Source of the DNA: Escherichia coli
GTDB lineage: Bacteria > Pseudomonadota > Gammaproteobacteria > Enterobacterales > Enterobacteriaceae
Direction: 5' to 3' (one strand)
NCBI RefSeq assembly: GCF_050920415.1
Contig: NZ_CP169309.1
Length of the DNA stretch: 64,000 nucleotides
The notes beneath the pieces were generated by a model that had not been told where the DNA came from, ran no database searches, and saw only the letters and a list, made by a program, of their open reading frames with translations. Made by a program: the position numbers and the translations under genes. This document shows, in pieces, positions 1 to 64,000 of this stretch. Each line of letters starts with the position of its first letter. Positions within the stretch are counted from its first letter, which is position 1.

Positions 1-21
1 ATTACCCGCTACGCCAGCAGA

Positions 22-684
22 TTAAGTATTTTCCAGATAATGCTTCAGTGTTAAACGCAGTTCCGGGCTCATGCTGTCCAGGTTATTAAATAACCAGCGC
101 AGATAGCCCGGATCGCGTTCGGCAACGTCGGAAACCGCTTTGCCACGGTATTTGCCAAAGGTGAAGGTCGTCATCAACGATGGACGTCCGGTGATATCGG
201 CCATCTGTTCTGCCGTCCAGCCGGAGGTGTTCATAATATCGATAAGCAACGCAGCGGTGATATAACAGTCATACAACGCGCGGTGATGATGCAGGCCCGG
301 CGGCGTCTGTACATTGAGCTTCCGTGTTTTATATAACGCCATATTGCTGTACTTGATCCCTGGCCACAGACGACGGGCCAGTTTCATAGTGCAAATCCAC
401 TCACCGGGCATCTCAGGCAGTACGCGGCGGTCAAAGCTGGCGTTGTGCGCGACATACCATTCACTACCGTAATAGTGCGGGATCACATCTTCAATCCACG
501 GTTTATCGGCGACCATGGCTTCGGTGATGCGATGAATCGCCATCGCCTGTGGACTAATAGGACGATCGGGGCGCACCAGGTGGCTCATGGGGTTGACGAT
601 TTTTCCGTCAATGACATCAACAGAGGCAATCTCAACGATCCCTCCCTGCAAACCGCAGGTTTCTGTATCGATAATGCGCAACAT
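22..684 (-). CDS. exoX: exodeoxyribonuclease X (DnaQ-like 3'-5' exonuclease)
   Basis: ORF 22..738 (-); translation from internal Met MLRIIDTETCGLQGG... matches E. coli ExoX (220 aa) as recalled; start placed at that Met. Confidence 0.9.
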   Translation of the reverse strand: MLRIIDTETCGLQGGIVEIASVDVIDGKIVNPMSHLVRPDRPISPQAMAIHRITEAMVADKPWIEDVIPHYYGSEWYVAHNASFDRRVLPEMPGEWICTMKLARRLWPGIKYSNMALYKTRKLNVQTPPGLHHHRALYDCYITAALLIDIMNTSGWTAEQMADITGRPSLMTTFTFGKYRGKAVSDVAERDPGYLRWLFNNLDSMSPELRLTLKHYLENT

Positions 685-707
685 GGCATGCTCCAGGCCG
701 AAAAAGC

Positions 708-1364
708 CTAGCGTAATGGAATGATATCGCCTTGCCAACCCTGTGATGAACGCTGACCGACTAACAATAATGAACCACGATCGGCGCGAACGATGAGACG
801 ACCATGTTCATCCCATAGTGCACTGTTACCACGGGCATTTGCCATCAGCACGGCAATTGAGTACTGATGTGAAAAAAATTGTAAGCGGCGGGTCGACGCC
901 AGCAGGTCGGGTTCCCCCAGACATTGCCCTGTCGTAAATAGTGAACAGGTCGGATCCATATCCATACCTTGCGGTTGTTCATCGACCACCGTGATGGTTC
1001 TGGAACGACGGCCCAGACATGCACCATGACTCTGATGGTAGATCCCTGGCGTTTTTCGCCACGGTGCGAACACCGCAATTCCACGAATAAAGCGATCGTT
1101 ATATTCAACGGGAAGGCCGGCAATGATGGTCATTCGCCAGGTCGTTGCAGCATAACAAAGCGGGTCTAACAGCGAGAGATCGGGTGGGGCAGGAAGGGCA
1201 CGTCGCGAATAATCACACCCCAGTAAAGAAAGCGATGGAAAAACTAACAGCTGACATTGTTGCCTGGCGGCGGCCCTCACAAACTCCAGATGATGAGCTA
1301 CCTGTTCAGTCAGTGAGGTTGTACGAGGCTCATATTGCGCTGCTGCGACTTTCCAGAACGACAT
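708..1364 (-). CDS. yobB: carbon-nitrogen hydrolase (nitrilase superfamily) protein
   Basis: ORF track 218 aa; position between exoX and holE as in K-12; identity recalled, not searched. Confidence 0.85.
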   Translation of the reverse strand: MSFWKVAAAQYEPRTTSLTEQVAHHLEFVRAAARQQCQLLVFPSLSLLGCDYSRRALPAPPDLSLLDPLCYAATTWRMTIIAGLPVEYNDRFIRGIAVFAPWRKTPGIYHQSHGACLGRRSRTITVVDEQPQGMDMDPTCSLFTTGQCLGEPDLLASTRRLQFFSHQYSIAVLMANARGNSALWDEHGRLIVRADRGSLLLVGQRSSQGWQGDIIPLR

Positions 1365-1465
1365 AATGACTTCCTTTTCAAAATGACTGTAAATTATGGG
1401 TGCGGTTTAGAAAATACTCATAATTTAGCAGGCGTTATGTAAGAAAGTGTAACTCTGTATAAGTT

Positions 1466-1696
1466 TTATTTAAGTTTGGGCTCGTAAGGTAAACGTGACA
1501 GATTGACCGAAGCCAAACGGTGGGCGATAAGCCGCTCGCGAAACCAGCTGCGCAAATGTTCAGGCTGTTCACGTTCAACCGCTTCAGCGATCACCGGCAT
1601 ATTGTAGCGTTCTTTAAATGCCACCCCGGCTGCCGCCAAATCGACATTCACTTTATCCATTTCTGTTTGATCCAGTTTAGCCAGATTCTTCAGCAT
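1466..1696 (-). CDS. holE: DNA polymerase III theta subunit
   Basis: ORF 1466..1783 (-); internal Met [35 protein letters not shown]... gives 76 aa matching HolE. Confidence 0.9.
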
Positions 1697-1834
1697 TCTT
1701 AATCTCCTCATCATTCGCGGGCAAAAGTTACTAAGAGTGAGCCTGGATGGCAAGCCGGAATTGATGATCCTCGACTCAGACATTAGACAAGGTTATGCTC
1801 TGTAAAAAAGTTATTACAAAAAGGAATAGATAAT

Positions 1835-2209
1835 ATGACTTCAACTGCACGCTCCTTTCGCTACGCGCTGGCAATCCTGACCACTACGTTGGTGACACCT
1901 TCCGTCTGGGCACATGCGCATTTAACGCATCAGTATCCTGCGGCAAACGCGCAAGTGACAGCTGCCCCGCAGGCAATCACTTTAAACTTCTCGGAAGGCG
2001 TTGAAACAGGATTCAGTGGTGCAAAAATCACGGGGCCAAAAAACGAAAATATTAAAACATTACCGGCGAAGCGGAATGAGCAGGACCAAAAGCAACTGAT
2101 TGTTCCACTGGCCGATTCGCTGAAACCCGGAACCTACACCGTTGACTGGCATGTTGTTTCGGTGGACGGGCATAAAACGAAAGGGCACTACACCTTTAGC
2201 GTGAAATAA
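1835..2209 (+). CDS. yobA: CopC-family periplasmic copper-binding protein
   Basis: ORF 124 aa with N-terminal signal peptide then HAHL... (mature N-terminal His typical of CopC Cu site). Confidence 0.9.
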   Translation: MTSTARSFRYALAILTTTLVTPSVWAHAHLTHQYPAANAQVTAAPQAITLNFSEGVETGFSGAKITGPKNENIKTLPAKRNEQDQKQLIVPLADSLKPGTYTVDWHVVSVDGHKTKGHYTFSVK

Positions 2210-2212
2210 ATC

Positions 2213-3085
2213 ATGCTGGCGTTTACCTGGATCGCGCTGCGATTTATCCATTTCACCTCGCTGATGCTGGTTTTTGGCTTCGCAATGTACGGTGCCTGGC
2301 TGGCCCCCTTAACGATTCGTCGCTTGCTGACGAAGCGTTTTCTGCGTTTACAACAGCACGCTGCCGTCTGGAGTTTGATCAGTGCCACTGCAATGCTCGC
2401 CGTTCAGGGCGGGTTGATGGGAACGGGATGGTCAGATGTATTTTCGCCAAACATTTGGCAGGCTGTTTTGCAAACGCAGTTTGGTGGCGTCTGGTTATGG
2501 CAAATTGTTCTCGCCCTCGTAACGTTGATCGTCGCCCTTATGCAACCGCGGAATATGCCACGTTTGCTGTTTATGCTCACTACCGCGCAATTTATTCTGC
2601 TGGCGGGAGTCGGGCATGCGACGCTGAATGAAGGGGTAACGGCGAAAATCCATCAGACTAATCACGCGATTCACCTGATCTGTGCGGCGGCGTGGTTTGG
2701 AGGATTACTTCCGGTGCTCTGGTGTATGCAACTCATCAAAGGCCGTTGGCGACACCAGGCTATTCAGGCGCTGATGCGTTTTTCCTGGTGCGGGCATTTT
2801 GCGGTGATCGGCGTACTGGCAAGCGGCGTGCTTAATGCATTGTTGATTACCAGATTTCCCCCCACGCTTACGACTTACTGGGGCCAACTCTTATTGCTCA
2901 AAGCCATCCTGGTGATGATTATGGTGGTCATCGCGCTGGCTAATCGTTATGTTCTTGTACCGCGCATGAGGCAGGATGAAAATCGTGCGGCTCCCTGGTT
3001 TGTGTGGATGACTAAACTCGAATGGGCGATAGGTGCGGTAGTGCTGGTGATCATCAGCCTGCTTGCGACTCTCGAACCTTTTTGA
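2213..3085 (+). CDS. copD: CopD-family inner membrane copper resistance protein
   Basis: ORF 290 aa, polytopic membrane protein, 3 nt after yobA stop (operon); matches YebZ/CopD. Confidence 0.9.
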   Translation: MLAFTWIALRFIHFTSLMLVFGFAMYGAWLAPLTIRRLLTKRFLRLQQHAAVWSLISATAMLAVQGGLMGTGWSDVFSPNIWQAVLQTQFGGVWLWQIVLALVTLIVALMQPRNMPRLLFMLTTAQFILLAGVGHATLNEGVTAKIHQTNHAIHLICAAAWFGGLLPVLWCMQLIKGRWRHQAIQALMRFSWCGHFAVIGVLASGVLNALLITRFPPTLTTYWGQLLLLKAILVMIMVVIALANRYVLVPRMRQDENRAAPWFVWMTKLEWAIGAVVLVIISLLATLEPF

Positions 3086-3097
3086 TGGATTACGAAA

Positions 3098-3439
3098 ATG
3101 ATGAAAAAAAGTATTCTGGCGTTTCTGTTACTCACCAGTTCTGCAGCGGCGCTGGCGGCACCGCAGGTGATTACCGTCAGTCGTTTTGAAGTGGGTAAAG
3201 ACAAATGGGCATTTAACCGCGAAGAGGTGATGCTGACATGCCGACCGGGCCATGCGTTGTATGTTATTAATCCGAGTACCCTCGTGCAGTATCCTTTGAA
3301 CGATATCGCACAAAAGGAAGTCGCCAGCGGGAAGACCAATGCCCAGCCCATTTCGGTGATTCAGATTGATGATCCTAACAATCCAGGTGAAAAAATGAGT
3401 CTGGCACCGTTTATAGAGCGAGCTGAAAAACTCTGTTAA
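3098..3439 (+). CDS. yebY: DUF2511 family secreted protein
   Basis: ORF 113 aa with signal peptide; third gene of yobA-copD-yebY operon. Confidence 0.85.
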
Positions 3440-3470
3440 TTACCTAAAATAGCCTTTTGATTTCCAATAA

Positions 3471-3509
3471 AAAACCGCCTCAGTTCTTTCACCAGAACAG
3501 GCGGTTTTT
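3471..3509. terminator. bidirectional intrinsic terminator hairpin (yebY / RyeA)
   Basis: 10-bp perfect stem AAAACCGCCT...AGGCGGTTTT flanked by A/T runs on both sides. Confidence 0.6.
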
Positions 3510-3596
3510 AACATTTAAGCTGATGACCACCACGCTTTTTATTGACCATTTTGCACGCAAACTGGAAAACCTGGCGTCGTCATCTATTCTTAAAGG

Positions 3597-3699
3597 GCAA
3601 GGCAACTAAGCCTGCATTAATGCCAACTTTTAGCGCACGGCTCTCTCCCAAGAGCCATTTCCCTGGACCGAATACAGGAATCGTGTTCGGTCTCTTTTT
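3597..3699 (+). ncRNA. sdsR: SdsR (RyeB) RpoS-dependent sRNA
   Basis: Sequence GCAAGGCAACTAAGCCTGCATTAATGCC...CCGAATACAGGAATCGTGTTCGGTCTCTTTTT matches SdsR as recalled; sigmaS-like -10 TCTATTCTT at 3582..3590; 3' terminator hairpin plus T-run. Confidence 0.7.
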
Positions 3700-3833
3700 A
3701 TCTGTTAAAAGCCAGAAGCATTCCCTTCGCTGACTTTATAGTCAACCATAACACACACTCTACTGTCTGAGTCCAGCGTTTTTTAACATTCTTGTTAAGA
3801 TTATGTGATCTTTAGCGCGGGAGGAAAATATTG

Positions 3834-4490
3834 ATGAAACAGCCTGCGCCCGTTTATCAGAGAATTGCGGGTCATCAATGGCGACATATCTGGCTTTCAG
3901 GTGATATACACGGATGTCTTGAGCAGTTGCGCCGCAAATTATGGCATTGTCGTTTTGATCCGTGGCGAGATTTACTTATCTCAGTGGGAGACGTTATCGA
4001 TCGTGGGCCGCAAAGTTTACGCTGTCTGCAGTTACTGGATCAACGTTGGGTTCGTGCGGTAAGAGGCAATCATGAACAGATGGCGATGGATGCGCTGGCA
4101 TCCCAGCAGATGTCTTTGTGGTTGATGAATGGCGGCGACTGGTTTATTGCGCTGGCAGATAATCAACAGAAACAAGCGAAAACGGCGCTGGAAAAATGTC
4201 AGTATTTGCCCTTTATTCTTGAAGTACACAGTCGCACCGGCAAACATGTTATTGCCCATGCCGATTATCCGGATGATGTTTATGAATGGCAAAAGGACGT
4301 CGATTTGCATCAGGTCTTGTGGAGCCGCTCACGATTACGTGAAGGCCAAAAAGGGCAGGGAATTACAGGTGCTGATCATTTCTGGTTTGGTCATACACCG
4401 TTGCGCCATCGCGTGGATATTGGCAACCTACATTATATTGATACCGGTGCTGTCTTTGGGGGAGAACTGACTCTTGTGCAATTGCAATAA
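3834..4490 (+). CDS. pphA: serine/threonine protein phosphatase 1 (PrpA)
   Basis: ORF 3831..4490; metallophosphatase motifs GDIHG, GDVIDRG, GNHE visible; 218 aa from second Met. Confidence 0.9.
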   Translation: MKQPAPVYQRIAGHQWRHIWLSGDIHGCLEQLRRKLWHCRFDPWRDLLISVGDVIDRGPQSLRCLQLLDQRWVRAVRGNHEQMAMDALASQQMSLWLMNGGDWFIALADNQQKQAKTALEKCQYLPFILEVHSRTGKHVIAHADYPDDVYEWQKDVDLHQVLWSRSRLREGQKGQGITGADHFWFGHTPLRHRVDIGNLHYIDTGAVFGGELTLVQLQ

Positions 4491-4682
4491 TTAAAAATCA
4501 CCGTACTCCTGTGCAGGTCGCCAGAAACCATCTATAAAATCCTCAATCGGAAAACAACCGCCATGGCGGATCCGTTGATCGCTCATAGAATAAAGACACT
4601 GTTGTTCCGTGTTGTAGACATCCACAACAATATCTTCACAACCGCCATCCAGGTAGCAAACAAAAAGTACCAGCGCGAACAT
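4491..4682 (-). CDS. yebW: uncharacterized small protein YebW
   Basis: ORF 4491..4766 (-); internal Met MFALVLFVCYLDGG... gives 63 aa as in K-12; abuts pphA stop. Confidence 0.7.
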   Translation of the reverse strand: MFALVLFVCYLDGGCEDIVVDVYNTEQQCLYSMSDQRIRHGGCFPIEDFIDGFWRPAQEYGDF

Positions 4683-4786
4683 TTCATCCCCGAAGTGTGG
4701 TGCCGTACCGTTAAGTTTAGGAGAGATTTTACAACGGGGGAATAACCAGGACAAATAACCCGCCATGCCGACGGGTTCTTTTTGGA

Positions 4787-5023
4787 TCAGGCAAGACGCA
4801 TAATCCAGGCATCAGATTGTTGATCGTAACGGGTACGGTAAAGGACAGAGTGTTCGCCATTTAGCAGGGCAGGGATACTGGTTTCAGCATCCCAGGCATC
4901 CAGTTGCATACATAAATCGGGGTCTGATTTACAAGGAATGGTTAACGTTCGATCACCCGGCGATTCGCCGTGTAATTCGCCGTCGTCGATTTCAAAAGCG
5001 CCTATGCGCACACTGGTTTTCAT
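4787..5023 (-). CDS. yebV: uncharacterized protein YebV
   Basis: ORF 4787..5038 (-); start at MKTSVRIGAFEIDDG... gives 78 aa. Confidence 0.8.
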   Translation of the reverse strand: MKTSVRIGAFEIDDGELHGESPGDRTLTIPCKSDPDLCMQLDAWDAETSIPALLNGEHSVLYRTRYDQQSDAWIMRLA

Positions 5024-5140
5024 CTTCGTGCTCTCCATTTAGCTGCCGGTTGTGGTACGACCAGTCCGATCGCACCATTTTTCAGCCTAGTTGAGGCAGC
5101 CGAATGTGCCAGTCAAAAAGTGCGCTTTTTTTGTGCGCTG

Positions 5141-6586
5141 TCAGGCGTTACCTGTAAAAAGTTTCCCGTCCCGCACCAGTTCACGCGGGTAGCTGTTTTT
5201 CAGTCGCGAACCAATCCGTTTGGCTAAACCAATCGGCTGATGCTGGAAAGTAACCAATACATCATCCGCTACTGGCGCGGCTTGCGGGTAAACATCGCGC
5301 CCGCGATACCATTCTTCCGCTTCCTGCGGTGTCAGTTCAAAAGCGTTCACATTGTCGGGGGAGGCAAGGGCAATAACCGCTTCATGCTGCCAGCGATAAC
5401 CTTTATTATGTGTTTCGGCAAGTTTAATCCCCAACCGAGAAAATCGGACTTTACCGATCAAGGCTTCAATGCCCACCGGGAACAACCACAGTTCTTTGTC
5501 GCGTTGCCAGAGTCGCAGGTTTCCATCCCAGTTTAAGCCAACACTTGCAGCCGCCTGACGAATTTGACCGGCTTCGCGATCTTTCACCGGGCTAAACGGA
5601 AAATTGCCCACTTTGTATTTTGGGGCGGGTAAGACGGGGATCGCCTGAGTTTTACGCAGACGAGCAACGAAGAAGCCTTCGCAGTCGTAAATTTGTGGGA
5701 AAACATGCAAAAAGCCTTCTTCGGTCAGCGCCTTATTTGCACCAGGGAAGAGATCGCCAAGCGGTAAAAACTCTACTGCGTCGGGGTAAGTCTCTTTCAG
5801 CCACCGGCAGACGGCTTCATTTTCTTCCTGGTTTAAGGTACAGGTCGAGTAAACCAGCGTACCGCCAAGGCGTAATGCATGAAAGGCGCTGTCGATCAGT
5901 TCCCGTTGGGTAGCTGCGATTTCCTGATTGCTTTCTGGTGACCAGTTTTTTAGCGCATCGGGATCTTTACGCACCACGCCTTCACCGGAGCAGGGAGCGT
6001 CCAGCAAAATGGCATCGAACATTTCTGGCACTGCCGCACCAAATACACGGCCATCAAAATGCGTGAGCGCAACATTACGGATGCCACAGCGGCTGATATT
6101 GGCATGTAACACTTTTACCCGACTGGCGGAAAACTCATTGGCAAGGATCGCCCCTTCGTTATTCATCCGCGCGGCAATTTGCGTCGTTTTGGAGCCGGGC
6201 GCGGCAGCGACATCCATCACCCGCTGTGGTGCATTACCGTCAGCAAACAAGGCGGCGACGGGCAACATTGAACTGGCTTCCTGAATATAAAACAGGCCAC
6301 TTAAATGCTCGGCGGTACTACCCAATGGCAAGGCATCTTCATCGTTGCGTTCAATCCAGAAACCTTCTTCACACCACGGAATTGGCGTAAGCGTCCAGCC
6401 ATAAGGGGCGGTTAATTGCAGGAAATCAGCAACGGAGATTTTCAGCGTATTAACGCGAATACTACGGCGCAACGGGCGCTGACAGGCGGCAAGAAAATCA
6501 TCAAATGAGAGCGTCGAAGGCATTGCTTCGCGCATTTGTGTCAGAAAGGCGTCCGGGAAATAAACGGTGTGTTGGGCCACGAGCAT
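5141..6586 (-). CDS. rsmF: 16S rRNA m5C1407 methyltransferase
   Basis: ORF 481 aa; SAM-dependent MTase with PUA-like C-terminus; K-12 annotation 479 aa may use GTG at codon 3. Confidence 0.9.
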
Positions 6587-6659
6587 GTACCACTGGCAAA
6601 AAAACAGGCGCGCAGTTTAGCATAAACGCTCCGGCGCAGGCACGCCGGAGCAGTGGGCA

Positions 6660-9293
6660 TTATTTGGGAAGCGCTGTTCCCCATTCACGCCACTCTTTCG
6701 GTTCACTTTCCTGCAACAGGAAGTGCTTGCCTTCCTGGGCTTTCGGTGCCAGCGGCGTACCCGGAGGCGTAGCGAAGGCGATGCCGCCACGGATAAACTG
6801 GTTAAAGGTGCCGGTTTTCACGACGCCGCCCGTCAGACCAAAGTCCAGACTGTAACCCGATGCCAACCAGAAGACGGAATTGTTACGCACCAGGTGTTGA
6901 TAGCGTTTACTGATGCGCATCGCAATCATCACGCGATCTGACAATGTCCCCAGCGTCATTCCGGTAACCGTACCGACTTCCAGACCACGGAACAGCACAG
7001 GCGTACCGATGCCTAACGAACCGGCTTCCGGCGCTTCAACAATAATGCTTAAGCCATCCAGGTAACGCGAATCAGTTATGGTGGCCTCTTGTAATTCAAA
7101 GTCGCGGCGAGGATTGCCCCGGCCTGGTTCGACGTTGATATACGGCTGGAGGATAGTATCAAGATGCTCAACGCCAGCTGCCGAAATTTGCGGTGTGACC
7201 ACTGAGAAGCGTGTACCACCGCGTGCAAAGGTCTGGACATATTCCGGATAGAGTACCGCCTTTGCCTGTACTTCATTGCGCGCGGTAATCAGATCCAGCG
7301 TCTGGATTTGCCCGATATCAATACCGAGATAGCGAATTGGCATCCCGACCGCCAGTTTTCCGGCATCGAAAGCGTGAAGCGTAATTTGCCCGCCAACCGC
7401 ACGGGCCGCTGTTTCGGAAGCATACAGAATACGCTTGTCGCCTTTACGCTGACTGGCGCTGGCACCGCTGAGGTTATCGAAGCTAATAGCTCCCTTTAAT
7501 GCTCTGGAGAGCGGGGATGCCTGTACAGTCAGACCACTACCATTTAGCTGAACTTTCGCCCCACCTTCTGCCCAGAACACGCTGTTGCTGGTCAGAAGGT
7601 TGCGATACTCCGGCTTAATATGCAGATCGATATCAAACGCGTTAGCTCGCGGACGCACAGTAATAACTTCACCAACTTCAAATTTACGGTACAGTACTAC
7701 CGATCCTGCCTGCACATCTGGCAATGTCTCTGCACTCAAACTCACGGTTGTGGTGGGCAAATCGCTAAGGCTGTTCTCCAGTGCTTTTTCCAGATTGGCA
7801 TACAGTGGATAGCTGGCTTTCATCTCGCCTTTATCGCCTGGCAGAATACGTATCCCGCCGTTAATCCATTCTGAGGCGCTGGCACCGAGAAATTCAACGC
7901 CATCCAGCCCCACCTTCACGTCGACACGGCTGTTGACGACAAATTTGCTATCGCCTTTTACCAGTTCGCGATGCTGAGGCTCGATGGCGACGGTAAAGGT
8001 GACGCCTTTGCTGGTGAGTTTACGATCAATAACCTGGCCTACCTGCACGCCGTGAAGAATGAGCGGCTGACCAGCATCAATGCCGTAACTTTCTGGTGCT
8101 GTCAGGGTCAGCGTCAGAACATCTGGCTCATGGAGTAGGGCTTTTTCGCCAGGAACAACAATAAACTCTTTACGTGGCTCACCGTCGCCCGGCACCAACT
8201 CGAAGGTTTTGCCGGTCAGCAAGGCACTGAGATTAGCATCGCTAAGGGATAATTTTGGATTACGTAATTCGATGCGGGTATTTTCCCGTAACAGCGTGAC
8301 GACGCTGGGATCAACGGTCATTTCCCCAGTGACTTTACCACCAGGATTTAAATCCAGTTTAGTCAGCTGTCCGACTTCCAGCCCCTGATACATTAACGGC
8401 GTCGAGTCGGCGGTTAATCCGGCCCCACTCGGCAGTTCCAGTTTTATTATTACGCCACGCTGGCTGTGGGCGAGATCTTCATACAGACCAAAGGTATCTT
8501 CCGCCTCGGCAGGTTTCGACTCTTCAGGTGAATCGAAGGCAATCGCACCGTTAACCAGTGCCGCCAGACTTTCCAGTTTCACCTTCGCGCCACTGATACT
8601 GACGTTGGCATCAACGCCGGAAACGTTCCAGAAACGGCTACCTTTTTTCACCAGATCGGTAAAACGCCGCTCGATCAGGACATCAATCACCACGCCTTGC
8701 TTATTGGGATTGATGGCATAGTCGTAGACTTTACCCACCGGGATCTTACGGAAATATACCAATGAACCACTGTTCAGTGAACCGAGATCGGGGGCTTGCA
8801 GGTGGATCATCAGATCGCCATTATCCAGCCGATACTTCGGTTGGGTATCGAGTGCGACAAAGTGATCCTGCTCTTTACCTTTACCCGGCATCATGCCGAT
8901 ATAGTTACCCCCGACGAGGGCGTCCAGCCCGGAGACACCTGCCAACGAGGCTTTTGGCGTCACCAGCCAGAACTGTGTCTCCTCGCGCAGCGCATCTTTC
9001 ATATCGGACTTGATGCTGACTTTGACTTCAATCTTACGAAGATCGTCGCTCAGGCTGATATCCTGCACTGTTCCGACCTCAACGCCCTGATAACGAACAG
9101 GTGTGCGGCCCGGGACGATACCGTCCGCCGACATAAAGTCGATGGTGACGGTATTACCCCGATCCTGATAACTGTCCCAAATCAGCCAACCGGCAATCAT
9201 AAGCGCGATGAACGGCAGCAGCCAGAAAGGTGAGATACGGCGTTTATTTTTAATCTGCGCTTCAGTCGTCGAAGCGGGCGTTTCCTGACTCAT
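6660..9293 (-). CDS. letB: lipophilic envelope-spanning tunnel protein LetB (multi-MCE domain)
   Basis: ORF 6660..9335; start at MSQETPAST... gives 877 aa; N-terminal TM helix then repeated MCE domains. Confidence 0.9.
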
Positions 9294-10545
9294 GTGCATC
9301 CCAAAGTAAGCGGCTGTCCAGCCATTCCACAGCAAGAATAGTCAAAATTACCGCTGCGCCGAAATAAAACGCAGCCGGTCCCATAGTAAAAGCGAGGATC
9401 TGATCGCGATTAATTAGCGACATGGTTAAAGATATGACAAACAGGTCGAGCATCGACCAGCGACCGATCCAGGTCACCATCCGCAGTAACAGAATCCGTG
9501 TGCGTAAACCTTGCTGGCATTTAAAATGAATGCTCAACAGTAAAGTGAACATGACGATCACTTTGGTAAATGGCACCAGAATACTGGCGATAAACACGAT
9601 TCCGGCGACCGCAATGTTGCTACTTGCCAGCGACATAATCCCGGAAAGAATCGTATCTTCCTGCCGGCCACCATTCAGATAAATGATAGAAATAGGTAAC
9701 AGGTTGGCAGGTAACAACAACACGATTGATGCTAACAGCGCCGCCCAGCACTTTTGCAGACTATGACGGCGACGCAGGCGTAGCGGGATATGGCAACGCG
9801 GGCAGCGACCACGCTGATCGGGATAGCCGGTAAAATGGCATCCCAGGCAGACACGAAGTTTCTCGTCCCTACGCGTAGCGGGGCGCTGTGGATAAAATCG
9901 CGCCCACAGTTCCTCGACATTAAGATGTGACAACGTCACCGTGGTCAATATCACTAATGCAACAAAAGAGAACAGACCAATACCCGCCTGAATGTGCGCA
10001 TAATCCTGCACCTTTATAGAAGCAACGCCAATACCGACCAGATAGATGTCCAGCATCACCCACTCTTTCAATCGCTCAAGCATCAGCAGTACCGGGCGTA
10101 GATTCATTCCCAGTCGGTTACCAAACCATAAATAAGCTATGGAGGTCACCAGAATAAGGGGGGCACCAATAACGCAAAAAAAGACCATCGCCCCCGTTAT
10201 TGCATCGCCCTGTTTGGTCATTTGCCAGATGCCTTGCATGACATTGGCGTCAATACGAATACCTAACAGCCAGATATGCAACAGCGGTTCGCCCCAGGCA
10301 AACGGCATCAGCAACAGCATGGTGAATGCCATTGCTGCCAGGCGCGTTAGCGACCAGTCGCGCCCGTCACGAATTTTTGCCTGACAGCGCGGACAATAGG
10401 CACTTTGATGAGAGTTTATCTCGGGTAGGCTAAACAGCATGTCACATTGCGGGCAACGTTGGTAATCACCACGCGGCAGTTCCTCGCCAATTGCCCTCAC
10501 TGTTATCTTTTTTGTCGGCGTAATTTGTGGTGTGTTAAGAGCCAT
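9262..10545 (-). CDS. letA: inner membrane protein LetA (PqiA family)
   Basis: ORF 427 aa; Cys-rich zinc-ribbon-like motifs (CPQC...CPRC) and TM segments; 3' end overlaps letB start by 32 nt. Confidence 0.9.
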
Positions 10546-10674
10546 GACGTGCCAAATGTAATAAGAATTAACATTAATCTTAACCCATGATGGGAATGAT
10601 CTTGAGCATTAACGCATTTAATGCTTATTTTAATAGGCTGGCAGTTCCAGGTAAGACAACCAAGTGATTATATA

Positions 10675-11172
10675 ATGAACAAAACAGAATTTTACGCGGA
10701 TTTAAACCGTGACTTTAACGCGCTGATGGCGGGAGAAACCAGTTTTCTGGCAACGCTTGCTAACACCAGTGCGTTGTTATATGAGCGTCTCACTGACGTA
10801 AACTGGGCAGGTTTTTATTTACTTGAGGACGAGACGTTGGTTCTCGGACCGTTTCAGGGCAAAATTGCTTGTGTACGCATCCCCGTCGGGCGCGGTGTGT
10901 GTGGCACTGCAGTTGCCCGTAATGAAGTGCAGCGAATCGAGGATGTTCACGCTTTTGACGGACATATTGCCTGTGATGCAGCAAGTAATTCTGAAATTGT
11001 CCTGCCGCTGGTGGTGAAAAATCAGATTATTGGTGTTCTCGATATCGACAGTACCGTCTTCGGTCGCTTTACAGACGAGGACGAGCAGGGCTTACGTCAG
11101 CTTGTGGCACAGCTTGAAAAGGTGCTTGCAATGACGGATTACAAAAAATTCTTTGCGAGCGTCGCAGGATAA
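10675..11172 (+). CDS. msrC: free methionine-(R)-sulfoxide reductase (GAF domain)
   Basis: ORF 10621..11172; start at MNKTEFYADL... gives 165 aa. Confidence 0.85.
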   Translation: MNKTEFYADLNRDFNALMAGETSFLATLANTSALLYERLTDVNWAGFYLLEDETLVLGPFQGKIACVRIPVGRGVCGTAVARNEVQRIEDVHAFDGHIACDAASNSEIVLPLVVKNQIIGVLDIDSTVFGRFTDEDEQGLRQLVAQLEKVLAMTDYKKFFASVAG

Positions 11173-11268
11173 TCAACGGATAACGTAGCATTTACTGATG
11201 GCGTCATTATAATGACGCCTGTTCATGCCTGCGCTTGTTGGCTACGTCCGTTGTAATCAGGAAATTTC

Positions 11269-11967
11269 ATGGAAAATCAACCTAAGTTGAATAGCAGTAA
11301 AGAAGTAATCGCGTTTCTGGCCGAACGTTTTCCCCACTGTTTCAGTGCGGAAGGTGAAGCGCGTCCGCTGAAAATCGGTATTTTTCAGGATTTGGTCGAT
11401 CGTGTTGCCGGGGAAATGAACCTGAGCAAAACGCAATTGCGATCCGCTTTACGTCTCTATACCTCGAGCTGGCGTTACCTTTACGGTGTTAAACCCGGCG
11501 CAACGCGTGTCGATCTTGACGGCAACCCATGCGGTGAGCTGGACGAGCAACATGTAGAGCATGCTCGCAAGCAGCTTGAAGAAGCGAAAGCACGTGTTCA
11601 AGCACAGCGTGCTGAGCAGCAAGCGAAAAAACGCGAAGCTGCCACAGCTGCTGGTGAGAAAGAAGACGCACCGCGCCGTGAACGCAAGCCACGTTCGACC
11701 ACGCCACGCCGCAAAGAAGGCGCTGAGCGTAAACCACGTGCGCAAAAGCCGGTAGAGAAAGCGCCAAAAACAGCAAAAGCACCTCGCGAAGAACAGCACA
11801 CCCCAGTTTCCGACATTTCAGCTCTGACTGTCGGACAAGCCCTGAAGGTGAAAGCGGGTCAAAACGCGATGGATGCCACCGTATTAGAAATCACCAAAGA
11901 CGGCGTCCGCGTCCAACTGAATTCGGGTATGTCTTTGATTGTGCGCGCAGAACACCTGGTGTTCTGA
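11269..11967 (+). CDS. proQ: RNA chaperone ProQ
   Basis: ORF 232 aa; FinO-like N-domain, Lys/Arg/Ala-rich linker, Hfq-like C-domain. Confidence 0.95.
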
Positions 11968-11986
11968 AACGGAGGCCGGGCCAGGC

Positions 11987-14035
11987 ATGAACATGTTTTT
12001 TAGGCTTACCGCGTTAGCTGGCCTGCTTGCAATAGCAGGCCAGACCTTCGCTGTAGAAGATATCACGCGTGCTGATCAAATTCCGGTGTTAAAGGAAGAG
12101 ACGCAGCATGCGACGGTGAGTGAGCGCGTAACGTCGCGCTTCACCCGTTCTCATTATCGCCAGTTCGACCTCGATCAGGCATTTTCGGCTAAAATCTTTG
12201 ACCGCTACCTTAATCTGCTCGATTACAGCCACAACGTGCTGCTGGCAAGCGATGTTGAACAGTTCGCAAAAAAGAAAACCGAGTTGGGTGATGAACTGCG
12301 TTCAGGCAAACTCGACGTTTTCTACGATCTCTACAATTTGGCGCAAAAGCGCCGTTTTGAACGTTACCAGTACGCTTTGTCGGTACTGGAAAAGCCGATG
12401 GATTTTACCGGCAACGACACTTATAACCTTGACCGCAGCAAAGCTCCATGGCCGAAAAACGAGGCTGAGTTGAACGCGCTGTGGGACAGTAAAGTCAAAT
12501 TCGACGAGTTAAGCCTGAAGCTGACAGGAAAAACGGATAAAGAAATTCGTGAAACCCTGACTCGCCGCTACAAATTTGCCATTCGTCGTCTGGCGCAAAC
12601 CAACAGCGAAGATGTTTTCTCGCTGGCAATGACGGCGTTTGCTCGTGAAATAGACCCGCATACCAACTATCTTTCCCCGCGTAATACCGAACAGTTCAAC
12701 ACTGAAATGAGTTTGTCGCTGGAAGGTATTGGCGCAGTGCTGCAAATGGATGATGACTACACCGTTATCAATTCGATGGTGGCAGGTGGCCCGGCAGCGA
12801 AGAGTAAAGCTATCAGCGTTGGTGACAAAATTGTCGGTGTTGGTCAAACAGGCAAGCCGATGGTTGACGTGATTGGCTGGCGTCTTGATGACGTGGTTGC
12901 CTTAATTAAAGGGCCGAAGGGCAGTAAAGTTCGTCTGGAAATTTTACCTGCCGGTAAAGGGACCAAGACCCGTACTGTAACGTTGACCCGTGAACGTATT
13001 CGCCTCGAAGACCGCGCGGTTAAAATGTCGGTGAAGACCGTCGGTAAAGAGAAAGTTGGCGTGCTGGATATTCCTGGCTTCTATGTGGGTTTGACAGATG
13101 ATGTCAAAGTACAACTGCAGAAACTGGAAAAACAGAATGTCAGCAGTGTGATCATCGACCTGCGTAGCAATGGCGGTGGGGCGTTGACCGAGGCAGTATC
13201 GCTTTCAGGCCTGTTTATTCCTGCAGGTCCGATTGTTCAGGTTCGTGATAACAACGGTAAAGTTCGTGAAGACAGCGATACCGACGGTCAGGTCTTCTAT
13301 AAAGGCCCGCTGGTGGTGCTGGTTGACCGCTTTAGTGCTTCGGCTTCAGAAATCTTTGCTGCGGCAATGCAGGATTACGGTCGTGCGCTGGTTGTGGGTG
13401 AACCGACATTTGGTAAAGGCACTGTCCAGCAGTACCGTTCATTGAACCGTATTTACGATCAGATGTTACGTCCTGAATGGCCAGCTTTGGGTTCTGTTCA
13501 ATACACGATCCAGAAATTCTATCGCGTTAACGGCGGCAGTACGCAACGTAAGGGCGTAACGCCAGACATCATCATGCCGACAGGTAATGAAGAAACGGAA
13601 ACGGGAGAGAAATTTGAAGATAACGCGCTGCCGTGGGATAGCATTGATGCTGCAACCTATGTGAAATCAGGCGATTTAACGGCCTTTGAACCGGAGTTGC
13701 TGAAGGCGCATAATGCGCGTATCGCGAAAGATCCTGAGTTCCAGAACATCATGAAGGATATCGCGCGCTTCAACGCCATGAAGGACAAGCGCAATATCGT
13801 TTCTCTGAATTACGCGGTGCGTGAGAAAGAGAATAATGAAGATGATGCGACGCGTCTGGCGCGTTTGAACGAACGCTTTAAACGCGAAGGTAAACCGGAG
13901 TTGAAGAAGCTGGATGATCTACCGAAAGATTACCAGGAACCGGATCCTTATCTGGATGAGACGGTGAATATCGCACTCGATTTGGCGAAGCTTGAAAAAG
14001 CCAGACCCGCGGAACAACCCGCTCCCGTCAAGTAA
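11987..14035 (+). CDS. prc: tail-specific periplasmic protease Prc
   Basis: ORF 11939..14035; start at MNMFFRLTALAGLLAIAG... (signal peptide) gives 682 aa; GGAGG RBS at 11971..11975. Confidence 0.95.
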   Translation: MNMFFRLTALAGLLAIAGQTFAVEDITRADQIPVLKEETQHATVSERVTSRFTRSHYRQFDLDQAFSAKIFDRYLNLLDYSHNVLLASDVEQFAKKKTELGDELRSGKLDVFYDLYNLAQKRRFERYQYALSVLEKPMDFTGNDTYNLDRSKAPWPKNEAELNALWDSKVKFDELSLKLTGKTDKEIRETLTRRYKFAIRRLAQTNSEDVFSLAMTAFAREIDPHTNYLSPRNTEQFNTEMSLSLEGIGAVLQMDDDYTVINSMVAGGPAAKSKAISVGDKIVGVGQTGKPMVDVIGWRLDDVVALIKGPKGSKVRLEILPAGKGTKTRTVTLTRERIRLEDRAVKMSVKTVGKEKVGVLDIPGFYVGLTDDVKVQLQKLEKQNVSSVIIDLRSNGGGALTEAVSLSGLFIPAGPIVQVRDNNGKVREDSDTDGQVFYKGPLVVLVDRFSASASEIFAAAMQDYGRALVVGEPTFGKGTVQQYRSLNRIYDQMLRPEWPALGSVQYTIQKFYRVNGGSTQRKGVTPDIIMPTGNEETETGEKFEDNALPWDSIDAATYVKSGDLTAFEPELLKAHNARIAKDPEFQNIMKDIARFNAMKDKRNIVSLNYAVREKENNEDDATRLARLNERFKREGKPELKKLDDLPKDYQEPDPYLDETVNIALDLAKLEKARPAEQPAPVK

Positions 14036-14040
14036 CATCA

Positions 14041-14072
14041 ATCAGGCACAAGAAATTGTGCCTGATTTTTTA
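14041..14072 (+). terminator. intrinsic terminator of prc
   Basis: stem ATCAGGCACAA / TTGTGCCTGAT with GAAA loop followed by TTTTTT. Confidence 0.8.
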
Positions 14073-14226
14073 ACAGCGGCAAGATGCCGTAAATCAGATG
14101 CTACAAAATGTAAAGTTGTGTCTTTCTGGTGACTTACGCACTATCCAGACTTGAAAATAGTCGCGTAACCCATACGATGTGGGTATCGCATATTGCGTTT
14201 TGTTAAACTGAGGTAAAAAGAAAATT

Positions 14227-15108
14227 ATGATGCGAATCGCGCTCTTCCTGCTAACGAACCTGGCCGTAATGGTCGTTTTCGGGCTGGTACTGAGCCTGAC
14301 AGGGATACAGTCGAGCAGCGTTCAGGGGCTGATGATCATGGCCTTGCTGTTCGGTTTTGGTGGTTCCTTCGTTTCGCTTCTGATGTCCAAATGGATGGCA
14401 TTACGATCTGTTGGCGGGGAAGTGATCGAGCAACCGCGTAACGAAAGGGAACGTTGGCTGGTCAATACTGTAGCAACCCAGGCTCGTCAGGCGGGGATCG
14501 CTATGCCGCAAGTGGCTATCTACCATGCGCCGGACATCAACGCTTTTGCAACCGGTGCGCGCCGTGATGCCTCTCTGGTTGCTGTCAGCACCGGTTTGCT
14601 GCAGAACATGAGCCCGGATGAAGCTGAGGCGGTAATTGCTCACGAAATCAGTCACATCGCCAATGGTGATATGGTCACCATGACGCTGATTCAGGGCGTG
14701 GTGAACACCTTCGTTATCTTTATTTCACGTATTCTGGCGCAGTTGGCTGCTGGCTTCATGGGCGGTAACCGTGACGAAGGTGAAGAGAGCAACGGCAACC
14801 CACTGATCTACTTTGCCGTCGCGACGGTGCTGGAACTGGTGTTTGGTATTCTGGCGAGCATTATCACCATGTGGTTCTCGCGTCACCGTGAATTCCACGC
14901 CGATGCGGGTTCAGCAAAACTGGTTGGTCGTGAGAAAATGATTGCCGCGCTGCAACGCCTGAAAACCAGCTATGAACCACAAGAAGCAACCAGCATGATG
15001 GCTTTCTGTATTAACGGGAAGTCGAAATCGCTCAGTGAGTTGTTCATGACTCACCCGCCGCTGGATAAACGTATTGAAGCTCTGCGTACGGGTGAATACC
15101 TGAAGTAA
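14227..15108 (+). CDS. htpX: membrane zinc metalloprotease HtpX
   Basis: ORF 293 aa; HEISH zinc-binding motif visible. Confidence 0.95.
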
Positions 15109-15123
15109 TATGAAGTAAATACT

Positions 15124-15153
15124 AAAAAGCGCGTCCTGATCGACGCGCTTTTT
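15124..15153. terminator. bidirectional intrinsic terminator (htpX / yebQ)
   Basis: stem AAGCGCGTC / GACGCGCTT, A-run upstream and T-run downstream. Confidence 0.8.
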
Positions 15154-16527
15154 TTATGCCCTGGATCGTGGCTGGGTAATACGTAAGCCACTGACACAGG
15201 CAGCAATCACTGCCAGAATAGCCGCAGCCATCAGCGAGACGTGTGTACCATTATCACCAAACTGATTTAGCATCAGCGCCACCAGCGCCGCGCCACTACT
15301 CTGACCCAATAGACGAGCCGTCCCTAACATGCCACTGGCCCCACCGCTACGTTCGCGCGGAGCGGAGGTAATAATGGTGTGGTTATTGGGTGACTGGAAT
15401 AAGCCAAATCCAGCGCCACATAAGATCATCGGCCAGATAATATTGATATCCGCAGGTGACGCGGGCAGCAGAACCAGGGAAAAAAGCCCCGCAGCCATGA
15501 TGAACAACCCTAAAGCACCCAGCAATCCTGCATGTACGCGTTCAATCAAATAGCCTGCCAGCGGAGCCATCACCATTGTTGCTAACGGCCACGGTGTCAG
15601 AAGTAAACCTGTTTCGACTTCACTACGCCCGAGCACGGTTTGCAGGTAAAAGGGCAGGGAAACCATTGCCAGCATTTGTGCGCAGAAAGAGCAAACAGAT
15701 GTGCAAATAGAAAGTGAAAACAGCGGGATACGCAGTAAATCCACCGGTAGCAGCGGTACGGGAAGAGAAAGCTGGCGGCGAATAAAGAAAATACCAACGA
15801 CAACCATTACCACCAGTTCCGCGCCAATTAACGTCAGCGATTGCCCCTGAGCGAAACCACTCAATGCAGTAATAAGCAGGCCGAAGGTTAACGCGTTCAT
15901 CACGGCGCTGGGCAGGTCGAAACGGGGTTTACTGGCACGAGAGCCATTGGGTGGCAGAAAACGCATGGCCAGAAGCAGGGCGATAATACCCAACGGTACG
16001 TTGATTAAAAATAACCATTTCCAGGATGCGATGGAGAGGATTGCTGCAGCAATTGTCGGCCCGGCAGCAGAAGAGACGGCAACAATAAACGAGTTTATGC
16101 CCATCCCTCTACCCAGAAAACGTTGTGGATAGATCAGGCGGATAAGTGCGGTATTAACGCTCATCAACGCTGCACCGCCGAAACCTTGTATGACACGCGC
16201 AAGGGTGAGCATTTGTAGCGAATCAGAAAGGGCACAGAACAGTGAAGACAACAGAAAAACGACCAGACCGCATTTATAAATACGTCGATAGCCAAACATA
16301 TCGCCCAGAAACGAAAACGAGAGCAGGGAGATGACAATGGCGATTTGATAGGCGTTCACTACCCAGATGGAACTGGCCGGTGTGGCATGAAGGTCTGTGG
16401 CGATTGTTGGCAAGGCGACGTTGGCGATTGCGCCGTCAAGCACAGCCATCGAAATACCAATCACAATGGTTAATATCGCACCGTATCGCTGGGGCAACGG
16501 CAGGCCGTCGGCCTGAACTTTTGGCAT
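15154..16527 (-). CDS. yebQ: MFS transporter
   Basis: ORF 15154..16638; start at MPKVQADGLPLPQRYG... gives 457 aa; 14-TM MFS-like hydropathy. Confidence 0.85.
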   Translation of the reverse strand: MPKVQADGLPLPQRYGAILTIVIGISMAVLDGAIANVALPTIATDLHATPASSIWVVNAYQIAIVISLLSFSFLGDMFGYRRIYKCGLVVFLLSSLFCALSDSLQMLTLARVIQGFGGAALMSVNTALIRLIYPQRFLGRGMGINSFIVAVSSAAGPTIAAAILSIASWKWLFLINVPLGIIALLLAMRFLPPNGSRASKPRFDLPSAVMNALTFGLLITALSGFAQGQSLTLIGAELVVMVVVGIFFIRRQLSLPVPLLPVDLLRIPLFSLSICTSVCSFCAQMLAMVSLPFYLQTVLGRSEVETGLLLTPWPLATMVMAPLAGYLIERVHAGLLGALGLFIMAAGLFSLVLLPASPADINIIWPMILCGAGFGLFQSPNNHTIITSAPRERSGGASGMLGTARLLGQSSGAALVALMLNQFGDNGTHVSLMAAAILAVIAACVSGLRITQPRSRA

Positions 16528-16703
16528 AGGAATTTTATATCTTTGGTGAATAATCAACAGGGGTAAGATTCTAGCACTGATATTCACGGTGGATGTCGCA
16601 GAATTGTAACTAACCGGCAAAAGATGGATTGCGACCACCCAGGTGCGAAATTATAATAAAAAGCAGTTCTGATTTTTATAAAACACTCGCAATGAGGTGA
16701 TAA

Positions 16704-17495
16704 ATGGCTAACGCAGATCTGGATAAACAGCCTGATTCTGTATCTTCCGTGCTGAAAGTTTTTGGCATTTTGCAGGCGCTGGGTGAAGAGCGCGAAATAG
16801 GGATAACCGAGCTGTCGCAGCGCGTCATGATGTCAAAAAGCACCGTTTATCGCTTTTTACAGACCATGAAAACCTTGGGTTATGTGGCGCAGGAAGGGGA
16901 GTCGGAGAAATATTCGCTGACCCTGAAATTGTTTGAACTGGGCGCTCGTGCGTTACAAAACGTCGATTTAATTCGTAGTGCAGATATCCAGATGCGTGAG
17001 ATCTCCCGCCTGACCAAAGAAACGATCCACCTCGGTGCTCTGGACGAAGACAGTATTGTTTACATCCACAAAATTGACTCTATGTACAATTTGCGCATGT
17101 ATTCACGGATTGGGCGTCGTAATCCGCTGTACAGCACCGCGATTGGTAAGGTACTGCTGGCATGGCGCGATCGCGATGAAGTGAAGCAAATTCTTGAGGG
17201 CGTGGAGTATAAACGCAGTACCGAACGGACCATCACCAGTACAGAAGCGTTATTACCCGTTCTGGACCAGGTGCGCGAGCAGGGGTATGGCGAAGATAAC
17301 GAAGAGCAGGAAGAAGGACTGCGTTGCATTGCGGTTCCGGTATTTGATCGCTTTGGCGTGGTCATTGCCGGTCTGAGCATCTCCTTCCCGACGTTGCGTT
17401 TCTCTGAAGAGCGTTTACAGGAATATGTCGCAATGTTGCATACCGCGGCGCGCAAAATTTCTGCACAAATGGGTTATCACGACTATCCGTTCTGA
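16704..17495 (+). CDS. kdgR: IclR-family transcriptional repressor KdgR
   Basis: ORF 263 aa; HTH N-domain plus IclR effector domain. Confidence 0.95.
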   Translation: MANADLDKQPDSVSSVLKVFGILQALGEEREIGITELSQRVMMSKSTVYRFLQTMKTLGYVAQEGESEKYSLTLKLFELGARALQNVDLIRSADIQMREISRLTKETIHLGALDEDSIVYIHKIDSMYNLRMYSRIGRRNPLYSTAIGKVLLAWRDRDEVKQILEGVEYKRSTERTITSTEALLPVLDQVREQGYGEDNEEQEEGLRCIAVPVFDRFGVVIAGLSISFPTLRFSEERLQEYVAMLHTAARKISAQMGYHDYPF

Positions 17496-17513
17496 TGAGA
17501 GTAAGAACCTGTC

Positions 17514-17550
17514 TGAATATCAAACAGACAGGTTCTTTATTTAGCATGAG
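17514..17550 (+). terminator. intrinsic terminator of kdgR
   Basis: 12-bp stem AGAACCTGTCTG / CAGACAGGTTCT followed by T-rich tract. Confidence 0.75.
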
Positions 17551-17638
17551 AAAAATAAAGTTGAAGGTGGCGTTATATTAAACGCACTTGCGATAAGAAT
17601 ATTTTACTTATGAGTGAGAATCTGGTTATTTATTACCC

Positions 17639-17878
17639 TTAACCATTATCGACCACAATATTGCTTTTACGTAACAACGGGCAATCTGTTATCCCCAGAA
17701 AACCACTTTTAGTGTGCAGGTATTGTACCGTGCTGGTGCCTCTGGCGGTCAGATAGGTACATTGCAAACCTAATCCCGCGGCATTCTCTTTGCTTCCAAT
17801 CAAAACGCCATATCCGCTGAGTAATAATCCTATCCATACCAGTGCTATCAGCATAGCTGTGCGAATGATGAATCGCAT
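17639..17878 (-). CDS. yobH: uncharacterized secreted protein YobH
   Basis: ORF 79 aa with N-terminal hydrophobic signal sequence. Confidence 0.8.
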   Translation of the reverse strand: MRFIIRTAMLIALVWIGLLLSGYGVLIGSKENAAGLGLQCTYLTARGTSTVQYLHTKSGFLGITDCPLLRKSNIVVDNG

Positions 17879-17980
17879 TACAACCTCTTCTCTTTTTATG
17901 TTCGCTTAATCGTAGCGGCAATATGCGCTGAAGCAAGCGACTCATTCTGAAAAAGCACGAATATCGACATAGTTAGGCGC

Positions 17981-17997
17981 TGTTTAACTAACACATG
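17981..17997 (+). promoter_or_regulatory. candidate PhoP box of the mgrB promoter
   Basis: TGTTTA-actaa-CACATG (half-sites 5 nt apart) followed by TTTAAT -10-like hexamer at 18003..18008, about 40 nt upstream of mgrB. Confidence 0.45.
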
Positions 17998-18036
17998 CTA
18001 GTTTAATGACATAAGGTAGGTGAAACGGAGATTGGA

Positions 18037-18180
18037 GTGAAAAAGTTTCGATGGGTCGTTCTGGTTGTCGTGGTGTTGGCTTGCTTGCTGCTTTGGGCGC
18101 AGGTATTCAACATGATGTGCGATCAGGATGTACAATTTTTCAGCGGAATTTGTGCCATTAACCAGTTTATCCCGTGGTGA
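18037..18180 (+). CDS. mgrB: PhoQ-inhibitory small membrane protein MgrB
   Basis: 47-codon GTG-initiated [50 protein letters not shown] read by eye; absent from ORF track (<60 aa). Confidence 0.9.
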
Positions 18181-18254
18181 TATCATTTTTTCAGCACTAG
18201 ATTTTCTTCCTCTCCAGCAGTGGTAGAATAGCGCCTCTACTCAGAGGTGGTGAA

Positions 18255-18542
18255 ATGAACGAAGTTGTAAATTCAGGCGTGATGAACATTGCGTCTTTGG
18301 TTGTATCGGTGGTGGTTCTTCTTATCGGGCTCATCTTGTGGTTTTTTATCAATCGTGCCAGTTCACGAACTAACGAACAGATTGAACTGCTTGAGGCGTT
18401 GCTGGATCAGCAAAAACGTCAAAATGCACTGTTACGTCGTTTGTGCGAAGCAAACGAACCTGAGAAAGAAGATAAAAAGACCGTTGAGAGTCAAAAATCG
18501 GTTGAAGACGAAGATATTATTCGTCTGGTCGCCGAACGGTAA
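18255..18542 (+). CDS. yebO: uncharacterized membrane protein YebO
   Basis: ORF 95 aa; one TM helix then charged coiled C-terminus. Confidence 0.8.
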   Translation: MNEVVNSGVMNIASLVVSVVVLLIGLILWFFINRASSRTNEQIELLEALLDQQKRQNALLRRLCEANEPEKEDKKTVESQKSVEDEDIIRLVAER

Positions 18543-19211
18543 TCCTTCCTCAATCTTGAGTAACCCCGTCGTTGAAGGGTTACTCAATTCATCCTGATTA
18601 TACGCACTGTCATGGTGCAACTGCTTCAAATTAAAACTCTGGTCTGACTTCAAATAATTATCATATTATTTATTTGCGTAACGGGATATCAGAAAAAGAT
18701 ATTTAGCCCATTAATTTATTAGGATGTTTACATCGGATTTGTGATTAAGCGTGTTATTATTTATTAGCGAAACGTTTCTCTCTTGATTTTTTTGCGCATT
18801 CATCAATTTTTCTTATTTTAAATTTACAATACCTTTGGCGATTGACTTCTCTTTGGGGTGATTGATAGCCGTTAACTGACTGTTTTATGAGAAAAAGTGA
18901 TATAACTTTTTATTCATTGCATAGCAGAAAATGTGATATTGCACGCACTATGTAATAACTTCTCCCATTGGCCTGGAACAACTGAACTTATTGAACTATG
19001 TTAGAAAATACGTCAGTTTAAGTATCTGCCTGAACTGGCAAGGTTAAGCACAATGATATATCGGCGCGTATTCCGTTGCATAAGTGTGCAAAAAAAGTGG
19101 AAGACGTATCGAGATTTGTGCGTCTGATCGAGACATGTTTAAAAATGGCTTGCCATAATTAACGTTGTATGTGATAACAGATTTCGGGTTAAACGAGGTA
19201 CAGTTCTGTTT

Positions 19212-19355
19212 ATGTGTGGCATTTTCAGTAAAGAAGTCCTGAGTAAACACGTTGACGTTGAATACCGCTTCTCTGCCGAGCCTTATATTGGTGCCTCATG
19301 CAGTAATGTGTCAGTTTTATCTATGTTATGCCTGCGGGCGAAGAAAACAATCTAA
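19212..19355 (+). CDS. yobF: small protein YobF
   Basis: 47-codon [50 protein letters not shown] read by eye, 12 nt upstream of cspC; absent from ORF track. Confidence 0.8.
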
Positions 19356-19367
19356 GGAATTTTTCAA

Positions 19368-19577
19368 ATGGCAAAGATTAAAGGTCAGGTTAAGTGGTTC
19401 AACGAGTCTAAAGGTTTTGGCTTCATTACTCCGGCTGATGGCAGCAAAGACGTGTTCGTACACTTCTCCGCTATCCAGGGTAATGGCTTCAAAACTCTGG
19501 CTGAAGGTCAGAACGTTGAGTTCGAAATTCAGGACGGCCAGAAAGGTCCGGCAGCTGTTAACGTAACAGCTATCTGA
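19368..19577 (+). CDS. cspC: cold-shock-domain protein CspC
   Basis: ORF 69 aa [20 protein letters not shown]... with RNP motifs. Confidence 0.97.
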
Positions 19578-19622
19578 TCGAATCCACTGATCTGAAGTGT
19601 GAATACGCTTCAATCTCGCTAT

Positions 19623-19649
19623 AAAGCCTCGTCGAATGCGAGGCTTTTT
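19623..19649 (+). terminator. intrinsic terminator of cspC
   Basis: stem AAAGCCTCG / CGAGGCTTT followed by TT. Confidence 0.8.
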
Positions 19650-19742
19650 ACTTTGCTTTATCTTCGCTCCTGGCATTCGGATATTTGCCCGCCGCGTGAT
19701 TCGCGTTACACTTGCGGCCTTTAGTATCCTGCCGGAGTTGTC

Positions 19743-20552
19743 ATGTCGTTTTCCTGTCCACTTTGCCATCAGCCTCTTTCGCGTGAAAAAAACAGCTATA
19801 TCTGTCCCCAGCGACATCAGTTTGATATGGCGAAAGAAGGGTATGTCAATCTGCTGCCCGTTCAGCATAAACGGTCTCGTGATCCGGGCGACAGCGCGGA
19901 AATGATGCAAGCACGACGCGCATTCTTAGATGCCGGACATTATCAGCCGCTGCGTGATGCAATTGTTGCCCAACTGCGGGAACAGCTTGATGAAACGGCC
20001 ACGGCGGTGCTGGATATCGGCTGTGGTGAAGGGTATTACACACACGCATTTGCCGATGCGTTGCCCGAAATCACCACGTTTGGTCTGGATGTCTCGAAGG
20101 TGGCGATCAAAGCTGCGGCAAAACGCTATCCGCAGGTCACTTTTTGTGTCGCTTCCAGTCACCGTTTGCCGTTTGCCGATGCCAGCATGAACGCCATTAT
20201 TCGCATCTATGCGCCGTGTAAAGCAGAAGAATTAGCGCGCGTAGTGAAGCCCGGCGGTTGGATCATTACAGCTACGCCGGGACCGCGACATTTGATGGAG
20301 CTGAAGGGGCTGATTTACAATGAAGTACATCTTCATGCACCTCATGCAGAACAGCTGGAAGGTTTTACATTACAGCAGAGTGATGAATTGTGTTATCTGA
20401 TGCGTCTTCGCGGTGATGAGGCCGTCGCGTTATTGCAGATGACGCCGTTTGCCTGGCGTGCGAAGCCAGAAGTCTGGCAAACGCTGGCAGCAAAAGAAGT
20501 GTTTGACTGCCAGACGGACTTTAATATTCACCTCTGGCAGCGCTCTTATTAA
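19743..20552 (+). CDS. rlmA: 23S rRNA m1G745 methyltransferase
   Basis: ORF 269 aa; N-terminal Cys4 zinc motif (CPLC...CPQRH) and SAM-binding DIGCGEGYY. Confidence 0.9.
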
Positions 20553-21115
20553 CCGTGGTAGTGCGTCCAGAGGATCTGGACGCCGATGCCGATCAGCACC
20601 AACCCGCCGAGAATTTCTGCTTTTTTCCCAATAATTGAGCCGATAAAGCGGCCAACCATCATCCCTAATGTCGACATAATCAAGGTTGCACAACCAATGG
20701 CCAATGCGGTCGCGATAATGTTGACCTGCAGGAAGGCCAGACCAACCCCCACAGCCATCGCATCCAGGCTGGTGGCAATCGCGGTGGTTACCAGTAGCCA
20801 GAAACCGTGTCGACGGCGCGGTTCTTCATCTTCATCATCTGCGCCACGAAAACCCTCAATAATCATTCGCCCGCCGAGGAATATCAGCAGCACAAACGCA
20901 ATCCAGTGGTTCCATTCAAGGACAAACCGGCTGGCTAACATGCCCATTCCCCAGCCGATCAGCGGTGTCAGGGTTTCGACGGCACCAAAAATAAGGCCGG
21001 TTCGCAACGCTTCAGAAAATTTCGGTTTATGGAGGGTGGCACCTTTACCGATTGATGCAGCAAATGCATCCATCGACATACCAAACGCAAGAAGAACAGT
21101 AGCAGTGATATTCAT
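20549..21115 (-). CDS. mntP: manganese efflux pump MntP
   Basis: ORF 20549..21169; start at [21 protein letters not shown]... gives 188 aa. Confidence 0.9.
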
Positions 21116-21124
21116 GACAACGTC

Positions 21125-21345
21125 CTGACCGGGGTATCCATAAAACACACCATCGCCCCCAGCAAACATGCATACATGAACAACAAACCGCGATGATTTT
21201 CGCGTTCATGCAGGCATAGCGATTGATGTGCATATGGTCTCGCCTGACTGAAAGTGTTCAGTCCGTACGTGCCACGTTTTGCAACGAGTATGTTGACACG
21301 TACATTTCCGGAATCTGGAAATCGGCTACTCCCCAAATGAGGGCG
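21125..21345 (-). ncRNA. yybP-ykoY manganese riboswitch in mntP 5' leader (approximate bounds)
   Basis: Minus-strand motif GGGGAGTAGCC (complement of 21324..21334) typical of the yybP-ykoY class; long untranslated leader upstream of mntP. Confidence 0.5.
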
Positions 21346-21543
21346 CAACATTAACATATTTTTAGAATATAAAACAACTGTTGGGATATATTATTTCAGC
21401 AGTTAATTGATAACGATTTTCATTTAGATTTATATATCAATGAAACGTTAAAATAAATAACAAATAAGGGATGGGATAATATAGCCTAAGCTATGTCTGA
21501 TTATTTAAAATACAGCAAACATAGCTTTGGCTAAATTCATAAC

Positions 21544-22002
21544 TTATTGAGTGGAAACAAGAAGTTTATAAATTTTCTCCAGGTCGTCGATATTTCGAAC
21601 GCGGATTAACAGCCGGCGCTGTTCTAATTGCATCACCAACACGCCATCTTCAGACAAGTTCATCGCTTTAATTCGACTATATTCAATCCAGACATTGGCG
21701 AAGAAAAAACCTTTTTGTTTAAAGATGATCTTCGGAACGCGGATCCAGAATATATAAAAACCCATCAGAGCCAGTGCACTTAATAACCATGTCGTTATTT
21801 GCGCGCCATGATTCGTGACGTTGTTATAGATAAGAATGACAATCAATCCGACGAAGATAACGCTATCGATGCGACCACGCCGGAGCAAAGGAATTGCCAG
21901 CAGAGTGGGGCCGTTGCGGCGGGGCATGATGAACTGATCGTAGATCGCGAAGGTCAGGAGTGCGGCGATAAAAAGAATCAGTACCAGGTCCGTGATTGTC
22001 AT
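21544..22002 (-). CDS. yobD: UPF0266 inner membrane protein YobD
   Basis: ORF 152 aa, hydrophobic. Confidence 0.85.
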
Positions 22003-22013
22003 TAATCCTCCAG

Positions 22014-22040
22014 ATAAAAAAACGGGGCCAAAAGGCCCCG
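22014..22040 (-). terminator. intrinsic terminator after manZ
   Basis: minus-strand hairpin CGGGGCC-TTTT-GGCCCCG followed by TTTTTTT. Confidence 0.8.
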
Positions 22041-22056
22041 GTAGTGTACAACAGTC

Positions 22057-22917
22057 TTACAGTCCCAGTAGGCCGCAAGCATAACCCGCGATACCGATGA
22101 CGAAGAAGCCAACGATGATCCACAGCGGATTAACTTTTTTGCGCAGCAGCCACATACAAGCAAAGGTCAGCAGTAGCGGTACCAGGCCCGGCATTAACTG
22201 GTCAAGAATAGTCTGGACAGTGGTAACGTGTTCTTTGCCCGTCTGGTCAGTAATGCGAGAGACAACCAGCGGGATGTTGACATGTGTCCACTTGTTAACC
22301 AATGCCCCCATGACAAACAGGCCGAGAATAGACGCCCCTTCCGTCAGTTTTTGCAGGAAGCCGCCACCCATATCTTTAACGATATCGATACCTTTGGAGT
22401 AACCATACGCTACGCCGTAATAACGGGTTGCCAGACGCACCAGGTTAAACAGGATGAAGAACAGAAGCGGACCTAACAGGCTGCCGCTCATCGCGATACC
22501 GGCACCCAGCGCTGCAAATACCGGACGTACCGTTCCCCAGAAGATCGGGTCGCCCACACCAGCCAGCGGGCCCATCAAACCAACTTTGATACCGTTGATA
22601 GCACCGTCGTCGATCTCTGCGCCATTAGCACGCTGTTCTTCCAGCGCCAGGGTTACGCCGAGAATCGGCGCAGCCACGAACGGCTGGGTGTTAAAGAACT
22701 CCAGGTGACGGCGAATAGCTTGTTTACGAGCTTCGTTGTTCTCAGGGTAGAGGCGACGAATTGCCGGTACCATAGAGAAGCAGAAACCCAGTGCCTGCAT
22801 ACGTTCGAAGTTCCATGAACCCTGGAAGAGGTTAGAACGCAGGAAGACGCCACGAATATCACTTTGAGTGAGTTTTTTCTCGGTGGTAGTTTGAGTTGTA
22901 TCAACCATTTCGCTCAC
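22057..22917 (-). CDS. manZ: mannose PTS EIID component
   Basis: ORF 286 aa (K-12 annotation may start at Met4, 283 aa). Confidence 0.95.
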   Translation of the reverse strand: MSEMVDTTQTTTEKKLTQSDIRGVFLRSNLFQGSWNFERMQALGFCFSMVPAIRRLYPENNEARKQAIRRHLEFFNTQPFVAAPILGVTLALEEQRANGAEIDDGAINGIKVGLMGPLAGVGDPIFWGTVRPVFAALGAGIAMSGSLLGPLLFFILFNLVRLATRYYGVAYGYSKGIDIVKDMGGGFLQKLTEGASILGLFVMGALVNKWTHVNIPLVVSRITDQTGKEHVTTVQTILDQLMPGLVPLLLTFACMWLLRKKVNPLWIIVGFFVIGIAGYACGLLGL

Positions 22918-22920
22918 CTG

Positions 22921-23721
22921 TTAGTCCAGTTCGTTATCGAGATCGTTGTTACCAGCTGCCTGAGCAGGCGCACCGGCTACGCGGTTGTATTTCGGGCTAA
23001 GTTGGATGTAGAGCACTGCCATAACAGTACCAATCACACCCAGAGCAACCAGGTTAAAGTTGGTGAATGCTGCGGTTACGAAGCCGAGGTAGAAGAACGG
23101 CATCAGGTAGCCAGCACGCATCATGTTGATAACCATCGCATAACCAACCACCACGATCATGCCACCGGCGATATTCAGACCATTGGTTACCACTTCCGGA
23201 ATCGCATTCAGCATGTTCTGTACTTCGCTGGTACCAACAGACAGCGCAACGATGACGGCTGGAATAGCCACACGCATTGCTTGCAGGAACAGAGAAGAAA
23301 CGTGGATCCAGGAAATCGCTGTCAGGTTGCCGTTATCTGCAGCCTTATCCGCAGCGTGCTGGAAAGCAACGGTAATAGTACGAACGATGATGGTCAGTAC
23401 CTGGCCCGCAGCGGCCAGAGGGATTGCCAGTGCGATACCCGCACCAATGCTCTGATGACCTGCAATAACCAGAATGGTAGAAATGATAGAAGCCAGAGCG
23501 GCGTCAGGCGCAACGGCAGCACCGATGTTCATCCAGCCCAGCGCGATCATTTCCAGCGTACCACCGATAATAATACCGGTTTTCATATCCCCAAGAACGA
23601 TACCCACCAGGGTACACGCGATTAGCGGACGGTGAAACTGAAATTCATCGAGGATTGATCCCATACCTGCGATACAGGCTACGATAAATACCAGCACAAT
23701 TTGAAGAGTGGTAATCTCCAT
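22921..23721 (-). CDS. manY: mannose PTS EIIC component
   Basis: ORF 266 aa; 3 nt upstream of manZ. Confidence 0.95.
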   Translation of the reverse strand: MEITTLQIVLVFIVACIAGMGSILDEFQFHRPLIACTLVGIVLGDMKTGIIIGGTLEMIALGWMNIGAAVAPDAALASIISTILVIAGHQSIGAGIALAIPLAAAGQVLTIIVRTITVAFQHAADKAADNGNLTAISWIHVSSLFLQAMRVAIPAVIVALSVGTSEVQNMLNAIPEVVTNGLNIAGGMIVVVGYAMVINMMRAGYLMPFFYLGFVTAAFTNFNLVALGVIGTVMAVLYIQLSPKYNRVAGAPAQAAGNNDLDNELD

Positions 23722-23783
23722 TGTACTTCTCCTGTTTACGTAAGACTTAAGTGTGAAAACTGAGTGATAATCAACACAATACG

Positions 23784-24755
23784 TTACTTATCGATTTTGC
23801 TGATCAGATCCATCATTTTCAGTTTCGGATCGGTGGAAACCTTACGGACTTCCAGCTCAATACCGCGCGCATTCAGTTTCTTGAACGCCTCGATATCTTT
23901 TTCATCAACCGAAACCGCGTTATTCACCTGGGTTTTACCCTGACGGAATGCCATACCACCGACGTTAACAGAGGTGATTTTCACGCCGCCTTCAACGAGA
24001 CGCTCAACATCTGTAGGGTTGGTAAATAACAGCATTACGCGTTCGCCAGCATATTTCGGGTTGTTGTAGACGCGAATCATTTTGGCGACATCAACCACGT
24101 GCGCTGTTACGCCCGGAGGTGCAACCTGGGTGAGCAGTGTCTTACGAACGGTATCCGCAGCCACTTCATCACTAACAACAATAATACGGGAGACATTGGT
24201 TTCTTTAGTCCAGCGGGTAGCGACTTGACCGTGAATCAGACGGTCGTCGATACGCGCAAGACCGATGACCATGTAGTCGTTTGGTCCCATTGGTTTTGCC
24301 GGAGTTGGAGCCGTTTTTGGGGCAGCGGCAGCGGGGGCTGGCGCGGCTTTTTCAACCGGTTTGGCTTTCAGTGCTTTCACGCCTTCACGGCCTGTTTCTA
24401 CTGCCAGTGCCACCAGTTCATCAAAGCTTGGGTCATCATCACGGGCCATTAACGTTTCCACGAGCATTGGAATGTTAACGCCTGCAATGACTTCATAATG
24501 CTCTTTGTCGACGACAATGCGGCTGGCAGCATTGAACGGGCTGCCTCCCCATGTATCAACGAGAAACAGCACGCCTTTAGTGGTGTCGAGTTTTGCCAAC
24601 TGAGCGTTATACTTTTCAATCAGCGTTTCGGCATTTTCACCTGGAACGAAATCGATCCAGCCGACGTTTTCCTGCTCGCCTAACAGCATTTCTGCCGTTT
24701 TAAGCAACTGCTCTGCAGCCCAACCATGTGTGCCTATAACAATAGCAATGGTCAC
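23784..24755 (-). CDS. manX: mannose PTS EIIAB component
   Basis: ORF 323 aa; Ala/Pro-rich linker (PVEKAAPAPAAAAPK) between IIA and IIB domains. Confidence 0.95.
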   Translation of the reverse strand: MTIAIVIGTHGWAAEQLLKTAEMLLGEQENVGWIDFVPGENAETLIEKYNAQLAKLDTTKGVLFLVDTWGGSPFNAASRIVVDKEHYEVIAGVNIPMLVETLMARDDDPSFDELVALAVETGREGVKALKAKPVEKAAPAPAAAAPKTAPTPAKPMGPNDYMVIGLARIDDRLIHGQVATRWTKETNVSRIIVVSDEVAADTVRKTLLTQVAPPGVTAHVVDVAKMIRVYNNPKYAGERVMLLFTNPTDVERLVEGGVKITSVNVGGMAFRQGKTQVNNAVSVDEKDIEAFKKLNARGIELEVRKVSTDPKLKMMDLISKIDK

Positions 24756-24872
24756 TTGCTACCTCCTTTATTATCGTTAACACCTCAACGTGCCAGATGT
24801 ATTTTTGAATCGTCGTCCACAATCGAATCGATTCAGATAAGGGCTACAACCAAAAACCCCTGCGTTTCGCGA

Positions 24873-24896
24873 TTTATTTTAGATATCGAAAAAATT
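24873..24896. promoter_or_regulatory. candidate Mlc/NagC-type operator in manX promoter
   Basis: Imperfect palindrome TTTTAGATATCGAAAA in the manX-yoaE divergent region; Mlc control of manXYZ is established, exact site not verified. Confidence 0.35.
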
Positions 24897-25217
24897 ATTT
24901 TATGTGATGAAGATCCGTAATTTAACTTTCGATTAGCAGAAATTTCGAAAGGTAAAATATCCTTGTCACATTCGTTTGCAAAGGAAGGTAAATCTTTGCC
25001 AAATCAGATGTGTCTCTGATATGTTTAACTCCCGTTTAACAACCATGGAGTATAGGGCAGTAGCCCGCAGTATGGATCGTCACCGACGTCATTTCAGCAT
25101 CAGGCCTTTTAACGCCTGCTTTTCTGGCACTTTATGCCGCACCTTTCGTTTGCCTTTTGTCGTTACGCCTGCATTATTTCTGGCGCCGAATAGCTATTCC
25201 TTAAGCAGGAGCTTGTC

Positions 25218-26774
25218 ATGGAATTCTTAATGGACCCCTCAATTTGGGCGGGGCTACTCACGCTTGTTGTTCTCGAAATTGTGCTGGGTATCGATAACCT
25301 GGTCTTCATCGCCATTCTTGCTGACAAACTGCCGCCAAAACAACGCGATAAAGCGCGTTTGCTGGGATTATCACTGGCGCTGATTATGCGTCTGGGGCTG
25401 CTGTCGCTGATTTCATGGATGGTCACGCTGACCAAACCGCTCTTTACCGTCATGGATTTCTCCTTCTCCGGACGCGACCTGATTATGTTGTTCGGGGGGA
25501 TATTCTTGCTGTTCAAAGCAACAACCGAACTGCATGAACGGCTGGAAAACCGCGATCATGATTCCGGCCACGGTAAAGGCTACGCCAGTTTCTGGGTGGT
25601 CGTCACACAGATCGTCATCCTTGACGCCGTCTTCTCGTTGGATGCGGTAATTACGGCAGTAGGGATGGTTAACCATCTACCGGTGATGATGGCGGCGGTG
25701 GTGATTGCGATGGCGGTCATGTTGCTGGCATCGAAACCGCTGACGCGATTTGTTAATCAGCATCCAACGGTGGTGGTGCTCTGTCTGAGCTTCCTGTTAA
25801 TGATTGGTCTGAGTCTGGTGGCAGAAGGTTTCGGTTTCCACATTCCGAAAGGTTACCTGTATGCCGCGATTGGCTTCTCGATCATCATCGAAGTGTTTAA
25901 CCAGATTGCGCGTCGCAACTTTATTCGTCACCAGTCGACTTTGCCGCTGCGTGCGCGTACTGCCGATGCCATCCTGCGTTTGATGGGGGGGAAACGTCAG
26001 GCCAATGTTCAGCACGATGCCGATAACCCGATGCCTATCCCGGTACCGGAAGGTGCGTTTGCCGAAGAAGAACGTTACATGATTAACGGCGTACTGACGC
26101 TGGCGTCGCGTTCTCTGCGCGGGATCATGACGCCGCGCGGTGAAATAAGTTGGGTTGACGCTAATCTCGGGGTGGATGAAATCCGTGAGCAGCTGCTCTC
26201 CTCACCGCACAGTCTGTTCCCGGTATGTCGCGGTGAACTGGATGAAATCATCGGTATCGTACGTGCTAAAGAACTGCTGGTGGCGCTCGAAGAAGGTGTT
26301 GATGTGGCGGCGATTGCTTCGGCGTCTCCGGCGATTATCGTCCCTGAAACCCTTGACCCGATCAACCTACTGGGCGTGCTGCGTCGTGCTCGCGGGAGCT
26401 TCGTTATCGTGACCAACGAGTTTGGTGTGGTACAAGGCCTGGTCACGCCGCTGGATGTGCTGGAAGCCATTGCGGGTGAATTCCCGGACGCTGACGAAAC
26501 GCCGGAAATCATTACCGATGGTGACGGCTGGCTGGTAAAAGGCGGTACAGATTTGCATGCCTTGCAGCAGGCGCTTGATGTTGAGCACCTTGCCGATGAC
26601 GATGATATCGCGACGGTCGCGGGCCTCGTGATCTCGGCAAATGGTCACATTCCCCGTGTGGGCGATGTGATTGATGTAGGGCCACTGCATATCACCATCA
26701 TTGAAGCCAATGATTATCGTGTTGATCTGGTTCGCATTGTTAAAGAGCAACCGGCGCACGATGAAGATGAGTAA
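25218..26774 (+). CDS. yoaE: TerC-family membrane protein with CBS/CorC domains
   Basis: ORF 518 aa. Confidence 0.9.
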
Positions 26775-26777
26775 GCG

Positions 26778-28376
26778 TTAACGTAACGGCATAACGGGCG
26801 TGATATGTCCATTATGCCGGGCGGGCGGCGGTTGGCTGCCCGCCAGCCATTTGGGAAAATCACGTAGCGGCATCGGCTGTGCGTACAAATACCCTTGCAA
26901 AATATGCACGCCATGACGGCGCAAATACTTCGCCTGTTCTTGTGTTTCCACACCCTCCGCCACCAGTTCAATATTCAGTCTTTGCCCCAGTGCGATGATG
27001 ATATCGGTCACCGTCGAGTTAACCGCGTCAGAACCTATAGCTGCGGTAAATGACTTATCAATTTTCAGCACGTCAGGACGTAATGTTTCAAGCCAGGAAA
27101 ATGAACTGTTGCCGGTGCCGAAGTCATCAATCGCCAGTTTGACGTTTTTACGATGCAGCTCGCGGGCAATCCGATAATCAACATCCAGTAAGGCATCGCG
27201 TTCGGTGATTTCGAGGATTAGTTGCTGAATCGGGTGAGCGCTAAACCAGTACTGATTGAGATCTTTTATCAGCACACCACGGCGAAAATGGCTGGGTGCG
27301 ACGTTAATGCCAATATGAAACTGACTACTCATTGGGAAAACATGCCGCTGACGGATGGTTTCTGCCATCACATAGCGGGTCAGTGGCACAATTAAATGAT
27401 GTTCTTCCGCGATAGGAATAAACACATCCGGTGAAATCCAGCCCTGACGTGGATTGTTCCAGCGCAGCAAAATCTCTACACCAATACATTGCTGGCTGCG
27501 CGCATTAAGCAAAGGCTGGCAGAACAATTCGAACTCATGTTGCGCCAGGCCCAGATTGATTTCACGGGAAAAACTCATCCGGTAAGCGGTCGCCAGCCAG
27601 GCGATATAGCTCACAAGTAAACTTAGCAGCACCGCCAGCGGTAATTGTGTTGGAAGATAGTGCCATGCCAGCGCCGTAGCCCCCGGACCATTAACGTTAA
27701 TGGTAAAAGGAAAGCGTTGCGAAGAAACATGATAGTTTTCATTGTCTTCAGGTTGCGGAAGGGAATCTACCAGCCCATTACCATAGAGCAAATGCCGATC
27801 GTCCACCGTCAGGCTGGCGCTACTGATTTGCGGCAGTTGTGGCTCAAGCAGCATTGCCGCCAGTAAGTCGATGTTGATCATCTCCATGACCCCAGCATTG
27901 CTGCTGCCCGCTGCAGGCGTCCATTGAATCAAAACCGGACTGCCTTTAATCAGGGCATGGTCGGTCGTCAGTCGTAAAAGTGGTTGCGGTGCAGGAAGTT
28001 CAGCCAGAATGTCCACGACGGGCACATTGCGATAACCAAAAATGCTGGAGCAATAAAGTGTGCCGTCTTGCACCAGGCCAATGGATCGCACAGTTTGGAG
28101 TTTTGCCGCCTGTTTACGTAATGGCAAATGGGCGACAGAGCAGGGCAGACCAATTAGCGGAAGTAAGACTTCGCTACCTGCCTGTAGGGGAAGCAGTACT
28201 TTATCTAATTCCTCTACAGCGTGATTGGCGAATTGTACTACCCGTTGTTGATTTAAGTTACGCTGTGAAATAAATCGCACGCTCAGGGTCGAAGCGAGCG
28301 TAACGAGTGCGCAAATCGTACAAACAATCATTCGATTACGGCGATAGGTTTTAATGATCCGTTGTGCTTTTTGCAT
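26778..28376 (-). CDS. pdeD: c-di-GMP phosphodiesterase PdeD (CSS-domain EAL protein)
   Basis: ORF 26778..28406; EAL-domain signature IGVEILLRW visible; 532 aa from MQKAQRII...; start uncertain. Confidence 0.85.
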   Translation of the reverse strand: MQKAQRIIKTYRRNRMIVCTICALVTLASTLSVRFISQRNLNQQRVVQFANHAVEELDKVLLPLQAGSEVLLPLIGLPCSVAHLPLRKQAAKLQTVRSIGLVQDGTLYCSSIFGYRNVPVVDILAELPAPQPLLRLTTDHALIKGSPVLIQWTPAAGSSNAGVMEMINIDLLAAMLLEPQLPQISSASLTVDDRHLLYGNGLVDSLPQPEDNENYHVSSQRFPFTINVNGPGATALAWHYLPTQLPLAVLLSLLVSYIAWLATAYRMSFSREINLGLAQHEFELFCQPLLNARSQQCIGVEILLRWNNPRQGWISPDVFIPIAEEHHLIVPLTRYVMAETIRQRHVFPMSSQFHIGINVAPSHFRRGVLIKDLNQYWFSAHPIQQLILEITERDALLDVDYRIARELHRKNVKLAIDDFGTGNSSFSWLETLRPDVLKIDKSFTAAIGSDAVNSTVTDIIIALGQRLNIELVAEGVETQEQAKYLRRHGVHILQGYLYAQPMPLRDFPKWLAGSQPPPARHNGHITPVMPLR

Positions 28377-28472
28377 GCGGGCCACCCTGTAAGCGTATGG
28401 CGACAAACGCCTGAAGCAACAGTGGAAGTGTAGTGGGGAAAATTACAGCAGACGAGAAAGCAGGGATAAATT

Positions 28473-28495
28473 CGCCCATCCGTTGCAGATGGGCG
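28473..28495 (-). terminator. candidate terminator hairpin after sdaA
   Basis: stem CGCCCATC / GATGGGCG; weak T-tract. Confidence 0.4.
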
Positions 28496-28506
28496 AGGAT
28501 AAAGTA

Positions 28507-29871
28507 TTAGTCACACTGGACTTTAATTGCCAGACCACCACGAGACGTTTCGCGGTACTTGGCGTTCATGTCTTTACCGGTTTCGTACATCGTTTCGATG
28601 ACTTTATCCAGCGAGACGCGCGGCGCACTGGTGCGACGCAGGGCCATCCGCGCGGCGTTAATCGCCTTGACTGACGCAATGGCGTTACGTTCAATGCACG
28701 GCACCTGAACTTGCCCTGCAACAGGGTCACAGGTCAGACCGAGGTTGTGCTCCATGCCAATTTCCGCTGCCACACAAACCTGTTCCGGGCTACCGCCCAA
28801 CAGCTCGGCAAGGCCCGCAGCAGCCATTGAACAGGCAACACCCACTTCGCCCTGGCAACCGACTTCCGCACCGGAAATAGAGGCGTTCATTTTATACAGT
28901 GCACCAATCGCGCCCGCAGCCATAAAGTAACGGGTATAGATGTCCGGGCTAACCGATTCAATAAAGTGGTCATAATAAGCCAGCACTGCCGGAACAATGC
29001 CACAAGCACCGTTGGTTGGCGCAGTTACCACACGACCACCGGCGGCGTTTTCTTCGTTAACTGCCAGCGCAAACATGTTTACCCAGTCAATGACATTCAT
29101 CGGATCGTTAGACAGTTTATCGCTGGAAACCAGCATCCGGCGCAGGGCCGACGCACGACGCGGCACGCGCAGCGGGCCTGGCAGTACGCCTTCGGTGTTC
29201 ATCCCGCGATCGATACATGCCTGCATGGTTTGCCAGACATGCGCGAAATACTCGTCGATCTCTTTCTTGCTGTGCAGCGCCAGTTCGTTCTGCATAGCGA
29301 GACCAGACAGCGAATAGCCGGTTTCATTACAGTACGCGAGCAGTTCGGTGGCAGATTTGAACGGATACGGCACGCTCACTTCGTTGGCTGCATCCTGACC
29401 AAAGTGTTCTTCATCGACGATAAAACCGCCGCCGATGGAATAATAAGTTTTGCTGTAGACGACTTCATCGCCGTTATAGGCGTGGATTTGCATACCGTTT
29501 TCATGCAGCGGCAGGTTGCCGTTATGAAAACGCATCCCGTTGTCGCGCGGGAAATCCACTTCATGCCGTCCCTGTGCCAGCAGCAGACGTTCGCGCTCTT
29601 CTACGTCGCGAATAAAACCGGGAATACTGTCGATATCCACGGTGGCAGGTTCGTTACCTGCAAGACCCATAATAATGGCGATATCGGTGTGGTGGCCTTT
29701 ACCCGTCAGCGACAGTGAACCATAAACGTCCACGGCAACGCGAGTAACGCTATCCAGTAAGCCTTTTTCGACCAGATCATCGACGAACTGTTTACCCGCC
29801 TTCATAGGCCCTACGGTATGGGAAGATGAGGGACCAATCCCCACCTTAAACATGTCGAATAGACTAATCAC
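28507..29871 (-). CDS. sdaA: L-serine deaminase I
   Basis: ORF 454 aa; Fe-S L-serine dehydratase. Confidence 0.95.
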
Positions 29872-30054
29872 GATAATACTCCTGACAAGGTGACTGGACT
29901 TCCAGTAACGAACGAATAACAGCGCATAGTGTAAGAGGGAACGCGGCGACTGGCTTAACTATTCACATGAATTAAACTAATCAAAAACCGCGATTTAACT
30001 AATATTGCGATGATTGTCTCAAGTAGTGTTTTGTAGATGTAAAGATAAGTATAG

Positions 30055-30633
30055 TCAGGGTTTCACACCAATTTGCAGCGCCAGCTCACGAATTATGCCT
30101 GCGGTCATTCCCCATACAAAATACTGTTCATACCAGGACAGCCATACCCGATGTGAATCGCCACGGCGGTAGATATCTAAAGGGTGATAACGACCCAGAT
30201 GTAATGCCTGGGCGAGCGGCATTTCAAACACAGCGGAGACTTCATCTTCACTGGCGCGATACGGCAGATCGGGCGGGATAATGCCGACCACTGGCGTTAC
30301 CTGGTAGCCAGTGACGCTATCGACGGGCGGCAGCACGCCGATAACTTCGACGGCGGAAGGTGGTATAGCAACCTCTTCTTCAGCTTCGCGCAGCGCAGCG
30401 GCGATAACTGACGCGTCCGTATCATCCACTGCGCCGCCTGGAAACGCCACTTGTCCGGCGTGTTTACGCAGATGAATCGAACGCTGAGTCAGCAACAACC
30501 CCGGTTGCGGTCGACGGACGATGGGGATTAACACGGCAGCCTGACGATGATTTAGGGTTTCCCGGTTAATTTGCGGGCGCAAAAGTTGAAAACGCGATAA
30601 AAAATCATCAAGCGTCAGGCTACGGTATTCCAC
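30055..30633 (-). CDS. nudL: Nudix hydrolase NudL (CoA pyrophosphatase-like)
   Basis: ORF 192 aa; Nudix box [22 protein letters not shown]; 3 nt after pabB stop. Confidence 0.9.
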
Positions 30634-30636
30634 GTC

Positions 30637-31998
30637 TTACTTCTCCAGTTGGCGTAATATCTTATTAACTTTATCAAAAGTTTCCTGATATTCCGCTTCT
30701 TCCTGGCTATCGGCGACAATTCCACCGCCCGCAGAGCAGTATATTTGTCCGTTAATGGCAGTCAGCGTGCGGATAGTAATGCTGGTATCCATGTTGCCGC
30801 AAAAGCTCAAATAGCCAATGCTGCCGCACCAGGCATTGCGTCGCTGCGGTTCCAGTTCGTCGATAATTTCCATAGCCCGTACTTTCGGTGCTCCAGTTAT
30901 TGAGCCACCAGGAAAAGCTGCGCGCAGCAGATCGCTGGTGTGTAACTGTTCTGGTAGTTGCGCCGTTATGGTGCTGACCAGATGATGCACGGCAGGGAAG
31001 GGTTCCACCACGAACAGCTCTGGTACTTTTACCGAACCTGCTACGGCAACACGACCGATATCATTACGCATTAAATCGACAATCATCAGATTTTCGGCAC
31101 GATCTTTCGCTGAGTTCGCCAGTTTTTCTGCTTGTTTGCTATCTTCCTGAGGATCGGGCAGGCGTGGTAGCGTGCCTTTAATCGGGCGGGTCTGGATTTC
31201 ACTATTATCACAAAGAATAAACCGCTCTGGCGAAAGGCTTAAAATCGCGCCCTGTTCAAGACGTAAAAAAGCGCTAAATGGCGCGCGGTTGGCCTGATTA
31301 AGCTGAAGGAATGCCTGCCATTCATCGCCAGAATAGGTCGCATGGAAACGCTGGGCGAGATTCACCTGATAGCAATCACCGCTGTGCAGATATTCCTGTA
31401 CCTGGCGAAATTTTTCGCCGTACAGCTCGCGGGTCATATTGGATTGCCAGTCGGAAGTGAGCGTGAAATCTTCCTGCGGCGAGAATTGCTGGCTTTCCAG
31501 CCAGGCCCGACGGGCATTGACATCATTATGACTCAGCAAAGAAACTGTTTGACGCTGGTGGTCGACAATGAGCGCCCAGTCGTAGATACCCACAGCCATA
31601 TCCGGCAGAACGATATCTTGCTGCGCAATTTCTGGCAGTGACTCAAAACGGCGGCCCAGATCGTAGCCAAACAACCCCAGCGCGCCGCCCTGAAATGGCA
31701 AATCTTCGTTATGCGCTGGGCGAATGTCTGCGCGATCCAGCACCTGCTGGAGCACCTGTAGCGGGTCATCAGTGGTCGTTGTGCATTTTTCGCTTTCACT
31801 AACAACGGTTTCTTTACCGAAAGTGGTTAAAGTGCAAATCGGCTCGGCGACCACAATATCAAAGCGGCTATATGGATGATCGGCATAGCCGGAGTGTAAA
31901 AGCATCGCCCACGGCAGGTGACTTAAGCGGGAGAAATAAAATTCAGCGGCGTCCTGACGCCAGGGTAAAGTAATCACAGCGGGAGATAACGTCTTCAT
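30637..31998 (-). CDS. pabB: aminodeoxychorismate synthase component I
   Basis: ORF 453 aa. Confidence 0.95.
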   Translation of the reverse strand: MKTLSPAVITLPWRQDAAEFYFSRLSHLPWAMLLHSGYADHPYSRFDIVVAEPICTLTTFGKETVVSESEKCTTTTDDPLQVLQQVLDRADIRPAHNEDLPFQGGALGLFGYDLGRRFESLPEIAQQDIVLPDMAVGIYDWALIVDHQRQTVSLLSHNDVNARRAWLESQQFSPQEDFTLTSDWQSNMTRELYGEKFRQVQEYLHSGDCYQVNLAQRFHATYSGDEWQAFLQLNQANRAPFSAFLRLEQGAILSLSPERFILCDNSEIQTRPIKGTLPRLPDPQEDSKQAEKLANSAKDRAENLMIVDLMRNDIGRVAVAGSVKVPELFVVEPFPAVHHLVSTITAQLPEQLHTSDLLRAAFPGGSITGAPKVRAMEIIDELEPQRRNAWCGSIGYLSFCGNMDTSITIRTLTAINGQIYCSAGGGIVADSQEEAEYQETFDKVNKILRQLEK

Positions 31999-32071
31999 CA
32001 GTCCTGACTCTACTGGCTATGTGCCGGGTAGCATGAAATAATTAGCGCCAACAATTTAGCAGGAGTTAACA

Positions 32072-32251
32072 ATGTTTGCAGGTTTACCTTCACTCACCCA
32101 TGAACAGCAGCAAAAAGCCGTCGAGCGGATCCAGGAACTGATGGCACAAGGGATGAGCAGCGGCCAGGCAATCGCGTTGGTGGCAGAAGAGCTGCGTGCC
32201 AACCATTCCGGCGAGCGAATCGTGGCGCGTTTTGAGGATGAAGACGAGTAA
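32072..32251 (+). CDS. yoaH: UPF0181 small protein YoaH
   Basis: 59-codon [62 protein letters not shown] read by eye; AGGAG RBS; not in ORF track. Confidence 0.8.
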
Positions 32252-32309
32252 CACACTAATCCGTATCGCTTTCGTTATAGAAGCCGATGGTTATTTGATT
32301 GTGAGAAAA

Positions 32310-32342
32310 AGGACGCTTTTCATATGTGATTAAAAGCGTCCT
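32310..32342. terminator. bidirectional terminator hairpin (yoaH / yoaC)
   Basis: stem AGGACGCTTTT / AAAAGCGTCCT with 11-nt loop, A/T tracts on both sides. Confidence 0.65.
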
Positions 32343-32370
32343 GACCCATTTATGCTGATGTAAATTTAAC

Positions 32371-32670
32371 TTAGACCAGTGCTTTTAGTTCTTCCTGCAT
32401 ATATGTTGAAAAGTATTCAGGATTTTTAATCACAATGCGTTCACCAGACTCCATTTTTTTTGCCCATCCAACCATTTTTTCCGTGAACCCCGGGTTCCAG
32501 CCTTCCTGGTCAGCTCGCGCCGTAATATCAGCGGCACTCGCGGGTACTCCCAGTTCTTTCAAATATTTAAAGATTCCCTTCGCCGTGCTTTCATTCATCG
32601 AACTTGGTGTTGGCGCTGATACATCCATGGCACCAATGAAATCCAGGGCTTTATCTATTACAGCAGGCAT
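32371..32670 (-). CDS. yoaC: DUF1889 protein YoaC
   Basis: ORF 32371..32730; start at MPAVIDKALDF... gives 99 aa; start uncertain. Confidence 0.75.
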   Translation of the reverse strand: MPAVIDKALDFIGAMDVSAPTPSSMNESTAKGIFKYLKELGVPASAADITARADQEGWNPGFTEKMVGWAKKMESGERIVIKNPEYFSTYMQEELKALV

Positions 32671-33091
32671 ATTCTTATCCTTAAAATTAACCATGTTATC
32701 GATAAGGCTATATATGACCTTAATTTGCATCTAATATCAAAGGGATTATAACGATATGGCACGAGTTAACCTGTTGACATTCAGGTGTTTTAAAGGTAGC
32801 AGCTCATGGTGTGTTATCCAGTAAGAGGGAGAAAATTAACGGTCAGTTCTCACGCTATAACCAGATTGTTCAGCTAAGAAAGAAAACCAGAGATGCTAAT
32901 CGAAGGGCGAACACAACGGCATTGTTATGTTTATTTATATAGTTAGTTTTATAGCTAAAATTGAAATTATAAAAATAAATAATGAATTAGCAGGAGCATC
33001 AACAGTAATATCTTAATCTCTGGTCGATTTATGTAAAACCGACCAGTATTATCGATAAATTATCGTCTGACTTATTTTGCTTCGATAAAGC

Positions 33092-33436
33092 TTACACCGC
33101 AGCCACAATCTTAATTTCAACTTTATACTTCGGGTTCATCAAACCCGCTTGTACCGTGCAGCGCACCGGCGCATGACCCGCGACAACCCAGGCATCCCAC
33201 GCTTTATTCATCGCCGCGAAGTCGTTTTTATCAGCCAGGAAAATGGTGGCATCCAGAATGCTCGATTTATTGCTGCCCTGTTTTTCCAGCACGGCGTCAA
33301 TCTGCGCCAGCGTGTTGGCGGTTTGCTCAAAGGCATTGGCGTCAAGGTTTTCCGGCACACCCGTATAGTAGAGAGTGTTGTTGTGGATCACGACATCAGA
33401 CCAGCGGGCTTCGGCGTCGATACGAACGATAGTCAT
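33092..33436 (-). CDS. yoaB: RidA/YjgF-family protein YoaB
   Basis: ORF 33092..33484; start at MTIVRIDAEARW... gives 114 aa; GAGGA RBS. Confidence 0.85.
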   Translation of the reverse strand: MTIVRIDAEARWSDVVIHNNTLYYTGVPENLDANAFEQTANTLAQIDAVLEKQGSNKSSILDATIFLADKNDFAAMNKAWDAWVVAGHAPVRCTVQAGLMNPKYKVEIKIVAAV

Positions 33437-33567
33437 CATTTTGTCCTCATTATACTTCCATTTTCGTGCTGCAAAGACTGCCACAATGTGAGGTCGCCGT
33501 CACCACTTCAACTGGCGAAAGCGCCCTCATCCTGACATAATCCCTGTTCAAATCAACAGGGGGTAGT

Positions 33568-35478
33568 GTGACGGACGATTTTGCACCAGATGGTCAGCTG
33601 GCGAAAGCAATACCAGGCTTTAAGCCGCGAGAACCACAGCGACAGATGGCGGTAGCCGTCACCCAGGCGATAGAAAAAAGCCAGCCGCTGGTGGTGGAAG
33701 CCGGAACCGGTACGGGCAAAACCTACGCTTACCTGGCCCCTGCGCTGCGGGCGAAAAAGAAAGTCATTATCTCGACCGGCTCAAAAGCGTTGCAGGATCA
33801 GCTCTACAGCCGCGATTTGCCAACGGTCTCAAAGGCGTTGAAATACACGGGCAACGTGGCGTTGCTGAAAGGGCGCTCAAACTATCTCTGCCTCGAACGA
33901 CTGGAACAGCAGGCGCTGGCGGGCGGCGATTTGCCGGTACAAATCTTAAGCGATGTGATCCTGCTGCGCTCCTGGTCCAATCAGACGGTAGATGGCGATA
34001 TCAGCACCTGCGTCAGCGTGGCGGAAGATTCGCAGGCGTGGCCGTTGGTCACCAGCACCAACGACAACTGTCTTGGCAGCGATTGCCCGATGTATAAAGA
34101 TTGCTTTGTGGTTAAAGCACGCAAAAAAGCGATGGACGCCGATGTGGTGGTGGTAAACCATCATCTGTTTCTGGCGGATATGGTGGTGAAAGAGAGTGGA
34201 TTTGGCGAACTGATCCCGGAAGCTGACGTGATGATCTTCGACGAAGCCCACCAACTGCCTGACATTGCCAGCCAGTATTTTGGTCAGTCATTCTCCAGTC
34301 GACAACTGCTCGACCTGGCAAAAGACATCACCATCGCCTACCGCACCGAATTAAAAGACACCCAGCAGTTACAAAAGTGCGCCGACCGCCTTGCCCAGAG
34401 CGCGCAGGATTTTCGCCTTCAATTAGGTGAGCCAGGTTATCGTGGCAACCTGCGCGAACTGTTAGCTAATCCGCAAATTCAGCGAGCATTTTTACTGCTC
34501 GATGACACCCTGGAACTTTGTTATGACGTGGCGAAACTGTCGCTGGGGCGTTCCGCCTTGCTGGATGCGGCATTTGAGCGCGCCACGTTGTATCGTACGC
34601 GGCTGAAACGGCTAAAAGAGATCAATCAGCCGGGCTACAGCTACTGGTACGAATGCACTTCGCGCCATTTTACTCTGGCACTCACGCCGCTCAGCGTGGC
34701 GGATAAATTCAAAGAATTAATGGCGCTAAAACCAGGTAGCTGGATCTTTACCTCAGCAACGCTGTCGGTGAATGACGATCTGCATCATTTTACCTCGCGG
34801 CTTGGCATTGAACAGGCAGAGTCGTTGCTGTTACCCAGCCCGTTTGATTACAGCCGCCAGGCGTTACTCTGTGTGCCGCGCAACCTGCCGCAAACCAATC
34901 AACCGGGCTCCGCACGGCAACTGGCGGCAATGTTGCGACCGATCATCGAAGCTAACAACGGTCGTTGTTTTATGCTTTGTACCTCGCACGCCATGATGCG
35001 CGATCTGGCCGAGCAGTTCCGCGCTACCATGACGCTTCCCGTTTTGTTGCAGGGGGAAACCAGCAAAGGGCAACTGTTGCAGCAATTTGTCAGCGCCGGT
35101 AACGCGCTGCTTGTGGCAACCAGCAGCTTCTGGGAAGGGGTGGATGTGCGTGGCGATACATTGTCATTGGTGATTATCGACAAGTTGCCGTTTACCTCAC
35201 CGGATGATCCACTATTAAAAGCGCGCATGGAAGATTGCCGTTTGCGCGGAGGCGACCCGTTCGATGAAGTACAGCTGCCGGATGCGGTCATTACTCTCAA
35301 GCAGGGGGTAGGGCGACTGATTCGCGACGCCGACGATCGAGGGGTTTTGGTGATTTGCGACAATCGGCTGGTGATGCGCCCTTACGGCGCGACGTTTCTC
35401 GCCAGTCTGCCGCCAGCGCCGCGCACCCGTGACATTGCCCGTGCGGTTCGTTTCCTTGCGATACCATCCTCCAGGTAA
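33568..35478 (+). CDS. yoaA: DinG-family ATP-dependent DNA helicase YoaA
   Basis: ORF 636 aa; Walker A AGTGTGKT, DEAH box (FDEAHQL), Fe-S cysteine cluster (CLGSDCPMYKDC). Confidence 0.9.
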   Translation: MTDDFAPDGQLAKAIPGFKPREPQRQMAVAVTQAIEKSQPLVVEAGTGTGKTYAYLAPALRAKKKVIISTGSKALQDQLYSRDLPTVSKALKYTGNVALLKGRSNYLCLERLEQQALAGGDLPVQILSDVILLRSWSNQTVDGDISTCVSVAEDSQAWPLVTSTNDNCLGSDCPMYKDCFVVKARKKAMDADVVVVNHHLFLADMVVKESGFGELIPEADVMIFDEAHQLPDIASQYFGQSFSSRQLLDLAKDITIAYRTELKDTQQLQKCADRLAQSAQDFRLQLGEPGYRGNLRELLANPQIQRAFLLLDDTLELCYDVAKLSLGRSALLDAAFERATLYRTRLKRLKEINQPGYSYWYECTSRHFTLALTPLSVADKFKELMALKPGSWIFTSATLSVNDDLHHFTSRLGIEQAESLLLPSPFDYSRQALLCVPRNLPQTNQPGSARQLAAMLRPIIEANNGRCFMLCTSHAMMRDLAEQFRATMTLPVLLQGETSKGQLLQQFVSAGNALLVATSSFWEGVDVRGDTLSLVIIDKLPFTSPDDPLLKARMEDCRLRGGDPFDEVQLPDAVITLKQGVGRLIRDADDRGVLVICDNRLVMRPYGATFLASLPPAPRTRDIARAVRFLAIPSSR

Positions 35479-35535
35479 TTTGTGATGGAGTATGGTATGA
35501 TGCGCGCCTTTTTATTGATCTAAGCACGAAGACCC

Positions 35536-36231
35536 ATGCGAATTCTGGCTATCGATACCGCGACAGAGGCCTGCTCTGTCGCCCTGTGGAACGACGGTAC
35601 TGTCAACGCTCATTTTGAGCTTTGCCCTCGTGAACATACTCAACGAATCTTACCGATGGTGCAGGATATCCTGACCACCAGCGGAACTTCCCTGACGGAC
35701 ATAAATGCTCTGGCTTACGGGCGCGGCCCCGGTAGCTTTACCGGCGTGCGCATTGGTATTGGCATTGCGCAAGGGCTGGCGCTTGGCGCGGAATTACCGA
35801 TGATTGGCGTCTCCACGCTAATGACGATGGCGCAAGGGGCGTGGCGCAAAAACGGCGCAACCCGCGTGCTGGCAGCCATTGACGCGCGAATGGGCGAAGT
35901 TTACTGGGCCGAATATCAGCGTGATGAAAATGGTATCTGGCACGGTGAAGAAACCGAAGCCGTACTCAAACCTGAACTCGTTCATGAACGGATGCAACAG
36001 CTTTCCGGCGAATGGGTGACGGTAGGGACGGGCTGGCAAGCCTGGCCGGATCTCGGTAAAGAGAACGGTTTGGCCCTGCGCGATGGCGAAGTGTTACTGC
36101 CCGCTGCAGAAGATATGCTGCCGATTGCTTGTCAGATGTTTGCCGAGGGTAAAACGGTGGCGGTGGAACATGCCGAACCGGTTTATTTACGTAACAACGT
36201 CGCATGGAAGAAACTTCCGGGCAAAGAATGA
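35536..36231 (+). CDS. tsaB: tRNA t6A37 biosynthesis protein TsaB
   Basis: ORF 231 aa [17 protein letters not shown]... Confidence 0.95.
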
Positions 36232-36269
36232 ATCTTAAGAGTATGCCCTGAGAAAAAAGGAGTCGCATC

Positions 36270-36851
36270 ATGGCGGTTCAAAAGAATGTTATCAAAGGCA
36301 TACTGGCAGGTACGTTTGCGCTAATGCTGAGCGGTTGTGTTACTGTGCCGGATGCCATTAAAGGCAGCAGTCCCACGCCGCAACAAGATTTAGTTCGGGT
36401 GATGAGTGCGCCGCAGCTGTACGTTGGTCAGGAGGCACGCTTTGGCGGCAAAGTGGTTGCGGTACAAAACCAGCAAGGGAAAACCCGCCTGGAAATTGCT
36501 ACCGTACCGCTCGACAGCGGAGCCAGACCAACTTTGGGAGAACCTTCTCGCGGTCGCATTTATGCCGATGTGAACGGTTTTCTGGATCCGGTAGATTTTC
36601 GTGGACAATTGGTCACGGTAGTTGGACCAATCACCGGTGCGGTTGACGGCAAAATCGGCAACACGCCCTATAAATTTATGGTGATGCAGGTAACGGGTTA
36701 CAAACGTTGGCATTTAACCCAGCAGGTGATTATGCCGCCTCAGCCGATTGATCCATGGTTTTATGGCGGTCGTGGCTGGCCCTATGGCTACGGTGGATGG
36801 GGCTGGTATAATCCCGGCCCCGCGAGAGTACAAACTGTTGTAACTGAATAA
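36270..36851 (+). CDS. yeaY: Slp-family outer membrane lipoprotein YeaY
   Basis: ORF 193 aa with lipobox LSGC. Confidence 0.85.
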
Positions 36852-36872
36852 TTGCTTGTTTTTAAAGAAAAA

Positions 36873-36897
36873 GAAACAGCGGCTGGTCCGCTGTTTC
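36873..36897 (+). terminator. candidate terminator of yeaY
   Basis: stem GAAACAGCGG / CCGCTGTTTC; weak T-tract. Confidence 0.5.
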
Positions 36898-36966
36898 TGC
36901 ATTCTTACGGTAAAGATAAAAATAAATAGTGACGCGCTTCGCAACCTTTTCGTTGGGTAATCATCA

Positions 36967-36983
36967 AGCTGGTATGATGAGTT
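36967..36983. promoter_or_regulatory. candidate FadR operator upstream of fadD
   Basis: AGCTGGTATGATGAGTT resembles FadR consensus (ANCTGGTCNGACCTGTT), ~75 nt upstream of fadD start. Confidence 0.5.
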
Positions 36984-37055
36984 AATATTATGTTAACGGC
37001 ATGTATATCATTTGGGGTTGCGATGACGACGAACACGCATTTTAGAGGTGAAGAA

Positions 37056-38741
37056 TTGAAGAAGGTTTGGCTTAACCGTTATCCCGCGGACGTTCCGACG
37101 GAGATCAACCCTGACCGTTATCAATCTCTGGTAGATATGTTTGAGCAGTCGGTCGCGCGCTACGCCGATCAACCCGCGTTTGTGAATATGGGGGAGGTGA
37201 TGACCTTCCGCAAACTGGAAGAACGCAGTCGCGCGTTTGCCGCTTATTTGCAACAAGGGTTGGGACTGAAGAAAGGCGATCGCGTTGCGTTGATGATGCC
37301 TAATTTATTGCAATATCCGGTGGCGCTGTTTGGCATTTTGCGTGCCGGGATGATTGTCGTAAACGTTAACCCGTTGTATACCCCGCGTGAACTTGAGCAT
37401 CAGCTTAACGATAGCGGCGCATCGGCGATTGTTATCGTGTCTAACTTTGCCCACACTCTGGAAAAAGTGGTTGATAAAACCGCCGTTCAGCACGTAATTC
37501 TGACCCGTATGGGCGATCAGCTATCTACGGCAAAAGGCACGGTAGTCAATTTCGTTGTTAAATACATCAAGCGTCTGGTGCCGAAATACCATCTGCCAGA
37601 TGCCATCTCATTTCGTAGCGCCCTGCACAACGGCTACCGGATGCAGTACGTCAAACCCGAACTGGTGCCGGAAGATTTAGCTTTCCTGCAATACACCGGC
37701 GGTACCACTGGTGTGGCGAAAGGCGCGATGCTGACTCACCGCAATATGCTGGCGAACCTGGAACAGGTTAACGCGACTTATGGGCCGCTGTTGCATCCGG
37801 GCAAAGAGCTGGTGGTGACGGCGCTGCCGCTGTATCACATTTTTGCACTGACCATTAACTGCCTGCTGTTTATTGAACTGGGTGGGCAGAACTTGCTTAT
37901 CACTAACCCGCGCGATATTCCGGGGTTGGTAAAAGAGTTAGCGAAATATCCGTTTACCGCGATAACCGGCGTTAACACCTTGTTCAATGCGTTGCTGAAC
38001 AATAAAGAGTTCCAGCAGCTGGATTTCTCCAGTCTGCATCTTTCTGCAGGCGGTGGTATGCCTGTTCAACAAGTGGTGGCTGAACGTTGGGTGAAACTGA
38101 CCGGACAGTATCTGCTGGAAGGTTATGGCCTGACCGAGTGTGCGCCGCTGGTCAGCGTTAACCCGTATGATATTGATTATCATAGTGGTAGCATCGGTTT
38201 GCCGGTGCCGTCGACGGAAGCCAAACTGGTGGATGATGATGATAACGAAGTACCACCGGGTCAACCGGGTGAGCTTTGTGTCAAAGGACCGCAGGTGATG
38301 CTGGGCTACTGGCAGCGTCCGGATGCCACTGATGAAATCATCAAAAACGGTTGGCTACACACTGGCGACATTGCCGTAATGGACGAAGAAGGTTTCTTAC
38401 GCATCGTTGATCGCAAAAAAGACATGATTCTGGTTTCCGGTTTTAACGTCTATCCCAACGAGATTGAAGATGTCGTCATGCAGCATCCTGGCGTACAGGA
38501 AGTCGCGGCTGTTGGCGTACCTTCCGGCTCAAGTGGTGAAGCGGTGAAAATCTTCGTTGTGAAAAAAGATCCATCGCTTACCGAAGAGTCACTGGTGACT
38601 TTTTGCCGCCGTCAGCTCACGGGCTACAAAGTACCGAAGCTGGTGGAGTTTCGTGATGAGTTACCGAAATCTAACGTCGGAAAAATTTTGCGACGAGAAT
38701 TACGTGACGAAGCGCGCGGCAAAGTGGACAATAAAGCCTGA
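37056..38741 (+). CDS. fadD: long-chain fatty acid-CoA ligase
   Basis: ORF 36990..38741; known TTG start at 37056 giving (M)[15 protein letters not shown]..., 561 aa; AMP-binding motif [16 protein letters not shown]. Confidence 0.95.
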
Positions 38742-38760
38742 GCGTTAAGTCAGTCGTCAG

Positions 38761-38787
38761 ACGCCGGTTAATCCGGCGTTTTTTTTG
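38761..38787 (+). terminator. intrinsic terminator of fadD
   Basis: stem ACGCCGG / CCGGCGT, loop TTAAT, followed by TTTTTTTT. Confidence 0.85.
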
Positions 38788-38810
38788 ACGCCCACTAAAG
38801 AGAATACAAT

Positions 38811-39938
38811 TTGAATTACCAAATGATTACCACGGACGATGCGCTGGCTTCTTTGTGTGAAGCTGTCCGTGCCTTTCCGGCGATAGCCCTGGATACTGAA
38901 TTTGTTCGTACGCGCACCTATTACCCGCAGCTGGGTCTAATTCAACTTTTCGATGGCGAGCATCTGGCGCTAATTGATCCTCTCGTGATCACCGACTGGT
39001 CACCGCTGAAAGCGATCCTGCGCGATCCGTCCATCACAAAATTTCTCCATGCAGGCAGTGAAGATCTGGAAGTGTTCCTCAATGTCTTTGGCGAATTACC
39101 ACAACCCCTGATTGACACGCAAATCCTTGCTGCCTTCTGCGGACGCCCGATGTCATGGGGTTTTGCTTCCATGGTGGAAGAGTATTCCGGCGTTACGCTG
39201 GACAAGAGTGAATCGCGCACCGACTGGCTGGCCAGACCGCTGACTGAACGTCAGTGTGAATACGCAGCGGCGGATGTCTGGTATCTGTTACCGATCACCG
39301 CAAAGCTTATGGTAGAAACGGAGGCCTCCGGCTGGCTACCTGCGGCGCTGGATGAATGCCGCCTGATGCAAATGCGTCGTCAGGAAGTCGTTGCGCCGGA
39401 AGATGCCTGGCGTGATATCACCAATGCCTGGCAGTTACGCACACGCCAACTGGCCTGTCTGCAACTGTTAGCCGATTGGCGACTGCGTAAGGCGCGGGAG
39501 CGCGATCTGGCGGTGAACTTTGTCGTGCGTGAAGAGCATTTGTGGTCGGTAGCGCGTTATATGCCGGGAAGTTTAGGCGAACTGGACAGCCTGGGCTTAT
39601 CCGGTAGCGAAATCCGCTTTCACGGTAAAACGCTGCTGGCGCTGGTGGAAAAAGCGCAGACATTGCCGGAAGAGGCCTTACCGCAGCCGATGCTTAACCT
39701 GATGGACATGCCGGGTTATCGTAAAGCGTTTAAAGCGATTAAGTCGCTGATTACTGACGTGAGCGAAACACACAAGATCAGCGTCGAATTGCTGGCATCG
39801 CGTCGGCAAATCAACCAGCTGCTGAACTGGCACTGGAAACTGAAACCGCAGAACAATTTGCCGGAGCTGATTTCCGGCTGGCGTGGTGAGCTGATGGCGG
39901 AAGCATTACACAATTTATTGCAGGAATATCCACAGTAA
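38811..39938 (+). CDS. rnd: ribonuclease D
   Basis: ORF 375 aa; codon at 38811 is TTG (known UUG start of RNase D); DEDDy exonuclease plus HRDC domains. Confidence 0.95.
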   Translation: MNYQMITTDDALASLCEAVRAFPAIALDTEFVRTRTYYPQLGLIQLFDGEHLALIDPLVITDWSPLKAILRDPSITKFLHAGSEDLEVFLNVFGELPQPLIDTQILAAFCGRPMSWGFASMVEEYSGVTLDKSESRTDWLARPLTERQCEYAAADVWYLLPITAKLMVETEASGWLPAALDECRLMQMRRQEVVAPEDAWRDITNAWQLRTRQLACLQLLADWRLRKARERDLAVNFVVREEHLWSVARYMPGSLGELDSLGLSGSEIRFHGKTLLALVEKAQTLPEEALPQPMLNLMDMPGYRKAFKAIKSLITDVSETHKISVELLASRRQINQLLNWHWKLKPQNNLPELISGWRGELMAEALHNLLQEYPQ

Positions 39939-39944
39939 AATCTT

Positions 39945-39987
39945 CCGAAGCCGGACTGGGCGCGCTCAGCGCCACATCCGGCTTCGG
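39945..39987. repeat. REP-like palindromic hairpin between rnd and yeaX
   Basis: 11-bp perfect inverted repeat CCGAAGCCGGA...TCCGGCTTCGG with GC-rich 21-nt loop; no clear T-run. Confidence 0.5.
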
Positions 39988-39991
39988 CAAA

Positions 39992-40957
39992 CTACAAATC
40001 CAACACCAGGCGTTTACCCTTCGCGCGTGAACAACAGATCAACATACTTTGCTGGCTGGCACGCTCTTCATCGCTAAAATACTGATCCCGATGGTCAGCT
40101 TCACCTTCCAGTATTGCCGTTTCGCAGGTTCCGCATACCCCTTCACGACATAAACATTCCACTTTCGCTGCTTTATTATTTTCAATAACCTGCAAAATAG
40201 TCATCTCTTCCGGCACCACAAACTCTTTACCGGAACGGGCAAGCACCAGCGTAAATGCATCGCCGGTTTTGTCTTCGATAGCAAATTGCTCAAAGTGCAG
40301 CGTATCGGTGACGATGTCCAGACGCCCAGCTTCACTTCTTACCGCCTCATTTAGCGCCTCGGGGCCACAGGTATAAACATGTGTGCCAGGTTCGATATCC
40401 GCCAATAATCGCGCTAATTCCAGTCGTGTTCCGGTTGATGAATGATGCAAATGGACTTTCTCGGCCTGCGGATGCTGGACTAGCTCATCACGAAATGCGC
40501 AACTTTCTGGATTTCGCGAGCAGTAATGTAACTGCCAGTCGACGTCGCTGTATTGCAACTCTGCCATGTGCGACAGGAAAGGGGTGATACCAATACCGCC
40601 CGCGATAAACAGATGCTTTCTGGCCGAGGGAATTAGCGCAAACAGGTTATTCGGCGTTGAAATCGTTAACCGATCGCCAGCCTTCACTTTCTGATGTAAA
40701 AAACGCGAACCACCGCGCGAATTTTCTTCCAGTCGAACGGCAATCTGATAACGAGACGTATCGAGTGGCGAACTCAGCAGTGAGTACGCATTGCTGTACT
40801 GGTTATCACCATCGGCCATCTGCACAATGATGTGACTTCCGCCGTTGAACGCAGGCAGCGGTTTGCCCTCAGTTGCCACCAGCGTGAAGCGTTTCACCTG
40901 TTCGGTAAGCGGTTCAACCTGGCTCACCTGTACTTCAAACATTTGGTAGTTTGACAT
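39992..40957 (-). CDS. yeaX: carnitine monooxygenase reductase subunit (FMN/2Fe-2S oxidoreductase)
   Basis: ORF 321 aa; plant-type ferredoxin Cys motif CREGVCGTCE near C-terminus. Confidence 0.9.
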   Translation of the reverse strand: MSNYQMFEVQVSQVEPLTEQVKRFTLVATEGKPLPAFNGGSHIIVQMADGDNQYSNAYSLLSSPLDTSRYQIAVRLEENSRGGSRFLHQKVKAGDRLTISTPNNLFALIPSARKHLFIAGGIGITPFLSHMAELQYSDVDWQLHYCSRNPESCAFRDELVQHPQAEKVHLHHSSTGTRLELARLLADIEPGTHVYTCGPEALNEAVRSEAGRLDIVTDTLHFEQFAIEDKTGDAFTLVLARSGKEFVVPEEMTILQVIENNKAAKVECLCREGVCGTCETAILEGEADHRDQYFSDEERASQQSMLICCSRAKGKRLVLDL

Positions 40958-41012
40958 TGCTGTACTCCATCAAAAATCAGCCCGGCGGCGGAAAATACCG
41001 CCGCCGATGTCA

Positions 41013-42137
41013 TTAGTCCTTAAACACCTGCGCCAGCAGATTATGGAAATGGGCGATACCGTGTTCGGAAATTCCGCTACCGCTACTGTCGGCCATGATG
41101 CGCCCCTGACCACGATAGCCACGCGATTTCAGCCCTTTCTGTACGCTTTCAACCAGACGTAAATCTTCCGGACGGAACACGTCGCGATACCACTCAATCA
41201 GTGATTTTTGCTCGTCGGTTAACTCTTCATTGGTGAAGTAAATATCGTAGTTTTGCAGGGTAGTTTCAGAATCCACCGGGAATTCATAAATGACCGTCAT
41301 CATCCCTTTGATAGGCGTAACGTTCAGCATTGTGCACGGCCACAGCCAGAAACCGTGGAATGCCGCATCCGTACCCTCTTCAAATTTGAAAGACTGTTCG
41401 GACGGTTTGGCGAAACCGTATTGCAGCGTCCAGTTACCGTGCATGGTGTGCCAGTAACGATCAACCTGAACGGAGTCGGAGAAACCTGGATGCACCGGAC
41501 CACAGTGATAGCACTCGAGATAGTTATCGACAATGTTCTTCCAGTTGGCAGGCGTGCGGGTGGTAAAACGGGCCGCCAGTTTCAGGTCATGGACTTCCGG
41601 GCAGGCTTCCAGCACTTTCTCTCCCAGACCGGGTAACTGATCTTCTACGCTGGTGGCGTTGGGGTCCATGTTGATGAAGACGAATCCGGCATATTCTTCC
41701 AGACGCACCGGAACCAGTTGCGCTTTGTCACTATCGAAATTGGCGACGTTTTCGCAGTTACGCGCATGGGCCAGGTTGCCATCGAGTTTGAATGCCCAGG
41801 CGTGATACGGACAGGTAATTACATTTTTCGCTTTCCCTTCGCCGCTCAATAACTGATGACCACGGTGTGGACAAACGTTATAGAACGCGCGCAAAACCTT
41901 ATCACGACCGCGTACCAGCACGATGCTTTCACCAATGATCTCACGGGTCACGTAATCATTGGCATTCGCCAGTTCGCTGCTGTGAGCGACACAAATCCAG
42001 CTTTTGGCGAAGACGTTCTCTTTTTCGTGTTCAAAGGCATTCTGATCAGTATAAAAACGGGCAGGAATGGTCCACGCCTCTTGCGGGTTAGCGCAAAAAT
42101 TTTCGGGTAGTACAAAGTCAGGGCTCAGATTGCTCAT
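41013..42137 (-). CDS. yeaW: carnitine monooxygenase oxygenase subunit (Rieske)
   Basis: ORF 41013..42257; start at MSNLSPDFVLPENF... gives 374 aa; Rieske motif CPHRGH...CPYHAW. Confidence 0.9.
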   Translation of the reverse strand: MSNLSPDFVLPENFCANPQEAWTIPARFYTDQNAFEHEKENVFAKSWICVAHSSELANANDYVTREIIGESIVLVRGRDKVLRAFYNVCPHRGHQLLSGEGKAKNVITCPYHAWAFKLDGNLAHARNCENVANFDSDKAQLVPVRLEEYAGFVFINMDPNATSVEDQLPGLGEKVLEACPEVHDLKLAARFTTRTPANWKNIVDNYLECYHCGPVHPGFSDSVQVDRYWHTMHGNWTLQYGFAKPSEQSFKFEEGTDAAFHGFWLWPCTMLNVTPIKGMMTVIYEFPVDSETTLQNYDIYFTNEELTDEQKSLIEWYRDVFRPEDLRLVESVQKGLKSRGYRGQGRIMADSSGSGISEHGIAHFHNLLAQVFKD

Positions 42138-42168
42138 AGGGATACCTTTATCGTTAGGATGATGGCGT

Positions 42169-43779
42169 TCAGTTGTCGCCTTTGAATACGGTTCCAGCAG
42201 GAAGCACTGGCGCTTTTCCCGGGGCTTCAACCGGTGTCTGCGGGAGATAATGTTCAACTTGATGAGCTGGAATGTCGGCGTAATCCTGTTTCAGCCAGCG
42301 AATAAATCCGCCGACTTTCACCAGTAAAATGGCGAGGAAGGGAAGGGCAGTGAGGACGACGGTAGTTTTCATTGTTTCCAGCGAAGCACCGGTAAACAAG
42401 ATGGAAAGCGGGATCAGAGTGATCACTACGCACCAGAACAGACGCAGCCCACGGTCAGGATCGTCACCTTCCTGGAGATTACGCGTGCTGGTCGCCGCCA
42501 TGGTGTAAGCCACCGCATCCATATGCGAGGCGAGGAAGATAATCATCACGCCCAGGTATGCGGCGAGGAACAATTTACCGGCTGGCAACGACATCAGAAC
42601 TTGCTGCACAGCTGTTTCGCCGCCCAGTGTTTCCAGCACCTGTGGGACGTTGATTACGCCATTGATAAACTGATGAATGGCATAGCTTTCCATTACACCG
42701 AAGAAGAACCAGCAACCGACAGTGCTGCCGAGGATCAGTCCCCAGATAACTTCTTTAATCTTTCGACCGCGCGAAACGCGGGTGACAAACATTGCTACGC
42801 CAGGGGTGTATGAGATCCACCACAGCCAGTAGAAAACGGTCCAGTTGCGGGTAAATGAACCATCGCCAAGCGGATCGGTGAATAAGCTCATTTGCAGGAA
42901 GTTTTGCGTGGTCAGGCCGATGGCATTGATGATGCTGTTGGTAATAAATTCGGTTGGACCGACAATCAGCACCAGTAATGGCAGCAGGAATGCGCCCCAG
43001 CCAACCATTTTGCTTAGACGTTGCAAACCGTTGTTGATACCAATCCACGAGCTTAGGCAAAAAATGCCGCCGGAAAGCAGGATCACAAATGCCTGTACGG
43101 TAAAGTTATCGGGTAAACCGGTCAGCGCGGAAAGCCCACGGGTAAAGGTTGCTGCGGTGACAACAAGGGAAATGGTCAGTGCGCCGACAGTGGCGATCAG
43201 GAACATCAAATCGACCAGTTTCCCCCACGGGCCTTGCGGGCGAACGCCGGTAATAGCAGCAATAATGCCGGAAAGGCTCAGCCCTTTATTTTTCCGCACA
43301 TGAAAGTGATAAGCCATGATTAATGAGGCCAGCGTATAAGTTGCCCAGGCGCTGATGCCCCAGTGGAAGAAGGAGTAGGGAACGCTAAATTCGAGTGCCT
43401 GTTGTGAACGCGGTGCGATATTTAATCCAGGCGTTTGATAATAATAGGCCCATTCAGCAACCCCCCAATAAAGCGTAGAAGAACCTAAACCTGCACAAAT
43501 AAACATAAACAGCCAGGAGAGCGTGCTGTATTCCGGTTTTCCTTCGCCAAGACGAATATTGCCGTATTTACTGGTGGCTAAATAAATCACCAGTCCCATT
43601 GCCAGCAAAACCAATACCTGTACGGCGGAACCTAACGTACGCGTGACAAAAGTGTATATAGCGTTTGCCGCGTCGGCCGATTGTTGTGGGAAAAGGCTTA
43701 ATGCAGCTGCGATGAAAAGAATGGCCACCAGGCTGATGCTTATCAACGGCACATCTTTTTTCTTAACATTGCTCATCAT
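42169..43779 (-). CDS. yeaV: BCCT-family transporter
   Basis: ORF 536 aa with AGGAG RBS 7 nt upstream of ATG at 43779; K-12 annotation as recalled is shorter, so start uncertain. Confidence 0.85.
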
Positions 43780-43982
43780 GAGTCATCTCCTGGGCATAAA
43801 AGCCCGCCTCTGGCTTTTGCCAGTTGTAATTATTTGCAGGGTATGAGTTGTATGTTGTGTTTAACAAATTGATTATTTACATGTTACATAAATTAAACAA
43901 TTAAGAATACGGAAAGCCATAAAACACGAAACGGAAACAATAAAAGGTGAAATGACGCAGGTTATTTACTGCAAAGAACGAA

Positions 43983-44010
43983 TAAAAAAACCGCGTCAGT
44001 GACGCGGTTC
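43983..44010 (-). terminator. intrinsic terminator after dmlA
   Basis: minus-strand hairpin ACCGCGTC-ACT-GACGCGGT followed by TTTTTTT. Confidence 0.8.
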
Positions 44011-44028
44011 AAATAAACTGGTTTGACC

Positions 44029-45114
44029 TTAACGCAAAATAATTTTGCAAATCGCGTCGGCAACCTGTGGCGTGGTGGCATTGCCTTTCATATCAGGTGT
44101 TTTCGGCCCGTGAGCAATCACTTCTTCAATCGCGGCCAGAATACCGTTATGCGCTTGCTGGAAACGCTCATCGCCATTGCCGAGAAAATCGAGCATCATT
44201 GCACCGGCCCAAATCGTGGCGATAGGGTTAGCAATATTTTTCCCGTAGATATCCGGCGCGGAACCGTGGACTGGCTCGAAGAGCGACGGGAAAGTGCGTT
44301 CCGGATTCAGGTTGGCGGATGGGGCAATGCCAATGGTGCCGGTGCAGGCCGGGCCAAGATCGGAAAGGATATCGCCAAACAAATTGGACGCCACTACCAC
44401 ATCGAAGCGTTCCGGCTGCATCACAAAACGTGCGCAGAGAATGTCAATATGCTGCTTGTCCCAGCGGATCTCCGGGTAATTCTCAGCCATTGCTTCCACT
44501 CGCTCATCCCAATACGGCATGCTGATGGCTAAACCGTTCGATTTAGTGGCAGAAGTTAGCGTCTTACGTGGGCGGCTTTGCGCAAGTTCAAAGGCATAGC
44601 GCAAAATACGATCGACACCACGACGAGTAAATACCGATTCCTGAATGACGACTTCATGCTCTGTACCTTCATTCACTCTACCGCCGAGCGAGGAATATTC
44701 GCCTTCGGTGTTTTCCCTGACCACGTAAAAATCGATGTCGCCAGGCTGTTTTCCCGCCAGCGGGCAGGGAACGCCAGGAAAGAGACGAACCGGGCGCAGG
44801 TTGACGTACTGGTCGAACTCACGACGAAATTTCAGCAGCGAACCCCACAACGAAATATGGTCCGGAACGGTATCCGGCCAGCCGGCGGCACCAAAATAGA
44901 TGGCGTCGAAACGGCTAAGTTGCTCATGCCAGTCGTCCGGCATCATTTTACCGTGATGGCTGTAATACTCGCAGCTCGCCCACTCCATTTGCTCAAAACT
45001 CAAGGCGAAGCCCCAGCGCTCAGCGGCAGCCTGTAACACGCGAATCCCTTCAGGAAGGACTTCTTTGCCAATCCCGTCTCCCGGGATCGCAGCAATACGC
45101 ATCGTTTTCATCAT
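44029..45114 (-). CDS. dmlA: D-malate dehydrogenase (decarboxylating)
   Basis: ORF 361 aa MMKTMRIAAIPGDGIGKEV...; isocitrate/isopropylmalate dehydrogenase family. Confidence 0.9.
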   Translation of the reverse strand: MMKTMRIAAIPGDGIGKEVLPEGIRVLQAAAERWGFALSFEQMEWASCEYYSHHGKMMPDDWHEQLSRFDAIYFGAAGWPDTVPDHISLWGSLLKFRREFDQYVNLRPVRLFPGVPCPLAGKQPGDIDFYVVRENTEGEYSSLGGRVNEGTEHEVVIQESVFTRRGVDRILRYAFELAQSRPRKTLTSATKSNGLAISMPYWDERVEAMAENYPEIRWDKQHIDILCARFVMQPERFDVVVASNLFGDILSDLGPACTGTIGIAPSANLNPERTFPSLFEPVHGSAPDIYGKNIANPIATIWAGAMMLDFLGNGDERFQQAHNGILAAIEEVIAHGPKTPDMKGNATTPQVADAICKIILR

Positions 45115-45216
45115 TGGGTTCTCACTTCCTGACCATCAAAATTGACAACCTCACCATCCTATAATTGACTGAAAAGGAATTAATCCCCGCAACTGGTGAA
45201 ACATAAAACACGAATC

Positions 45217-46140
45217 ATGAATAATTTACCGCTGCTGAACGATTTGCGCGTCTTTATGCTGGTGGCTCGCCGGGCTGGTTTTGCCGCTGTGGCGGAAGAA
45301 TTGGGTGTTTCACCGGCTTTTGTCAGCAAACGCATTGCCTTGCTGGAACAAACGCTAAATGTGGTGTTGTTACACCGTACCACCCGCCGCGTCACCATTA
45401 CCGAAGAAGGAGAGCGGATTTATGAATGGGCGCAGCGGATTTTGCAGGATGTCGGCCAGATGATGGACGAACTTTCTGACGTGCGTCAGGTGCCGCAGGG
45501 GATGCTGCGTATTATCAGCAGCTTTGGTTTTGGACGACAGGTAGTGGCTCCGGCGTTATCAGCGCTGGCGAAAGCGTATCCGCAACTGGAATTACGTTTT
45601 GATGTGGAAGACCGGTTGGTCGATTTGGTCAATGAAGGTGTCGATCTCGACATTCGCATTGGCGATGACATCGCCCCTAATTTAATCGCCCGCAAACTGG
45701 CGACCAATTACCGTATTCTCTGCGCATCGCCGGAATTTATTGCGCAATATGGCACGCCGAAACATTTAACCGACCTTTCTGCATTGCCGTGCCTGGTCAT
45801 TAAAGAGCGCGATCATCCTTTTGGTATCTGGCAATTACGCAATAAAGAAGGCCACCATGCGATTAAAGTCACCGGCCCGCTGTCGTCTAATCATGGAGAA
45901 ATTGTTCATCAGTGGTGTCTTGATGGTCAGGGGATTGCGCTACGCTCCTGGTGGGATGTCAGCGAAAATATTGCCAGTGGTCATTTAGTGCAAGTGCTAC
46001 CGGAGTATTACCAGCCAGCAAATGTCTGGGCCGTTTATGTTTCAAGGCTGGCGACGTCAGCGAAAGTGCGGATAACGGTAGAATTTTTACGCCAGTATTT
46101 TGCCGAGCACTACCCGAATTTTTCACTGGAGCATGCCTGA
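45217..46140 (+). CDS. dmlR: LysR-family regulator DmlR
   Basis: ORF 45196..46140; start at MNNLPLLNDLRVF... gives 307 aa; divergent from dmlA. Confidence 0.9.
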   Translation: MNNLPLLNDLRVFMLVARRAGFAAVAEELGVSPAFVSKRIALLEQTLNVVLLHRTTRRVTITEEGERIYEWAQRILQDVGQMMDELSDVRQVPQGMLRIISSFGFGRQVVAPALSALAKAYPQLELRFDVEDRLVDLVNEGVDLDIRIGDDIAPNLIARKLATNYRILCASPEFIAQYGTPKHLTDLSALPCLVIKERDHPFGIWQLRNKEGHHAIKVTGPLSSNHGEIVHQWCLDGQGIALRSWWDVSENIASGHLVQVLPEYYQPANVWAVYVSRLATSAKVRITVEFLRQYFAEHYPNFSLEHA

Positions 46141-46197
46141 TTAATGATTCAATTATCGGGTTGATATCGGGTTAAAACCTGATTTTCTCCTTTCTAA

Positions 46198-46905
<708 letters not shown>

Positions 46906-46912
46906 TGCTTTC

Positions 46913-46932
46913 AGCCCGCGTTATCGCGGGCT
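46913..46932 (+). terminator. candidate terminator of leuE
   Basis: stem AGCCCGCG / CGCGGGCT, loop TTAT; weak T-tract. Confidence 0.5.
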
Positions 46933-46988
46933 TCCTGCCTGTAATCTTTCCTTATTCATCGCTGATACGGTGCTAAAAAGTAACCAAT

Positions 46989-47011
46989 AAATGGTATTTA
47001 AAATGCAAATT
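46989..47011. promoter_or_regulatory. candidate NsrR operator upstream of yeaR
   Basis: AAATGGTATTT-A-AAATGCAAATT resembles the 11-1-11 NsrR inverted repeat (AAGATGCATTT-N-AAATGCATCTT); ~70 nt upstream of yeaR. Confidence 0.45.
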
Positions 47012-47077
47012 ATCAGGCGTACCCTGAAACGGCTGAAATAAACTGTTTTCAGCACATTCATCGAAGGAGGGAAAAGG

Positions 47078-47437
47078 ATGCTGCAAATCCCACAGAATTA
47101 TATTCATACGCGCTCAACGCCTTTCTGGAATAAACAAACTGCGCCTGCCGGAATATTCGAACGTCATCTTGATAAAGGAACGCGCCCGGGGGTATACCCA
47201 CGCCTTTCCGTTATGCATGGGGCGGTCAAATATCTCGGCTACGCTGATGAACACAGTGCAGAACCTGATCAGGTGATCCTTATCGAAGCGGGGCAGTTTG
47301 CGGTGTTTCCGCCAGAAAAGTGGCACAACATTGAAACCATGACTGACGATACTTATTTCAACATTGACTTCTTCGTTGCTCCTGAAGTCCTGATGGAAGG
47401 CGCGCAACAACGGAAAGTCATTCATAACGGGAAATGA
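47078..47437 (+). CDS. yeaR: DUF1971 protein YeaR
   Basis: ORF 119 aa. Confidence 0.9.
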   Translation: MLQIPQNYIHTRSTPFWNKQTAPAGIFERHLDKGTRPGVYPRLSVMHGAVKYLGYADEHSAEPDQVILIEAGQFAVFPPEKWHNIETMTDDTYFNIDFFVAPEVLMEGAQQRKVIHNGK

Positions 47438-47440
47438 ATC

Positions 47441-47623
47441 ATGGGCAAAGCAACGTATACCGTGACCGTTACCAATAACAGCAATGGTGTTTCTGTCGAT
47501 TATGAAACAGAGACGCCGATGACTTTGCTGGTGCCAGAAGTGGCGGCTGAAGTGATAAAAGATCTGGTGAATACCGTGCGTTCTTATGACACGGAAAACG
47601 AACATGATGTTTGTGGTTGGTAA
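47441..47623 (+). CDS. yoaG: DUF1869 protein YoaG
   Basis: ORF 60 aa, 3 nt downstream of yeaR. Confidence 0.85.
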   Translation: MGKATYTVTVTNNSNGVSVDYETETPMTLLVPEVAAEVIKDLVNTVRSYDTENEHDVCGW

Positions 47624-47770
47624 TTATCACTGATCGTAGATGGCGCAATTTCTGCGCCATCGCAAAAAAATCCTCCGTGATGCTTGTCACAAATCTTGCC
47701 CTCCTGATGTTGTGCTATGCTTTTTATCAGCGACTAACCCGCTAATGCAAAACAGATAAGTGAGGAAACA

Positions 47771-48019
47771 ATGGGCATTCTGTCATGGATTATTTTTGGG
47801 CTTATTGCCGGTATTCTGGCGAAGTGGATCATGCCAGGTAAAGATGGTGGTGGATTCTTTATGACTATCCTGCTGGGAATAGTCGGTGCCGTAGTCGGCG
47901 GATGGATCAGCACGCTGTTTGGCTTTGGTAAAGTCGATGGCTTCAATTTTGGCAGCTTCGTGGTTGCCGTTATTGGTGCGATTGTCGTGCTGTTTATCTA
48001 CAGAAAGATCAAAAGTTAA
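47771..48019 (+). CDS. yeaQ: GlsB/YeaQ/YmgE-family small membrane protein
   Basis: ORF 82 aa, Gly-rich TM helices. Confidence 0.85.
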   Translation: MGILSWIIFGLIAGILAKWIMPGKDGGGFFMTILLGIVGAVVGGWISTLFGFGKVDGFNFGSFVVAVIGAIVVLFIYRKIKS

Positions 48020-48032
48020 CGCGTAAATTGCA

Positions 48033-48067
48033 CAAAGGCTGCACACAGGCAGCCTTTGCTATTTTTT
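48033..48067 (+). terminator. intrinsic terminator of yeaQ
   Basis: stem CAAAGGCTGC / GCAGCCTTTG followed by CTATTTTTT. Confidence 0.8.
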
Positions 48068-48077
48068 AGATGTGACG

Positions 48078-48152
48078 TTACCACCATCCCAACTCAGTGC
48101 CGAGAACGACAATAATCGCTACGCCCATCATAATAATCGTTGTTTTTTTCAT
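48078..48152 (-). CDS. yoaJ: small membrane protein YoaJ
   Basis: 24-codon ORF MKKTTIIMMGVAIIVVLGTELGWW read by eye on minus strand; not in ORF track. Confidence 0.7.
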   Translation of the reverse strand: MKKTTIIMMGVAIIVVLGTELGWW

Positions 48153-48154
48153 CT

Positions 48155-48253
48155 TTATGCTCCCGGGGCAGCATAGCCGCCAATAAAAAACCATGCTAAA
48201 AATACGACCGCTGTAATAAAGATTACAACCGGAAAAATAATACCGATTCGCAT
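48155..48253 (-). CDS. yoaK: small membrane protein YoaK
   Basis: 32-codon ORF MRIGIIFPVVIFITAVVFLAWFFIGGYAAPGA read by eye; stop 2 nt before the yoaJ ATG. Confidence 0.7.
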   Translation of the reverse strand: MRIGIIFPVVIFITAVVFLAWFFIGGYAAPGA

Positions 48254-48285
48254 GTTATCACCAATCAAAAGGATGTGAATACGCC

Positions 48286-49311
48286 TCAGGAATGTAGCAC
48301 TGAATGCGCGACAAAAGGTGTTTTCTGTTTGTGTTTTTTCTCCTGATACATCGCGATATCGGCAGCATGCAGGGCGCTGTCTGCATCGGTCGTTTCAGGA
48401 TCGACTTCTACTATGCCAAGACTGGCACCAGGATAATACAAATCAACATCACCTAAGTGATATTCTCCGCGTATTTGCTGTTGAATACGTTCTCGCAGCG
48501 ATGGAATATCCGCATTCTCATTGTTCAGTGAAACAACCAAAAACTCATCACCGCCGAGACGACCAATAACTTCGCCATTTTGCTGGAGCGTATTAAGGCG
48601 CTCGCCAACCTGAATAAGAAACAGATCGCCACTATTATGACCAAAACGATCATTGATTAATTTGAAGTTATCCAGATCGATAAATGCGATCATTATCTTA
48701 TGGTTAAGATGCCGGGCGAGGGAAAACAGCGTCGTCAGATTTTCAAAAATCGCCCGCCGATTTGGTAACCCGGTTAACGAGTCGGTATACGATTGCGCAA
48801 TCAGCGCGGCATTGGCTTCGCGCAGCTGTTCTACCAGCGCCTCTTTTTGAATATATTGTGCAATCAGTCCGGCGAATAACTGCAAAACCTGTTCCGCGCG
48901 TTCACTCCACTGGCGCTTCTCACTGCTGGCGGCGCAAAGCGTGCCATAGAATGATCCATCCGGTAAGTGAATTGGCGTGCTCAGAAATGTGGTGATGCCA
49001 AGATTGCGTGCCGCAATACAGTCGCCCCAACGGTCGGGGACTTCATCGCTGAAAAAGCAGTTTTCATCAATGGCGCGTTTGCATAACGAGTAATCCCACG
49101 AGACGGTAAAATTCTCCGGGATGTGCATTTTCTGGCTGTTACGGGCAAACATTATATGCTGCAGGCGCGCTTCGACATCCACTTTGGTCAGGTAGGTTGA
49201 TTCCATATCAGTGACCATTTCCAGCATCTCCAGAAGCTGTCGGACCAGACTTTCCAGTGACTGTTCTTTGGCAAGGGATTGCGAGACGCGGGCGATAATC
49301 TGATCTGACAC
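48286..49311 (-). CDS. dgcP: diguanylate cyclase DgcP
   Basis: ORF 48286..49440; GTG start giving (M)SDQIIARVSQ..., 341 aa; GAF-like N-domain and GGDEF motif RLGGDEFLVV. Confidence 0.9.
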   Translation of the reverse strand: MSDQIIARVSQSLAKEQSLESLVRQLLEMLEMVTDMESTYLTKVDVEARLQHIMFARNSQKMHIPENFTVSWDYSLCKRAIDENCFFSDEVPDRWGDCIAARNLGITTFLSTPIHLPDGSFYGTLCAASSEKRQWSERAEQVLQLFAGLIAQYIQKEALVEQLREANAALIAQSYTDSLTGLPNRRAIFENLTTLFSLARHLNHKIMIAFIDLDNFKLINDRFGHNSGDLFLIQVGERLNTLQQNGEVIGRLGGDEFLVVSLNNENADIPSLRERIQQQIRGEYHLGDVDLYYPGASLGIVEVDPETTDADSALHAADIAMYQEKKHKQKTPFVAHSVLHS

Positions 49312-49493
49312 GAAACAACTCCAGGATACGGCGGGTAAATGCTGATTATTTAATCTTTGCAGGCATGATAAAACATCATCAACAAAGATGAAACAAGGCG
49401 TAATATGATTTGAGTGAATGTAATAAAAATAGTGCTGCAAAACAAAACGATACCGCGATACTCTAAGCCTGGATAAATATGTGAGATCAATAA

Positions 49494-49748
49494 ATGAAAA
49501 TTATCAGTTTTGTTCTGCCTTGCTTGCTGGTCCTGGCTGGTTGTTCAACCCCTTCTCAGCCAGAAGCACCTAAACCGCCGCAGATTGGTATGGCAAATCC
49601 GGCGTCGGTCTATTGCCAGCAGAAGGGCGGGACGCTCATTCCTGTGCAGACAGCGCAAGGGGTCAGCAACAATTGCAAATTACCGGGCGGTGAAACGATT
49701 GATGAATGGGCATTGTGGCGACGGGACCATCCGGCTGGTGAAAAATAA
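49494..49748 (+). CDS. yoaF: DUF333 lipoprotein YoaF
   Basis: ORF 84 aa with lipobox LAGC. Confidence 0.85.
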   Translation: MKIISFVLPCLLVLAGCSTPSQPEAPKPPQIGMANPASVYCQQKGGTLIPVQTAQGVSNNCKLPGGETIDEWALWRRDHPAGEK

Positions 49749-49769
49749 CCGCCGGATGCTGCACTAAAA

Positions 49770-50117
49770 TCACAAGCTACGTAGCCAGTCGGCCAGCACC
49801 AGCGCATGGTTCTGCGTGGTGTTTTTTGCTGAGTAGAGCAGGGTCAGCGGCTGTTTTTTGGCGATGTCTGCCAGCCGCTTTCCTTCTTGCTCGTGTTGCG
49901 TCAGTTCTGCAAGATATTGCTCGCGAAAGGTTGCAAAATCGACGACTTCGCCGTGAAAGGCTTTGCGCAGTTCCGTTGACGGCGTGATTTCTTTATCCCA
50001 CTCATCAAGGGCTAAATCGGTTTTTTTGATACCGCGTGGCCAGAGGCGGTCGACCAGTACGCGATAACCATCGCTCTGTTCAGCCGGATCATAAACGCGT
50101 TTGCACTGAATATTCAT
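49770..50117 (-). CDS. yeaO: DUF488 protein YeaO
   Basis: ORF 49770..50138; start at MNIQCKRVYD... gives 115 aa. Confidence 0.85.
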   Translation of the reverse strand: MNIQCKRVYDPAEQSDGYRVLVDRLWPRGIKKTDLALDEWDKEITPSTELRKAFHGEVVDFATFREQYLAELTQHEQEGKRLADIAKKQPLTLLYSAKNTTQNHALVLADWLRSL

Positions 50118-50171
50118 CGTATTTGTTCTCCCTTTCACGCATGATTTGTCACGTCACTATAGCACCGGATA

Positions 50172-51353
50172 TTAGCGAATTTCTTTGTCTCTCCCGGCGC
50201 AAAGTCCGAAAATCGCCATCAGTAGTGAAAGTATTGCAACACCCATCAGTGGTACGGACCAGTCACCGTTAGCATCGTGTATTTTACCCATCAGTGGCGG
50301 CCCACAGGCTGCCAGCAAATACCCGACGGATTGTGCCATCCCCGAGAGTGCCGCCGCCTGATGCGCAGAACTTGCCCGCAGACCAATGAACGTCAACCCC
50401 AGTATCATTGTTGCGCCGGAACCAAAACCGAAAAGCAGAGTCCAGGTGATCGCGTGTGCTGGCATAAAGCAGAGCCCAACCGCGCCCACTGCGCACATCA
50501 AGGCAACGAACGCTGCAATACCACGCTGATCTTTCACATGATGTAAGAAAAGTGGGATCAGCAAGCCGGGAGCTGCTGTGGCTAGTTGCAGCAAACCATG
50601 CAGTGAACCCGCCTGTGCTTCGCTATAGCCGTGACTGATGAGGATCGCCGGAAGCCAGCCAATAATCACGTAATAGACCAGTGAGTTGATCCCAAGAAAC
50701 AATGTCACCTGCCAGGCAAGCGGCGAACGCCAGATACCCCGAGTATGTAAGGCGCGTGAGGTACTCAAATTTGCATGTTGTTGACTTCGCCACTGTGGCA
50801 GCCATAAAAAAAGAGCCAGCAGAGGAAAACACATCAGCATGAGCAACGCGCCTTGCCAGCCAAAACCGTTCAAAGCCAGCGGCACTACCATAGCCGATCC
50901 CAGTGCCGCCGCAGCTCCCATTGTCAGGGAATATGCGCCGGTAAGTCTGGCGACGGAATGAGGGAAATCGCGTTTAATTAATCCTGGCAGTAAGACATTG
51001 CCTAATGCAATCCCACCGCCAATGACCGCTGTACCGCCAAATAATAAGTAAGGCGAAGGGAGAGAGCGAATTGCAATACCAGCACAGATCAAAAGTAACG
51101 CGGCAAACAGGCTACGTTCCATACCAAAACGTCGCGCCACCGGGGCGGCCAGCGGTGAGATTAGCGCAAAGGCTAATAATGGCAGGGTGGTCAATAAGCC
51201 GGTTTGCGCCGTCGTTAGCGAGTAAGCGGAACGAATCGTATCCAGTAACGGTGCTGCGCCGGTAAAGGTGACGCGTAATGTTGTGGCAATCATCAGAATG
51301 CCAGCGATAAGGACAATCCTGTTTTTACCGCTTAATGAAGTTGAACAGGTCAT
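50172..51353 (-). CDS. nimT: MFS exporter NimT
   Basis: ORF 393 aa, 12-TM MFS. Confidence 0.9.
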   Translation of the reverse strand: MTCSTSLSGKNRIVLIAGILMIATTLRVTFTGAAPLLDTIRSAYSLTTAQTGLLTTLPLLAFALISPLAAPVARRFGMERSLFAALLLICAGIAIRSLPSPYLLFGGTAVIGGGIALGNVLLPGLIKRDFPHSVARLTGAYSLTMGAAAALGSAMVVPLALNGFGWQGALLMLMCFPLLALFLWLPQWRSQQHANLSTSRALHTRGIWRSPLAWQVTLFLGINSLVYYVIIGWLPAILISHGYSEAQAGSLHGLLQLATAAPGLLIPLFLHHVKDQRGIAAFVALMCAVGAVGLCFMPAHAITWTLLFGFGSGATMILGLTFIGLRASSAHQAAALSGMAQSVGYLLAACGPPLMGKIHDANGDWSVPLMGVAILSLLMAIFGLCAGRDKEIR

Positions 51354-51449
51354 ATGCTTCTCATTGTCACAAACGAGGCTGTACCTTACCGTTTTTATTG
51401 TTATGTTGAATCAAGCTAAAATGACAAAATATCGCTAAATTCTGACAAA

Positions 51450-52271
51450 ATGATGCACAGGTTGAATCTCAATGGCTATGAACCCGACCGACACCATGAA
51501 GCCGCGGTCGCATTTTGTATTCACGCCGGAACGGATGAGTTAACCAGTCCTGTACATCAGCACCGCAAAGGGCAGCTGATACTGGCGCTACATGGTGCAA
51601 TTACCTGTACGGTGGAAAATGCGTTGTGGATGGTGCCGCCGCAATATGCGGTTTGGATACCGGGAGGGGTGGAACATAGCAATCAAGTGACAGCTAACGC
51701 TGAACTCTGTTTTTTGTTTATAGAGCCCAGCGCAGTGACAATGCCGACAACATGTTGCACATTGAAAATATCGCCCTTATGCCGGGAATTAATTTTAACC
51801 CTGGCAAACAGGACGACGACTCAGCGTGCTGAGCCGATGACCCGCAGATTAATTCAGGTCCTGTTTGATGAACTCCCTCAGCAGCCACAACAACAGCTGC
51901 ACCTGCCCGTTTCTTCTCATCCTAAAATCCGCACGATGGTGGAGATGATGGCGAAAGAGCCCGTTGAGTGGGGCTCATTGGGGCAATGGGCTGGCTTTTT
52001 TGCGATGAGTGAACGCAATCTTGCCCGGCTGATAGTGAAAGAGACGGGGTTGAGTTTTCGCCAGTGGCGTCAGCAGTTACAGCTGATTATGGCGCTTCAG
52101 GGATTAGTGAAAGGCGATACTGTACAGAAAGTTGCTCATACGCTGGGGTATGATTCAACAACGGCCTTTATTACTATGTTTAAGAAAGGCCTGGGGCAAA
52201 CGCCAGGCCGATATATTGCGGGATTAACTACTGTTTCCCCACAATCAGCGAAACCAGACCCGCGGCAATAA
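51450..52271 (+). CDS. nimR: AraC-family regulator NimR
   Basis: ORF 273 aa; cupin-like N-domain and AraC HTH C-domain. Confidence 0.9.
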
Positions 52272-52674
52272 GCGGGCCAACCGGTACGCCGCGAAACAGC
52301 GCCACGCCCAAAACAGTGCCCACCAGCAGCCCGGCGACCAGTTGCGGCTGGCTGCCCATTAACGTCACGCCGCGCCCACCTAGCCAGGAGACAATAACGC
52401 CTACTGCAATTGCCACCAGCGATTTCCAGTTCAGAAACGAGTGAATCAGGGTTGAGGGCGGTAGCGTCCCGCTGGCGATGGGGGCCATAACGCCAATCGT
52501 CAGAATGATTATCCCGATACTTAGCCCCTGTTTTTCAATCCACGGGAAAAAGGTGCTTAACGGTGTGACGCGGACAATGATTAACACCAGAATTGAAACG
52601 GCCACAGTGGTGTTATGACTGATAAAGCCCAGCGCAGCTAACCCGAGCAGGATCAGCAAAGTGACATCAAACAT
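52228..52674 (-). CDS. yeaL: UPF0756 membrane protein YeaL
   Basis: ORF 148 aa; 3' end overlaps nimR 3' end by 44 nt. Confidence 0.85.
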
Positions 52675-52842
52675 CGTGGTTTCCTTGCCAAAAAATAATA
52701 AGCCTGCTTACTTTACGCTTGCTGCAGGAAGGAAGTAGAAAATCTTTACGTTTTTTGCATAAAAAATCAGGCGAACTGTCATCAAACTGCCATTTGTACA
52801 CGCTATCAATAACGTGAAAACAGTTATCTCCCGGGGCATACC

Positions 52843-52947
52843 ATGAACGATCAAATGTTCGTTGAGACACTGATTATCACGTCATCGTTTTTTGTTATTG
52901 CTGTTGTGCTGGTTTTGTCCGTTCTGCTTATTGAACGGACAGGCTAG
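52843..52947 (+). CDS. yoaI: small membrane protein YoaI
   Basis: 34-codon [37 protein letters not shown] read by eye; not in ORF track. Confidence 0.7.
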
Positions 52948-53451
52948 TTACGCAGTGCGGCGGAAATTGACCAGTTCTGGTTGCGCAATGCGCAAATAAT
53001 CCGCAGTTTTCAAAATAACGGATTTATTCAGCATGCCTGCATTAAAGGCGATTTCATCGAATCGCTCGAAGAGCAATGGGTCGGCGACCAGTTTGAGTTT
53101 TGGATGGAAGCTGAAAGGGGGGATCGCGCCGAAGACACAGCCTGTGAGTTCATCGACTTCCGCCGGGCTGGCCAACGAAGCGCGTAATCCGCCTATATGG
53201 CTGGCGAGTTGGCTCAGATCGGCCTGTTGATCGGCCGCGAGGATCGCCAGAACATGTTGATTTACACCATTGCCTTTGACTTTACATACCAGTGCCTTAG
53301 CCCCCTGGCCTAAAGCGGTGCCACGAATTTCTGACACCGCTTCACATTTACCTACCGCTTCATGGGTAACGACGCGGAAGTCAGCACCTTCTTGTGATAA
53401 TAAAGCGATTAACCGCTGATGCGTCACGCTTCCTTTAGCCATTTCAGTCAT
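52948..53451 (-). CDS. yeaK: YbaK/ProX-family aminoacyl-tRNA deacylase
   Basis: ORF 167 aa. Confidence 0.9.
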   Translation of the reverse strand: MTEMAKGSVTHQRLIALLSQEGADFRVVTHEAVGKCEAVSEIRGTALGQGAKALVCKVKGNGVNQHVLAILAADQQADLSQLASHIGGLRASLASPAEVDELTGCVFGAIPPFSFHPKLKLVADPLLFERFDEIAFNAGMLNKSVILKTADYLRIAQPELVNFRRTA

Positions 53452-53493
53452 TTCATGCTCCTGAGATTACAAGCAAACAACCACAGAAGGTTA

Positions 53494-54984
53494 TCATGAA
53501 CGGCTGTTTTTGTTCTGCTTATTGACATATAAACGCTCATCGGAAGCTTTATATGCATCATGTAACGTATCGTTTTCTTTCATCGCGTAAATACCGGAAG
53601 AGAAGCCGATCTCTTTCTGAGGCGCGATATGTTGCAGACGTTTTTCGATACGTTCAGGCAGTTGTGCTGCAATTTGCGGCGTCGAATCGACAAGAATGAT
53701 GCAGAATTCATCGCCACCGAGTCGGATGGCATAATCACTTTTACGAATCGACTGTTTAATCGCCTGAGCTAATAACGTAATCGCTAAATCCCCCTCCTGA
53801 TGACCGAGGGTGTCATTTATTTGCTTTAACTTGTCCATGTCAATTGCAATAAACATCACCGAAGAACCGGATTGCACCAGTTTCTGCAACCGCTGCTCCA
53901 GTTCAGGGGTTAAAATTTTGCGATTATACAGTCCAGTCATCGCATCACTAATATTTTCTCGCGACACGTTTTGGTATAAACGGAAGTGCATCCGGACCAT
54001 ATTCAGCAAAATTAACGCCGTCAAAATCCAGAACAGAACGCTTTTCCACGAAGACGTGATAAAGTAAAGAATATCAATGGATAACGAGACACGAATACCG
54101 CCCGGTAAGTCATGGACGTAACTGACATACTGGAACAGATTATCTTCGCTCTGGTTGATGATAATGTCGCGCCCTGAATCTGTATCAGTTAGCGTGACAT
54201 TGAGAAAACGCCAGAGGAGAGGGCGGTCATGAGTGTAAAAGATATTCCGCAGATTGTTTTTGTTAATATCCAGCAGCACAATCCCTTTTAGCTGCCCTGC
54301 GACATATACCGGCGTCAGCAAACTCATCACGTTCTGTTTAGTACGCTGATCCTGGTAAATGCTCGATAATACGGTACGCCCGGTAAATACCTTTTCAATA
54401 TCTTTGCGATCGATGCCAATACTTCCTGACTGCAGGAAGGACCAGTTATTCATCGCAAAGTACTCAACATTAACCGGCTCATAAAAATAGACATAGCGGT
54501 CATTGAGATCGAGATAATAGTGAAATTTCTCTTCGGCCATTCCAAGACCTGAACCGTAATCATCCTGGTGGCGGTTGCCTTCCACTGCCTGATCAAAAGC
54601 GGGTAATAGTGCTGCAGCTTCCACAATTGTGTCGCAGTCAGTGGATGCGGTTTGTAGTGTGCCGCGTAAGCCCGGGTATTTATGGGCAGTCAGGTTTAAG
54701 CCATGGGTATTATTGGCAGACTCAAAAGCCTCGCAGATGGCGCGCCGCTGTTCTGGCGACACTTCCGACTGCTCAGCAGCGAGAGCGCGCATCACATGCG
54801 CGGCAATACTCTGATTCTGATACTTATCATAAAGAAAGGAGGAATCTGCTCTCTGCACGATATAGCGCAGATAGGCACTCATTGCTCTGTCGCTGGCGAC
54901 AAGTTCAAAAATAAGGAAGGAAGATGTCAGCACAATGACACTTGCGGCGATAAAATGCCGGAGCATTCTATGGTGCAATTTCAT
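53494..54984 (-). CDS. dgcJ: membrane-anchored diguanylate cyclase DgcJ
   Basis: ORF 53494..55164; start at MKLHHRMLRHF... gives 496 aa; canonical GGDEF (RLGGDEFCII). Confidence 0.9.
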   Translation of the reverse strand: MKLHHRMLRHFIAASVIVLTSSFLIFELVASDRAMSAYLRYIVQRADSSFLYDKYQNQSIAAHVMRALAAEQSEVSPEQRRAICEAFESANNTHGLNLTAHKYPGLRGTLQTASTDCDTIVEAAALLPAFDQAVEGNRHQDDYGSGLGMAEEKFHYYLDLNDRYVYFYEPVNVEYFAMNNWSFLQSGSIGIDRKDIEKVFTGRTVLSSIYQDQRTKQNVMSLLTPVYVAGQLKGIVLLDINKNNLRNIFYTHDRPLLWRFLNVTLTDTDSGRDIIINQSEDNLFQYVSYVHDLPGGIRVSLSIDILYFITSSWKSVLFWILTALILLNMVRMHFRLYQNVSRENISDAMTGLYNRKILTPELEQRLQKLVQSGSSVMFIAIDMDKLKQINDTLGHQEGDLAITLLAQAIKQSIRKSDYAIRLGGDEFCIILVDSTPQIAAQLPERIEKRLQHIAPQKEIGFSSGIYAMKENDTLHDAYKASDERLYVNKQNKNSRS

Positions 54985-55164
54985 GATAAATGGCACTCCT
55001 TCGGTTAGTGAAACGAGAAAACCAGATAAAGTTCGATTGCGGCCTGGCACAGGGGCGCTAATTATACTCATCTCTGCGCCGCTGGGGAGGGGAAATTTAG
55101 GGGTAATAGTAATAAATTGTATGCAAAAGCCACGCAAAAAGCATGGCTCTGAATATTTTTGCAC

Positions 55165-56640
55165 TTAAATATGATGAATAATCACTTTGTTGCCCCCCTC
55201 GCTTTTCGCTTCGCGTAAGGCTTTATCTGCTTCCGTCATGACAAGCGAGATATTACGCGTGTCACCCGTTGAAAAAACCGTGCCAATACTGATGGTCATT
55301 TGTTCAGGAACATCATATCTGTTACTAAAACCGGTCAGGAGTTCGACATTTTTACGCATACGTTCCGCAATGATTTTTGCCTGGGCACTATTGAGTTCGG
55401 TAAATAGCAAGCCAAACACCTCACCCTCCAGTCGCGCTAAAATATCATCGGGGCGGATGCTTTGCTGGATAATATCGACAATTGAAACCAGCACTTTATC
55501 ACCCACACGATGTCCCCATTGGGCATTGATGCGCTTGAACTGATTAATATCAACCAGCATGACACAAAAGTCCTTAACAACAGGTCGCGACAATAATGAC
55601 TCTACGCTGTTGAAAAAGTAGCGCCGATTATAAATATTGGTCAGTACATCATGAACTGCCAGTTTGCTGGAGAGTTGCAGTTCCTGAAAAATGTTATAAA
55701 TCAGAAAAGACACAACAAACAGTTTACTGGAAACTTCAATCCCGCGACTGATATACCAGATGGTGTAATTATACTCATCCAGAGTCAGTAGAAGTAAGTT
55801 GCAGCATAGCGATGCCAGACATAATAATGCTATTAACGGCCATAGTTCGCTGGCTAATCGTGTACGCATGATAATAAAGAACAGTAAAAATGCCCACAGA
55901 CAAACCAATATTTTTGTATAGTTGATTCCCCAGGTCGCAGTATGGTTGTCCGGACAGTAATCGACGACATACAAAGAATAGTCAGCGTTATAACTGCTCA
56001 GATTGTGTGCCAGAAGGGGAAAAAATAAAAAAGGAATCAGCGCCAGCAACAGAATGCCAGTTTTTTTCTTATTGTTGTCAAGGATGTTGTCTTTCCCATA
56101 ACAAAAGAGCGCCAGCGAGGTTAAACAAATGAAACTGAGTTGGCGGAAAATATAGAAAATAGAAACATCATTCGACTTTGTCTGGATCAGTGTACTGCCG
56201 TTGATTGGTTTATGGATAATTACAATGGTTTCAACTAAATAGATAAGGCCACTTAAAAATGCAAGGCTTAAAATGAGTGTTGGTAAAATTTGTTTGTTAG
56301 TGAAATACTTCATTAACATGAAAAGAAAAATGACGGCGTTAAGGAAAAACAAAGCCACAACAACCATCAGGTAATTCATCTGTGGGATGAGTTTTACATT
56401 CGTGTTTTCGTTATATAAGGTAGTAATGCAAAATAAAATTAACGTCAGCAATAAGCTGAAAATAAAAAAGCCTTGAGCTTTTAATTTTTGTGTACCCATA
56501 GAAGCCATAAAAAGGAGAGCAATGTGAGTGCTGGATTTTATTGATGGCAGAGATATATGGTTTTGACCAGGATCAATTTTCGTTGACGATAAAAAATAAT
56601 TAAAGAATAACCCCAGGGAAATACGTGTTGACCGAATCAT
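55165..56640 (-). CDS. yeaI: degenerate GGDEF-domain membrane protein YeaI (CdgI)
   Basis: ORF 491 aa; multi-TM N-terminus; GGDEF position reads EGEVF (RLEGEVFGLL); AT-rich coding sequence. Confidence 0.9.
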   Translation of the reverse strand: MIRSTRISLGLFFNYFLSSTKIDPGQNHISLPSIKSSTHIALLFMASMGTQKLKAQGFFIFSLLLTLILFCITTLYNENTNVKLIPQMNYLMVVVALFFLNAVIFLFMLMKYFTNKQILPTLILSLAFLSGLIYLVETIVIIHKPINGSTLIQTKSNDVSIFYIFRQLSFICLTSLALFCYGKDNILDNNKKKTGILLLALIPFLFFPLLAHNLSSYNADYSLYVVDYCPDNHTATWGINYTKILVCLWAFLLFFIIMRTRLASELWPLIALLCLASLCCNLLLLTLDEYNYTIWYISRGIEVSSKLFVVSFLIYNIFQELQLSSKLAVHDVLTNIYNRRYFFNSVESLLSRPVVKDFCVMLVDINQFKRINAQWGHRVGDKVLVSIVDIIQQSIRPDDILARLEGEVFGLLFTELNSAQAKIIAERMRKNVELLTGFSNRYDVPEQMTISIGTVFSTGDTRNISLVMTEADKALREAKSEGGNKVIIHHI

Positions 56641-56786
56641 TTTTCCGAATGATTGTTTTCTGAAACTAAATTGTGTAAAGGTTATGCTGTCATATTTAAA
56701 GCGATTGTAAGCTAATGTATGTAATAAATGAGATAATTTACAGTGAGCTAAAAATCAGCCAGGCGATAATGACCCGGCTGACAGTT

Positions 56787-58082
<1,296 letters not shown>

Positions 58083-58182
58083 CTACATTTGCCAACTGTT
58101 TGCTACGCCTGTGTTGCCGCTTCTCTGGCCCACGGTTCGCTGTCGTTGTAGGCCCGGTAGCATGCGTACCGGGCCATGGTTG

Positions 58183-60117
58183 TTAAGACGATTTACGTAC
58201 GCGCAAATACCATTCGCACAGTAAACGCACCTGTTTACGGGTGTAGCCTTTTTCCATCATACGGTCGACAAAATCGTCGTGTTTCTTCTGCTCGTCGGTT
58301 GACGTTTTGGCGTTAAACGAAATAACTGGCAACAGCTCCTCGGTATTAGAGAACATTTTCTTCTCAATAACCGTGCGCAGTTTTTCATAGCTGGTCCAGT
58401 TCGGATTGCGTCCGCTGTTATTCGCTCTGGCGCGCAGTACGAAGTTGACAATCTCGTTGCGGAAATCTTTTGGATTACTGATCCCCGCCGGTTTCTCAAT
58501 TTTCTCCAGCTCAGCGTTGAGAGATTCGCGGTCAAATAGCTGCCCGGTATCCGGGTCGCGATACTCCTGATCCTGAATCCAGAAATCTGCATACGTGACA
58601 TAACGGTCAAAAATGTTTTGTCCATATTCAGAATAGGATTCAAGATACGCAGTCTGAATCTCTTTACCGATAAACTCAGCATATTTCGGAATCAAGTAAC
58701 CTTTCAGGAACTCGAGATAACGCTCAGCCTGCTCCTGAGGGAACTGCTCGCGCTCGATCTGCTGTTCCAGGACGTAGAACAGATGGACCGGGTTTGCCGC
58801 CACTTCTACATGATCGAAGTTGAACACGCGAGAGAGGATCTTAAACGCAAAACGCGTGGACAGACCGTTCATCCCTTCATCAACGCCTGCGTAGTCACGA
58901 TATTCCTGATACGACTTGGCTTTCGGATCGGTGTCTTTCAGACTTTCGCCATCATAAACCCGCATCTTCGAATAAATGCTGGAGTTTTCCGGCTCTTTCA
59001 GACGCGAAAGAATGGAAAAACGAGACAGCGTTTCCAGCGTGCCAGGTGCGCAGGGGGCGTGAGTCAGTTCACTGTGATTAAGCAATTTCTCGTAGATTTT
59101 GATCTCTTCGGAAATACGCAAGCAATATGGCACCTTCACGATATAAACACGATCGAGGAAGGCTTCGTTGTTCTTGTTATTACGGAAAGTGACCCATTCG
59201 GATTCGTTCGAATGGGCGAGAATAATCCCGTTAAACGGCAAGGCGGAGATACCTTCCGTCCCGTTGTAGTTACCTTCCTGAGTGGCGGTTAACAGGGGAT
59301 GCAGCACTTTAATCGGTGCTTTAAACATCTCGACAAACTCCATGATCCCCTGGTTGGCGCGGCATAGTGCACCGGAATATCCGTAGGCGTCTGGATCGTT
59401 CTGCGCGTAGTGTTCGAGTTTACGGATATCGACTTTCCCTACCAGCGCTGAGATGTCCTGGTTGTTCTCATCGCCAGGTTCCGTTTTGGCGATAGCAATT
59501 TGTTGCAGAATTGACGGCCAGACCTTTACCACCCGGAACTTAGTAATATCGCCACCAAATTCATGCAGGCGTTTTGCTGCCCACGGCGACATGATGGTGC
59601 CAAGATAGCGTCGAGGAATGCCATACTCTTTTTCCAGAATCTGCGCATCTTCTTGCGGATTGAAAAGACAGAACGGATGATCGTTGACCGGGCTCCGCTC
59701 ACCGTTAGCGCTTAATACATAGATCGGCACGAGCTGCATTAATGATTTCAGTCGCTCAGCAAGCGATGATTTACCCCCACCCACAGGCCCCAGCAGATAC
59801 AGGATTTGTTTCTTCTCCTCCAGCCCCTGAGCCGCGTGTTTCAGATAAGAGACAATCTGTTCAATCGCGTCTTCCATGCCGTAAAACTCTTCAAAGGCCG
59901 GGTAACGTGCAATGACCCGGTTAGAAAAGAGTCGAGAAAGTCTGGGTTCCTGGGCTGTATCGACCATGACAGGCTCACCGATAGCCATCAATAGCCGCTC
60001 AGCCGCGTTGGCATAAGCACTGCGATCTTGCCGACAAGTGGTAAGAAACTCCTGCAGTGTGAACTCTTCGTCCTTGGCAGCTTCATATCGCTGGCGATAG
60101 TGATCGAATATATTCAT
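58183..60117 (-). CDS. yeaG: PrkA-family serine protein kinase YeaG
   Basis: ORF 644 aa; Walker A GPVGGGKSS visible. Confidence 0.95.
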   Translation of the reverse strand: MNIFDHYRQRYEAAKDEEFTLQEFLTTCRQDRSAYANAAERLLMAIGEPVMVDTAQEPRLSRLFSNRVIARYPAFEEFYGMEDAIEQIVSYLKHAAQGLEEKKQILYLLGPVGGGKSSLAERLKSLMQLVPIYVLSANGERSPVNDHPFCLFNPQEDAQILEKEYGIPRRYLGTIMSPWAAKRLHEFGGDITKFRVVKVWPSILQQIAIAKTEPGDENNQDISALVGKVDIRKLEHYAQNDPDAYGYSGALCRANQGIMEFVEMFKAPIKVLHPLLTATQEGNYNGTEGISALPFNGIILAHSNESEWVTFRNNKNNEAFLDRVYIVKVPYCLRISEEIKIYEKLLNHSELTHAPCAPGTLETLSRFSILSRLKEPENSSIYSKMRVYDGESLKDTDPKAKSYQEYRDYAGVDEGMNGLSTRFAFKILSRVFNFDHVEVAANPVHLFYVLEQQIEREQFPQEQAERYLEFLKGYLIPKYAEFIGKEIQTAYLESYSEYGQNIFDRYVTYADFWIQDQEYRDPDTGQLFDRESLNAELEKIEKPAGISNPKDFRNEIVNFVLRARANNSGRNPNWTSYEKLRTVIEKKMFSNTEELLPVISFNAKTSTDEQKKHDDFVDRMMEKGYTRKQVRLLCEWYLRVRKSS

Positions 60118-60220
60118 GGTATGCCGTCCTTTCGTTTTTTAGCACAGGTTAAGAGCCGTTCATATGAATAGTAGAGGCTCCCGGAAGAGGTAAACTGAAC
60201 GACGTCTCTTGCTAAAACAC

Positions 60221-60236
60221 AGCAACTCTCATGCCA
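60221..60236 (-). promoter_or_regulatory. candidate sigma54 (-24/-12) promoter of yeaG-yeaH
   Basis: minus strand reads TGGCAT-GAGAG-TTGCT versus consensus TGGCAC-N5-TTGCW; ~100 nt upstream of yeaG ATG. Confidence 0.55.
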
Positions 60237-60552
60237 TTTTATCGACGATGAGAACAACGTGCCCGGTGATACACCTTCAAAATTAAGCGTAGATGGCAAA
60301 TGGAAAACTTGCCTGCACGGCTTTCTTAATTTCAATGGCATATCAACAACTCATCCATAAAATTTGCATAATTAATGTAAAGACCAGGGTCGCCAGTAAC
60401 GCGTAATTCATTTGGCTGTAAGCGTGGTGTCATCTGCGTCAGGAAAATTAAACAGTTACTTTAAAAAATGAAAACGTAAAAAGGTTGGGTTTCGATGTAT
60501 TGACGGGTAAACTTTGTCGCCCGCTAAACATTTGTTTAAGGAATGATTAATT

Positions 60553-61299
60553 GTGACCAAACTCAAACTTCTGGCACTTGGAGTGCTTATCGCAACGTCT
60601 GCAGGCGTAGCGCACGCTGAAGGTAAATTTTCCCTGGGCGCAGGCGTAGGTGTCGTTGAACACCCATATAAAGATTACGATACCGATGTTTACCCAGTAC
60701 CGGTAATCAACTATGAAGGCGATAACTTCTGGTTCCGTGGCTTAGGTGGTGGTTACTACCTGTGGAATGACGCAACGGATAAACTTTCAATTACCGCTTA
60801 CTGGTCGCCGCTTTACTTCAAAGCTAAAGACAGTGGCGATCACCAAATGCGTCACCTGGATGACCGTAAGAGCACCATGATGGCTGGTCTGTCTTATGCT
60901 CACTTTACCCAGTACGGTTACCTGCGTACCACCCTGGCTGGCGATACCCTGGATAACAGCAACGGCATCGTCTGGGATATGGCCTGGTTGTATCGTTACA
61001 CCAACGGTGGCCTGACCGTGACTCCGGGTATTGGTGTGCAGTGGAACAGCGAAAACCAGAACGAATACTATTATGGCGTATCGCGCAAAGAGTCTGCGCG
61101 CAGCGGTCTGCGTGGCTATAACCCGAACGACAGCTGGAGCCCTTACCTGGAGCTAAGTGCCAGCTACAACTTCCTCGGTGACTGGAGTGTTTACGGTACC
61201 GCGCGCTACACCCGTCTGTCTGATGAAGTTACTGACAGCCCAATGGTGGATAAATCCTGGACTGGCCTGATTTCTACCGGGATCACCTACAAATTCTGA
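60553..61299 (+). CDS. mipA: MltA-interacting outer membrane protein
   Basis: ORF 248 aa with signal peptide; beta-barrel-like ending in aromatic residue. Confidence 0.95.
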   Translation: MTKLKLLALGVLIATSAGVAHAEGKFSLGAGVGVVEHPYKDYDTDVYPVPVINYEGDNFWFRGLGGGYYLWNDATDKLSITAYWSPLYFKAKDSGDHQMRHLDDRKSTMMAGLSYAHFTQYGYLRTTLAGDTLDNSNGIVWDMAWLYRYTNGGLTVTPGIGVQWNSENQNEYYYGVSRKESARSGLRGYNPNDSWSPYLELSASYNFLGDWSVYGTARYTRLSDEVTDSPMVDKSWTGLISTGITYKF

Positions 61300-61388
61300 T
61301 AATGCATCTTTCCAGGGCATTTTGTGCATAAAAACAGGGCGTAACGCCCTGTTTTGCATTACGGTGGTGCAATACCTGGGAGGAAACA

Positions 61389-62243
61389 ATGCAACAAAAA
61401 ATGATTCAATTTAGTGGCGATGTCGCACTGCCAGCCATAGGGCAGGGAACATGGTATATGGGCGAAGATGCCAGTCAGCGTAAAACAGAAGTTGCTGCAC
61501 TACGCGCGGGCATTGAACTCGGTTTAACCCTCATTGATACCGCCGAAATGTATGCCGATGGCGGTGCCGAAAAAGTGGTTGGGGAAGCATTAATCGGTCT
61601 GCGTGAGAACGTCTTTCTCGTCTCTAAAGTCTATCCGTGGAATGCTGGCGGGCAAAAAGCGATAAATGCATGCGAAGCCAGTTTACGCCGTCTCAATACT
61701 GATTATCTCGATCTCTACTTATTACACTGGTCTGGCAGTTTCGCTCTCGAAGAGACTGTCGCAGCGATGGAAAAATTGATCGCCCAGGGAAAAATCCGCC
61801 GCTGGGGCGTTTCTAACCTTGATTATGTCGATATGCAGGAACTCTGGCAGCTGCCGGGGGGAAATCAGTGTGCCACTAATCAGGTGCTTTACCATCTCGG
61901 TTCACGAGGGATTGAGTACGATTTACTTCCCTGGTGCCAGAAACAGCAGATGCCGGTGATGGCTTACAGTCCATTAGCCCAGGCCGGGCGGTTGCGCAAT
62001 GGACTGTTAAAAAATGCGGTAGTCAACGAAATTGCACATGCTCACAATATCAGTGCGGCACAAGTATTGTTGGCGTGGGTAATCAGCCATCAGGGTGTGA
62101 TGGCGATTCCAAAAGCGGCAACTGTCGCACATGTCCAACAAAATGCGGCTGTGCTTGAGGTTGAACTTTCGTCAGCGGAATTAGTTATGCTGGATAAAGC
62201 GTATCCGGCACCAAAAGGAAAAACTGCGCTGGATATGGTGTGA
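61389..62243 (+). CDS. yeaE: aldo-keto reductase (methylglyoxal reductase-like)
   Basis: ORF 284 aa. Confidence 0.9.
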   Translation: MQQKMIQFSGDVALPAIGQGTWYMGEDASQRKTEVAALRAGIELGLTLIDTAEMYADGGAEKVVGEALIGLRENVFLVSKVYPWNAGGQKAINACEASLRRLNTDYLDLYLLHWSGSFALEETVAAMEKLIAQGKIRRWGVSNLDYVDMQELWQLPGGNQCATNQVLYHLGSRGIEYDLLPWCQKQQMPVMAYSPLAQAGRLRNGLLKNAVVNEIAHAHNISAAQVLLAWVISHQGVMAIPKAATVAHVQQNAAVLEVELSSAELVMLDKAYPAPKGKTALDMV

Positions 62244-62252
62244 TGTTGATAC

Positions 62253-62277
62253 GTGCCGGATGCATCGCACCCGGCAC
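62253..62277. repeat. palindromic hairpin (possible bidirectional terminator or degenerate REP) between yeaE and yeaD
   Basis: GTGCCGG...CCGGCAC inverted repeat with 11-nt loop; left arm resembles GCCGGATGC of REP consensus. Confidence 0.4.
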
Positions 62278-62293
62278 ACAATATTAACGCAAA

Positions 62294-63178
62294 TTAACGT
62301 TTCGCAACGCGAATGGATTGCGCCAGATGTGCAGGTTTCTCTTTGGTGACTTTTTGCGTTTCTGAAGCGTATGCCGTTTCTACACAAACAAAGGTCTTGT
62401 AGCCATCATCCGGCATATCGCCCATGCTAACTGAAAGCGCCGGTCCTGGGTTCCAGCCTACAACGTTCAGATGATGCTGGTGGCCTACGGCGATAATACG
62501 ATTCAGCGCTTCGTCATTAATTACGCTGCAATCTTGCGGATTCAGATACACGCGATCGGTACGGTCAGGGAAGGTCTGAATACCGTCGGTCAGTACATCT
62601 TCTTTCGCGTCATTTACTTTATCAATGAAGCGATCGCCTAGTCCACTGACGCTTACCTTAGCGATATCACCCACGTTAAAGTAGGTATGCAGAGCAGAGG
62701 TAGTTTCAAATTCGCCGTGTGCTTCAAGATCGATTTCACAGGTTTTACCCACGTGGAAATGCGCTAACAGCGTAAAGTCGTGCGGCCAGAATTTTTTCGT
62801 CTCTTCGCTTTGTGTCAATTCAAAAGTCAGCGCTACACCATCAGCATCTTCACGATGTGATTTCAGCGTCCACGGCAGGTTGCGGGCAAAACCGTGCGCA
62901 GGCAGACCTTGTTGTGCAGCCGGACCAAACCACGGCCAGCAAACCGGTATGCCACCGCGAATGGCGACGCCATTTTTGAACGGTGTGTTGTTACTCAACC
63001 ACAGAACTTCTTCTTCACCCGCAGGTTTCCACGAGAGAAGGTGTGCGCCCTGTAATGCAAAAGAGGCTTTTACCTGGGGATGATCGACCACAATGAGGTC
63101 CAGTTCATCCAGTTTACGACGGGAGAGGACAGGGGAGATTTGTTCGATGACCGGAAGGGCAAAAATTTTCTTAATCAT
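62294..63178 (-). CDS. yeaD: putative glucose-6-phosphate 1-epimerase (aldose epimerase family)
   Basis: ORF 62294..63199; start at MIKKIFALPVIEQ... gives 294 aa. Confidence 0.9.
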   Translation of the reverse strand: MIKKIFALPVIEQISPVLSRRKLDELDLIVVDHPQVKASFALQGAHLLSWKPAGEEEVLWLSNNTPFKNGVAIRGGIPVCWPWFGPAAQQGLPAHGFARNLPWTLKSHREDADGVALTFELTQSEETKKFWPHDFTLLAHFHVGKTCEIDLEAHGEFETTSALHTYFNVGDIAKVSVSGLGDRFIDKVNDAKEDVLTDGIQTFPDRTDRVYLNPQDCSVINDEALNRIIAVGHQHHLNVVGWNPGPALSVSMGDMPDDGYKTFVCVETAYASETQKVTKEKPAHLAQSIRVAKR

Positions 63179-63210
63179 GACGCAGTCCTTTAACTTCATT
63201 TTATCAGGTA

Positions 63211-63240
63211 AAAAAAAGAGCGACCGAAGTCGCTCTTTTT
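63211..63240 (-). terminator. intrinsic terminator of gapA (bidirectional with yeaD)
   Basis: stem GAGCGAC / GTCGCTC, loop CGAA, flanked by A7 and T5 runs. Confidence 0.85.
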
Positions 63241-63261
63241 AGATCACAGAGTCATCTCAAC

Positions 63262-64000
<739 letters not shown>

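Follow-up and report, generated by a model that had tools for sequence, protein, structure and literature searches.

The 64,000-nt stretch of Escherichia coli DNA analysed here (hereafter the window) carries an intact, ancestral yeaV gene that starts at the ATG at position 43779, and the 481-aa form annotated in K-12 is the product of a 224-bp deletion, a reading to which we give a probability of about 0.93. An earlier note on this DNA had described the start of yeaV as ambiguous. This description does not hold, as the two annotations correspond to two alleles, the K-12 one being devoid of both the ATG and its Shine-Dalgarno sequence; for the window, the yeaV start is an ordinary annotation matter and no biological ambiguity is involved. 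In the intact allele, translation from ATG 43779 would be served by the AGGAG located 7 nt upstream and would yield a 536-aa BCCT transporter of 12 helices. With the deletion, K-12 lost a portion of the DNA upstream of the gene together with the ribosome-binding site, the start codon, and the sequence for TM1 and for the first part of TM2, and early K-12 annotation picked the first start-like codon, a TTG, in the truncated frame. We consider the gene model for the window settled, with a yeaV of 536 aa, its start at 43779 and twelve predicted transmembrane helices. The features of the region are collected in Table 1.

Table 1. Features of yeaV and its surroundings in the window (position 1 is the first nucleotide of the 64,000-nt stretch).
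Feature	Position	Strand	Remarks
yeaW, carnitine monooxygenase oxygenase subunit	41013..42137	-	Begins 31 nt past the yeaV stop codon
yeaV CDS, full-length BCCT-family transporter	42169..43779	-	536 aa; ORF list, Pfam, NCBIfam and RefSeq
Codon 56 TTG, internal Leu predicted in mid-TM2	43612..43614	-	Start codon in the K-12 reference annotation
Codons 1-55 (the extension)	43615..43779	-	Predicted TM1 (7-29) and first half of the TM2 helix (31-69)
Segment kept here, deleted in K-12 and BL21	43652..43875	-	224 bp; window/K-12 alignment
Second ATG (codon 2)	43776..43774	-	Directly after the first ATG
Start codon ATG	43777..43779	-	First start codon past the in-frame TGA; conserved across genera
Shine-Dalgarno AGGAG	43787..43791	-	7 nt 5' of the ATG; duplex -7.4 kcal/mol
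Weak sigma-70-like candidate	43872..43900	-	TTGTTT 43900..43895, 17 nt, AATAAT 43877..43872; putative, chosen by eye
13-mer TTCGTGTTTTATG, candidate shared operator	43918..43930	-	~140 nt 5' of the yeaV start codon; putative
dmlA terminator-like hairpin and T-run	43988..44010	-	Intrinsic type; parts dmlA from the yeaV upstream region
dmlA, D-malate dehydrogenase (decarboxylating)	44029..45114	-	Upstream neighbour of yeaV

Translation start of the intact gene

The longest minus-strand ORF runs from 43779 to 42169, comprises 536 codons and opens with ATG-ATG, and the RefSeq annotation of an identical gene is a 1611-nt CDS (WP_000987522.1). An in-frame TGA is found at 43785..43783, upstream of the yeaV ATG, and therefore no longer yeaV ORF is possible. 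The earlier note had placed the start of a 536-aa ORF at ATG 43779 behind a strong AGGAG, and the coordinates, the spacing and the duplex energy agree with it, the strength of a Shine-Dalgarno sequence being taken as its best duplex energy with the 3' end of the 16S rRNA. It had also mentioned a K-12 annotation about 55 residues shorter, which would correspond to a TTG near 43614 with a poor ribosome-binding site. Both statements proved correct: the protein has 481 aa in NC_000913.3, a difference of exactly 55, and the TTG is codon 56, for which the best Shine-Dalgarno-like duplex reaches -3.8 kcal/mol at a spacing of 0 nt, which is poor. In-frame start-like codons inside yeaV include TTG, TTG and ATG, at codons 56, 58 and 61 respectively, the last one located at 43599 on the minus strand.

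The DNA alignment with Klebsiella and Citrobacter/Salmonella shows conservation of both the ATG and the GGAG block, and the start block reads CC(A/G)GGAGAT(G/C)AC(T/C)CATG across genera. This comparison also bears on the choice between the two adjacent ATG codons. Translation from the second one (43776) would give a protein of 535 aa, and it adjoins the first ATG at a workable distance of 10 nt from the AGGAG; nevertheless, we consider its use unlikely, as it is the first ATG that is conserved and codon 2 is TTG (Leu) in those other genera vs ATG in the window. Moreover, the 7-nt spacing of the first ATG is closer to the optimum, RefSeq takes the first ATG, and the NCBIfam model NF007412 matches from position 1. 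By conservation and spacing, the first ATG is the preferred candidate, and we infer that ATG 43779 is the codon used in vivo.

Orthologs of full length (532-548 aa), whose N-termini align with that of the window protein, were found in 13 genera: Klebsiella, Enterobacter ([Enterobacter] lignolyticus), Citrobacter/Salmonella, Shimwellia, Serratia, Yersinia, Xenorhabdus, Crenobacter, Pseudomonas, Aeromonas, Cupriavidus, Achromobacter and Helicobacter (Helicobacter aurati). A full-length query was required for this search, the first 81 residues returning fragments only. Among these orthologs, M1, D9, L12, P31, A38, T46, G50 and Q54 are near-invariant in the N-terminal part. Within E. coli, codons 1-55 show 4 synonymous and no non-synonymous differences, and between genera their dN/dS is 0.13-0.18 at a dS of about 1, while that of the core is lower (0.03-0.085). 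These values indicate that codons 1-55 are under purifying selection, weaker than that acting on the core, and that the extension is not a chance open frame.

Family membership and predicted topology

The window protein matches the Pfam BCCT model (PF02028) with 405 bits (cutoff 27), residues 14-499 aligning with positions 3-485 of 485, and the NCBIfam YeaV equivalog NF007412 with 1028 bits against a cutoff of 647. Like full-length YeaV (WP_000987522.1 / WP_000987525.1), it has 536 aa and matches NF007412 from end to end (1-536 of 536). The K-12 form covers positions 46-485 only of the Pfam model and 56-536 of NF007412. Residues 312-321 agree with W-T-x-x-Y-W-x-W-W, the Trp-rich TM8 signature of the BCCT family, and W313, T314, Y317, W318, W320 and W321 are invariant in the ortholog alignment.

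AlphaFold2, with the alignment of orthologs as input (mean pLDDT 75, pTM 0.77), predicted helices at residues 7-29, 31-69, 86-115, 132-161, 184-220, 226-246, 249-273, 276-292 (amphipathic), 308-335, 341-372, 401-431, 443-463 and 467-498, a model that agrees with the twelve transmembrane helices expected of the family. The Kyte-Doolittle hydropathy maxima are found at residues ~20 and ~59. The peak at residue ~20 and the predicted helix 7-29 are in line with the earlier remark that the longer form adds a hydrophobic segment, and helix 31-69 places codon 56 in the middle of TM2. Of the 12 TM helices of BCCT transporters, TM3-7 and TM8-12 make up the core of inverted repeats, and TM2 takes part in the contacts within the trimer at the periplasmic face (PMC11323884). 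According to the model, the K-12 product would be devoid of TM1 and of the periplasmic half of TM2, and would keep the core.

An alignment with the N-termini of CaiT and BetT had been proposed in the earlier note as a check of the start, and it supports the long form, as the extension is colinear with the structures of DddT, CaiT, BetT and BetP. Window YeaV aligns with DddT (21fh; E=6.5e-100, query 16-498), with CaiT (2wsx/3hfx; E=1.2e-69, query 26-502), and with BetT (9vbn) and BetP (2wit), the N-terminus included. In contrast to BetP and BetT, which have long regulatory N- or C-terminal domains, YeaV has no such domains, and the substrates, where known, differ. By every sequence-based criterion tested, window YeaV is an ordinary BCCT-family protein.

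The topology is also relevant to a possible dual initiation, in which the internal TTG 43614 or ATG 43599 would be used in addition to ATG 43779 and give rise to a functional isoform of 481 or 476 aa. The in-frame codons 56, 58 and 61 could serve as starts, the 10-helix LeuT-like core (TM3-12) would stay (PMC11323884), and overexpression of K-12 yeaV altered metabolite uptake (PMC10971958). Yet TTG 43614 and ATG 43599 are both CTG in Klebsiella and Citrobacter/Salmonella, the Shine-Dalgarno sequence is weak and wrongly spaced, the model places the site halfway along a transmembrane helix, and no such isoform has been reported. We regard dual initiation as very improbable, and retain ATG 43779 as the start of the intact gene.

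Origin of the K-12 allele

The window was aligned with K-12 MG1655 and one further intact strain. It is not a K-12-type truncated allele, since the full 224-bp segment (43875..43652) is present. The segment deleted in K-12 comprises 96 nt of upstream DNA with the ribosome-binding site, the ATG, codons 1-42 and 2 nt of codon 43, so that the first 42.7 codons of yeaV are removed. At the junction, ...CATGCAAA is followed directly by TTTTGTTACG..., the position being ambiguous by 1 nt (T), and the microhomology amounts to 1 nt only. Regarding the mechanism, inspection of the window/K-12 alignment revealed no direct repeat that accounts for the deletion. A nearby TTTGTTA repeat was considered as its cause and discarded, as it does not match the K-12 junction.

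The opposite polarity, with the K-12 arrangement as the ancestral one and the window carrying a 224-bp insertion that fortuitously lengthens the ORF, would explain the length difference, and that alone. Against it, Klebsiella, Citrobacter/Salmonella and genera farther away also have the segment in conserved form, including the ATG, the Shine-Dalgarno sequence and the N-terminal residues, and the segment shows homology to TM1 and TM2 of BCCT proteins of solved structure. The outgroup comparison refutes the insertion, to which we attach practically no probability, and the deletion in K-12 is the reading followed below.

In K-12, an in-frame TAA is found 3 codons 5' of the junction, and no start-like codon comes between it and the TTG. 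The 481-aa annotation arose because the truncated frame offers no earlier start-like codon than this TTG: in NC_000913.3, yeaV (b1801) occupies 1883188..1884633 and starts at the equivalent of TTG 43614 of the window. The K-12 protein (NP_416315.1, 481 aa) is colinear with residues 56-536 of window YeaV and about 99% identical to it, but the codon annotated as its start encodes an internal Leu in the intact gene. PGAP describes yeaV of K-12 MG1655 (NZ_CP032667) and of BL21 as a pseudogene, 'incomplete; partial in the middle of a contig; missing N-terminus', and gives a 1611-nt CDS (536 aa) in MFDS1022581, 23CRST022, O157:H7 Sakai and SE11. The N-terminal incompleteness of the K-12 gene is thus known, being already encoded in the PGAP annotation; the curated K-12 reference continues to give the 481-aa protein. 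We found no description of the K-12 yeaV deletion in the literature.

We infer that yeaV of K-12 is either expressed at a low level or without function. A metabolomics study with a knockout and an overexpression of K-12 yeaV described changes in the uptake of several compounds, carnitine included, and makes no mention of the truncation (PMC10971958); the truncated protein may keep some activity when artificially driven. Functional claims on 'YeaV' obtained with K-12 material, as in that study, concern the truncated protein. In this sense, the K-12 reference and the resources derived from the K-12 gene (e.g. the Keio knockout) represent a yeaV copy without TM1, half of TM2 and the native translation signals.

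Distribution and age of the deletion

The yeaV locus is present in 4376 of 5426 complete E. coli genomes, and about 1050 of the 5426 are entirely without it. The 224-nt segment is retained in 2930/5426 genomes, and the exact K-12 junction 40-mer occurs in 1438/5426 (26.5%); for the latter, a 40-nt query was used in megablast, with a 28-nt word requirement that keeps intact alleles from matching. Approximately 8 locus-bearing genomes have neither the segment nor the junction. Other forms of the locus were also observed: strain 98233 has an IS1 insertion in yeaV, strain HS-02 has only 55% of the 224-nt segment left, and in strain BS-04 the flank-to-flank span is 312 nt vs 325 nt.

All K-12 and B laboratory strains examined (B via BL21) carry the deletion. 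A spread sample of the 1438 junction genomes includes K-12 and BL21 derivatives, but the majority are isolates from humans, pigs, dogs, cattle, poultry and water, and therefore the deletion is a polymorphism of natural populations rather than a product of laboratory culture. The occurrence of the same junction everywhere points to one deletion event. Over codons 56-536, the K-12 DNA is identical to that of the intact 23CRST022 allele, which indicates that the deletion is young relative to the allelic divergence. Over the same codons, K-12 and BL21 differ by 7 synonymous and no non-synonymous changes, a substitution pattern of the truncated copies that a young deletion with recombination fits as well as continued selection does.

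As for the allele of the window itself, its DNA is 100% identical to that of strain MFDS1022581, and the neighbourhood dmlR-dmlA-yeaV-yeaW-yeaX is the same as in the strains that carry the RefSeq full-length YeaV. It is a minority variant: at least 99% identity over the 2-kb query was found in only 15 of the 4376 records, the majority of which are ~97.4% identical to the window yeaV query. Its protein has the C-terminal substitutions A483V, P520L, G521E and A523T, absent from K-12, BL21, SE11, Sakai and 23CRST022.

Genomic context and carnitine degradation

The genes are ordered dmlR / dmlA - yeaV - yeaW - yeaX, with YeaW/YeaX being a carnitine monooxygenase. By position and homology, YeaV is likely the importer that feeds YeaW/YeaX. 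The evidence that it transports a quaternary ammonium or related compound is indirect and consists of this proximity to the carnitine monooxygenase genes and of the untargeted metabolomics with the truncated K-12 clone (PMC10971958). The annotated yeaW has 374 aa from ATG 42137 (MSNLSPDF...); the longest yeaW ORF (41013-42257, minus strand, 414 aa) opens with TTG 42257 and overlaps the 3' end of yeaV, and in this case the longest ORF is not the gene.

A related arrangement exists in Acinetobacter baumannii, where the BCCT carnitine transporter Aci01347 belongs to the operon carR-mdh-bcct-hyd-cntA-msadh-cntB. Common to A. baumannii and E. coli is a BCCT gene beside a carnitine monooxygenase, a D-malate dehydrogenase and a LysR regulator, and 56% identity has been reported between the two BCCT proteins (PMC11353897). 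The A. baumannii cluster converts carnitine to TMA and malic semialdehyde, the latter being transformed to D-malate and then to pyruvate, whereas the E. coli cluster is without hyd and msadh (PMC11353897). The lack of msadh in E. coli was remarked by Piskol et al. 2024. Between yeaW and yeaX, Klebsiella and Citrobacter/Salmonella have a gene for an aldehyde dehydrogenase of family PF00171 (locus positions 5788-7236 and 5787-7238, respectively), presumably the malic semialdehyde dehydrogenase; the yeaW-yeaX gap of E. coli measures only ~55 nt.

Regarding phenotypes, BL21, B and K12 did not grow on carnitine, and no carnitine monooxygenase activity was detected in BL21 extracts (PMC11353897). 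BL21 and K-12 carry the deletion, strain B being covered only through its derivative BL21, and SE11, listed as a producer of TMA from carnitine (PMC6200775), has an intact yeaV. The correlation between the deletion and the carnitine phenotype is suggestive; it comprises very few strains, and E. coli is also without msadh. The deletion would do severe damage to the transporter and, at the same time, to the leader of the yeaVWX operon. K-12 (DSM 10517) also appears as carnitine-positive in Jameson et al. 2018 (PMC6200775), citing Rath 2017; we do not take this entry as phenotypic evidence, because it traces only to K-12 DNA used as a qPCR standard.

In practice, it should be considered that yeaV is truncated in K-12 and B strains (B checked via BL21), and that the negative carnitine results of K-12, B and BL21 (PMC11353897) are not extendable to the ~2/3 of yeaV-bearing E. 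coli genomes in which the gene is intact.

Upstream region and candidate regulatory signals

Besides the copy of the 13-mer TTCGTGTTTTATG upstream of yeaV, a second one is found at 45202..45214 (minus strand), in the divergent control region of dmlR/dmlA and just before the dmlR ATG (45217). These are 2 exact matches in the 64-kb window vs 0.08 expected, an optimistic statistic given that the pattern was picked post hoc. Variants of the 13-mer occur at both equivalent places in Klebsiella (locus positions 1310-1322 and 2841-2853), and the block upstream of yeaV is conserved in the cross-genus alignment. The 13-mer is possibly a shared operator of DmlR (LysR-type, CarR-like) that would link dmlA and yeaVWX.

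Its presence upstream of both yeaV and dmlR/dmlA suggests a single DmlR-controlled regulon. We put forward, tentatively and with clearly less than even odds, that dmlR-dmlA-yeaVWX constitute one such regulon, that the deletion is partly behind the failure of BL21, B and K-12 to grow on carnitine and behind the missing monooxygenase activity of BL21 extracts, and that gut isolates with the intact gene would be the real TMA producers. Comparable to the CarR operon of Acinetobacter, this regulon would take carnitine to TMA and D-malate, and D-malate on to pyruvate.

A consensus scan upstream of yeaV gave no sigma-70 promoter at threshold. The weak candidate listed in Table 1 lies in a block conserved between genera, and its -10-like AATAAT is cut by the left edge of the K-12 deletion. 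An Rfam scan of 43600-44100 returned a single sub-threshold chance match, located over the dmlA terminator. Antisense to the 5' end of yeaV there is a 67-aa ORF with a GTG start (43643-43846, plus strand) that shows no sign of being a gene.

The fold of the 5' leader is not unusual (z = -1.85). Two hairpins precede the Shine-Dalgarno sequence on the minus strand, CTGGC-AAAA-GCCAG (43810-43823) and GGGC-TTTTAT-GCCC (43792-43805), and their conservation in other genera is unconvincing in the cross-genus alignment. On the plus strand, the hairpin at 43810-43823 also scores as terminator-like, and both hairpins are within the segment deleted in K-12.

Follow-up and report, generated by a model that had tools for sequence, protein, structure and literature searches.

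The NsrR operators of ytfE, hcp, hmp, and ygbA share a 23-bp unit, an inverted repeat of two 11-bp half-sites about one central base (11-1-11), with the half-site consensus AAnnTGCATTT. The putative operator at the yeaR promoter of Escherichia coli is built on the same unit. Unlike the other four, it has 7 bp in common with a half-site for NarL, so that one stretch of DNA would serve two regulators, and it is absent from the sites recovered by ChIP-seq. A second close relative is the ogt promoter, which, like that of yeaR, is NarL-dependent and Fnr-independent, has a 7-2-7 NarL site abutting the −35 hexamer, and is antagonised by Fis. However, ogt needs two NarL sites, at −44.5 and −77.5, where yeaR needs one, and the literature examined describes no NsrR operator at ogt, unlike at yeaR.

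The yeaR promoter itself has been dissected genetically since 2007 and, under the name PyeaR, is in use as a part for nitrate biosensors. In 2024, cryo-EM on this promoter resolved NarL in its transcription activation complex with RNA polymerase (NarL-TAC; PMC10853779). The same paper reports activation by phospho-NarL both in vitro and in vivo, through the α C-terminal domain and without Fnr, and gives a discriminator at −6 to −1 and a GAA transcript. A single 7-2-7 NarL site is reported to suffice, and Fis competes with NarL at the promoter, according to the title of Squire et al. (2009).

Control of yeaR-yoaG by both NarL and NsrR is attributed by several papers to Lin, Bledsoe and Stewart (2007), and Conover et al. 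(2016) likewise place the locus under both regulators. Derepression in an nsrR mutant or by nitric oxide (NO) is reported by way of citing papers (Filenko 2007; Lin 2007). With reference to the same two studies, Mehta et al. (2015; PMC5320621) call yeaR ‘known to be regulated by NsrR’. In strain CFT073 grown with nitrate, yeaR and yoaG were up 160- and 168-fold, respectively (PMC5320621); these expression data cannot separate the NarL signal from the NO signal, because nitrate alone yields both. Increases of yeaR-yoaG of more than 30-fold are reported for intracellular bacterial communities, inside bladder cells. Salmonella studies are reported to use yoaG as an NO reporter for the NsrR regulon, and yoaG is also described as NO-responsive on plants. 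Thus, the NO responsiveness that an earlier note had predicted from the letters of the present DNA is established by experiment in the literature, as is the response to nitrate. The regulation of yeaR-yoaG is already known and published, and there is nothing new in our reading of the operator.

The yeaR-yoaG locus and its transcript

The DNA analysed here (the window) is a stretch of 64,000 nucleotides from E. coli. Over 801 bp around yeaR-yoaG, the window matches an E. coli chromosome with 100% identity. Of 5426 complete E. coli genomes, 5419 contain this region, annotated leuE, yeaR, yoaG; the RefSeq labels on the identical DNA are yeaR and yoaG. The gene order is dmlA, dmlR, leuE, yeaR, yoaG, yeaQ, yoaJ, yoaK, dgcP. 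This is the same locus as the yeaR-yoaG promoter of E. coli K-12, from which the window differs at the strain level only. From −59 to +1, the window matches K-12 MG1655 base for base, with the NarL string and the NsrR 23-mer identical, and a few substitutions lie upstream of −59. YoaG has the same protein accession as K-12 YoaG. YeaR is identical to the K-12 protein at 118 of 119 residues, and the window strain carries A87T; the residue is Thr-87 in the window and Ala-87 in both K-12 and the protein of PDB entry 3BB6.

The 66-bp core hardly varies among E. coli strains: 5406 of 5416 genomes are in the 95–99% identity band, and only 4 of the 5416 are identical to the window over 46975..47040. 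One base separates the window from K-12 and from each of eight other sampled genomes; in K-12 this base is position 47036, outside the operator. The features of the region are collected in Table 1.

Table 1. Features of the yeaR-yoaG region, in positions of the window.
Feature	Positions	Strand	Details
Hairpin past leuE, AGCCCGCG-TTAT-CGCGGGCT	46913..46932	+	perfect 8-bp inverted repeat
NarL 7-2-7 activator site, TAACCAATAAATGGTA	46981..46996	+	centred at −43.5; string and position from PMC10853779
Putative NsrR operator, 11-1-11 inverted repeat, AAATGGTATTT-A-AAATGCAAATT	46989..47011	not applicable	spans −43 to −21, centre −32
Predicted −35 hexamer, TTTAAA	46997..47002	+	placed from the NarL centre at −43.5; 17-bp spacer to TACCCT
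Predicted −10 hexamer, TACCCT	47020..47025	+	−12 to −7; placed from the discriminator at −6 to −1 of PMC10853779
Predicted transcription start (+1), G	47032	+	by arithmetic from the NarL centre at −43.5
5′-terminal mRNA hairpin, GCUGAAA-8 nt-UUUCAGC	47032..47053	+	minimum free energy −9.2 kcal/mol; z = −3.8 for the first 32 nt
Shine-Dalgarno sequence, AAGGAGG	47064..47070	+	read directly; 7 nt 5′ of the yeaR ATG
yeaR	47078..47437	+	119 aa, DUF1971
yoaG	47441..47623	+	60 aa, DUF1869
Hairpin, GAUGGCGCA-AUUUC-UGCGCCAUC	47639..47661	+	9-bp, GC-rich; 16 nt past the yoaG stop

The two genes are as the earlier note had read them, yeaR (DUF1971) and yoaG (DUF1869) separated by 3 nt (47438..47440). YeaR matches PF09313 (DUF1971) in Pfam with 80.6 bits, above the gathering threshold of 23.1, over profile positions 1–80 of 80, and YoaG matches PF08956 (DUF1869) with 113.3 bits, above the gathering threshold of 21.3. 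For comparison, we scanned one genome per species; 26 orthologous loci had flanks that could be used, and these come from Escherichia, Citrobacter, Salmonella enterica subsp. arizonae and diarizonae, and Silvania. In 25 of these 26 loci, yoaG begins 2–5 nt after yeaR, and in Silvania the distance is about 370 nt. The tight spacing fits a functional pair with coupled translation, and the 3-nt gap in the window suggests that yoaG is probably translationally coupled to yeaR. The GAGG/AGGG core of the yeaR Shine-Dalgarno sequence is also conserved in the orthologs.

Upstream, the hairpin at 46913..46932 is likely the leuE terminator and the boundary of the yeaR control region. A terminator scan called a terminator-like site at 46926..46942, and the hairpin stem is kept in most of the orthologous loci. 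Downstream of yoaG, RNA folding of 47618..47690 gave −22.2 kcal/mol with z = −3.7, and the hairpin at 47639..47661 is possibly the 3′ end of the operon transcript. Since an A-run and not a T-run comes next, this hairpin does not qualify as a canonical intrinsic terminator, whichever strand is read. The next gene, yeaQ, is not co-induced with yeaR-yoaG, according to Conover et al. (2016). A search of 46850..47800 with Rfam in E-value mode gave zero matches.

An open reading frame of 163 aa lies on the minus strand at 47114..47605, antisense to yeaR-yoaG; we considered it as a gene and took it as a mechanical ORF, as there is no evidence for a gene. In CFT073, the ‘hypothetical’ genes c2201 and c2203 are numbered around yoaG (c2202) and yeaR (c2204) and were co-induced 142- and 147-fold, according to PMC5320621. 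They may be spurious overlapping ORFs of this antisense kind, read by unstranded RNA-seq.

The two-gene mRNA probably opens with a stabilising hairpin, to judge from the fold of its first nucleotides. In the leaders of the Escherichia, Citrobacter, and Salmonella orthologs, a hairpin also starts at +1 to +5, with stem sequences that differ. RNAalifold gave no consensus structure on a MAFFT alignment of 16 5′-UTRs. The leader hairpins were inspected singly because their registers differ between orthologs. Comparison of these leaders suggests that the hairpin is conserved as a structure and may act as a stabiliser of the 5′ end. The window strain has a rare G-to-A change in the stem at 47036, which turns a G·U pair into an A-U pair; K-12 has G at this position.

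The NsrR-like repeat and the NarL site

The 23-mer AAATGGTATTTAAAATGCAAATT sits 67 nt 5′ of the yeaR start and reads directly as AAATGGTATTT at 46989..46999, A at 47000, and AAATGCAAATT at 47001..47011. We scored the window with a symmetrised NsrR weight matrix, trained on the 16 sites that PMC5320621 (Table 4) lists as ChIP-seq-positive, with yeaR left out. The 23-mer scores 21.3 bits and ranks first among the 63,978 positions of the 64-kb window, the second best being 10.9 bits, and Markov-1 simulations give about 0.01 expected matches at 21.3 bits per 64 kb. The score is also higher than the median of the training sites of the matrix, 17.7 bits. With a half-site matrix, the left half scores 11.4 bits and the right half 9.7 bits, compared with a median of 9.8 bits for the known half-sites. 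We rejected the idea that the right half is clearly the better NsrR half, since it agrees with the consensus at 10 of 11 positions and the left half at 8 of 11, yet its score in bits is the lower one. The two arms are complementary at 8 of 11 positions; as there are 115 equally good 11-1-11 repeats in the window, symmetry was dropped as evidence.

Mehta et al. (2015; PMC5320621, Table 4) list the very same 23 bases as the NsrR site of yeaR, with a PatSer ln(P) of −17.05, beyond the cut-off of −14.28 used there. The NsrR-like 11-1-11 repeat to which the earlier note had drawn attention is therefore this published site, and the matrix scoring that the note had proposed as a check bears it out. 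Although the note had read the sequence correctly, it had missed both that this is a characterised promoter and that the left half of the repeat is the promoter-proximal NarL heptamer. Scoring of NarL heptamers, which it had also proposed, was less helpful. The string TAACCAA-TA-AATGGTA does match TACYYMT-NN-AKRRGTA at 10 of 14 positions, but the window has 224 sites that agree at 10 or more, so the match does not discriminate and was dropped as evidence. The NarL site at yeaR is identified by the experimental literature only, not by its match to the consensus.

The promoter-proximal NarL heptamer and the NsrR 23-mer have seven bases in common (46990..46996). Given the published NarL centre of −43.5, +1 falls at 47032, where the G agrees with the GAA transcript of PMC10853779, and the NsrR-like site therefore falls at −43 to −21, overlapping core promoter elements and covering the −35 hexamer. 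The −35 hexamer is kept as TTT[A/T]AA in most orthologs, with TTTGAA and TTTAAG in the two Salmonella, and the −10 hexamer is kept as TA[C/A][C/T]CT in Escherichia, Citrobacter, and Salmonella. A scan of 46850..47800 for consensus σ70 promoters called none, which is uninformative because the promoter is activator-dependent and has weak hexamers.

The best matrix match of each locus is an NsrR-like site in all 26 orthologous loci, scoring 12.3–23.6 bits and located 84–95 nt 5′ of the ATG, and the NarL site is conserved in 22 of the 26. The upstream alignment has a sharp conserved island, from the NarL site to the −10 hexamer, across three genera, and the flanking spacer has diverged. The right half of the repeat, 47001..47011, keeps an AAATGC, AAATGT, or AAATAT core across genera. 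Three Citrobacter loci (L007, L015, and L024) and Silvania are without the distal NarL heptamer, and their NsrR-like sites still score 20.6–23.5 bits. In Silvania, from which the NarL site is absent, the NsrR site is the most symmetric, with 23.5 bits. Because the loci without the NarL site retain the NsrR-like site, we conclude that this element is conserved independently of the NarL site.

The three Citrobacter loci belong to the Citrobacter sedlakii group, and in them leuE and yeaR are separated by an inserted gene, which encodes an AT3-SGNH acyltransferase of 658 aa (366..2342 in L007). At the junction of this insertion the distal NarL heptamer is lost, but the NsrR-like site (20.6–21.1 bits), the −35, and the −10 stay. 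Single-base variation within the repeat was also seen. E. coli strain 112 has a T-to-A change in the right half at the position of window 47004 (AAAAGCAAATT), and it is the only sampled E. coli strain with this change. Citrobacter sp. Awk 4 has the same change in the right half, with which the site score drops to 16.8 bits.

It is very improbable, in our judgement, that the likeness to NsrR operators is coincidental, with NsrR not binding at all and the AT-rich block conserved only for its −35 hexamer and its sites for NarL and Fis. The left half does share bases with the NarL heptamer, and the −35 hexamer takes up the centre, but the right half, of which the NarL site takes no base and the −35 only a small part, keeps its core across genera. 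Furthermore, the four loci without the distal NarL heptamer retain high-scoring sites, and this independence from NarL therefore counts against a block that is conserved only for NarL and the −35. Symmetry of 8 in 11 is common in the window, as the 115 repeats show, whereas the matrix score is 10 bits over that of any other window position. Fis is reported to act at the yeaR promoter, at least in the title of Squire (2009), but the literature treats yeaR as NsrR-regulated. ChIP-seq of NsrR in CFT073 gave no peak at yeaR; the authors deem this a probable false negative and cite operator genetics (PMC5320621). The wording of the same paper implies that an earlier ChIP-chip study in K-12 listed ygbA, not yeaR. 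With ChIP-seq negative and ChIP-chip silent, direct in vivo occupancy of yeaR by NsrR is undocumented in the literature examined.

The negative ChIP-seq result would also fit an indirect response of yeaR-yoaG to NO, in which NsrR would act by way of another regulator or NO would alter NarL or Fis activity, and the 23-mer is not the relevant operator. Nitrate gives the NarL signal together with endogenous NO, which are inseparable in expression data. We nevertheless hold an indirect response to be highly unlikely, as an operator that scores high and is conserved sits right on the −35 and those who did the ChIP study regard yeaR as a false negative. It is also conceivable that the repeat is bound not by NsrR but by a different regulator of the Rrf2 family, or another that recognises AT-rich sites, e.g. 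IscR, since Rrf2 proteins recognise related inverted repeats. However, the matrix was made from NsrR ChIP-seq peaks only and places the yeaR site above the training median (21.3 vs 17.7 bits), and no alternative regulator is suggested in the literature examined, which makes such a replacement extremely unlikely.

The region is very probably the control and coding part of the two-signal yeaR-yoaG operon of E. coli, which NarL activates and which NsrR represses until NO is present. That the 23-mer is the NsrR operator is supported by the motif match, by conservation, and by published genetics as cited by others. NarX senses nitrate and gives rise to phospho-NarL, which binds at 46981..46996 (−43.5) and recruits RNA polymerase via the α C-terminal domain to a weak core promoter; published work demonstrates this activation with promoter DNA of the same sequence as in the window. 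In the mechanism that we propose, NsrR, an iron–sulfur repressor of the Rrf2 family, would bind 46989..47011 (−43 to −21). To judge from the geometry of the overlap, the bound repressor would cover the whole −35 and the promoter-proximal NarL heptamer and, because the overlap covers both, would block both σ region 4 and NarL. NO nitrosylates the iron–sulfur cluster of NsrR, with loss of DNA binding and release of the repressor. Full expression would therefore need nitrate and NO together, the one for NarL activation and the other for NsrR release. The two signals would coincide during nitrate/nitrite respiration or in inflamed host tissue.

YeaR and YoaG

What is the function of YeaR and YoaG? 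The earlier note had called both proteins of unknown biochemical function, and they still are. Papers from 2016 and 2024 describe them so, the titles of their structural-genomics entries in the PDB are ‘Uncharacterized protein yeaR’ for the crystal structure of YeaR (3BB6) and ‘hypothetical protein yoaG’ for the structure of YoaG (1NEI), and NCBIfam (June 2026) has no specific model for YeaR or YoaG.

YeaR has been claimed to resemble the SAM-methyltransferase domain of TehB (Conover et al. 2016). We rejected this likeness, as the alignments hit the N-terminal ~100 residues of TehB instead. YeaR aligns with the stand-alone ‘TehB’ 3DL3 with E = 1.4e-20 and with residues 8–99 of 286 of 3M70. Against the TehB equivalog NF008992, it reaches 42.2 bits, below the cut-off of 303, and covers profile positions 7–104 of 289 only. 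The likeness is therefore to the N-terminal domain of TehB and not to the methyltransferase; YeaR is without the methyltransferase part found in long TehB proteins. His-30 and the motif W82-H83-x-x-E86 are invariant in 13 YeaR orthologs and are kept in the TehB-type proteins 3DL3 and 3M70. The match of YeaR to Cupin_2 (PF07883) is sub-threshold, 15 bits with E = 0.021 (cut-off 27.2), and that to DUF1255 (3EO6) is weak, E = 0.44. An AlphaFold2 model of YeaR, made from a 13-sequence alignment, had a mean pLDDT of 62 and was discarded; a Foldseek search of the PDB with this model gave only noise and missed its own structure, 3BB6.

These comparisons hint that YeaR might be a small metal-binding, cupin-like protein, which together with YoaG might act in the tolerance or repair of NO damage and not in NO removal. 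A yeaR-yoaG mutant kept the anaerobic NO-scavenging activity that Mehta et al. sought (PMC5320621), and a direct NO-detoxifying role for YeaR or YoaG is unlikely because of this. Deletion of yeaR is reported to have lowered type 1 piliation in strain UTI89. In Salmonella, STM1808 is reported to be NsrR-regulated and to have a role in virulence. Karlinsey et al. (2012) reportedly found this DUF1971 paralogue to be a zinc protein that needs two histidines. If these observations are read jointly, YeaR, with His30 and Trp82-His83-x-x-Glu86, and YoaG would form a metal-dependent unit for an undescribed step in NO-damage tolerance or repair; their mRNA would also be controlled through a 5′ hairpin that covaries with lineage, and the operon of the Citrobacter sedlakii group would be under NsrR alone. 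We regard this joint reading as speculative and rather unlikely to hold as it stands.

Implications

The insertion upstream of yeaR in the Citrobacter sedlakii group predicts that yeaR-yoaG is under NO-only control there. With the promoter dissected genetically, solved with NarL, and in use as a biosensor part, what is left to ask is the role of YeaR and YoaG, and sequence analysis of the window makes that question no more tractable. It is a question about genes that are among the most strongly nitrate- and NO-induced of uropathogenic E. coli (PMC5320621). As for their control, the finding shows that a real operator is recognisable from the sequence alone.

Follow-up and report, generated by a model that had tools for sequence, protein, structure and literature searches.

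The yoaK-yoaJ pair of Escherichia coli: two known genes for single-helix membrane peptides, co-transcribed with dgcP and probably translationally coupled

The small membrane proteins MgrB, AcrZ, MgtS, KdpF, and CydX are mostly encoded by single genes and modulate larger membrane proteins. They belong to the same set of small membrane proteins (PMC10470546) as YoaK and YoaJ, which resemble them in size (24-32 amino acids), in having one transmembrane helix, and in the near absence of a soluble part; in contrast to them, YoaK and YoaJ are encoded by a conserved gene pair without known partner or phenotype. The first identification of YoaK has been credited to Hemm et al. 2008 by Weaver et al. 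(bioRxiv 10.1101/511675), in whose work the chromosomally SPA-tagged protein was detected as an immunoblot reference and was referred to as "uncharacterized protein YoaK." An RNA-seq operon of three genes, yeaP-yoaK-yoaJ, is recorded in OperomeDB (PMC4620388). Regarding gene organization, the closest described systems are coupled cistrons of the ATGA/TAATG type, to which yoaK-yoaJ are alike in strand, transcript, a spacing of -4 to +3 nt, and a Shine-Dalgarno (SD) sequence within the upstream coding region; the difference is that for yoaK-yoaJ the dependence of yoaJ is predicted, and no inhibitory structure was detected around the yoaJ start.

The window analyzed here (the whole stretch of E. 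coli DNA, 64,000 nt) carries the catalogued genes yoaK and yoaJ themselves, not relatives of them, and the pair was therefore already known. A first-pass annotation made from the sequence had read two tandem genes for tiny membrane proteins from the minus strand at 48078-48253, with stop and start 2 nt apart, and had named them yoaK and yoaJ. When the minus strand was re-read, these coordinates proved exact, running from the yoaJ stop to the yoaK start, and the 2-nt gap was recovered; the names are likewise correct, both genes being annotated by RefSeq at the same position ("YoaK family small membrane protein," WP_001219350.1, and "protein YoaJ," WP_001386836.1). The yoaK coding sequence occupies 48155-48253 on the minus strand (32 codons plus TAA) and reads MRIGIIFPVVIFITAVVFLAWFFIGGYAAPGA from its ATG at 48253 to its TAA at 48155, and the yoaJ coding sequence occupies 48078-48152 on the same strand (24 codons plus TAA) and reads MKKTTIIMMGVAIIVVLGTELGWW from its ATG at 48152 to its TAA at 48078; each encodes a small single-pass inner-membrane protein. 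The yoaK stop and the yoaJ start meet in TAAAGATG (48150-48157, minus strand). An in-frame ATG at 48194 would extend YoaJ to 38 amino acids (MVFYWRLCCPGSIKMKKTT..., 48078-48194, minus strand), overlapping yoaK; this extended form cannot be conserved, since the frame relation of yoaK and yoaJ varies among genera.

Both peptides matched curated equivalog families over their full length: YoaK scored 69.1 bits against NCBIfam NF033821 (cut-off 32, E = 1.8e-19, residues 1-32 on profile 1-32 of 32), and YoaJ scored 60.4 bits against NF011343 / PRK14760 (cut-off 54, E = 1.1e-16, residues 1-24 on profile 1-24 of 24). Exact-sequence look-ups returned YOAK_ECOLI and YOAJ_ECOLI from UniProt, in agreement with the position between dgcP and yeaQ. 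A Pfam-A scan of the 32-aa YoaK returned no family, the copy of Pfam-A used being probably one without PF28021; PF28021:YoaK is present in the precomputed matches for the YoaK orthologues of Salmonella and Enterobacter (88-94% identity). Compared with E. coli K-12, both protein sequences are identical and the neighbors are the same (dgcP/yeaP upstream, yeaQ convergent); relative to K-12-type strains, the stretch containing the pair shows about 3% difference in DNA and none in protein. In K-12 the two genes carry the locus tags b4676 (yoaK) and b4675 (yoaJ). In an E. coli genome identical at 100%, the RefSeq gene order is yeaR, yoaG, yeaQ (+), yoaJ (-), yoaK (-), dgcP (-), yoaF (+). The first-pass annotation had also called the pair functionally uncharacterized, and here the literature agrees: both genes were still among those of unknown function in a 2022 paper (PMC9769844), and YoaK is described likewise in 10.1101/511675. 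The need for first-time validation that it implied is out of date, tagging, membrane localization, and conservation checks being largely published. We hold with high confidence the joint reading of the locus, namely that the known yoaK and yoaJ are distal cistrons of the dgcP unit, encode membrane helices, and are probably coupled.

To place the pair among its relatives, an exhaustive HMMER search was carried out with YoaK, which gave 25 cluster representatives at E <= 1e-3 with a common core, M[RK].G..FP...F..A..F..WF..GGYA.P. When one genome per species was scanned under the guidance of a profile, 80 loci were obtained; they belong to Escherichia, Salmonella, Citrobacter, Enterobacter, Lelliottia, Leclercia, Huaxiibacter, Silvania, Pseudenterobacter, Klebsiella, Raoultella, Kluyvera, Pseudocitrobacter, Kosakonia, and Pluralibacter. 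Exact-protein look-ups added another five. Conservation of both frames and of their junction across Enterobacteriaceae, which had been proposed as a check, was borne out in 68 intact loci from about 15 genera. In these 68 loci, the window included, the YoaJ-like ORF following yoaK always has 24 codons, starts with M[KR]K[TS]T, and ends in G[W/C]W (GCW in one locus, GWW in all others). Every sampled yoaJ-like ORF lies directly after yoaK, within a search that covered the region downstream of yoaK. Values of pN/pS (Nei-Gojobori, all pairs of unique sequences) were 0.13 for yoaK (60 unique orthologues) and 0.29 for yoaJ, these pairwise counts, like the locus counts, not being phylogenetically independent; the shifted frames of the same DNA gave 1.1-3.3, and in the true frames the variation was concentrated at third codon positions. 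Judged by these substitution patterns, yoaK and yoaJ are protein-coding genes under purifying selection.

A group of loci contains yoaK without a yoaJ-like ORF downstream (L067-L082 in our numbering; Kosakonia, Pluralibacter, and other Enterobacteriaceae, e.g., L069:3001-3096 and L067:3001-3096). Its YoaK proteins have the signature MRIGIAFPILVFIVAVAFLAWF..GGYATPGS (...AFLAWF[IV][IL]GGYATPGS), and their gene contexts differ; this YoaK-only clade may represent a paralogue, or else an orthologue after loss of yoaJ. One Pluralibacter locus of the clade (L070) has a dgcP homologue about 2 kb upstream. Two further loci bear indels in homopolymers. In the type strain of C. sedlakii (L014, ~3100-3110), six instead of seven A residues at yoaJ codons 2-4 shift the yoaJ frame; in the window, the corresponding ATG and A7 run at the yoaJ start read ATGAAAAAAACA (48140-48152). 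In a long-read assembly of C. amalonaticus (L019, ~3085-3095), an extra G in CCGGGGGGC (a CCGGGGG run) makes yoaK run into the next frame. These indels may be assembly errors or real homopolymer slippage.

The distance between the yoaK stop and the yoaJ start was confined to a few nucleotides in all 68 intact loci: 0 nt in 33, +2 in 23, -4 in eight, and +3 and -1 in two each, and it was never wider. The forms underlying these distances are TAAATG, TAAGTG, TAGATG, or TGAATG at gap 0, TAANNATG at +2, TAANNNATG at +3, TAATG at -1, and ATGA/GTGA at -4, with GTG as the yoaJ start in several lineages. In the window, the SD-like GGGAG of yoaJ (48160-48164, minus strand) is contained in the yoaK codons for Pro30-Gly31-Ala32 and precedes the yoaJ ATG by 7 nt. 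The duplex of the anti-SD with the 18 nt preceding the yoaJ start had -6.6 kcal/mol in the window and a mean of -7.3 kcal/mol over 65 unique paired loci, compared with -1.6 for background 18-mers. For the Gly codon at the end of yoaK, 57 of 64 paired loci use GGG or GGA, whereas 15 of the 16 YoaK-only loci use GGC or GGT, which form no SD; this is the pattern that would be expected if the yoaJ SD holds synonymous choice in yoaK. The SD-like sequence of yoaK itself is weak (GGTGA, 48258-48262, minus strand, 4 nt upstream of the yoaK ATG; duplex only -2.8 kcal/mol), and in Salmonella, Enterobacter, and Citrobacter yoaK is likewise preceded by GGTGAT or GGTAAT. The beginning of yoaJ is rich in A: 57 of 65 loci have AAA or AGA as the second codon, and of the 35 Arg codons at this position, 29 are AGA. 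AGA is a rare codon in enterobacteria, and A-rich starts favor initiation. Evidence that mRNA structure hides the yoaJ start was obtained neither by folding the single sequence against shuffles (z = -0.95) nor by folding the alignment, which was without covariation. RNAalifold proposed a pairing of the U-run of yoaK W21-F22-F23 with the A-run of yoaJ codons 2-4, which was rejected as unsupported by covariation; TTT predominates at F22 (86%) and F23 (83%) of yoaK, not more strongly than at F18 (82%).

The suggestion of the first-pass annotation that the two genes are likely translationally coupled thus gains support of a comparative kind, from a spacing that stays between -4 and +3 nt in all 68 loci and from the SD in the terminal codons of yoaK. 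The positional features of a coupled pair are all present, as the genes lie on the same strand and in the same transcript (PMC4620388) and keep their near-contact in relatives. Since the yoaJ SD lies inside the last three codons of yoaK and the ATG 2 nt past its stop, ribosomes finishing yoaK would most probably initiate again on yoaJ or expose its start. Either event at the yoaJ ATG would deliver both peptides at the same place and time and in a fixed ratio. We propose that yoaK and yoaJ are co-transcribed and, from these sequence features, probably translationally coupled.

The reading that has to be weighed most carefully against coupling is that both genes are real and co-transcribed but independently translated, their spacing being ordinary operon compaction and the roles of the peptides unrelated. 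The yoaJ SD is good in its own right (-6.6; mean -7.3 kcal/mol) and together with the A-rich start would allow de novo loading, and no structure sequesters the start (z -0.95, no covariation). Furthermore, the YoaK-only clade indicates that YoaK-like peptides can do without YoaJ, and the two peptides differ in their behavior toward the protease RseP and in their tabulated topology (see below). However, the junction state has changed at least four times and, apart from the -4 overlap, has never gone beyond 3 nt in 68 loci; that its form changed and yet never opened favors selection for closeness over selection for any one sequence. The finding of the sampled yoaJ-like ORFs always directly after yoaK, in a search made downstream of yoaK only, and the GTG starts of several lineages, which fit re-initiation better than de novo loading, also speak against independent translation, and we consider it unlikely, though with a real share of the probability. 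A second reading would make the pair a single gene, in which stop-codon read-through or a programmed frameshift yields a fusion of YoaK and YoaJ with 57 amino acids and two helices. Enterobacter, Lelliottia, and Leclercia do have both ORFs in one frame, interrupted by a single stop (TAAATG), and a fusion-like protein of 57 amino acids exists in the 50%-identity protein library (P0018, MRIGIIFPVVIFITAVVFLAWFFIGGYAAPEHKDEKTTIIMMGVAIIVVLGTELGWW), beside the read-through variant L019. The frame relation varies, however, gaps of 0 and +3 keeping the two ORFs in frame and gaps of +2, -1, and -4 putting them out of frame, while the yoaJ start codon and SD are kept in every lineage; the variants are homopolymer indels of the kind that assembly errors produce, and in a fused protein YoaJ would take the orientation opposite to the reported N-in/C-out (PMC10470546). 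This recoding model was ruled out by the differing frame relation among genera and is left with a minute probability. P0018 itself presumably stems from junction indels in some assembly. With probable coupling as the preferred reading, yoaK-yoaJ offer a clean testable case of co-production of very small membrane peptides, whose comparative value lies in the bounded junction, an SD apparently held by synonymous codons, retention of the pair after loss of dgcP, and a YoaK-only sister clade.

Upstream of the pair and on the same strand lies dgcP (yeaP; 48286-49311, minus strand), the operon-proximal gene, which codes for a GAF-GGDEF diguanylate cyclase according to Pfam (GAF and GGDEF) and RefSeq; 32 nt separate its stop from yoaK. 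The open frame containing dgcP reaches a TTG at 49440 (48286-49440, minus strand, 384 aa), and the RefSeq start is the GTG at 49311 (341 aa). A promoter-like match on the minus strand (48279-48252) was discarded, as its -10 overlaps the yoaK start codon and so cannot serve yoaK. On the other side, the convergent gene yeaQ (47771-48019, plus strand) codes for a membrane protein of the GlsB/YeaQ/YmgE family. Between yoaJ and yeaQ, the terminator scan identified a G+C-rich hairpin (48033-48058) with a stem of 10 bp and, after it on the plus strand, a T-run; this hairpin was the sole stable element in the RNA fold. A hairpin with a dG of -10 kcal/mol or lower occurs within 70 nt past yoaJ in 57 of 63 unique orthologous regions, often flanked by A- or T-runs. 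The hairpin in the window is probably a bidirectional intrinsic terminator, common with yeaQ, that ends the dgcP-yoaK-yoaJ unit. In the preferred reading, yoaK and yoaJ are the two distal cistrons of the dgcP(yeaP)-yoaK-yoaJ transcription unit, which ends at this hairpin, and each peptide inserts its one hydrophobic helix in the inner membrane.

In most genera dgcP lies directly upstream of yoaK. It is absent from four Salmonella loci (L002, L003, L032, and L040) and from four loci of Citrobacter sedlakii/amalonaticus (L014, L018, L019, and L021), in which yoaK-yoaJ persist with a tight junction between yoaF and yeaQ, about 160-200 nt from yoaF. When three of these loci (L002, L014, and L021) were aligned to E. 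coli, the yoaK-yoaJ flank aligned in all three and the yoaF flank in L002 and L014, and nothing aligned beyond these flanks. Retention of the pair in loci lacking dgcP indicates that yoaK-yoaJ are maintained without DgcP. Likewise, yeaQ adjoins the pair in most paired loci, and the linkage is not universal, since yeaQ is absent though yoaK-yoaJ are intact in Escherichia albertii NBRC 107761 (L011) and in loci of Klebsiella, Raoultella, Kluyvera, and Pseudocitrobacter (L062-L066 and L083-L086). In an Enterobacter locus (L005:4910-5002), a further gene for a small membrane protein (PF28073 YncL, 30 aa) lies about 0.7 kb past yeaQ, so that genes for small membrane proteins may cluster locally.

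Each peptide had been described in the first-pass annotation as having a single transmembrane segment, and this fits their hydrophobicity, the modeled helices, and the published topologies. The best 19-residue Kyte-Doolittle means were 2.79 for YoaK (residues 6-24) and 1.95 for YoaJ (residues 4-22). AF2 was run on a YoaK-(G4S)6-YoaJ construct with a paired alignment of 54 rows and placed helices at residues 3-24 and 63-82, numbered along the fusion, with a mean pLDDT of 60 and a pTM of 0.30; it gave no confident assembly and no usable interface information. Table S1 of PMC10470546 gives N-in/C-out by TMHMM for both YoaK and YoaJ, and experimentally N-in/C-out for YoaJ and "dual" for YoaK. In the same work, tagged YoaK and YoaJ were cleaved in vitro by the purified intramembrane protease RseP, and both were placed among the "class II" substrates on the grounds that the in vivo outcome was tag-dependent (PMC10470546). 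The dual topology of YoaK compared with the N-in/C-out topology of YoaJ, plus their differing behavior in the RseP assays, offers no argument for an obligate parallel heterodimer. The residues outside the bilayer are M-R and YAAPGA in YoaK and MKKTT and GWW in YoaJ. The tabulated experimental topologies presumably come from Fontaine et al. 2011.

Action of the peptides on the soluble DgcP is unlikely, since about 2-6 residues per peptide are exposed on either side of the membrane. Tethering of DgcP, which consists of GAF and GGDEF only and has no transmembrane segment, was discarded as physically weak, each peptide having about 2-5 cytoplasmic residues. We infer that the peptides most plausibly act by helix-helix contact in the bilayer, the partner being the other peptide or some larger membrane protein. 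The comparative picture in this way narrows the search for function to the bilayer and to roles independent of DgcP. A more specific proposal is that YoaK-YoaJ constitute an obligate heteromeric two-helix module, made at about 1:1 by termination-reinitiation and serving in stationary phase as accessory subunit of a larger membrane protein, such as YeaQ or a c-di-GMP-responsive membrane effector. If true, it would explain both the linkage to dgcP in most genera and the survival of the pair after dgcP loss in Salmonella; we regard it as a speculative and rather improbable proposal. The peptides could also be toxins of the type I kind (Hok, Ldr, Ibs, or TisB) checked by an antisense RNA, given their likeness as small, very hydrophobic single-helix peptides, which were screened beside Hok toxins as RseP substrates (PMC10470546). 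In contrast to those systems, no Rfam family was detected on either strand within 47000-50000 at E <= 1, the antisense RNA families included; the locus is single-copy and has no long structured leader, and it shows stable synteny in a housekeeping-type operon with a diguanylate cyclase across about 15 genera, under strong purifying selection. Toxicity of YoaK or YoaJ is not reported in PMC10470546 or 10.1101/511675, and a toxin function appears very improbable. Finally, short ORFs are abundant in this DNA, 53 of at least 20 amino acids overlapping the surrounding 2.5 kb in the ORF listing, so that the open frames of yoaK and yoaJ are by themselves not beyond chance. Both genes are raised above chance by the NCBIfam scores, the database identity, the frame-specific purifying selection, and the published protein detection (10.1101/511675, PMC10470546), to which constant lengths and conserved termini across genera can be added; the notion of chance frames in the dgcP-yeaQ intergenic region is refuted, with practically no probability left to it. 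The preferred reading remains that of two genuine membrane peptides, probably coupled in their synthesis.

Within E. coli the locus is single-copy per genome. Of 5426 complete E. coli genomes, 5418 matched a 1.9-kb stretch around the pair at 95% identity or more, including one at 100%, and 5403 contained the 216-bp core over 80% or more of its length. When 40 E. coli entries were sampled evenly down the ranking, yoaK and yoaJ were both annotated in 39. The sole exception was E. coli M24FEP (NZ_CM177972.1; L087, locus 1088-2601), in which an IS4-like element, ISVsa5, sits in the 3' end of yoaK. The insertion parts yoaK, there annotated as a pseudogene, from yoaJ and represents a rare natural knockout.

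Follow-up and report, generated by a model that had tools for sequence, protein, structure and literature searches.

Pairs of convergent genes whose coding sequences overlap at their 3' ends are well described in E. coli, in which 58 such overlaps have been counted (Lillo and Krakauer, 2007; PMC2174442). Among convergent overlaps of at least 5 nt the 123:132 phase is the commonest (49%), and the usual origin of convergent overlaps is a mutation in a stop codon (PMC2174442). A rho-independent terminator is located inside the coding sequence of the partner in 19 + 2 of the 58 E. coli overlaps, about a third (PMC2174442). At the level of the transcripts, ExcludonFinder lists yeaL-nimR among 165 convergent excludons present in at least half of 58 RNA-seq data sets from MG1655, and overlapping predicted terminators were reported for 146 of the 165 (PMC12288877). 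The overlap between nimR and yeaL is already known, as it is present in the reference annotation and in this catalogue of overlapping transcripts, and belongs to a well-described class. The product of nimR has been characterized experimentally and is an autoregulated repressor of the AraC family, with the spacer between the divergent genes nimR and nimT as its single target (PMC5934670). A literature search on the function of YeaL returned nothing useful.

The stretch of E. coli DNA analyzed here (64,000 nt, referred to as the window) contains these genes in the following arrangement:

51450..52271, + strand: coding sequence of nimR (yeaM), 273 aa, with stop codon TAA at 52269-52271 (ORF list, Pfam, RefSeq)
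52228..52674, - strand: coding sequence of yeaL, 148 aa, with stop codon TAG at 52230-52228 (ORF list, Pfam DUF441)
52228..52271, both strands: stretch shared by the nimR and yeaL coding sequences, 44 nt (raw sequence)
50172..51353, - strand: nimT (yeaN), encoding a 2-nitroimidazole exporter, divergent from nimR

The 44-nt overlap proposed in an earlier sequence-only reading is borne out by the ORF list and the raw sequence. Its description as the last 14 codons of each gene is roughly right, since the overlap takes in, for either gene, 13 whole sense codons, two bases of the 14th and the stop codon. The phase, read from the sequence, is 123:132, with position 1 of the nimR codons opposite position 1 of the yeaL codons, position 2 opposite position 3, and position 3 opposite position 2. 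RefSeq gives identical coordinates for both genes in strain MFDS1022581, which is 100% identical over the 1.5-kb nimR/yeaL region. This region is present in 5,411 of 5,426 complete E. coli genomes, and 5,408 of the 5,426 match the 131 nt spanning the overlap with at least 95% identity. The same overlap is annotated in K-12 MG1655 (yeaL, b1789, 1874352..1874798; nimR, b1790, 1874755..1875576), where the overlap sequence is identical to that of the window.

YeaL is an inner-membrane protein of the DUF441/UPF0756 family, and its Pfam match spans residues 7-145 of 148 and covers the full profile to its last position. For comparison, 80 yeaL loci were taken from one-genome-per-species collections with YeaL as the query, and nimR and nimT were then located in these. 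In all 80 loci YeaL has 148 aa and its stop codon is at a constant position, consistent with a yeaL end that would be fixed under normal selection at the protein level. NimR shows the features of the AraC/XylS family, a C-terminal double HTH and an N-terminal cupin-like ligand-binding domain (HTH_18, 1.5e-18, residues 180-255; HTH_AraC, 2e-8; AraC_binding, 3.4e-5). Both NimR and YeaL are conserved across dozens of genera in the related loci, and nimT travels with the two genes in most Enterobacteriaceae. Because HTH_18 ends at residue 255, the overlap covers only post-domain residues of NimR (260-273). The part of nimR beyond the domain can be divided as follows:

52215..52268, + strand: C-terminal tail of NimR, residues 256-273, outside the HTH and variable in length and sequence among species
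52242..52271, + strand: lineage-specific extension of nimR, codons 265-273 and the stop codon, with codon 265 (CAA) at 52242-52244

Past the end of the HTH, nimR continues for 18 further sense codons to the first in-frame stop. The chance that a random frame stays open for 18 codons is (61/64)^18, or ~0.42, and the nimR/yeaL overlap is no more than chance would give.

The end of nimR is variable among species. We counted the overlap in 58 species with an intact convergent nimR followed by nimT in the geometry of E. coli, scanning from the start codon, and found the nimR stop at 13 different positions, with overlaps ranging from -181 to +45 nt:

45 nt: 1 species
44 nt: 13 species of Citrobacter; the E. 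coli window has the same overlap (14 loci in all)
20-21 nt: 4 species
17 nt (commonest): 27 species, including Klebsiella, Enterobacter, Raoultella, Kluyvera, Leclercia and others, as well as a divergent Escherichia (locus L004)
6 nt: 2 species
0, -1, -4 and -5 nt: 8 species
-122, -127 and -181 nt (true intergenic gap): 3 species

Some overlap with yeaL is present in about 46 of the 58 species and missing from about 12 (0 to -181 nt). Where the overlap is 17 nt (27 species), NimR measures 264 aa (263 in four). Homologues in which one of the proteins ends earlier had been named in the sequence-only reading as a sign of a mis-called stop. Such homologues of NimR do exist, but it is these species that carry an extra stop codon, and the stop in E. 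coli is not mis-called. The C-termini in relatives point the same way, since an overlap of 17 nt with yeaL is still present in most of the species in which NimR is shorter.

We regard it as likely that the nimR/yeaL arrangement is an ordinary tail-to-tail overlap, brought about by drift of the nimR stop codon and with transcription ending inside the partner genes. The 44-nt form can be related to a single position in YeaL. Codon 265 of nimR is complementary to the last two bases of YeaL codon 144 and the first base of codon 145; an isoleucine at residue 145 (ATx) gives the nimR triplet TAA/TGA, and a valine (GTx) gives CAA/CGA. In line with this, Ile145 is paired with TAA/TGA in 27/27 loci with the 17-nt overlap, and Val145 with CAA/CGA in 14/14 loci with the 44-nt overlap. 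If the widespread 17-nt state is taken as ancestral, a change of YeaL Ile145 to valine (A to G) in the last helix would have turned the nimR stop TAA into CAA in E. coli and many Citrobacter, and NimR would have been lengthened by nine residues as far as the next stop. That next stop is formed opposite YeaL Leu135 (CTT/CTC) and Ile136. The Leu135 codon is CTT/CTC in all 14 loci with the 44-nt overlap and CTG in 22 of the 27 with the 17-nt overlap. This pattern may reflect some selection for a short NimR, so that the length of the tail is perhaps not fully neutral; shared ancestry could equally account for it. Across yeaL codons 134-142 the third-position entropy is 1.36, compared to 1.22-1.40 outside the overlap, and as these third positions are the second positions of the NimR tail codons, the tail appears to be unconstrained. 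E. coli NimR can probably do without its last nine to fourteen residues, and the tail would simply run to the first in-frame stop that chance provides in the antisense of yeaL.

The sequence-only reading also saw no space for terminators at the overlap. This argument finds no support, because a terminator can be placed elsewhere than between the genes, and a terminator-like hairpin with a T-run is located inside nimR codons 244-254. A terminator scan of the yeaL strand gave GGCCTGG-CGTTTGCC-CCAGGCC followed by TTTCTTAAAC at 52209..52178, comprising two elements:

52188..52209, - strand: GC-rich hairpin GGCCUGG-CGUUUGCC-CCAGGCC, within nimR codons 247-254, 7 bp, -14.1 kcal/mol
52179..52187, - strand: T-rich tract UUUCUUAAA, 3' of the hairpin and opposite nimR F244-K245-K246

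The hairpin starts 18 nt past the yeaL stop codon and has a 7-bp stem with 6 GC pairs and an 8-nt loop. Together with the T-run it shows the sequence features of an intrinsic terminator shortly 3' of the yeaL stop, and the 3' end of yeaL is predicted at 52179-52187, corresponding to approximately 1874839-1874847 on the + strand of K-12. The scan identified the same site in Citrobacter youngae (L010), with GGCCTGGCGTTTGTCCCAGGCC followed by TTTTTTGAAC, and in Salmonella diarizonae (L019), with the hairpin followed by TTTTTTAAAC. The T-tract in Citrobacter and Salmonella reads UUUUUU(G/A)AA, a TTTTTT run; the U-tract of E. coli is interrupted (UUUCUU).

Additional support comes from synonymous sites, which were compared in 22 nimR sequences of Escherichia, Citrobacter and Salmonella. 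The codons that encode the stem are nearly frozen (G247 GGC in 21/22, L248 CTG in 22/22, P252 CCA in 21/22 and G253 GGC in 21/22), and the three loop codons vary freely (entropy of 1.69, 0.99 and 1.93). A codon entropy of 0.28 or less is shown by only 5 of the 104 conserved nimR codons of four-fold or higher degeneracy, and four of these five are stem codons (hypergeometric, about 1e-6). The same codons drift in the 27 species of the Klebsiella/Enterobacter group (entropy 0.97-2.3), where neither a hairpin nor a scan match was found at this site; as the hairpin is absent there, yeaL must end otherwise in this group. The hairpin and U-tract are therefore probably the intrinsic terminator of yeaL, specific to the branch of Escherichia, Citrobacter and Salmonella, and yeaL transcription would terminate at this site in nimR codons 244-254, as suggested by the sequence pattern and the conservation of the synonymous sites. 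Other observations count against it: compared to dinucleotide shuffles the folding energy of the hairpin is not significant by itself (z-score -0.66), among random synonymous recodings 4.6% reach a fold as good as that of the hairpin, and the U-tract of E. coli is interrupted. In the supplementary Term-seq tables of Adams et al. (2021), yeaL, nimR and yeaM have no entry and K-12 positions 18743xx-18748xx are without a 3' end, either of which could be explained by low expression or by incomplete tables.

A possible, if rather unlikely, alternative is that the hairpin does not terminate yeaL, and is instead a structure that stabilizes the nimR mRNA or causes pausing, or a by-product of codon preference or of Dcm/very-short-patch repair at two CCWGG sites. 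The palindrome folds on both strands, with -16.6 kcal/mol on the + strand, and the T-run lies directly 3' of the stem on the - strand only; the + strand continues with GAUAUAUUG or GUUAUCUG. The stem is essentially invariant and shows no compensatory changes, and its three departures break pairs, so that covariation does not speak for a terminator, nor does any 3' end in the supplements of Adams et al. (2021). The sole variant that distinguishes the strands (L012, with GGT) keeps a G-U pair only on the + strand, in agreement with a role in the nimR mRNA. With respect to codon preference, GGC and CTG are indeed preferred codons, but CCA is a non-preferred proline codon and is nevertheless kept in 21/22 sequences. 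The stem does contain two CCWGG sites; the other CCWGG sites in nimR are unconserved, being kept in only 1-7 of the 22 sequences, and on these grounds Dcm/very-short-patch repair was rejected as the cause of the stem conservation. The free drift of the same codons in the Klebsiella/Enterobacter group and the location of the site at a typical distance 3' of the yeaL stop likewise argue for the yeaL terminator.

For nimR, the scan for a hairpin with a T-run found no intrinsic terminator on the + strand after 52271. The hairpin within nimR cannot serve as the nimR terminator because it is located upstream of the nimR stop codon, and it also lacks the second U-tract of a bidirectional terminator, the + strand past the hairpin being GATATATTG in E. 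coli or GTTATCTG in Citrobacter, and the site being returned by the scan for a single strand. The region that follows nimR is:

52272..52371, + strand: first 100 nt past the nimR stop codon, antisense to yeaL, with C 0.41 and G 0.28, a possible zone of Rho-dependent termination

It is possible that nimR is terminated by Rho within this C-rich, G-poor antisense of yeaL. The base composition would suit Rho, and nimR transcription would probably end there through the action of Rho or through the collision of polymerases.

Antisense overlap of both mRNAs, which was also predicted in the sequence-only reading, stands. The coding sequences overlap, so the transcripts do as well if both genes are transcribed, by at least 44 nt, and the pair is catalogued as a convergent excludon of MG1655. 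With a yeaL end near 52181 and a nimR transcript reaching at least 52271, the mRNAs would share a complementary stretch of roughly 90 nt or more when the two are produced together.

Such complementarity raises the question of whether the arrangement is a selected excludon, in which yeaL would be silenced when nimR, derepressed by nitroimidazole-type compounds, is transcribed, or vice versa, via head-on collision of polymerases and cleavage of the mRNA duplex by RNase III. We consider this improbable. The pair is part of the convergent excludome of MG1655 in at least 50% of the 58 RNA-seq data sets (PMC12288877), but by definition every overlap of coding sequences scores as an excludon. The order yeaL-nimR-nimT, with 3' ends that overlap or nearly abut, is kept in about 55 species, which belong to more than 20 genera; the overlap's length is not conserved (-181 to +45 nt), however, and in several lineages the genes are separated by a true intergenic gap. 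Constraint at the nucleotide level acts on the embedded hairpin, which would place the whole 3' UTR of yeaL antisense to nimR, features that would suit such regulation. Against this, nimRT is deleted beside an intact yeaL in several Escherichia species, and no functional link of YeaL to NimR or NimT is known, the literature on yeaL being empty. A more specific version, in which the location of the terminator within nimR is maintained to ensure pairing of the two mRNAs at all times, and in which derepression of nimR would switch off YeaL or the reverse, tying YeaL to the drug-efflux response of NimR and NimT, appears to us quite doubtful.

The weakest explanation, an annotation artefact in which one of the stops would be mis-called and the real proteins would not overlap, is hardly credible: it can draw on the shorter NimR homologues (264 aa in 27 species, 263 in four) and on the about 12 species without overlap, but E. 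coli nimR has no in-frame stop before 52269, stop codons, unlike start codons, leave no choice to gene calling, more than 5,400 genomes share the sequence at 95% identity or higher, the YeaL stop does not vary among the 80 loci and its C-terminus matches DUF441 to the last position of the profile, and the species with a shorter NimR mostly keep the 17-nt overlap with yeaL. Both open reading frames and both stop codons are real in E. coli.

The preferred reading thus remains an ordinary overlap that arose by drift of the nimR stop codon. Several further observations were made in the surroundings of the locus. Within 4 kb, nimR/yeaL is one of three consecutive tight convergent pairs, all of which are in the ExcludonFinder table of MG1655 (PMC12288877); the other two are:

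52843..52947, + strand, and 52948..53451, - strand: yoaI and yeaK, with 0 nt between the stop codons
49494..49748, + strand, and 49770..50117, - strand: yoaF and yeaO, 21 nt apart

An Rfam scan of positions 50000-54000 gave a lone sub-threshold match to JUMPstart (52439..52468, + strand), antisense within yeaL, which is probably due to chance (21.5 bits compared to a gathering score of 35, E = 0.21).

Among the related loci, E. albertii, E. whittamii and other Escherichia (L005-L008) lack nimR and nimT, and yeaL is followed by yeaO on the same strand. In Escherichia sp. MOD1-EC7003 (L003:2472-2620) a remnant of nimR is present, in which an internal deletion joins the 3' end to codons 2-42. In E. 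coli ZH142 (L002:3151-4581) an IS1 element truncates nimR after 58 codons, and the region from yeaL to part of dgcJ is missing. Citrobacter koseri carries an apparent nimR pseudogene (L034:3447-4180), the frame of which ends after about 185 residues (56% identity over residues 17-176), and a hairpin-like sequence beside yeaL is still partly present. In Kosakonia, Phytobacter and related genera (L031, L035, L037-L043, L045, L053, L069 and L077; bases 3445-3570) another convergent gene on the opposite strand, apparently encoding a membrane protein, takes the place of nimR. The 3' end of this gene is a few bases from the yeaL stop, so that yeaL is tightly tail-to-tail there too. Two loci are likely to result from contamination or mislabelling: a locus labelled Chryseobacterium sp. 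18061 (L080) is an enterobacterial yeaL-nimR-nimT locus with a YeaL 88% identical to that of E. coli, and a metagenome-assembled genome labelled Raoultella (L011) has a Citrobacter-like locus.

Taken together, the nimR/yeaL overlap is of little importance beyond housekeeping, and is typical of its class in phase, origin and the placement of the terminator. The details added here are minor, and consist of the coupling between Val/Ile in YeaL and the nimR stop, the 17-nt state as the ancestral one, and the near-invariance of synonymous sites in the embedded hairpin. The locus does illustrate neatly how a conservative exchange of Val and Ile in one protein shifts the stop codon of the gene on the opposite strand. 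It also offers a testable candidate for the yeaL terminator in the nimR coding sequence, which is visible as frozen synonymous sites, and effects on yeaL are to be expected when nimR is recoded or deleted.

How the locus relates to known systems can be summarized by three comparisons. Bidirectional intrinsic terminators between convergent genes (SEnd-seq; bioRxiv 10.1101/2022.10.23.513370) share with nimR/yeaL a palindromic GC-rich hairpin between or within convergent units, and head-on polymerases as a possible aid to termination; the nimR/yeaL hairpin differs in having a T-run on the yeaL side only and in being located upstream of the nimR stop. Excludons (Sesto et al.; PMC12288877) are likewise opposed neighbors with overlapping transcripts, and the pair is listed in the convergent excludome of MG1655, but they are defined by mutually exclusive expression via interference or RNase III, whereas yeaL-nimR is known by the overlap of its transcripts alone. 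In addition, classical excludons overlap through long UTRs, and nimR and yeaL do so through the coding sequences themselves. The closest match is provided by the convergent pairs of Lillo and Krakauer, with which nimR/yeaL shares two real genes on opposite strands, a 3' overlap in the 123:132 phase, an origin by stop-codon mutation with 3' extension of one partner, and a candidate rho-independent terminator inside the coding sequence of the partner, a feature of 21 of the 58 E. coli pairs. Nothing essential differs, except that the overlap of 44 nt is longer than the very common 4-nt overlaps, and the peculiarity of nimR/yeaL within this class is that the shift of the stop codon can be traced to a single base, which is at the same time the Val/Ile switch in the partner protein.

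Follow-up and report, generated by a model that had tools for sequence, protein, structure and literature searches.

CdgI (YeaI) of Escherichia coli, most likely a non-catalytic c-di-GMP-binding GGDEF protein encoded beside the diguanylate cyclase DgcJ

PelD from P. aeruginosa and PopA from C. crescentus are degenerate-GGDEF receptors that bind c-di-GMP through the RxxD inhibitory site (I-site). E. coli itself has active cyclases of the MASE4-GGDEF type, DgcT (YcdT) and DgcX. The E. coli protein CdgI (YeaI) has been described as carrying a degenerate A-site and an intact I-site, and its purified GGDEF domain binds c-di-GMP (Sarenko 2017, PMC5635695, Fig. S4). The same study detected no expression of CdgI under standard conditions, found the protein toxic on over-production, and reported heteromeric contacts between GGDEF domains (PMC5635695). 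The K-12 annotation already calls CdgI a c-di-GMP-binding protein. On its cyclase activity the literature is divided, PMC5635695 and PMC10459773 treating it as degenerate or non-functional ('catalytically non-functional YeaI (CdgI)' in the words of PMC10459773) and PMC3484386 and PMC6824119 as active. Spurbeck 2012 (PMC3484386) counted YeaI as one of several proteins with 'verified diguanylate cyclase activity', and found that WspR, a cyclase, complements the biofilm defect of CFT073 ΔyeaI in no-salt LB but not in glycerol minimal medium. Sanchez-Torres 2011, as cited by PMC6824119, is the source for yeaI raising c-di-GMP in BW25113. Finally, yeaI was flagged as foreign by three predictors and is among 78 listed 'promoter islands', its island being bound by H-NS in all ChIP data sets considered (Panyukov & Ozoline 2013, PMC3661553, Table 1).

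In this study we focus on a 64-kb stretch of E. coli DNA (hereafter the window) that contains cdgI and its neighbour dgcJ. Here we determined domain architecture and motif states, base composition and synteny, compared the orthologs and assessed purifying selection. The c-di-GMP binding and the H-NS occupancy, like silence and toxicity, are taken from the literature, and inactivity of CdgI as a cyclase and its mode of output are inferred. We favour, with a probability of roughly 85%, the reading that these are two GGDEF genes with unrelated sensors, of which dgcJ would encode a conventional cyclase and cdgI, bound by H-NS, an inactive c-di-GMP binder.

The RefSeq names dgcJ and cdgI fit both open reading frames, an E. 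coli chromosome being 100% identical to the window across 53000-57200. Gene coordinates were carried over from the closest genome, which differs from the window at 1-3668, with the sequences at both ends of a gene serving as its anchors. Both frames lie on the minus strand, exactly where the initial annotation had placed them (Table 1). The cdgI region is found in 99% of the complete E. coli genomes (5,386 of 5,426), and the exact 45-nt sequence around the EGEVF motif in 4,981 of the 5,426. An Rfam scan of positions 52500-58500 returned no credible known RNAs.

Table 1. Features of the dgcJ-cdgI locus, in window coordinates
Feature	Position	Strand	Basis
dgcJ (yeaJ) CDS, 496 aa, GAPES1 + GGDEF diguanylate cyclase	53494..54984	-	ORF, RefSeq annotation, Pfam
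DgcJ GGDEF domain, aa 346-494	53503..53949	-	Pfam E=6.1e-40, model positions 3-160
DgcJ GAPES1 periplasmic sensor domain, aa 31-304	54073..54894	-	Pfam E=9.7e-151
dgcJ-cdgI spacer, 180 bp, 45% GC; dgcJ frame open up to GTG at 55164	54985..55164	-	
cdgI (yeaI) CDS as annotated, 491 aa, MASE4 + degenerate GGDEF, 39.0% GC	55165..56640	-	ORF, RefSeq annotation, Pfam
CdgI GGDEF domain, aa 328-485	55186..55659	-	Pfam E=1.3e-44, model positions 1-161
CdgI degenerate A-site EGEVF, aa 405-409	55414..55428	-	translation
CdgI intact I-site RPDD (RxxD), aa 396-399, five residues (ILARL) before the A-site	55444..55455	-	translation
Longest <40% GC run in the 64-kb window, 1,390 bp; no other such run is mostly coding	55521..56910	.	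200-bp windows
CdgI MASE4 integral-membrane sensor domain, aa 88-319; coding part richest in AT, 37.2% GC	55684..56379	-	Pfam E=3e-48
Annotated cdgI codons 1-44, probably untranslated	56509..56640	-	ortholog starts, indels, substitution pattern
yeaH-cdgI spacer, 33.6% GC	56641..56786	-	composition
Promoter-like site in yeaH-cdgI spacer	56652-56679		
Terminator-like hairpin, directly 3' of the yeaH stop codon, in yeaH-cdgI spacer	56754-56782		

Both proteins match the GGDEF family profile (PF00990) over its full length, and their N-terminal domains belong to unrelated Pfam families, MASE4 in CdgI and GAPES1 in DgcJ. The description of the two genes as tandem paralogs turns out to be overstated: the BLASTP alignment covers the GGDEF domain only, with 28% identity across 153 aa. 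A recent tandem duplication was rejected on the same grounds, together with the closer relationship of CdgI to DgcT. Indeed, the nearest paralogue of CdgI is K-12 DgcT (37% identity over 445 aa, E=9e-99), and this full-length homology and the MASE4 domain place CdgI in the MASE4-GGDEF family (DgcT/DgcX/CdgI). In DgcJ the A-site is canonical: GGDEF occupies aa 423-427 (nt 53704-53718) within AIRLGGDEFCIIL, the translation reading RLGGDEF as the initial annotation had it, and the I-site is RKSD (nt 53734-53745). The product of dgcJ is a conventional membrane diguanylate cyclase, in which a GAPES1 periplasmic sensor is joined to an intact GGDEF domain.

At the equivalent position CdgI reads RLEGEVF, EGEVF lying within ARLEGEVFGLLF in the translation, and the GG[DE]EF signature is absent, which bears out the degenerate motif noted initially. 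The alignment reveals further changes at catalytic positions kept by active relatives, from DID to DIN, IND to INA and GRN to GGN. In PleD numbering, which we presume to be correct, these amount to D329 replaced by N, D336 by A, and R446 by G, in addition to E371 replaced by V and the first signature glycine changed by G368E. Equivalents of PleD D327, N335, D344, E370 and K442 are retained. In DgcT and in the Citrobacter ortholog, none of the metal, substrate and phosphate residues compared (D327, N335, D344, E370, E371, K442 and R446) has been lost. Because several substrate and metal residues are retained in CdgI, its A-site may still bind nucleotide or keep residual activity. The RxxD motif five residues from the A-site corresponds to what E. 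coli nomenclature calls the Cdg class, and R396 and D399 are invariant among 19 aligned homologs. The missing signature and the additional catalytic changes support the loss of cyclase activity that had been proposed for YeaI, and the kept RPDD with the published binding (PMC5635695) supports the proposed c-di-GMP receptor role.

The gene has a patchy occurrence at a conserved chromosomal position. YeaH was used to retrieve 80 species loci; a MASE4 gene follows yeaH in five of these, all of them Escherichia, and is missing from the other 75, where other genera show yeaH-dgcJ, yeaH-yeaK or different cargo. Separate look-ups yielded a few Citrobacter-like genomes or contigs that also carry a MASE4 gene in this slot, most Citrobacter having none there; in Citrobacter sp. 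Awk 4, as in related metagenome contigs, the order is yeaG-yeaH-[MASE4-GGDEF]-dgcJ-yeaK. These syntenic copies are canonical (GGEEF, DID, IND, GRN). Escherichia-side lineages read EGEVF, EGDVF, DGEVF, EGNVF or EGKRF and, in one Escherichia lineage (P0008), EGEEF with both glutamates present. As judged from the ortholog comparison, the catalytic A-site of CdgI was lost in the Escherichia lineage, since the same-slot Citrobacter orthologs keep GGEEF and the other catalytic residues, and it has drifted since while the I-site stayed invariant.

With respect to base composition, cdgI deviates from its host and is the most AT-rich of the 45 genes in the window (39.0% GC vs a mean of 51.6%, sd 2.3, for the 43 other genes of >=100 aa; z = -5.6), and its GC3 is also low (43.3% vs 54.0%, sd 4.7; z = -2.3). 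These values uphold the AT-richness that had been noted by eye for yeaI relative to its neighbours, and the composition of the yeaH-cdgI spacer does so for the region upstream, up to 56786. The second-lowest GC in the window is that of dgcJ (45.6%). AT-richness is common to all cdgI orthologs and to DgcT, and it is not linked to the degenerate motif, because the active dgcT and the Citrobacter orthologs with GGEEF (37-38% GC) are equally AT-rich. GC3 is about 42% in every cdgI ortholog and in dgcT, and synonymous sites are saturated between the E. coli and Citrobacter copies.

The earlier suggestion that yeaI was acquired horizontally gains support from the vacancy of the slot in 75 of 80 loci and from the published foreign-gene predictors; the suggestion of H-NS silencing is supported, as far as H-NS is concerned, by the ChIP occupancy of yeaI (PMC3661553). 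Concerning mobility signatures, no tRNA was found in window positions 45000-64000, no convincing direct repeats flank the locus, and no integrase, IS or mobile-element gene is annotated near cdgI in this strain. The published SrsR gSELEX peak and the RstA EMSA fragment fall within the yeaH-cdgI spacer. The published H-NS-bound promoter island of yeaI maps to about 56212-56515, inside the <40% GC run. This conversion of coordinates uses a genome-version offset that we assume to hold, and it agrees with the position of the SrsR peak. A simple sigma-70 consensus scan gave 8 promoter-like sites vs 11.5 expected and thus did not recover the published island, which had been defined by a different algorithm, PlatProm. 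Allowing <=2 mismatches, the 10-bp high-affinity H-NS motif occurs 1.2 times per kb in cdgI vs 1.6 per kb in the window, which is no enrichment.

The AT-richness could in principle be a mere by-product of the residues that a membrane domain favours, here Ile, Phe, Leu, Asn and Lys, and silent on foreign origin. Amino-acid composition indeed explains about two thirds of the shortfall in GC (expected GC from amino acids alone, 43.2% for cdgI vs 51.8% for the other genes), synonymous codon choice for about one third, and the drop is largest in GC1 (42% vs 59%). However, GC3 lies about 10 points under expectation as well (z -2.15), the soluble GGDEF part still has 43.9% GC and the flanking spacer 33.6%, and the membrane-protein genes nimT, yeaV and yebQ elsewhere in the window have 51-53%. 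Together with the patchy distribution at a conserved slot, these values make the by-product explanation unlikely. The replacement of the first signature glycine, the second glutamate and the phosphate-binding arginine speaks against another alternative, that CdgI is still an active, unusual diguanylate cyclase whose phenotypes come from its own c-di-GMP despite EGEVF. We consider it quite improbable. Secondary citations of raised c-di-GMP and of 'verified' activity (PMC3484386, PMC6824119) would fit such an enzyme, as would the five retained PleD equivalents and the two glutamates of lineage P0008; complementation of ΔyeaI by WspR in one medium counts for it, and the failure to complement in glycerol medium against it (PMC3484386). 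The Hengge and Römling laboratories, however, class CdgI as degenerate or non-functional (PMC5635695, PMC10459773), and an effect on the c-di-GMP pool could be indirect, via contacts with active cyclases (PMC5635695). Moreover, the A-site differs between close lineages, as would be expected of positions freed from catalytic constraint.

At the other extreme, cdgI could be a functionless decaying remnant, silenced by H-NS merely for its AT-richness and heading for loss. The ratio dN/dS within Escherichia (0.09-0.11 for cdgI; 0.08-0.11 for the GGDEF domain alone) shows that the gene is under purifying selection, with values of about 0.1 in both domains, and the reading frame is intact across Escherichia species despite a synonymous divergence of 0.5-0.8. 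Constraint is nevertheless 3-20 times more relaxed than on dgcJ, yeaK and yeaH, most Citrobacter lack the gene at the same slot, and the absence of detectable expression and the toxicity on over-production (PMC5635695) would also suit a remnant. Deletion, IS1-insertion and frameshift alleles exist as well, and the lesions of truncated proteins were identified as a 1-nt deletion and an IS1 junction. When these two alleles were probed in the 5,426 complete E. coli genomes neither was present, the wild-type site being found in 5,398. Frequent pseudogenisation, which truncated protein-database entries (P0013, P0019, P0025) had suggested, was dropped for this reason; member counts of protein clusters are not allele frequencies. 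With the gene region in 99% of complete genomes, an invariant I-site and reported deletion phenotypes, we hold decay to be highly improbable.

The annotated start of cdgI deserves attention. Orthologs of 445-448 aa begin at M45 or M48 (the latter at 56497-56499), and frame-breaking indels among Escherichia species fall inside the first 44 codons. Pairwise comparison of this segment gives 13 substitutions, every one nonsynonymous, with the three codon positions hit evenly, whereas 80-89% are at third positions downstream. By this pattern the first 44 annotated codons are probably non-coding, and the true start is likely the ATG at 56506-56508 (M45). Such a probable misannotation (491 aa vs about 447 aa) would affect expression constructs and promoter mapping.

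Taken as a mechanism, the two GGDEF genes would have arrived downstream of yeaH separately in time. CdgI would then have lost its A-site via G368E, E371V and R446G (PleD numbering) plus the DID to DIN and IND to INA changes, and would no longer make c-di-GMP. Because it kept the RxxD inhibitory site, it is most likely a membrane-anchored c-di-GMP-binding protein. Following Sarenko 2017, its output could consist of contacts between its GGDEF domain and those of other cyclases, which c-di-GMP and whatever MASE4 senses would modulate. The gene, AT-rich, H-NS-bound, essentially silent in laboratory culture and toxic if over-produced, would be released under particular conditions only, the published inputs being SrsR, RstA and CsrA.

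A bolder proposal, which we put forward as a doubtful possibility, is that CdgI lost its cyclase role recently and was retooled in Escherichia into a c-di-GMP-gated inhibitor or scaffold of other diguanylate cyclases, its low GC3 being actively maintained and its H-NS silencing selected. Low GC3 would then be a maintained property and not the fading relic of a transfer, because it is about the same in all orthologs and in dgcT despite saturated synonymous sites, and it would be maintained because H-NS silencing of a toxic membrane protein is itself selected. If this retooling occurred, the same-slot Citrobacter orthologs with GGEEF offer a natural before-and-after pair for the change from cyclase to receptor.

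Since the A-site state, c-di-GMP binding, silence and H-NS occupancy of CdgI are all published, the observation is correct and ordinary, and adds little to knowledge. Its modest additions are that the degeneration is dated to the Escherichia lineage with the I-site held under purifying selection, that the whole enterobacterial MASE4-GGDEF family is stably AT-rich irrespective of activity loss, and that the start codon of cdgI is probably misannotated.

Compared with known systems, the genes are those of E. coli K-12. DgcJ (YeaJ, b1786) is the same GAPES1-GGDEF protein with canonical GGDEF and RxxD, without notable difference. CdgI has 98% protein identity with its K-12 counterpart, with yeaH upstream, dgcJ downstream, and EGEVF and RPDD common to both; five of the 8 amino-acid differences lie inside the doubtful first 44 codons, and no functional difference is apparent. 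Like the promoter islands of Panyukov & Ozoline, cdgI is H-NS-bound, AT-rich and predicted to be foreign, its AT-rich run being confirmed here; the point of difference is that no mobility signature lies beside it. The architecture of CdgI is that of the active cyclases DgcT and DgcX, and dgcT is similarly AT-rich (38.6% GC), but CdgI has lost the GGEEF, DID, IND and GRN of DgcT. CdgI probably resembles PelD and PopA in combining a GGDEF fold whose A-site is non-catalytic with an RxxD that has been kept, and differs from them in the N-terminal module, which is MASE4 in CdgI, transmembrane/GAF in PelD and made up of receiver domains in PopA.

The GGDEF domain of CdgI (YeaI) has a degenerate catalytic A-site. 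Alignment of the two GGDEF domains places ARLEGEVFGLLF of CdgI opposite AIRLGGDEFCIIL of DgcJ, in agreement with the RLEGEVF and RLGGDEF-type motifs read by the initial annotation, whose coordinates and minus strand for both reading frames match exactly. The catalytic site was aligned among CdgI, DgcJ, DgcP, DgcT (the active MASE4-GGDEF paralogue of K-12), one Citrobacter ortholog and PleD. With residue numbers from a PleD sequence that we take to be correct, CdgI keeps the equivalents of D327, N335, D344, E370 and K442, and is changed at G368->E, E371->V, R446->G, D329->N and D336->A. The altered A-site and the E371->V and R446->G changes make the loss of cyclase activity, implied in the initial annotation, a sound prediction. 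The I-site RPDD (RxxD, residues 396-399) lies at canonical spacing. No solved structure of CdgI was found, the nearest solved chains belonging to ordinary cyclases, PleD and WspR among them.

Coordinates of the features discussed (window positions)
Feature	Position	Strand
Segment at prophage remnant	1-3668	
pdeD	26778-28376	
dgcP	48286-49311	
dgcJ (yeaJ)	53494-54984	-
Open frame upstream of dgcJ	54985-55164	-
cdgI (yeaI), as annotated	55165-56640	-
Longest stretch below 40% GC	55521-56910	
Promoter island in yeaI	about 56212-56515	
Likely true cdgI start (ATG)	56506-56508	-
Annotated cdgI codons 1-44, probably non-coding	56509-56640	-
Conserved block CATCAATAAAATCC	56533-56546	-
Conserved block TTGATCCTGGTCAAAAC	56560-56576	-
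Region of mipA and the extra base	about 60583-61299	

The genes are ordered yeaG, yeaH, cdgI, dgcJ, yeaK on the minus strand. The 4.2-kb region is present with at least 80% coverage in 5,386 of 5,426 complete E. coli genomes, and the exact 45-nt sequence coding ILARLEGEVFGLLFT in 4,981. One of the roughly 40 genomes without the region, SW070919, carries an IS1 element between dgcP and yeaH (5248-5945 in its locus), everything from yoaF to cdgI, dgcJ included, being deleted. Two further retrieved loci (L093 and L094; proteins P0013 and P0025) hold disrupted cdgI alleles, one having lost 1 nt after codon 345 and the other interrupted by IS1 after nt 818, and neither occurs in any of the 5,426 genomes. 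The four c-di-GMP signalling genes pdeD, dgcP, dgcJ and cdgI lie inside 30 kb, the last three inside 8.4 kb. Read upstream, the dgcJ frame meets no stop before a GTG at 55164 that directly adjoins the stop codon of cdgI, for an ORF of 556 aa; protein databases hold 560-aa entries labelled DgcJ, as well as cdgI-dgcJ fusion proteins (P0035 and P0026). From base 3669 on, the window and the chromosome of E. coli strain MFDS1022581 agree at 99.98-100% identity. The first segment finds no alignment in NZ_CP169399.1, which is nearly identical elsewhere but carries genes for prophage tail and baseplate at this point; the difference is specific to the strain and falls at a prophage remnant. Compared with NZ_CP169399.1, the window also has one extra base somewhere between yeaG and yeaE, where mipA lies; since mipA is annotated as frameshifted in NZ_CP169399.1, the copy in the window may be intact.

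The description of the two genes as tandem paralogs stands only in its loosest sense, that they are adjacent and both encode GGDEF domains. Their sensor domains differ, CdgI being MASE4+GGDEF and DgcJ GAPES1+GGDEF in Pfam, and BLASTP aligns the GGDEF domains alone, at 28% identity, while CdgI and DgcT of K-12 align over their full length at 37%. The pair does not stem from local duplication.

A large protein collection contains a graded series of CdgI homologs. In a 19-sequence alignment, EGEVF is shared by E. coli and a metagenomic form of 76% identity, EGNVF in E. albertii, EGDVF, DGEVF and EGEEF among 86-89% identical homologs, and EGKRF in a 64%-identical one. The proteins of Citrobacter sp. 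Awk 4 and NCU1 (58-62% identical) and all more distant MASE4-GGDEF proteins have the canonical GGEEF with DID, IND and GRN, and the I-site residues R396 and D399 do not vary (19/19). Contigs coding the homologs share the neighbourhood yeaG-yeaH-[MASE4-GGDEF]-dgcJ-yeaK, which makes the canonical Citrobacter genes orthologs of cdgI by position. Loss of the A-site took place on the Escherichia side, and the site has drifted from then on. Estimates of dN/dS within Escherichia are 0.09-0.11 for the whole of cdgI and 0.08-0.11 for the GGDEF domain, against 0.02-0.04 for dgcJ and <0.01 for yeaH; purifying selection therefore acts on the degenerate domain, though in relaxed form.

We surveyed 80 species-representative loci anchored on YeaH, with neighbouring genes located by tblastn. 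A MASE4 gene comes next after yeaH in the five Escherichia loci only; most Citrobacter have dgcJ or other cargo there, and in Enterobacter and many further genera yeaK is next. By genus, the junction (L012-L086, about 8280-10400 in locus coordinates) thus holds nothing, dgcJ alone or other genes, so that the slot is variable across Enterobacteriaceae; dgcJ, and later cdgI, were added to an ancestral yeaGH-yeaK arrangement. Judged by eye from translations, the other cargo includes methyltransferase, hemerythrin-like and acetyltransferase genes, all found among Citrobacter, as well as LysR regulator, glycosyltransferase and UspA-like genes. No tRNA, IS, integrase or flanking repeat was found around cdgI in this strain, which fits an old event. 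The older horizontal acquisition proposed initially agrees with these results and with published foreign calls.

The AT-richness noted by eye for yeaI and its upstream region is real and far beyond chance: cdgI has 39.0% GC against 51.6±2.3% in the 43 other window genes of at least 100 aa (z -5.6), its GC3 is 43.3% against 54.0±4.7%, the yeaH-cdgI spacer has 33.6% GC, and no longer stretch under 40% GC occurs in the 64 kb than the one lying here, which is also the sole such run that is mostly coding. dgcJ is second lowest (45.6%). Expected GC, computed from the amino-acid sequence and window-average synonymous codon usage, attributes about two thirds of the deficit to amino-acid composition and one third to synonymous choice. 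All cdgI orthologs have 35.6-39.2% GC (GC3 38-45%) while adjoining yeaH and yeaG have 47-52%, and this despite saturated synonymous differences between E. coli and Citrobacter copies (pS 0.82-0.85); active dgcT has 38.6%. AT-richness is therefore a persistent trait of the MASE4-GGDEF family, independent of A-site loss, and selection may keep cdgI AT-rich.

The annotated start of cdgI is probably too far upstream. Orthologs outside E. coli are 445-448 aa long and begin at M45 or M48 of CdgI; the paralogue DgcT, of 452 aa, starts at the equivalent place. Indels upstream of M45 between Escherichia species have lengths not divisible by three. When the copies of the window, K-12 and O157:H7 are compared in pairs, each of the 13 substitutions in codons 1-44 is nonsynonymous, and they fall evenly on the three codon positions, whereas past codon 45 80-89% fall at third positions; moreover, the annotated first codon in O157:H7 is not ATG. 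The protein is thus likely about 447 aa instead of 491. Two blocks strongly conserved across Escherichia species lie inside codons 1-44, upstream of the probable true start, and may be regulatory, as candidate promoter or operator elements.

The yeaI promoter island, positioned with a genome-version offset that we take to be correct and that is consistent with the SrsR peak, coincides with the GC minimum. SrsR is an activator of cdgI. Panyukov & Ozoline 2013 (PMC3661553) described this 304-bp island inside yeaI as occupied by H-NS in every ChIP data set, which agrees with the possible H-NS silencing suggested initially, and as called foreign by each of GIST, Nakamura 2004 and Lawrence & Ochman 1998. 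In EHEC, RstA binds a yeaI promoter fragment, and rstA deletion raises c-di-GMP synthesis genes (PMC6824119). YeaI (CdgI) has been called catalytically non-functional in print (PMC10459773). Against the consensus, the passages on YeaI in Spurbeck 2012 (PMC3484386) and the RstA paper present it as an active cyclase, via Sanchez-Torres 2011; in the former, yeaI complementation varied with medium.

The initial observation is correct and its interpretation sound, and the overall picture of cdgI, a named E. coli gene, was already established. Indeed, Sarenko et al. 2017 (PMC5635695) reported the degenerate A-site, the intact I-site and c-di-GMP binding by the purified domain, so that the proposed receptor role was already in print, as well as strong contacts with other GGDEF domains, toxicity on over-production and undetectable CdgI in standard culture; they suggested that CdgI may inhibit other cyclases, modulated by c-di-GMP. 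What the present analysis adds, on where the degeneration arose, on AT-richness throughout the family, on the pair not being a duplication and on the probable start codon, does not amount to something new, and refines this known picture.
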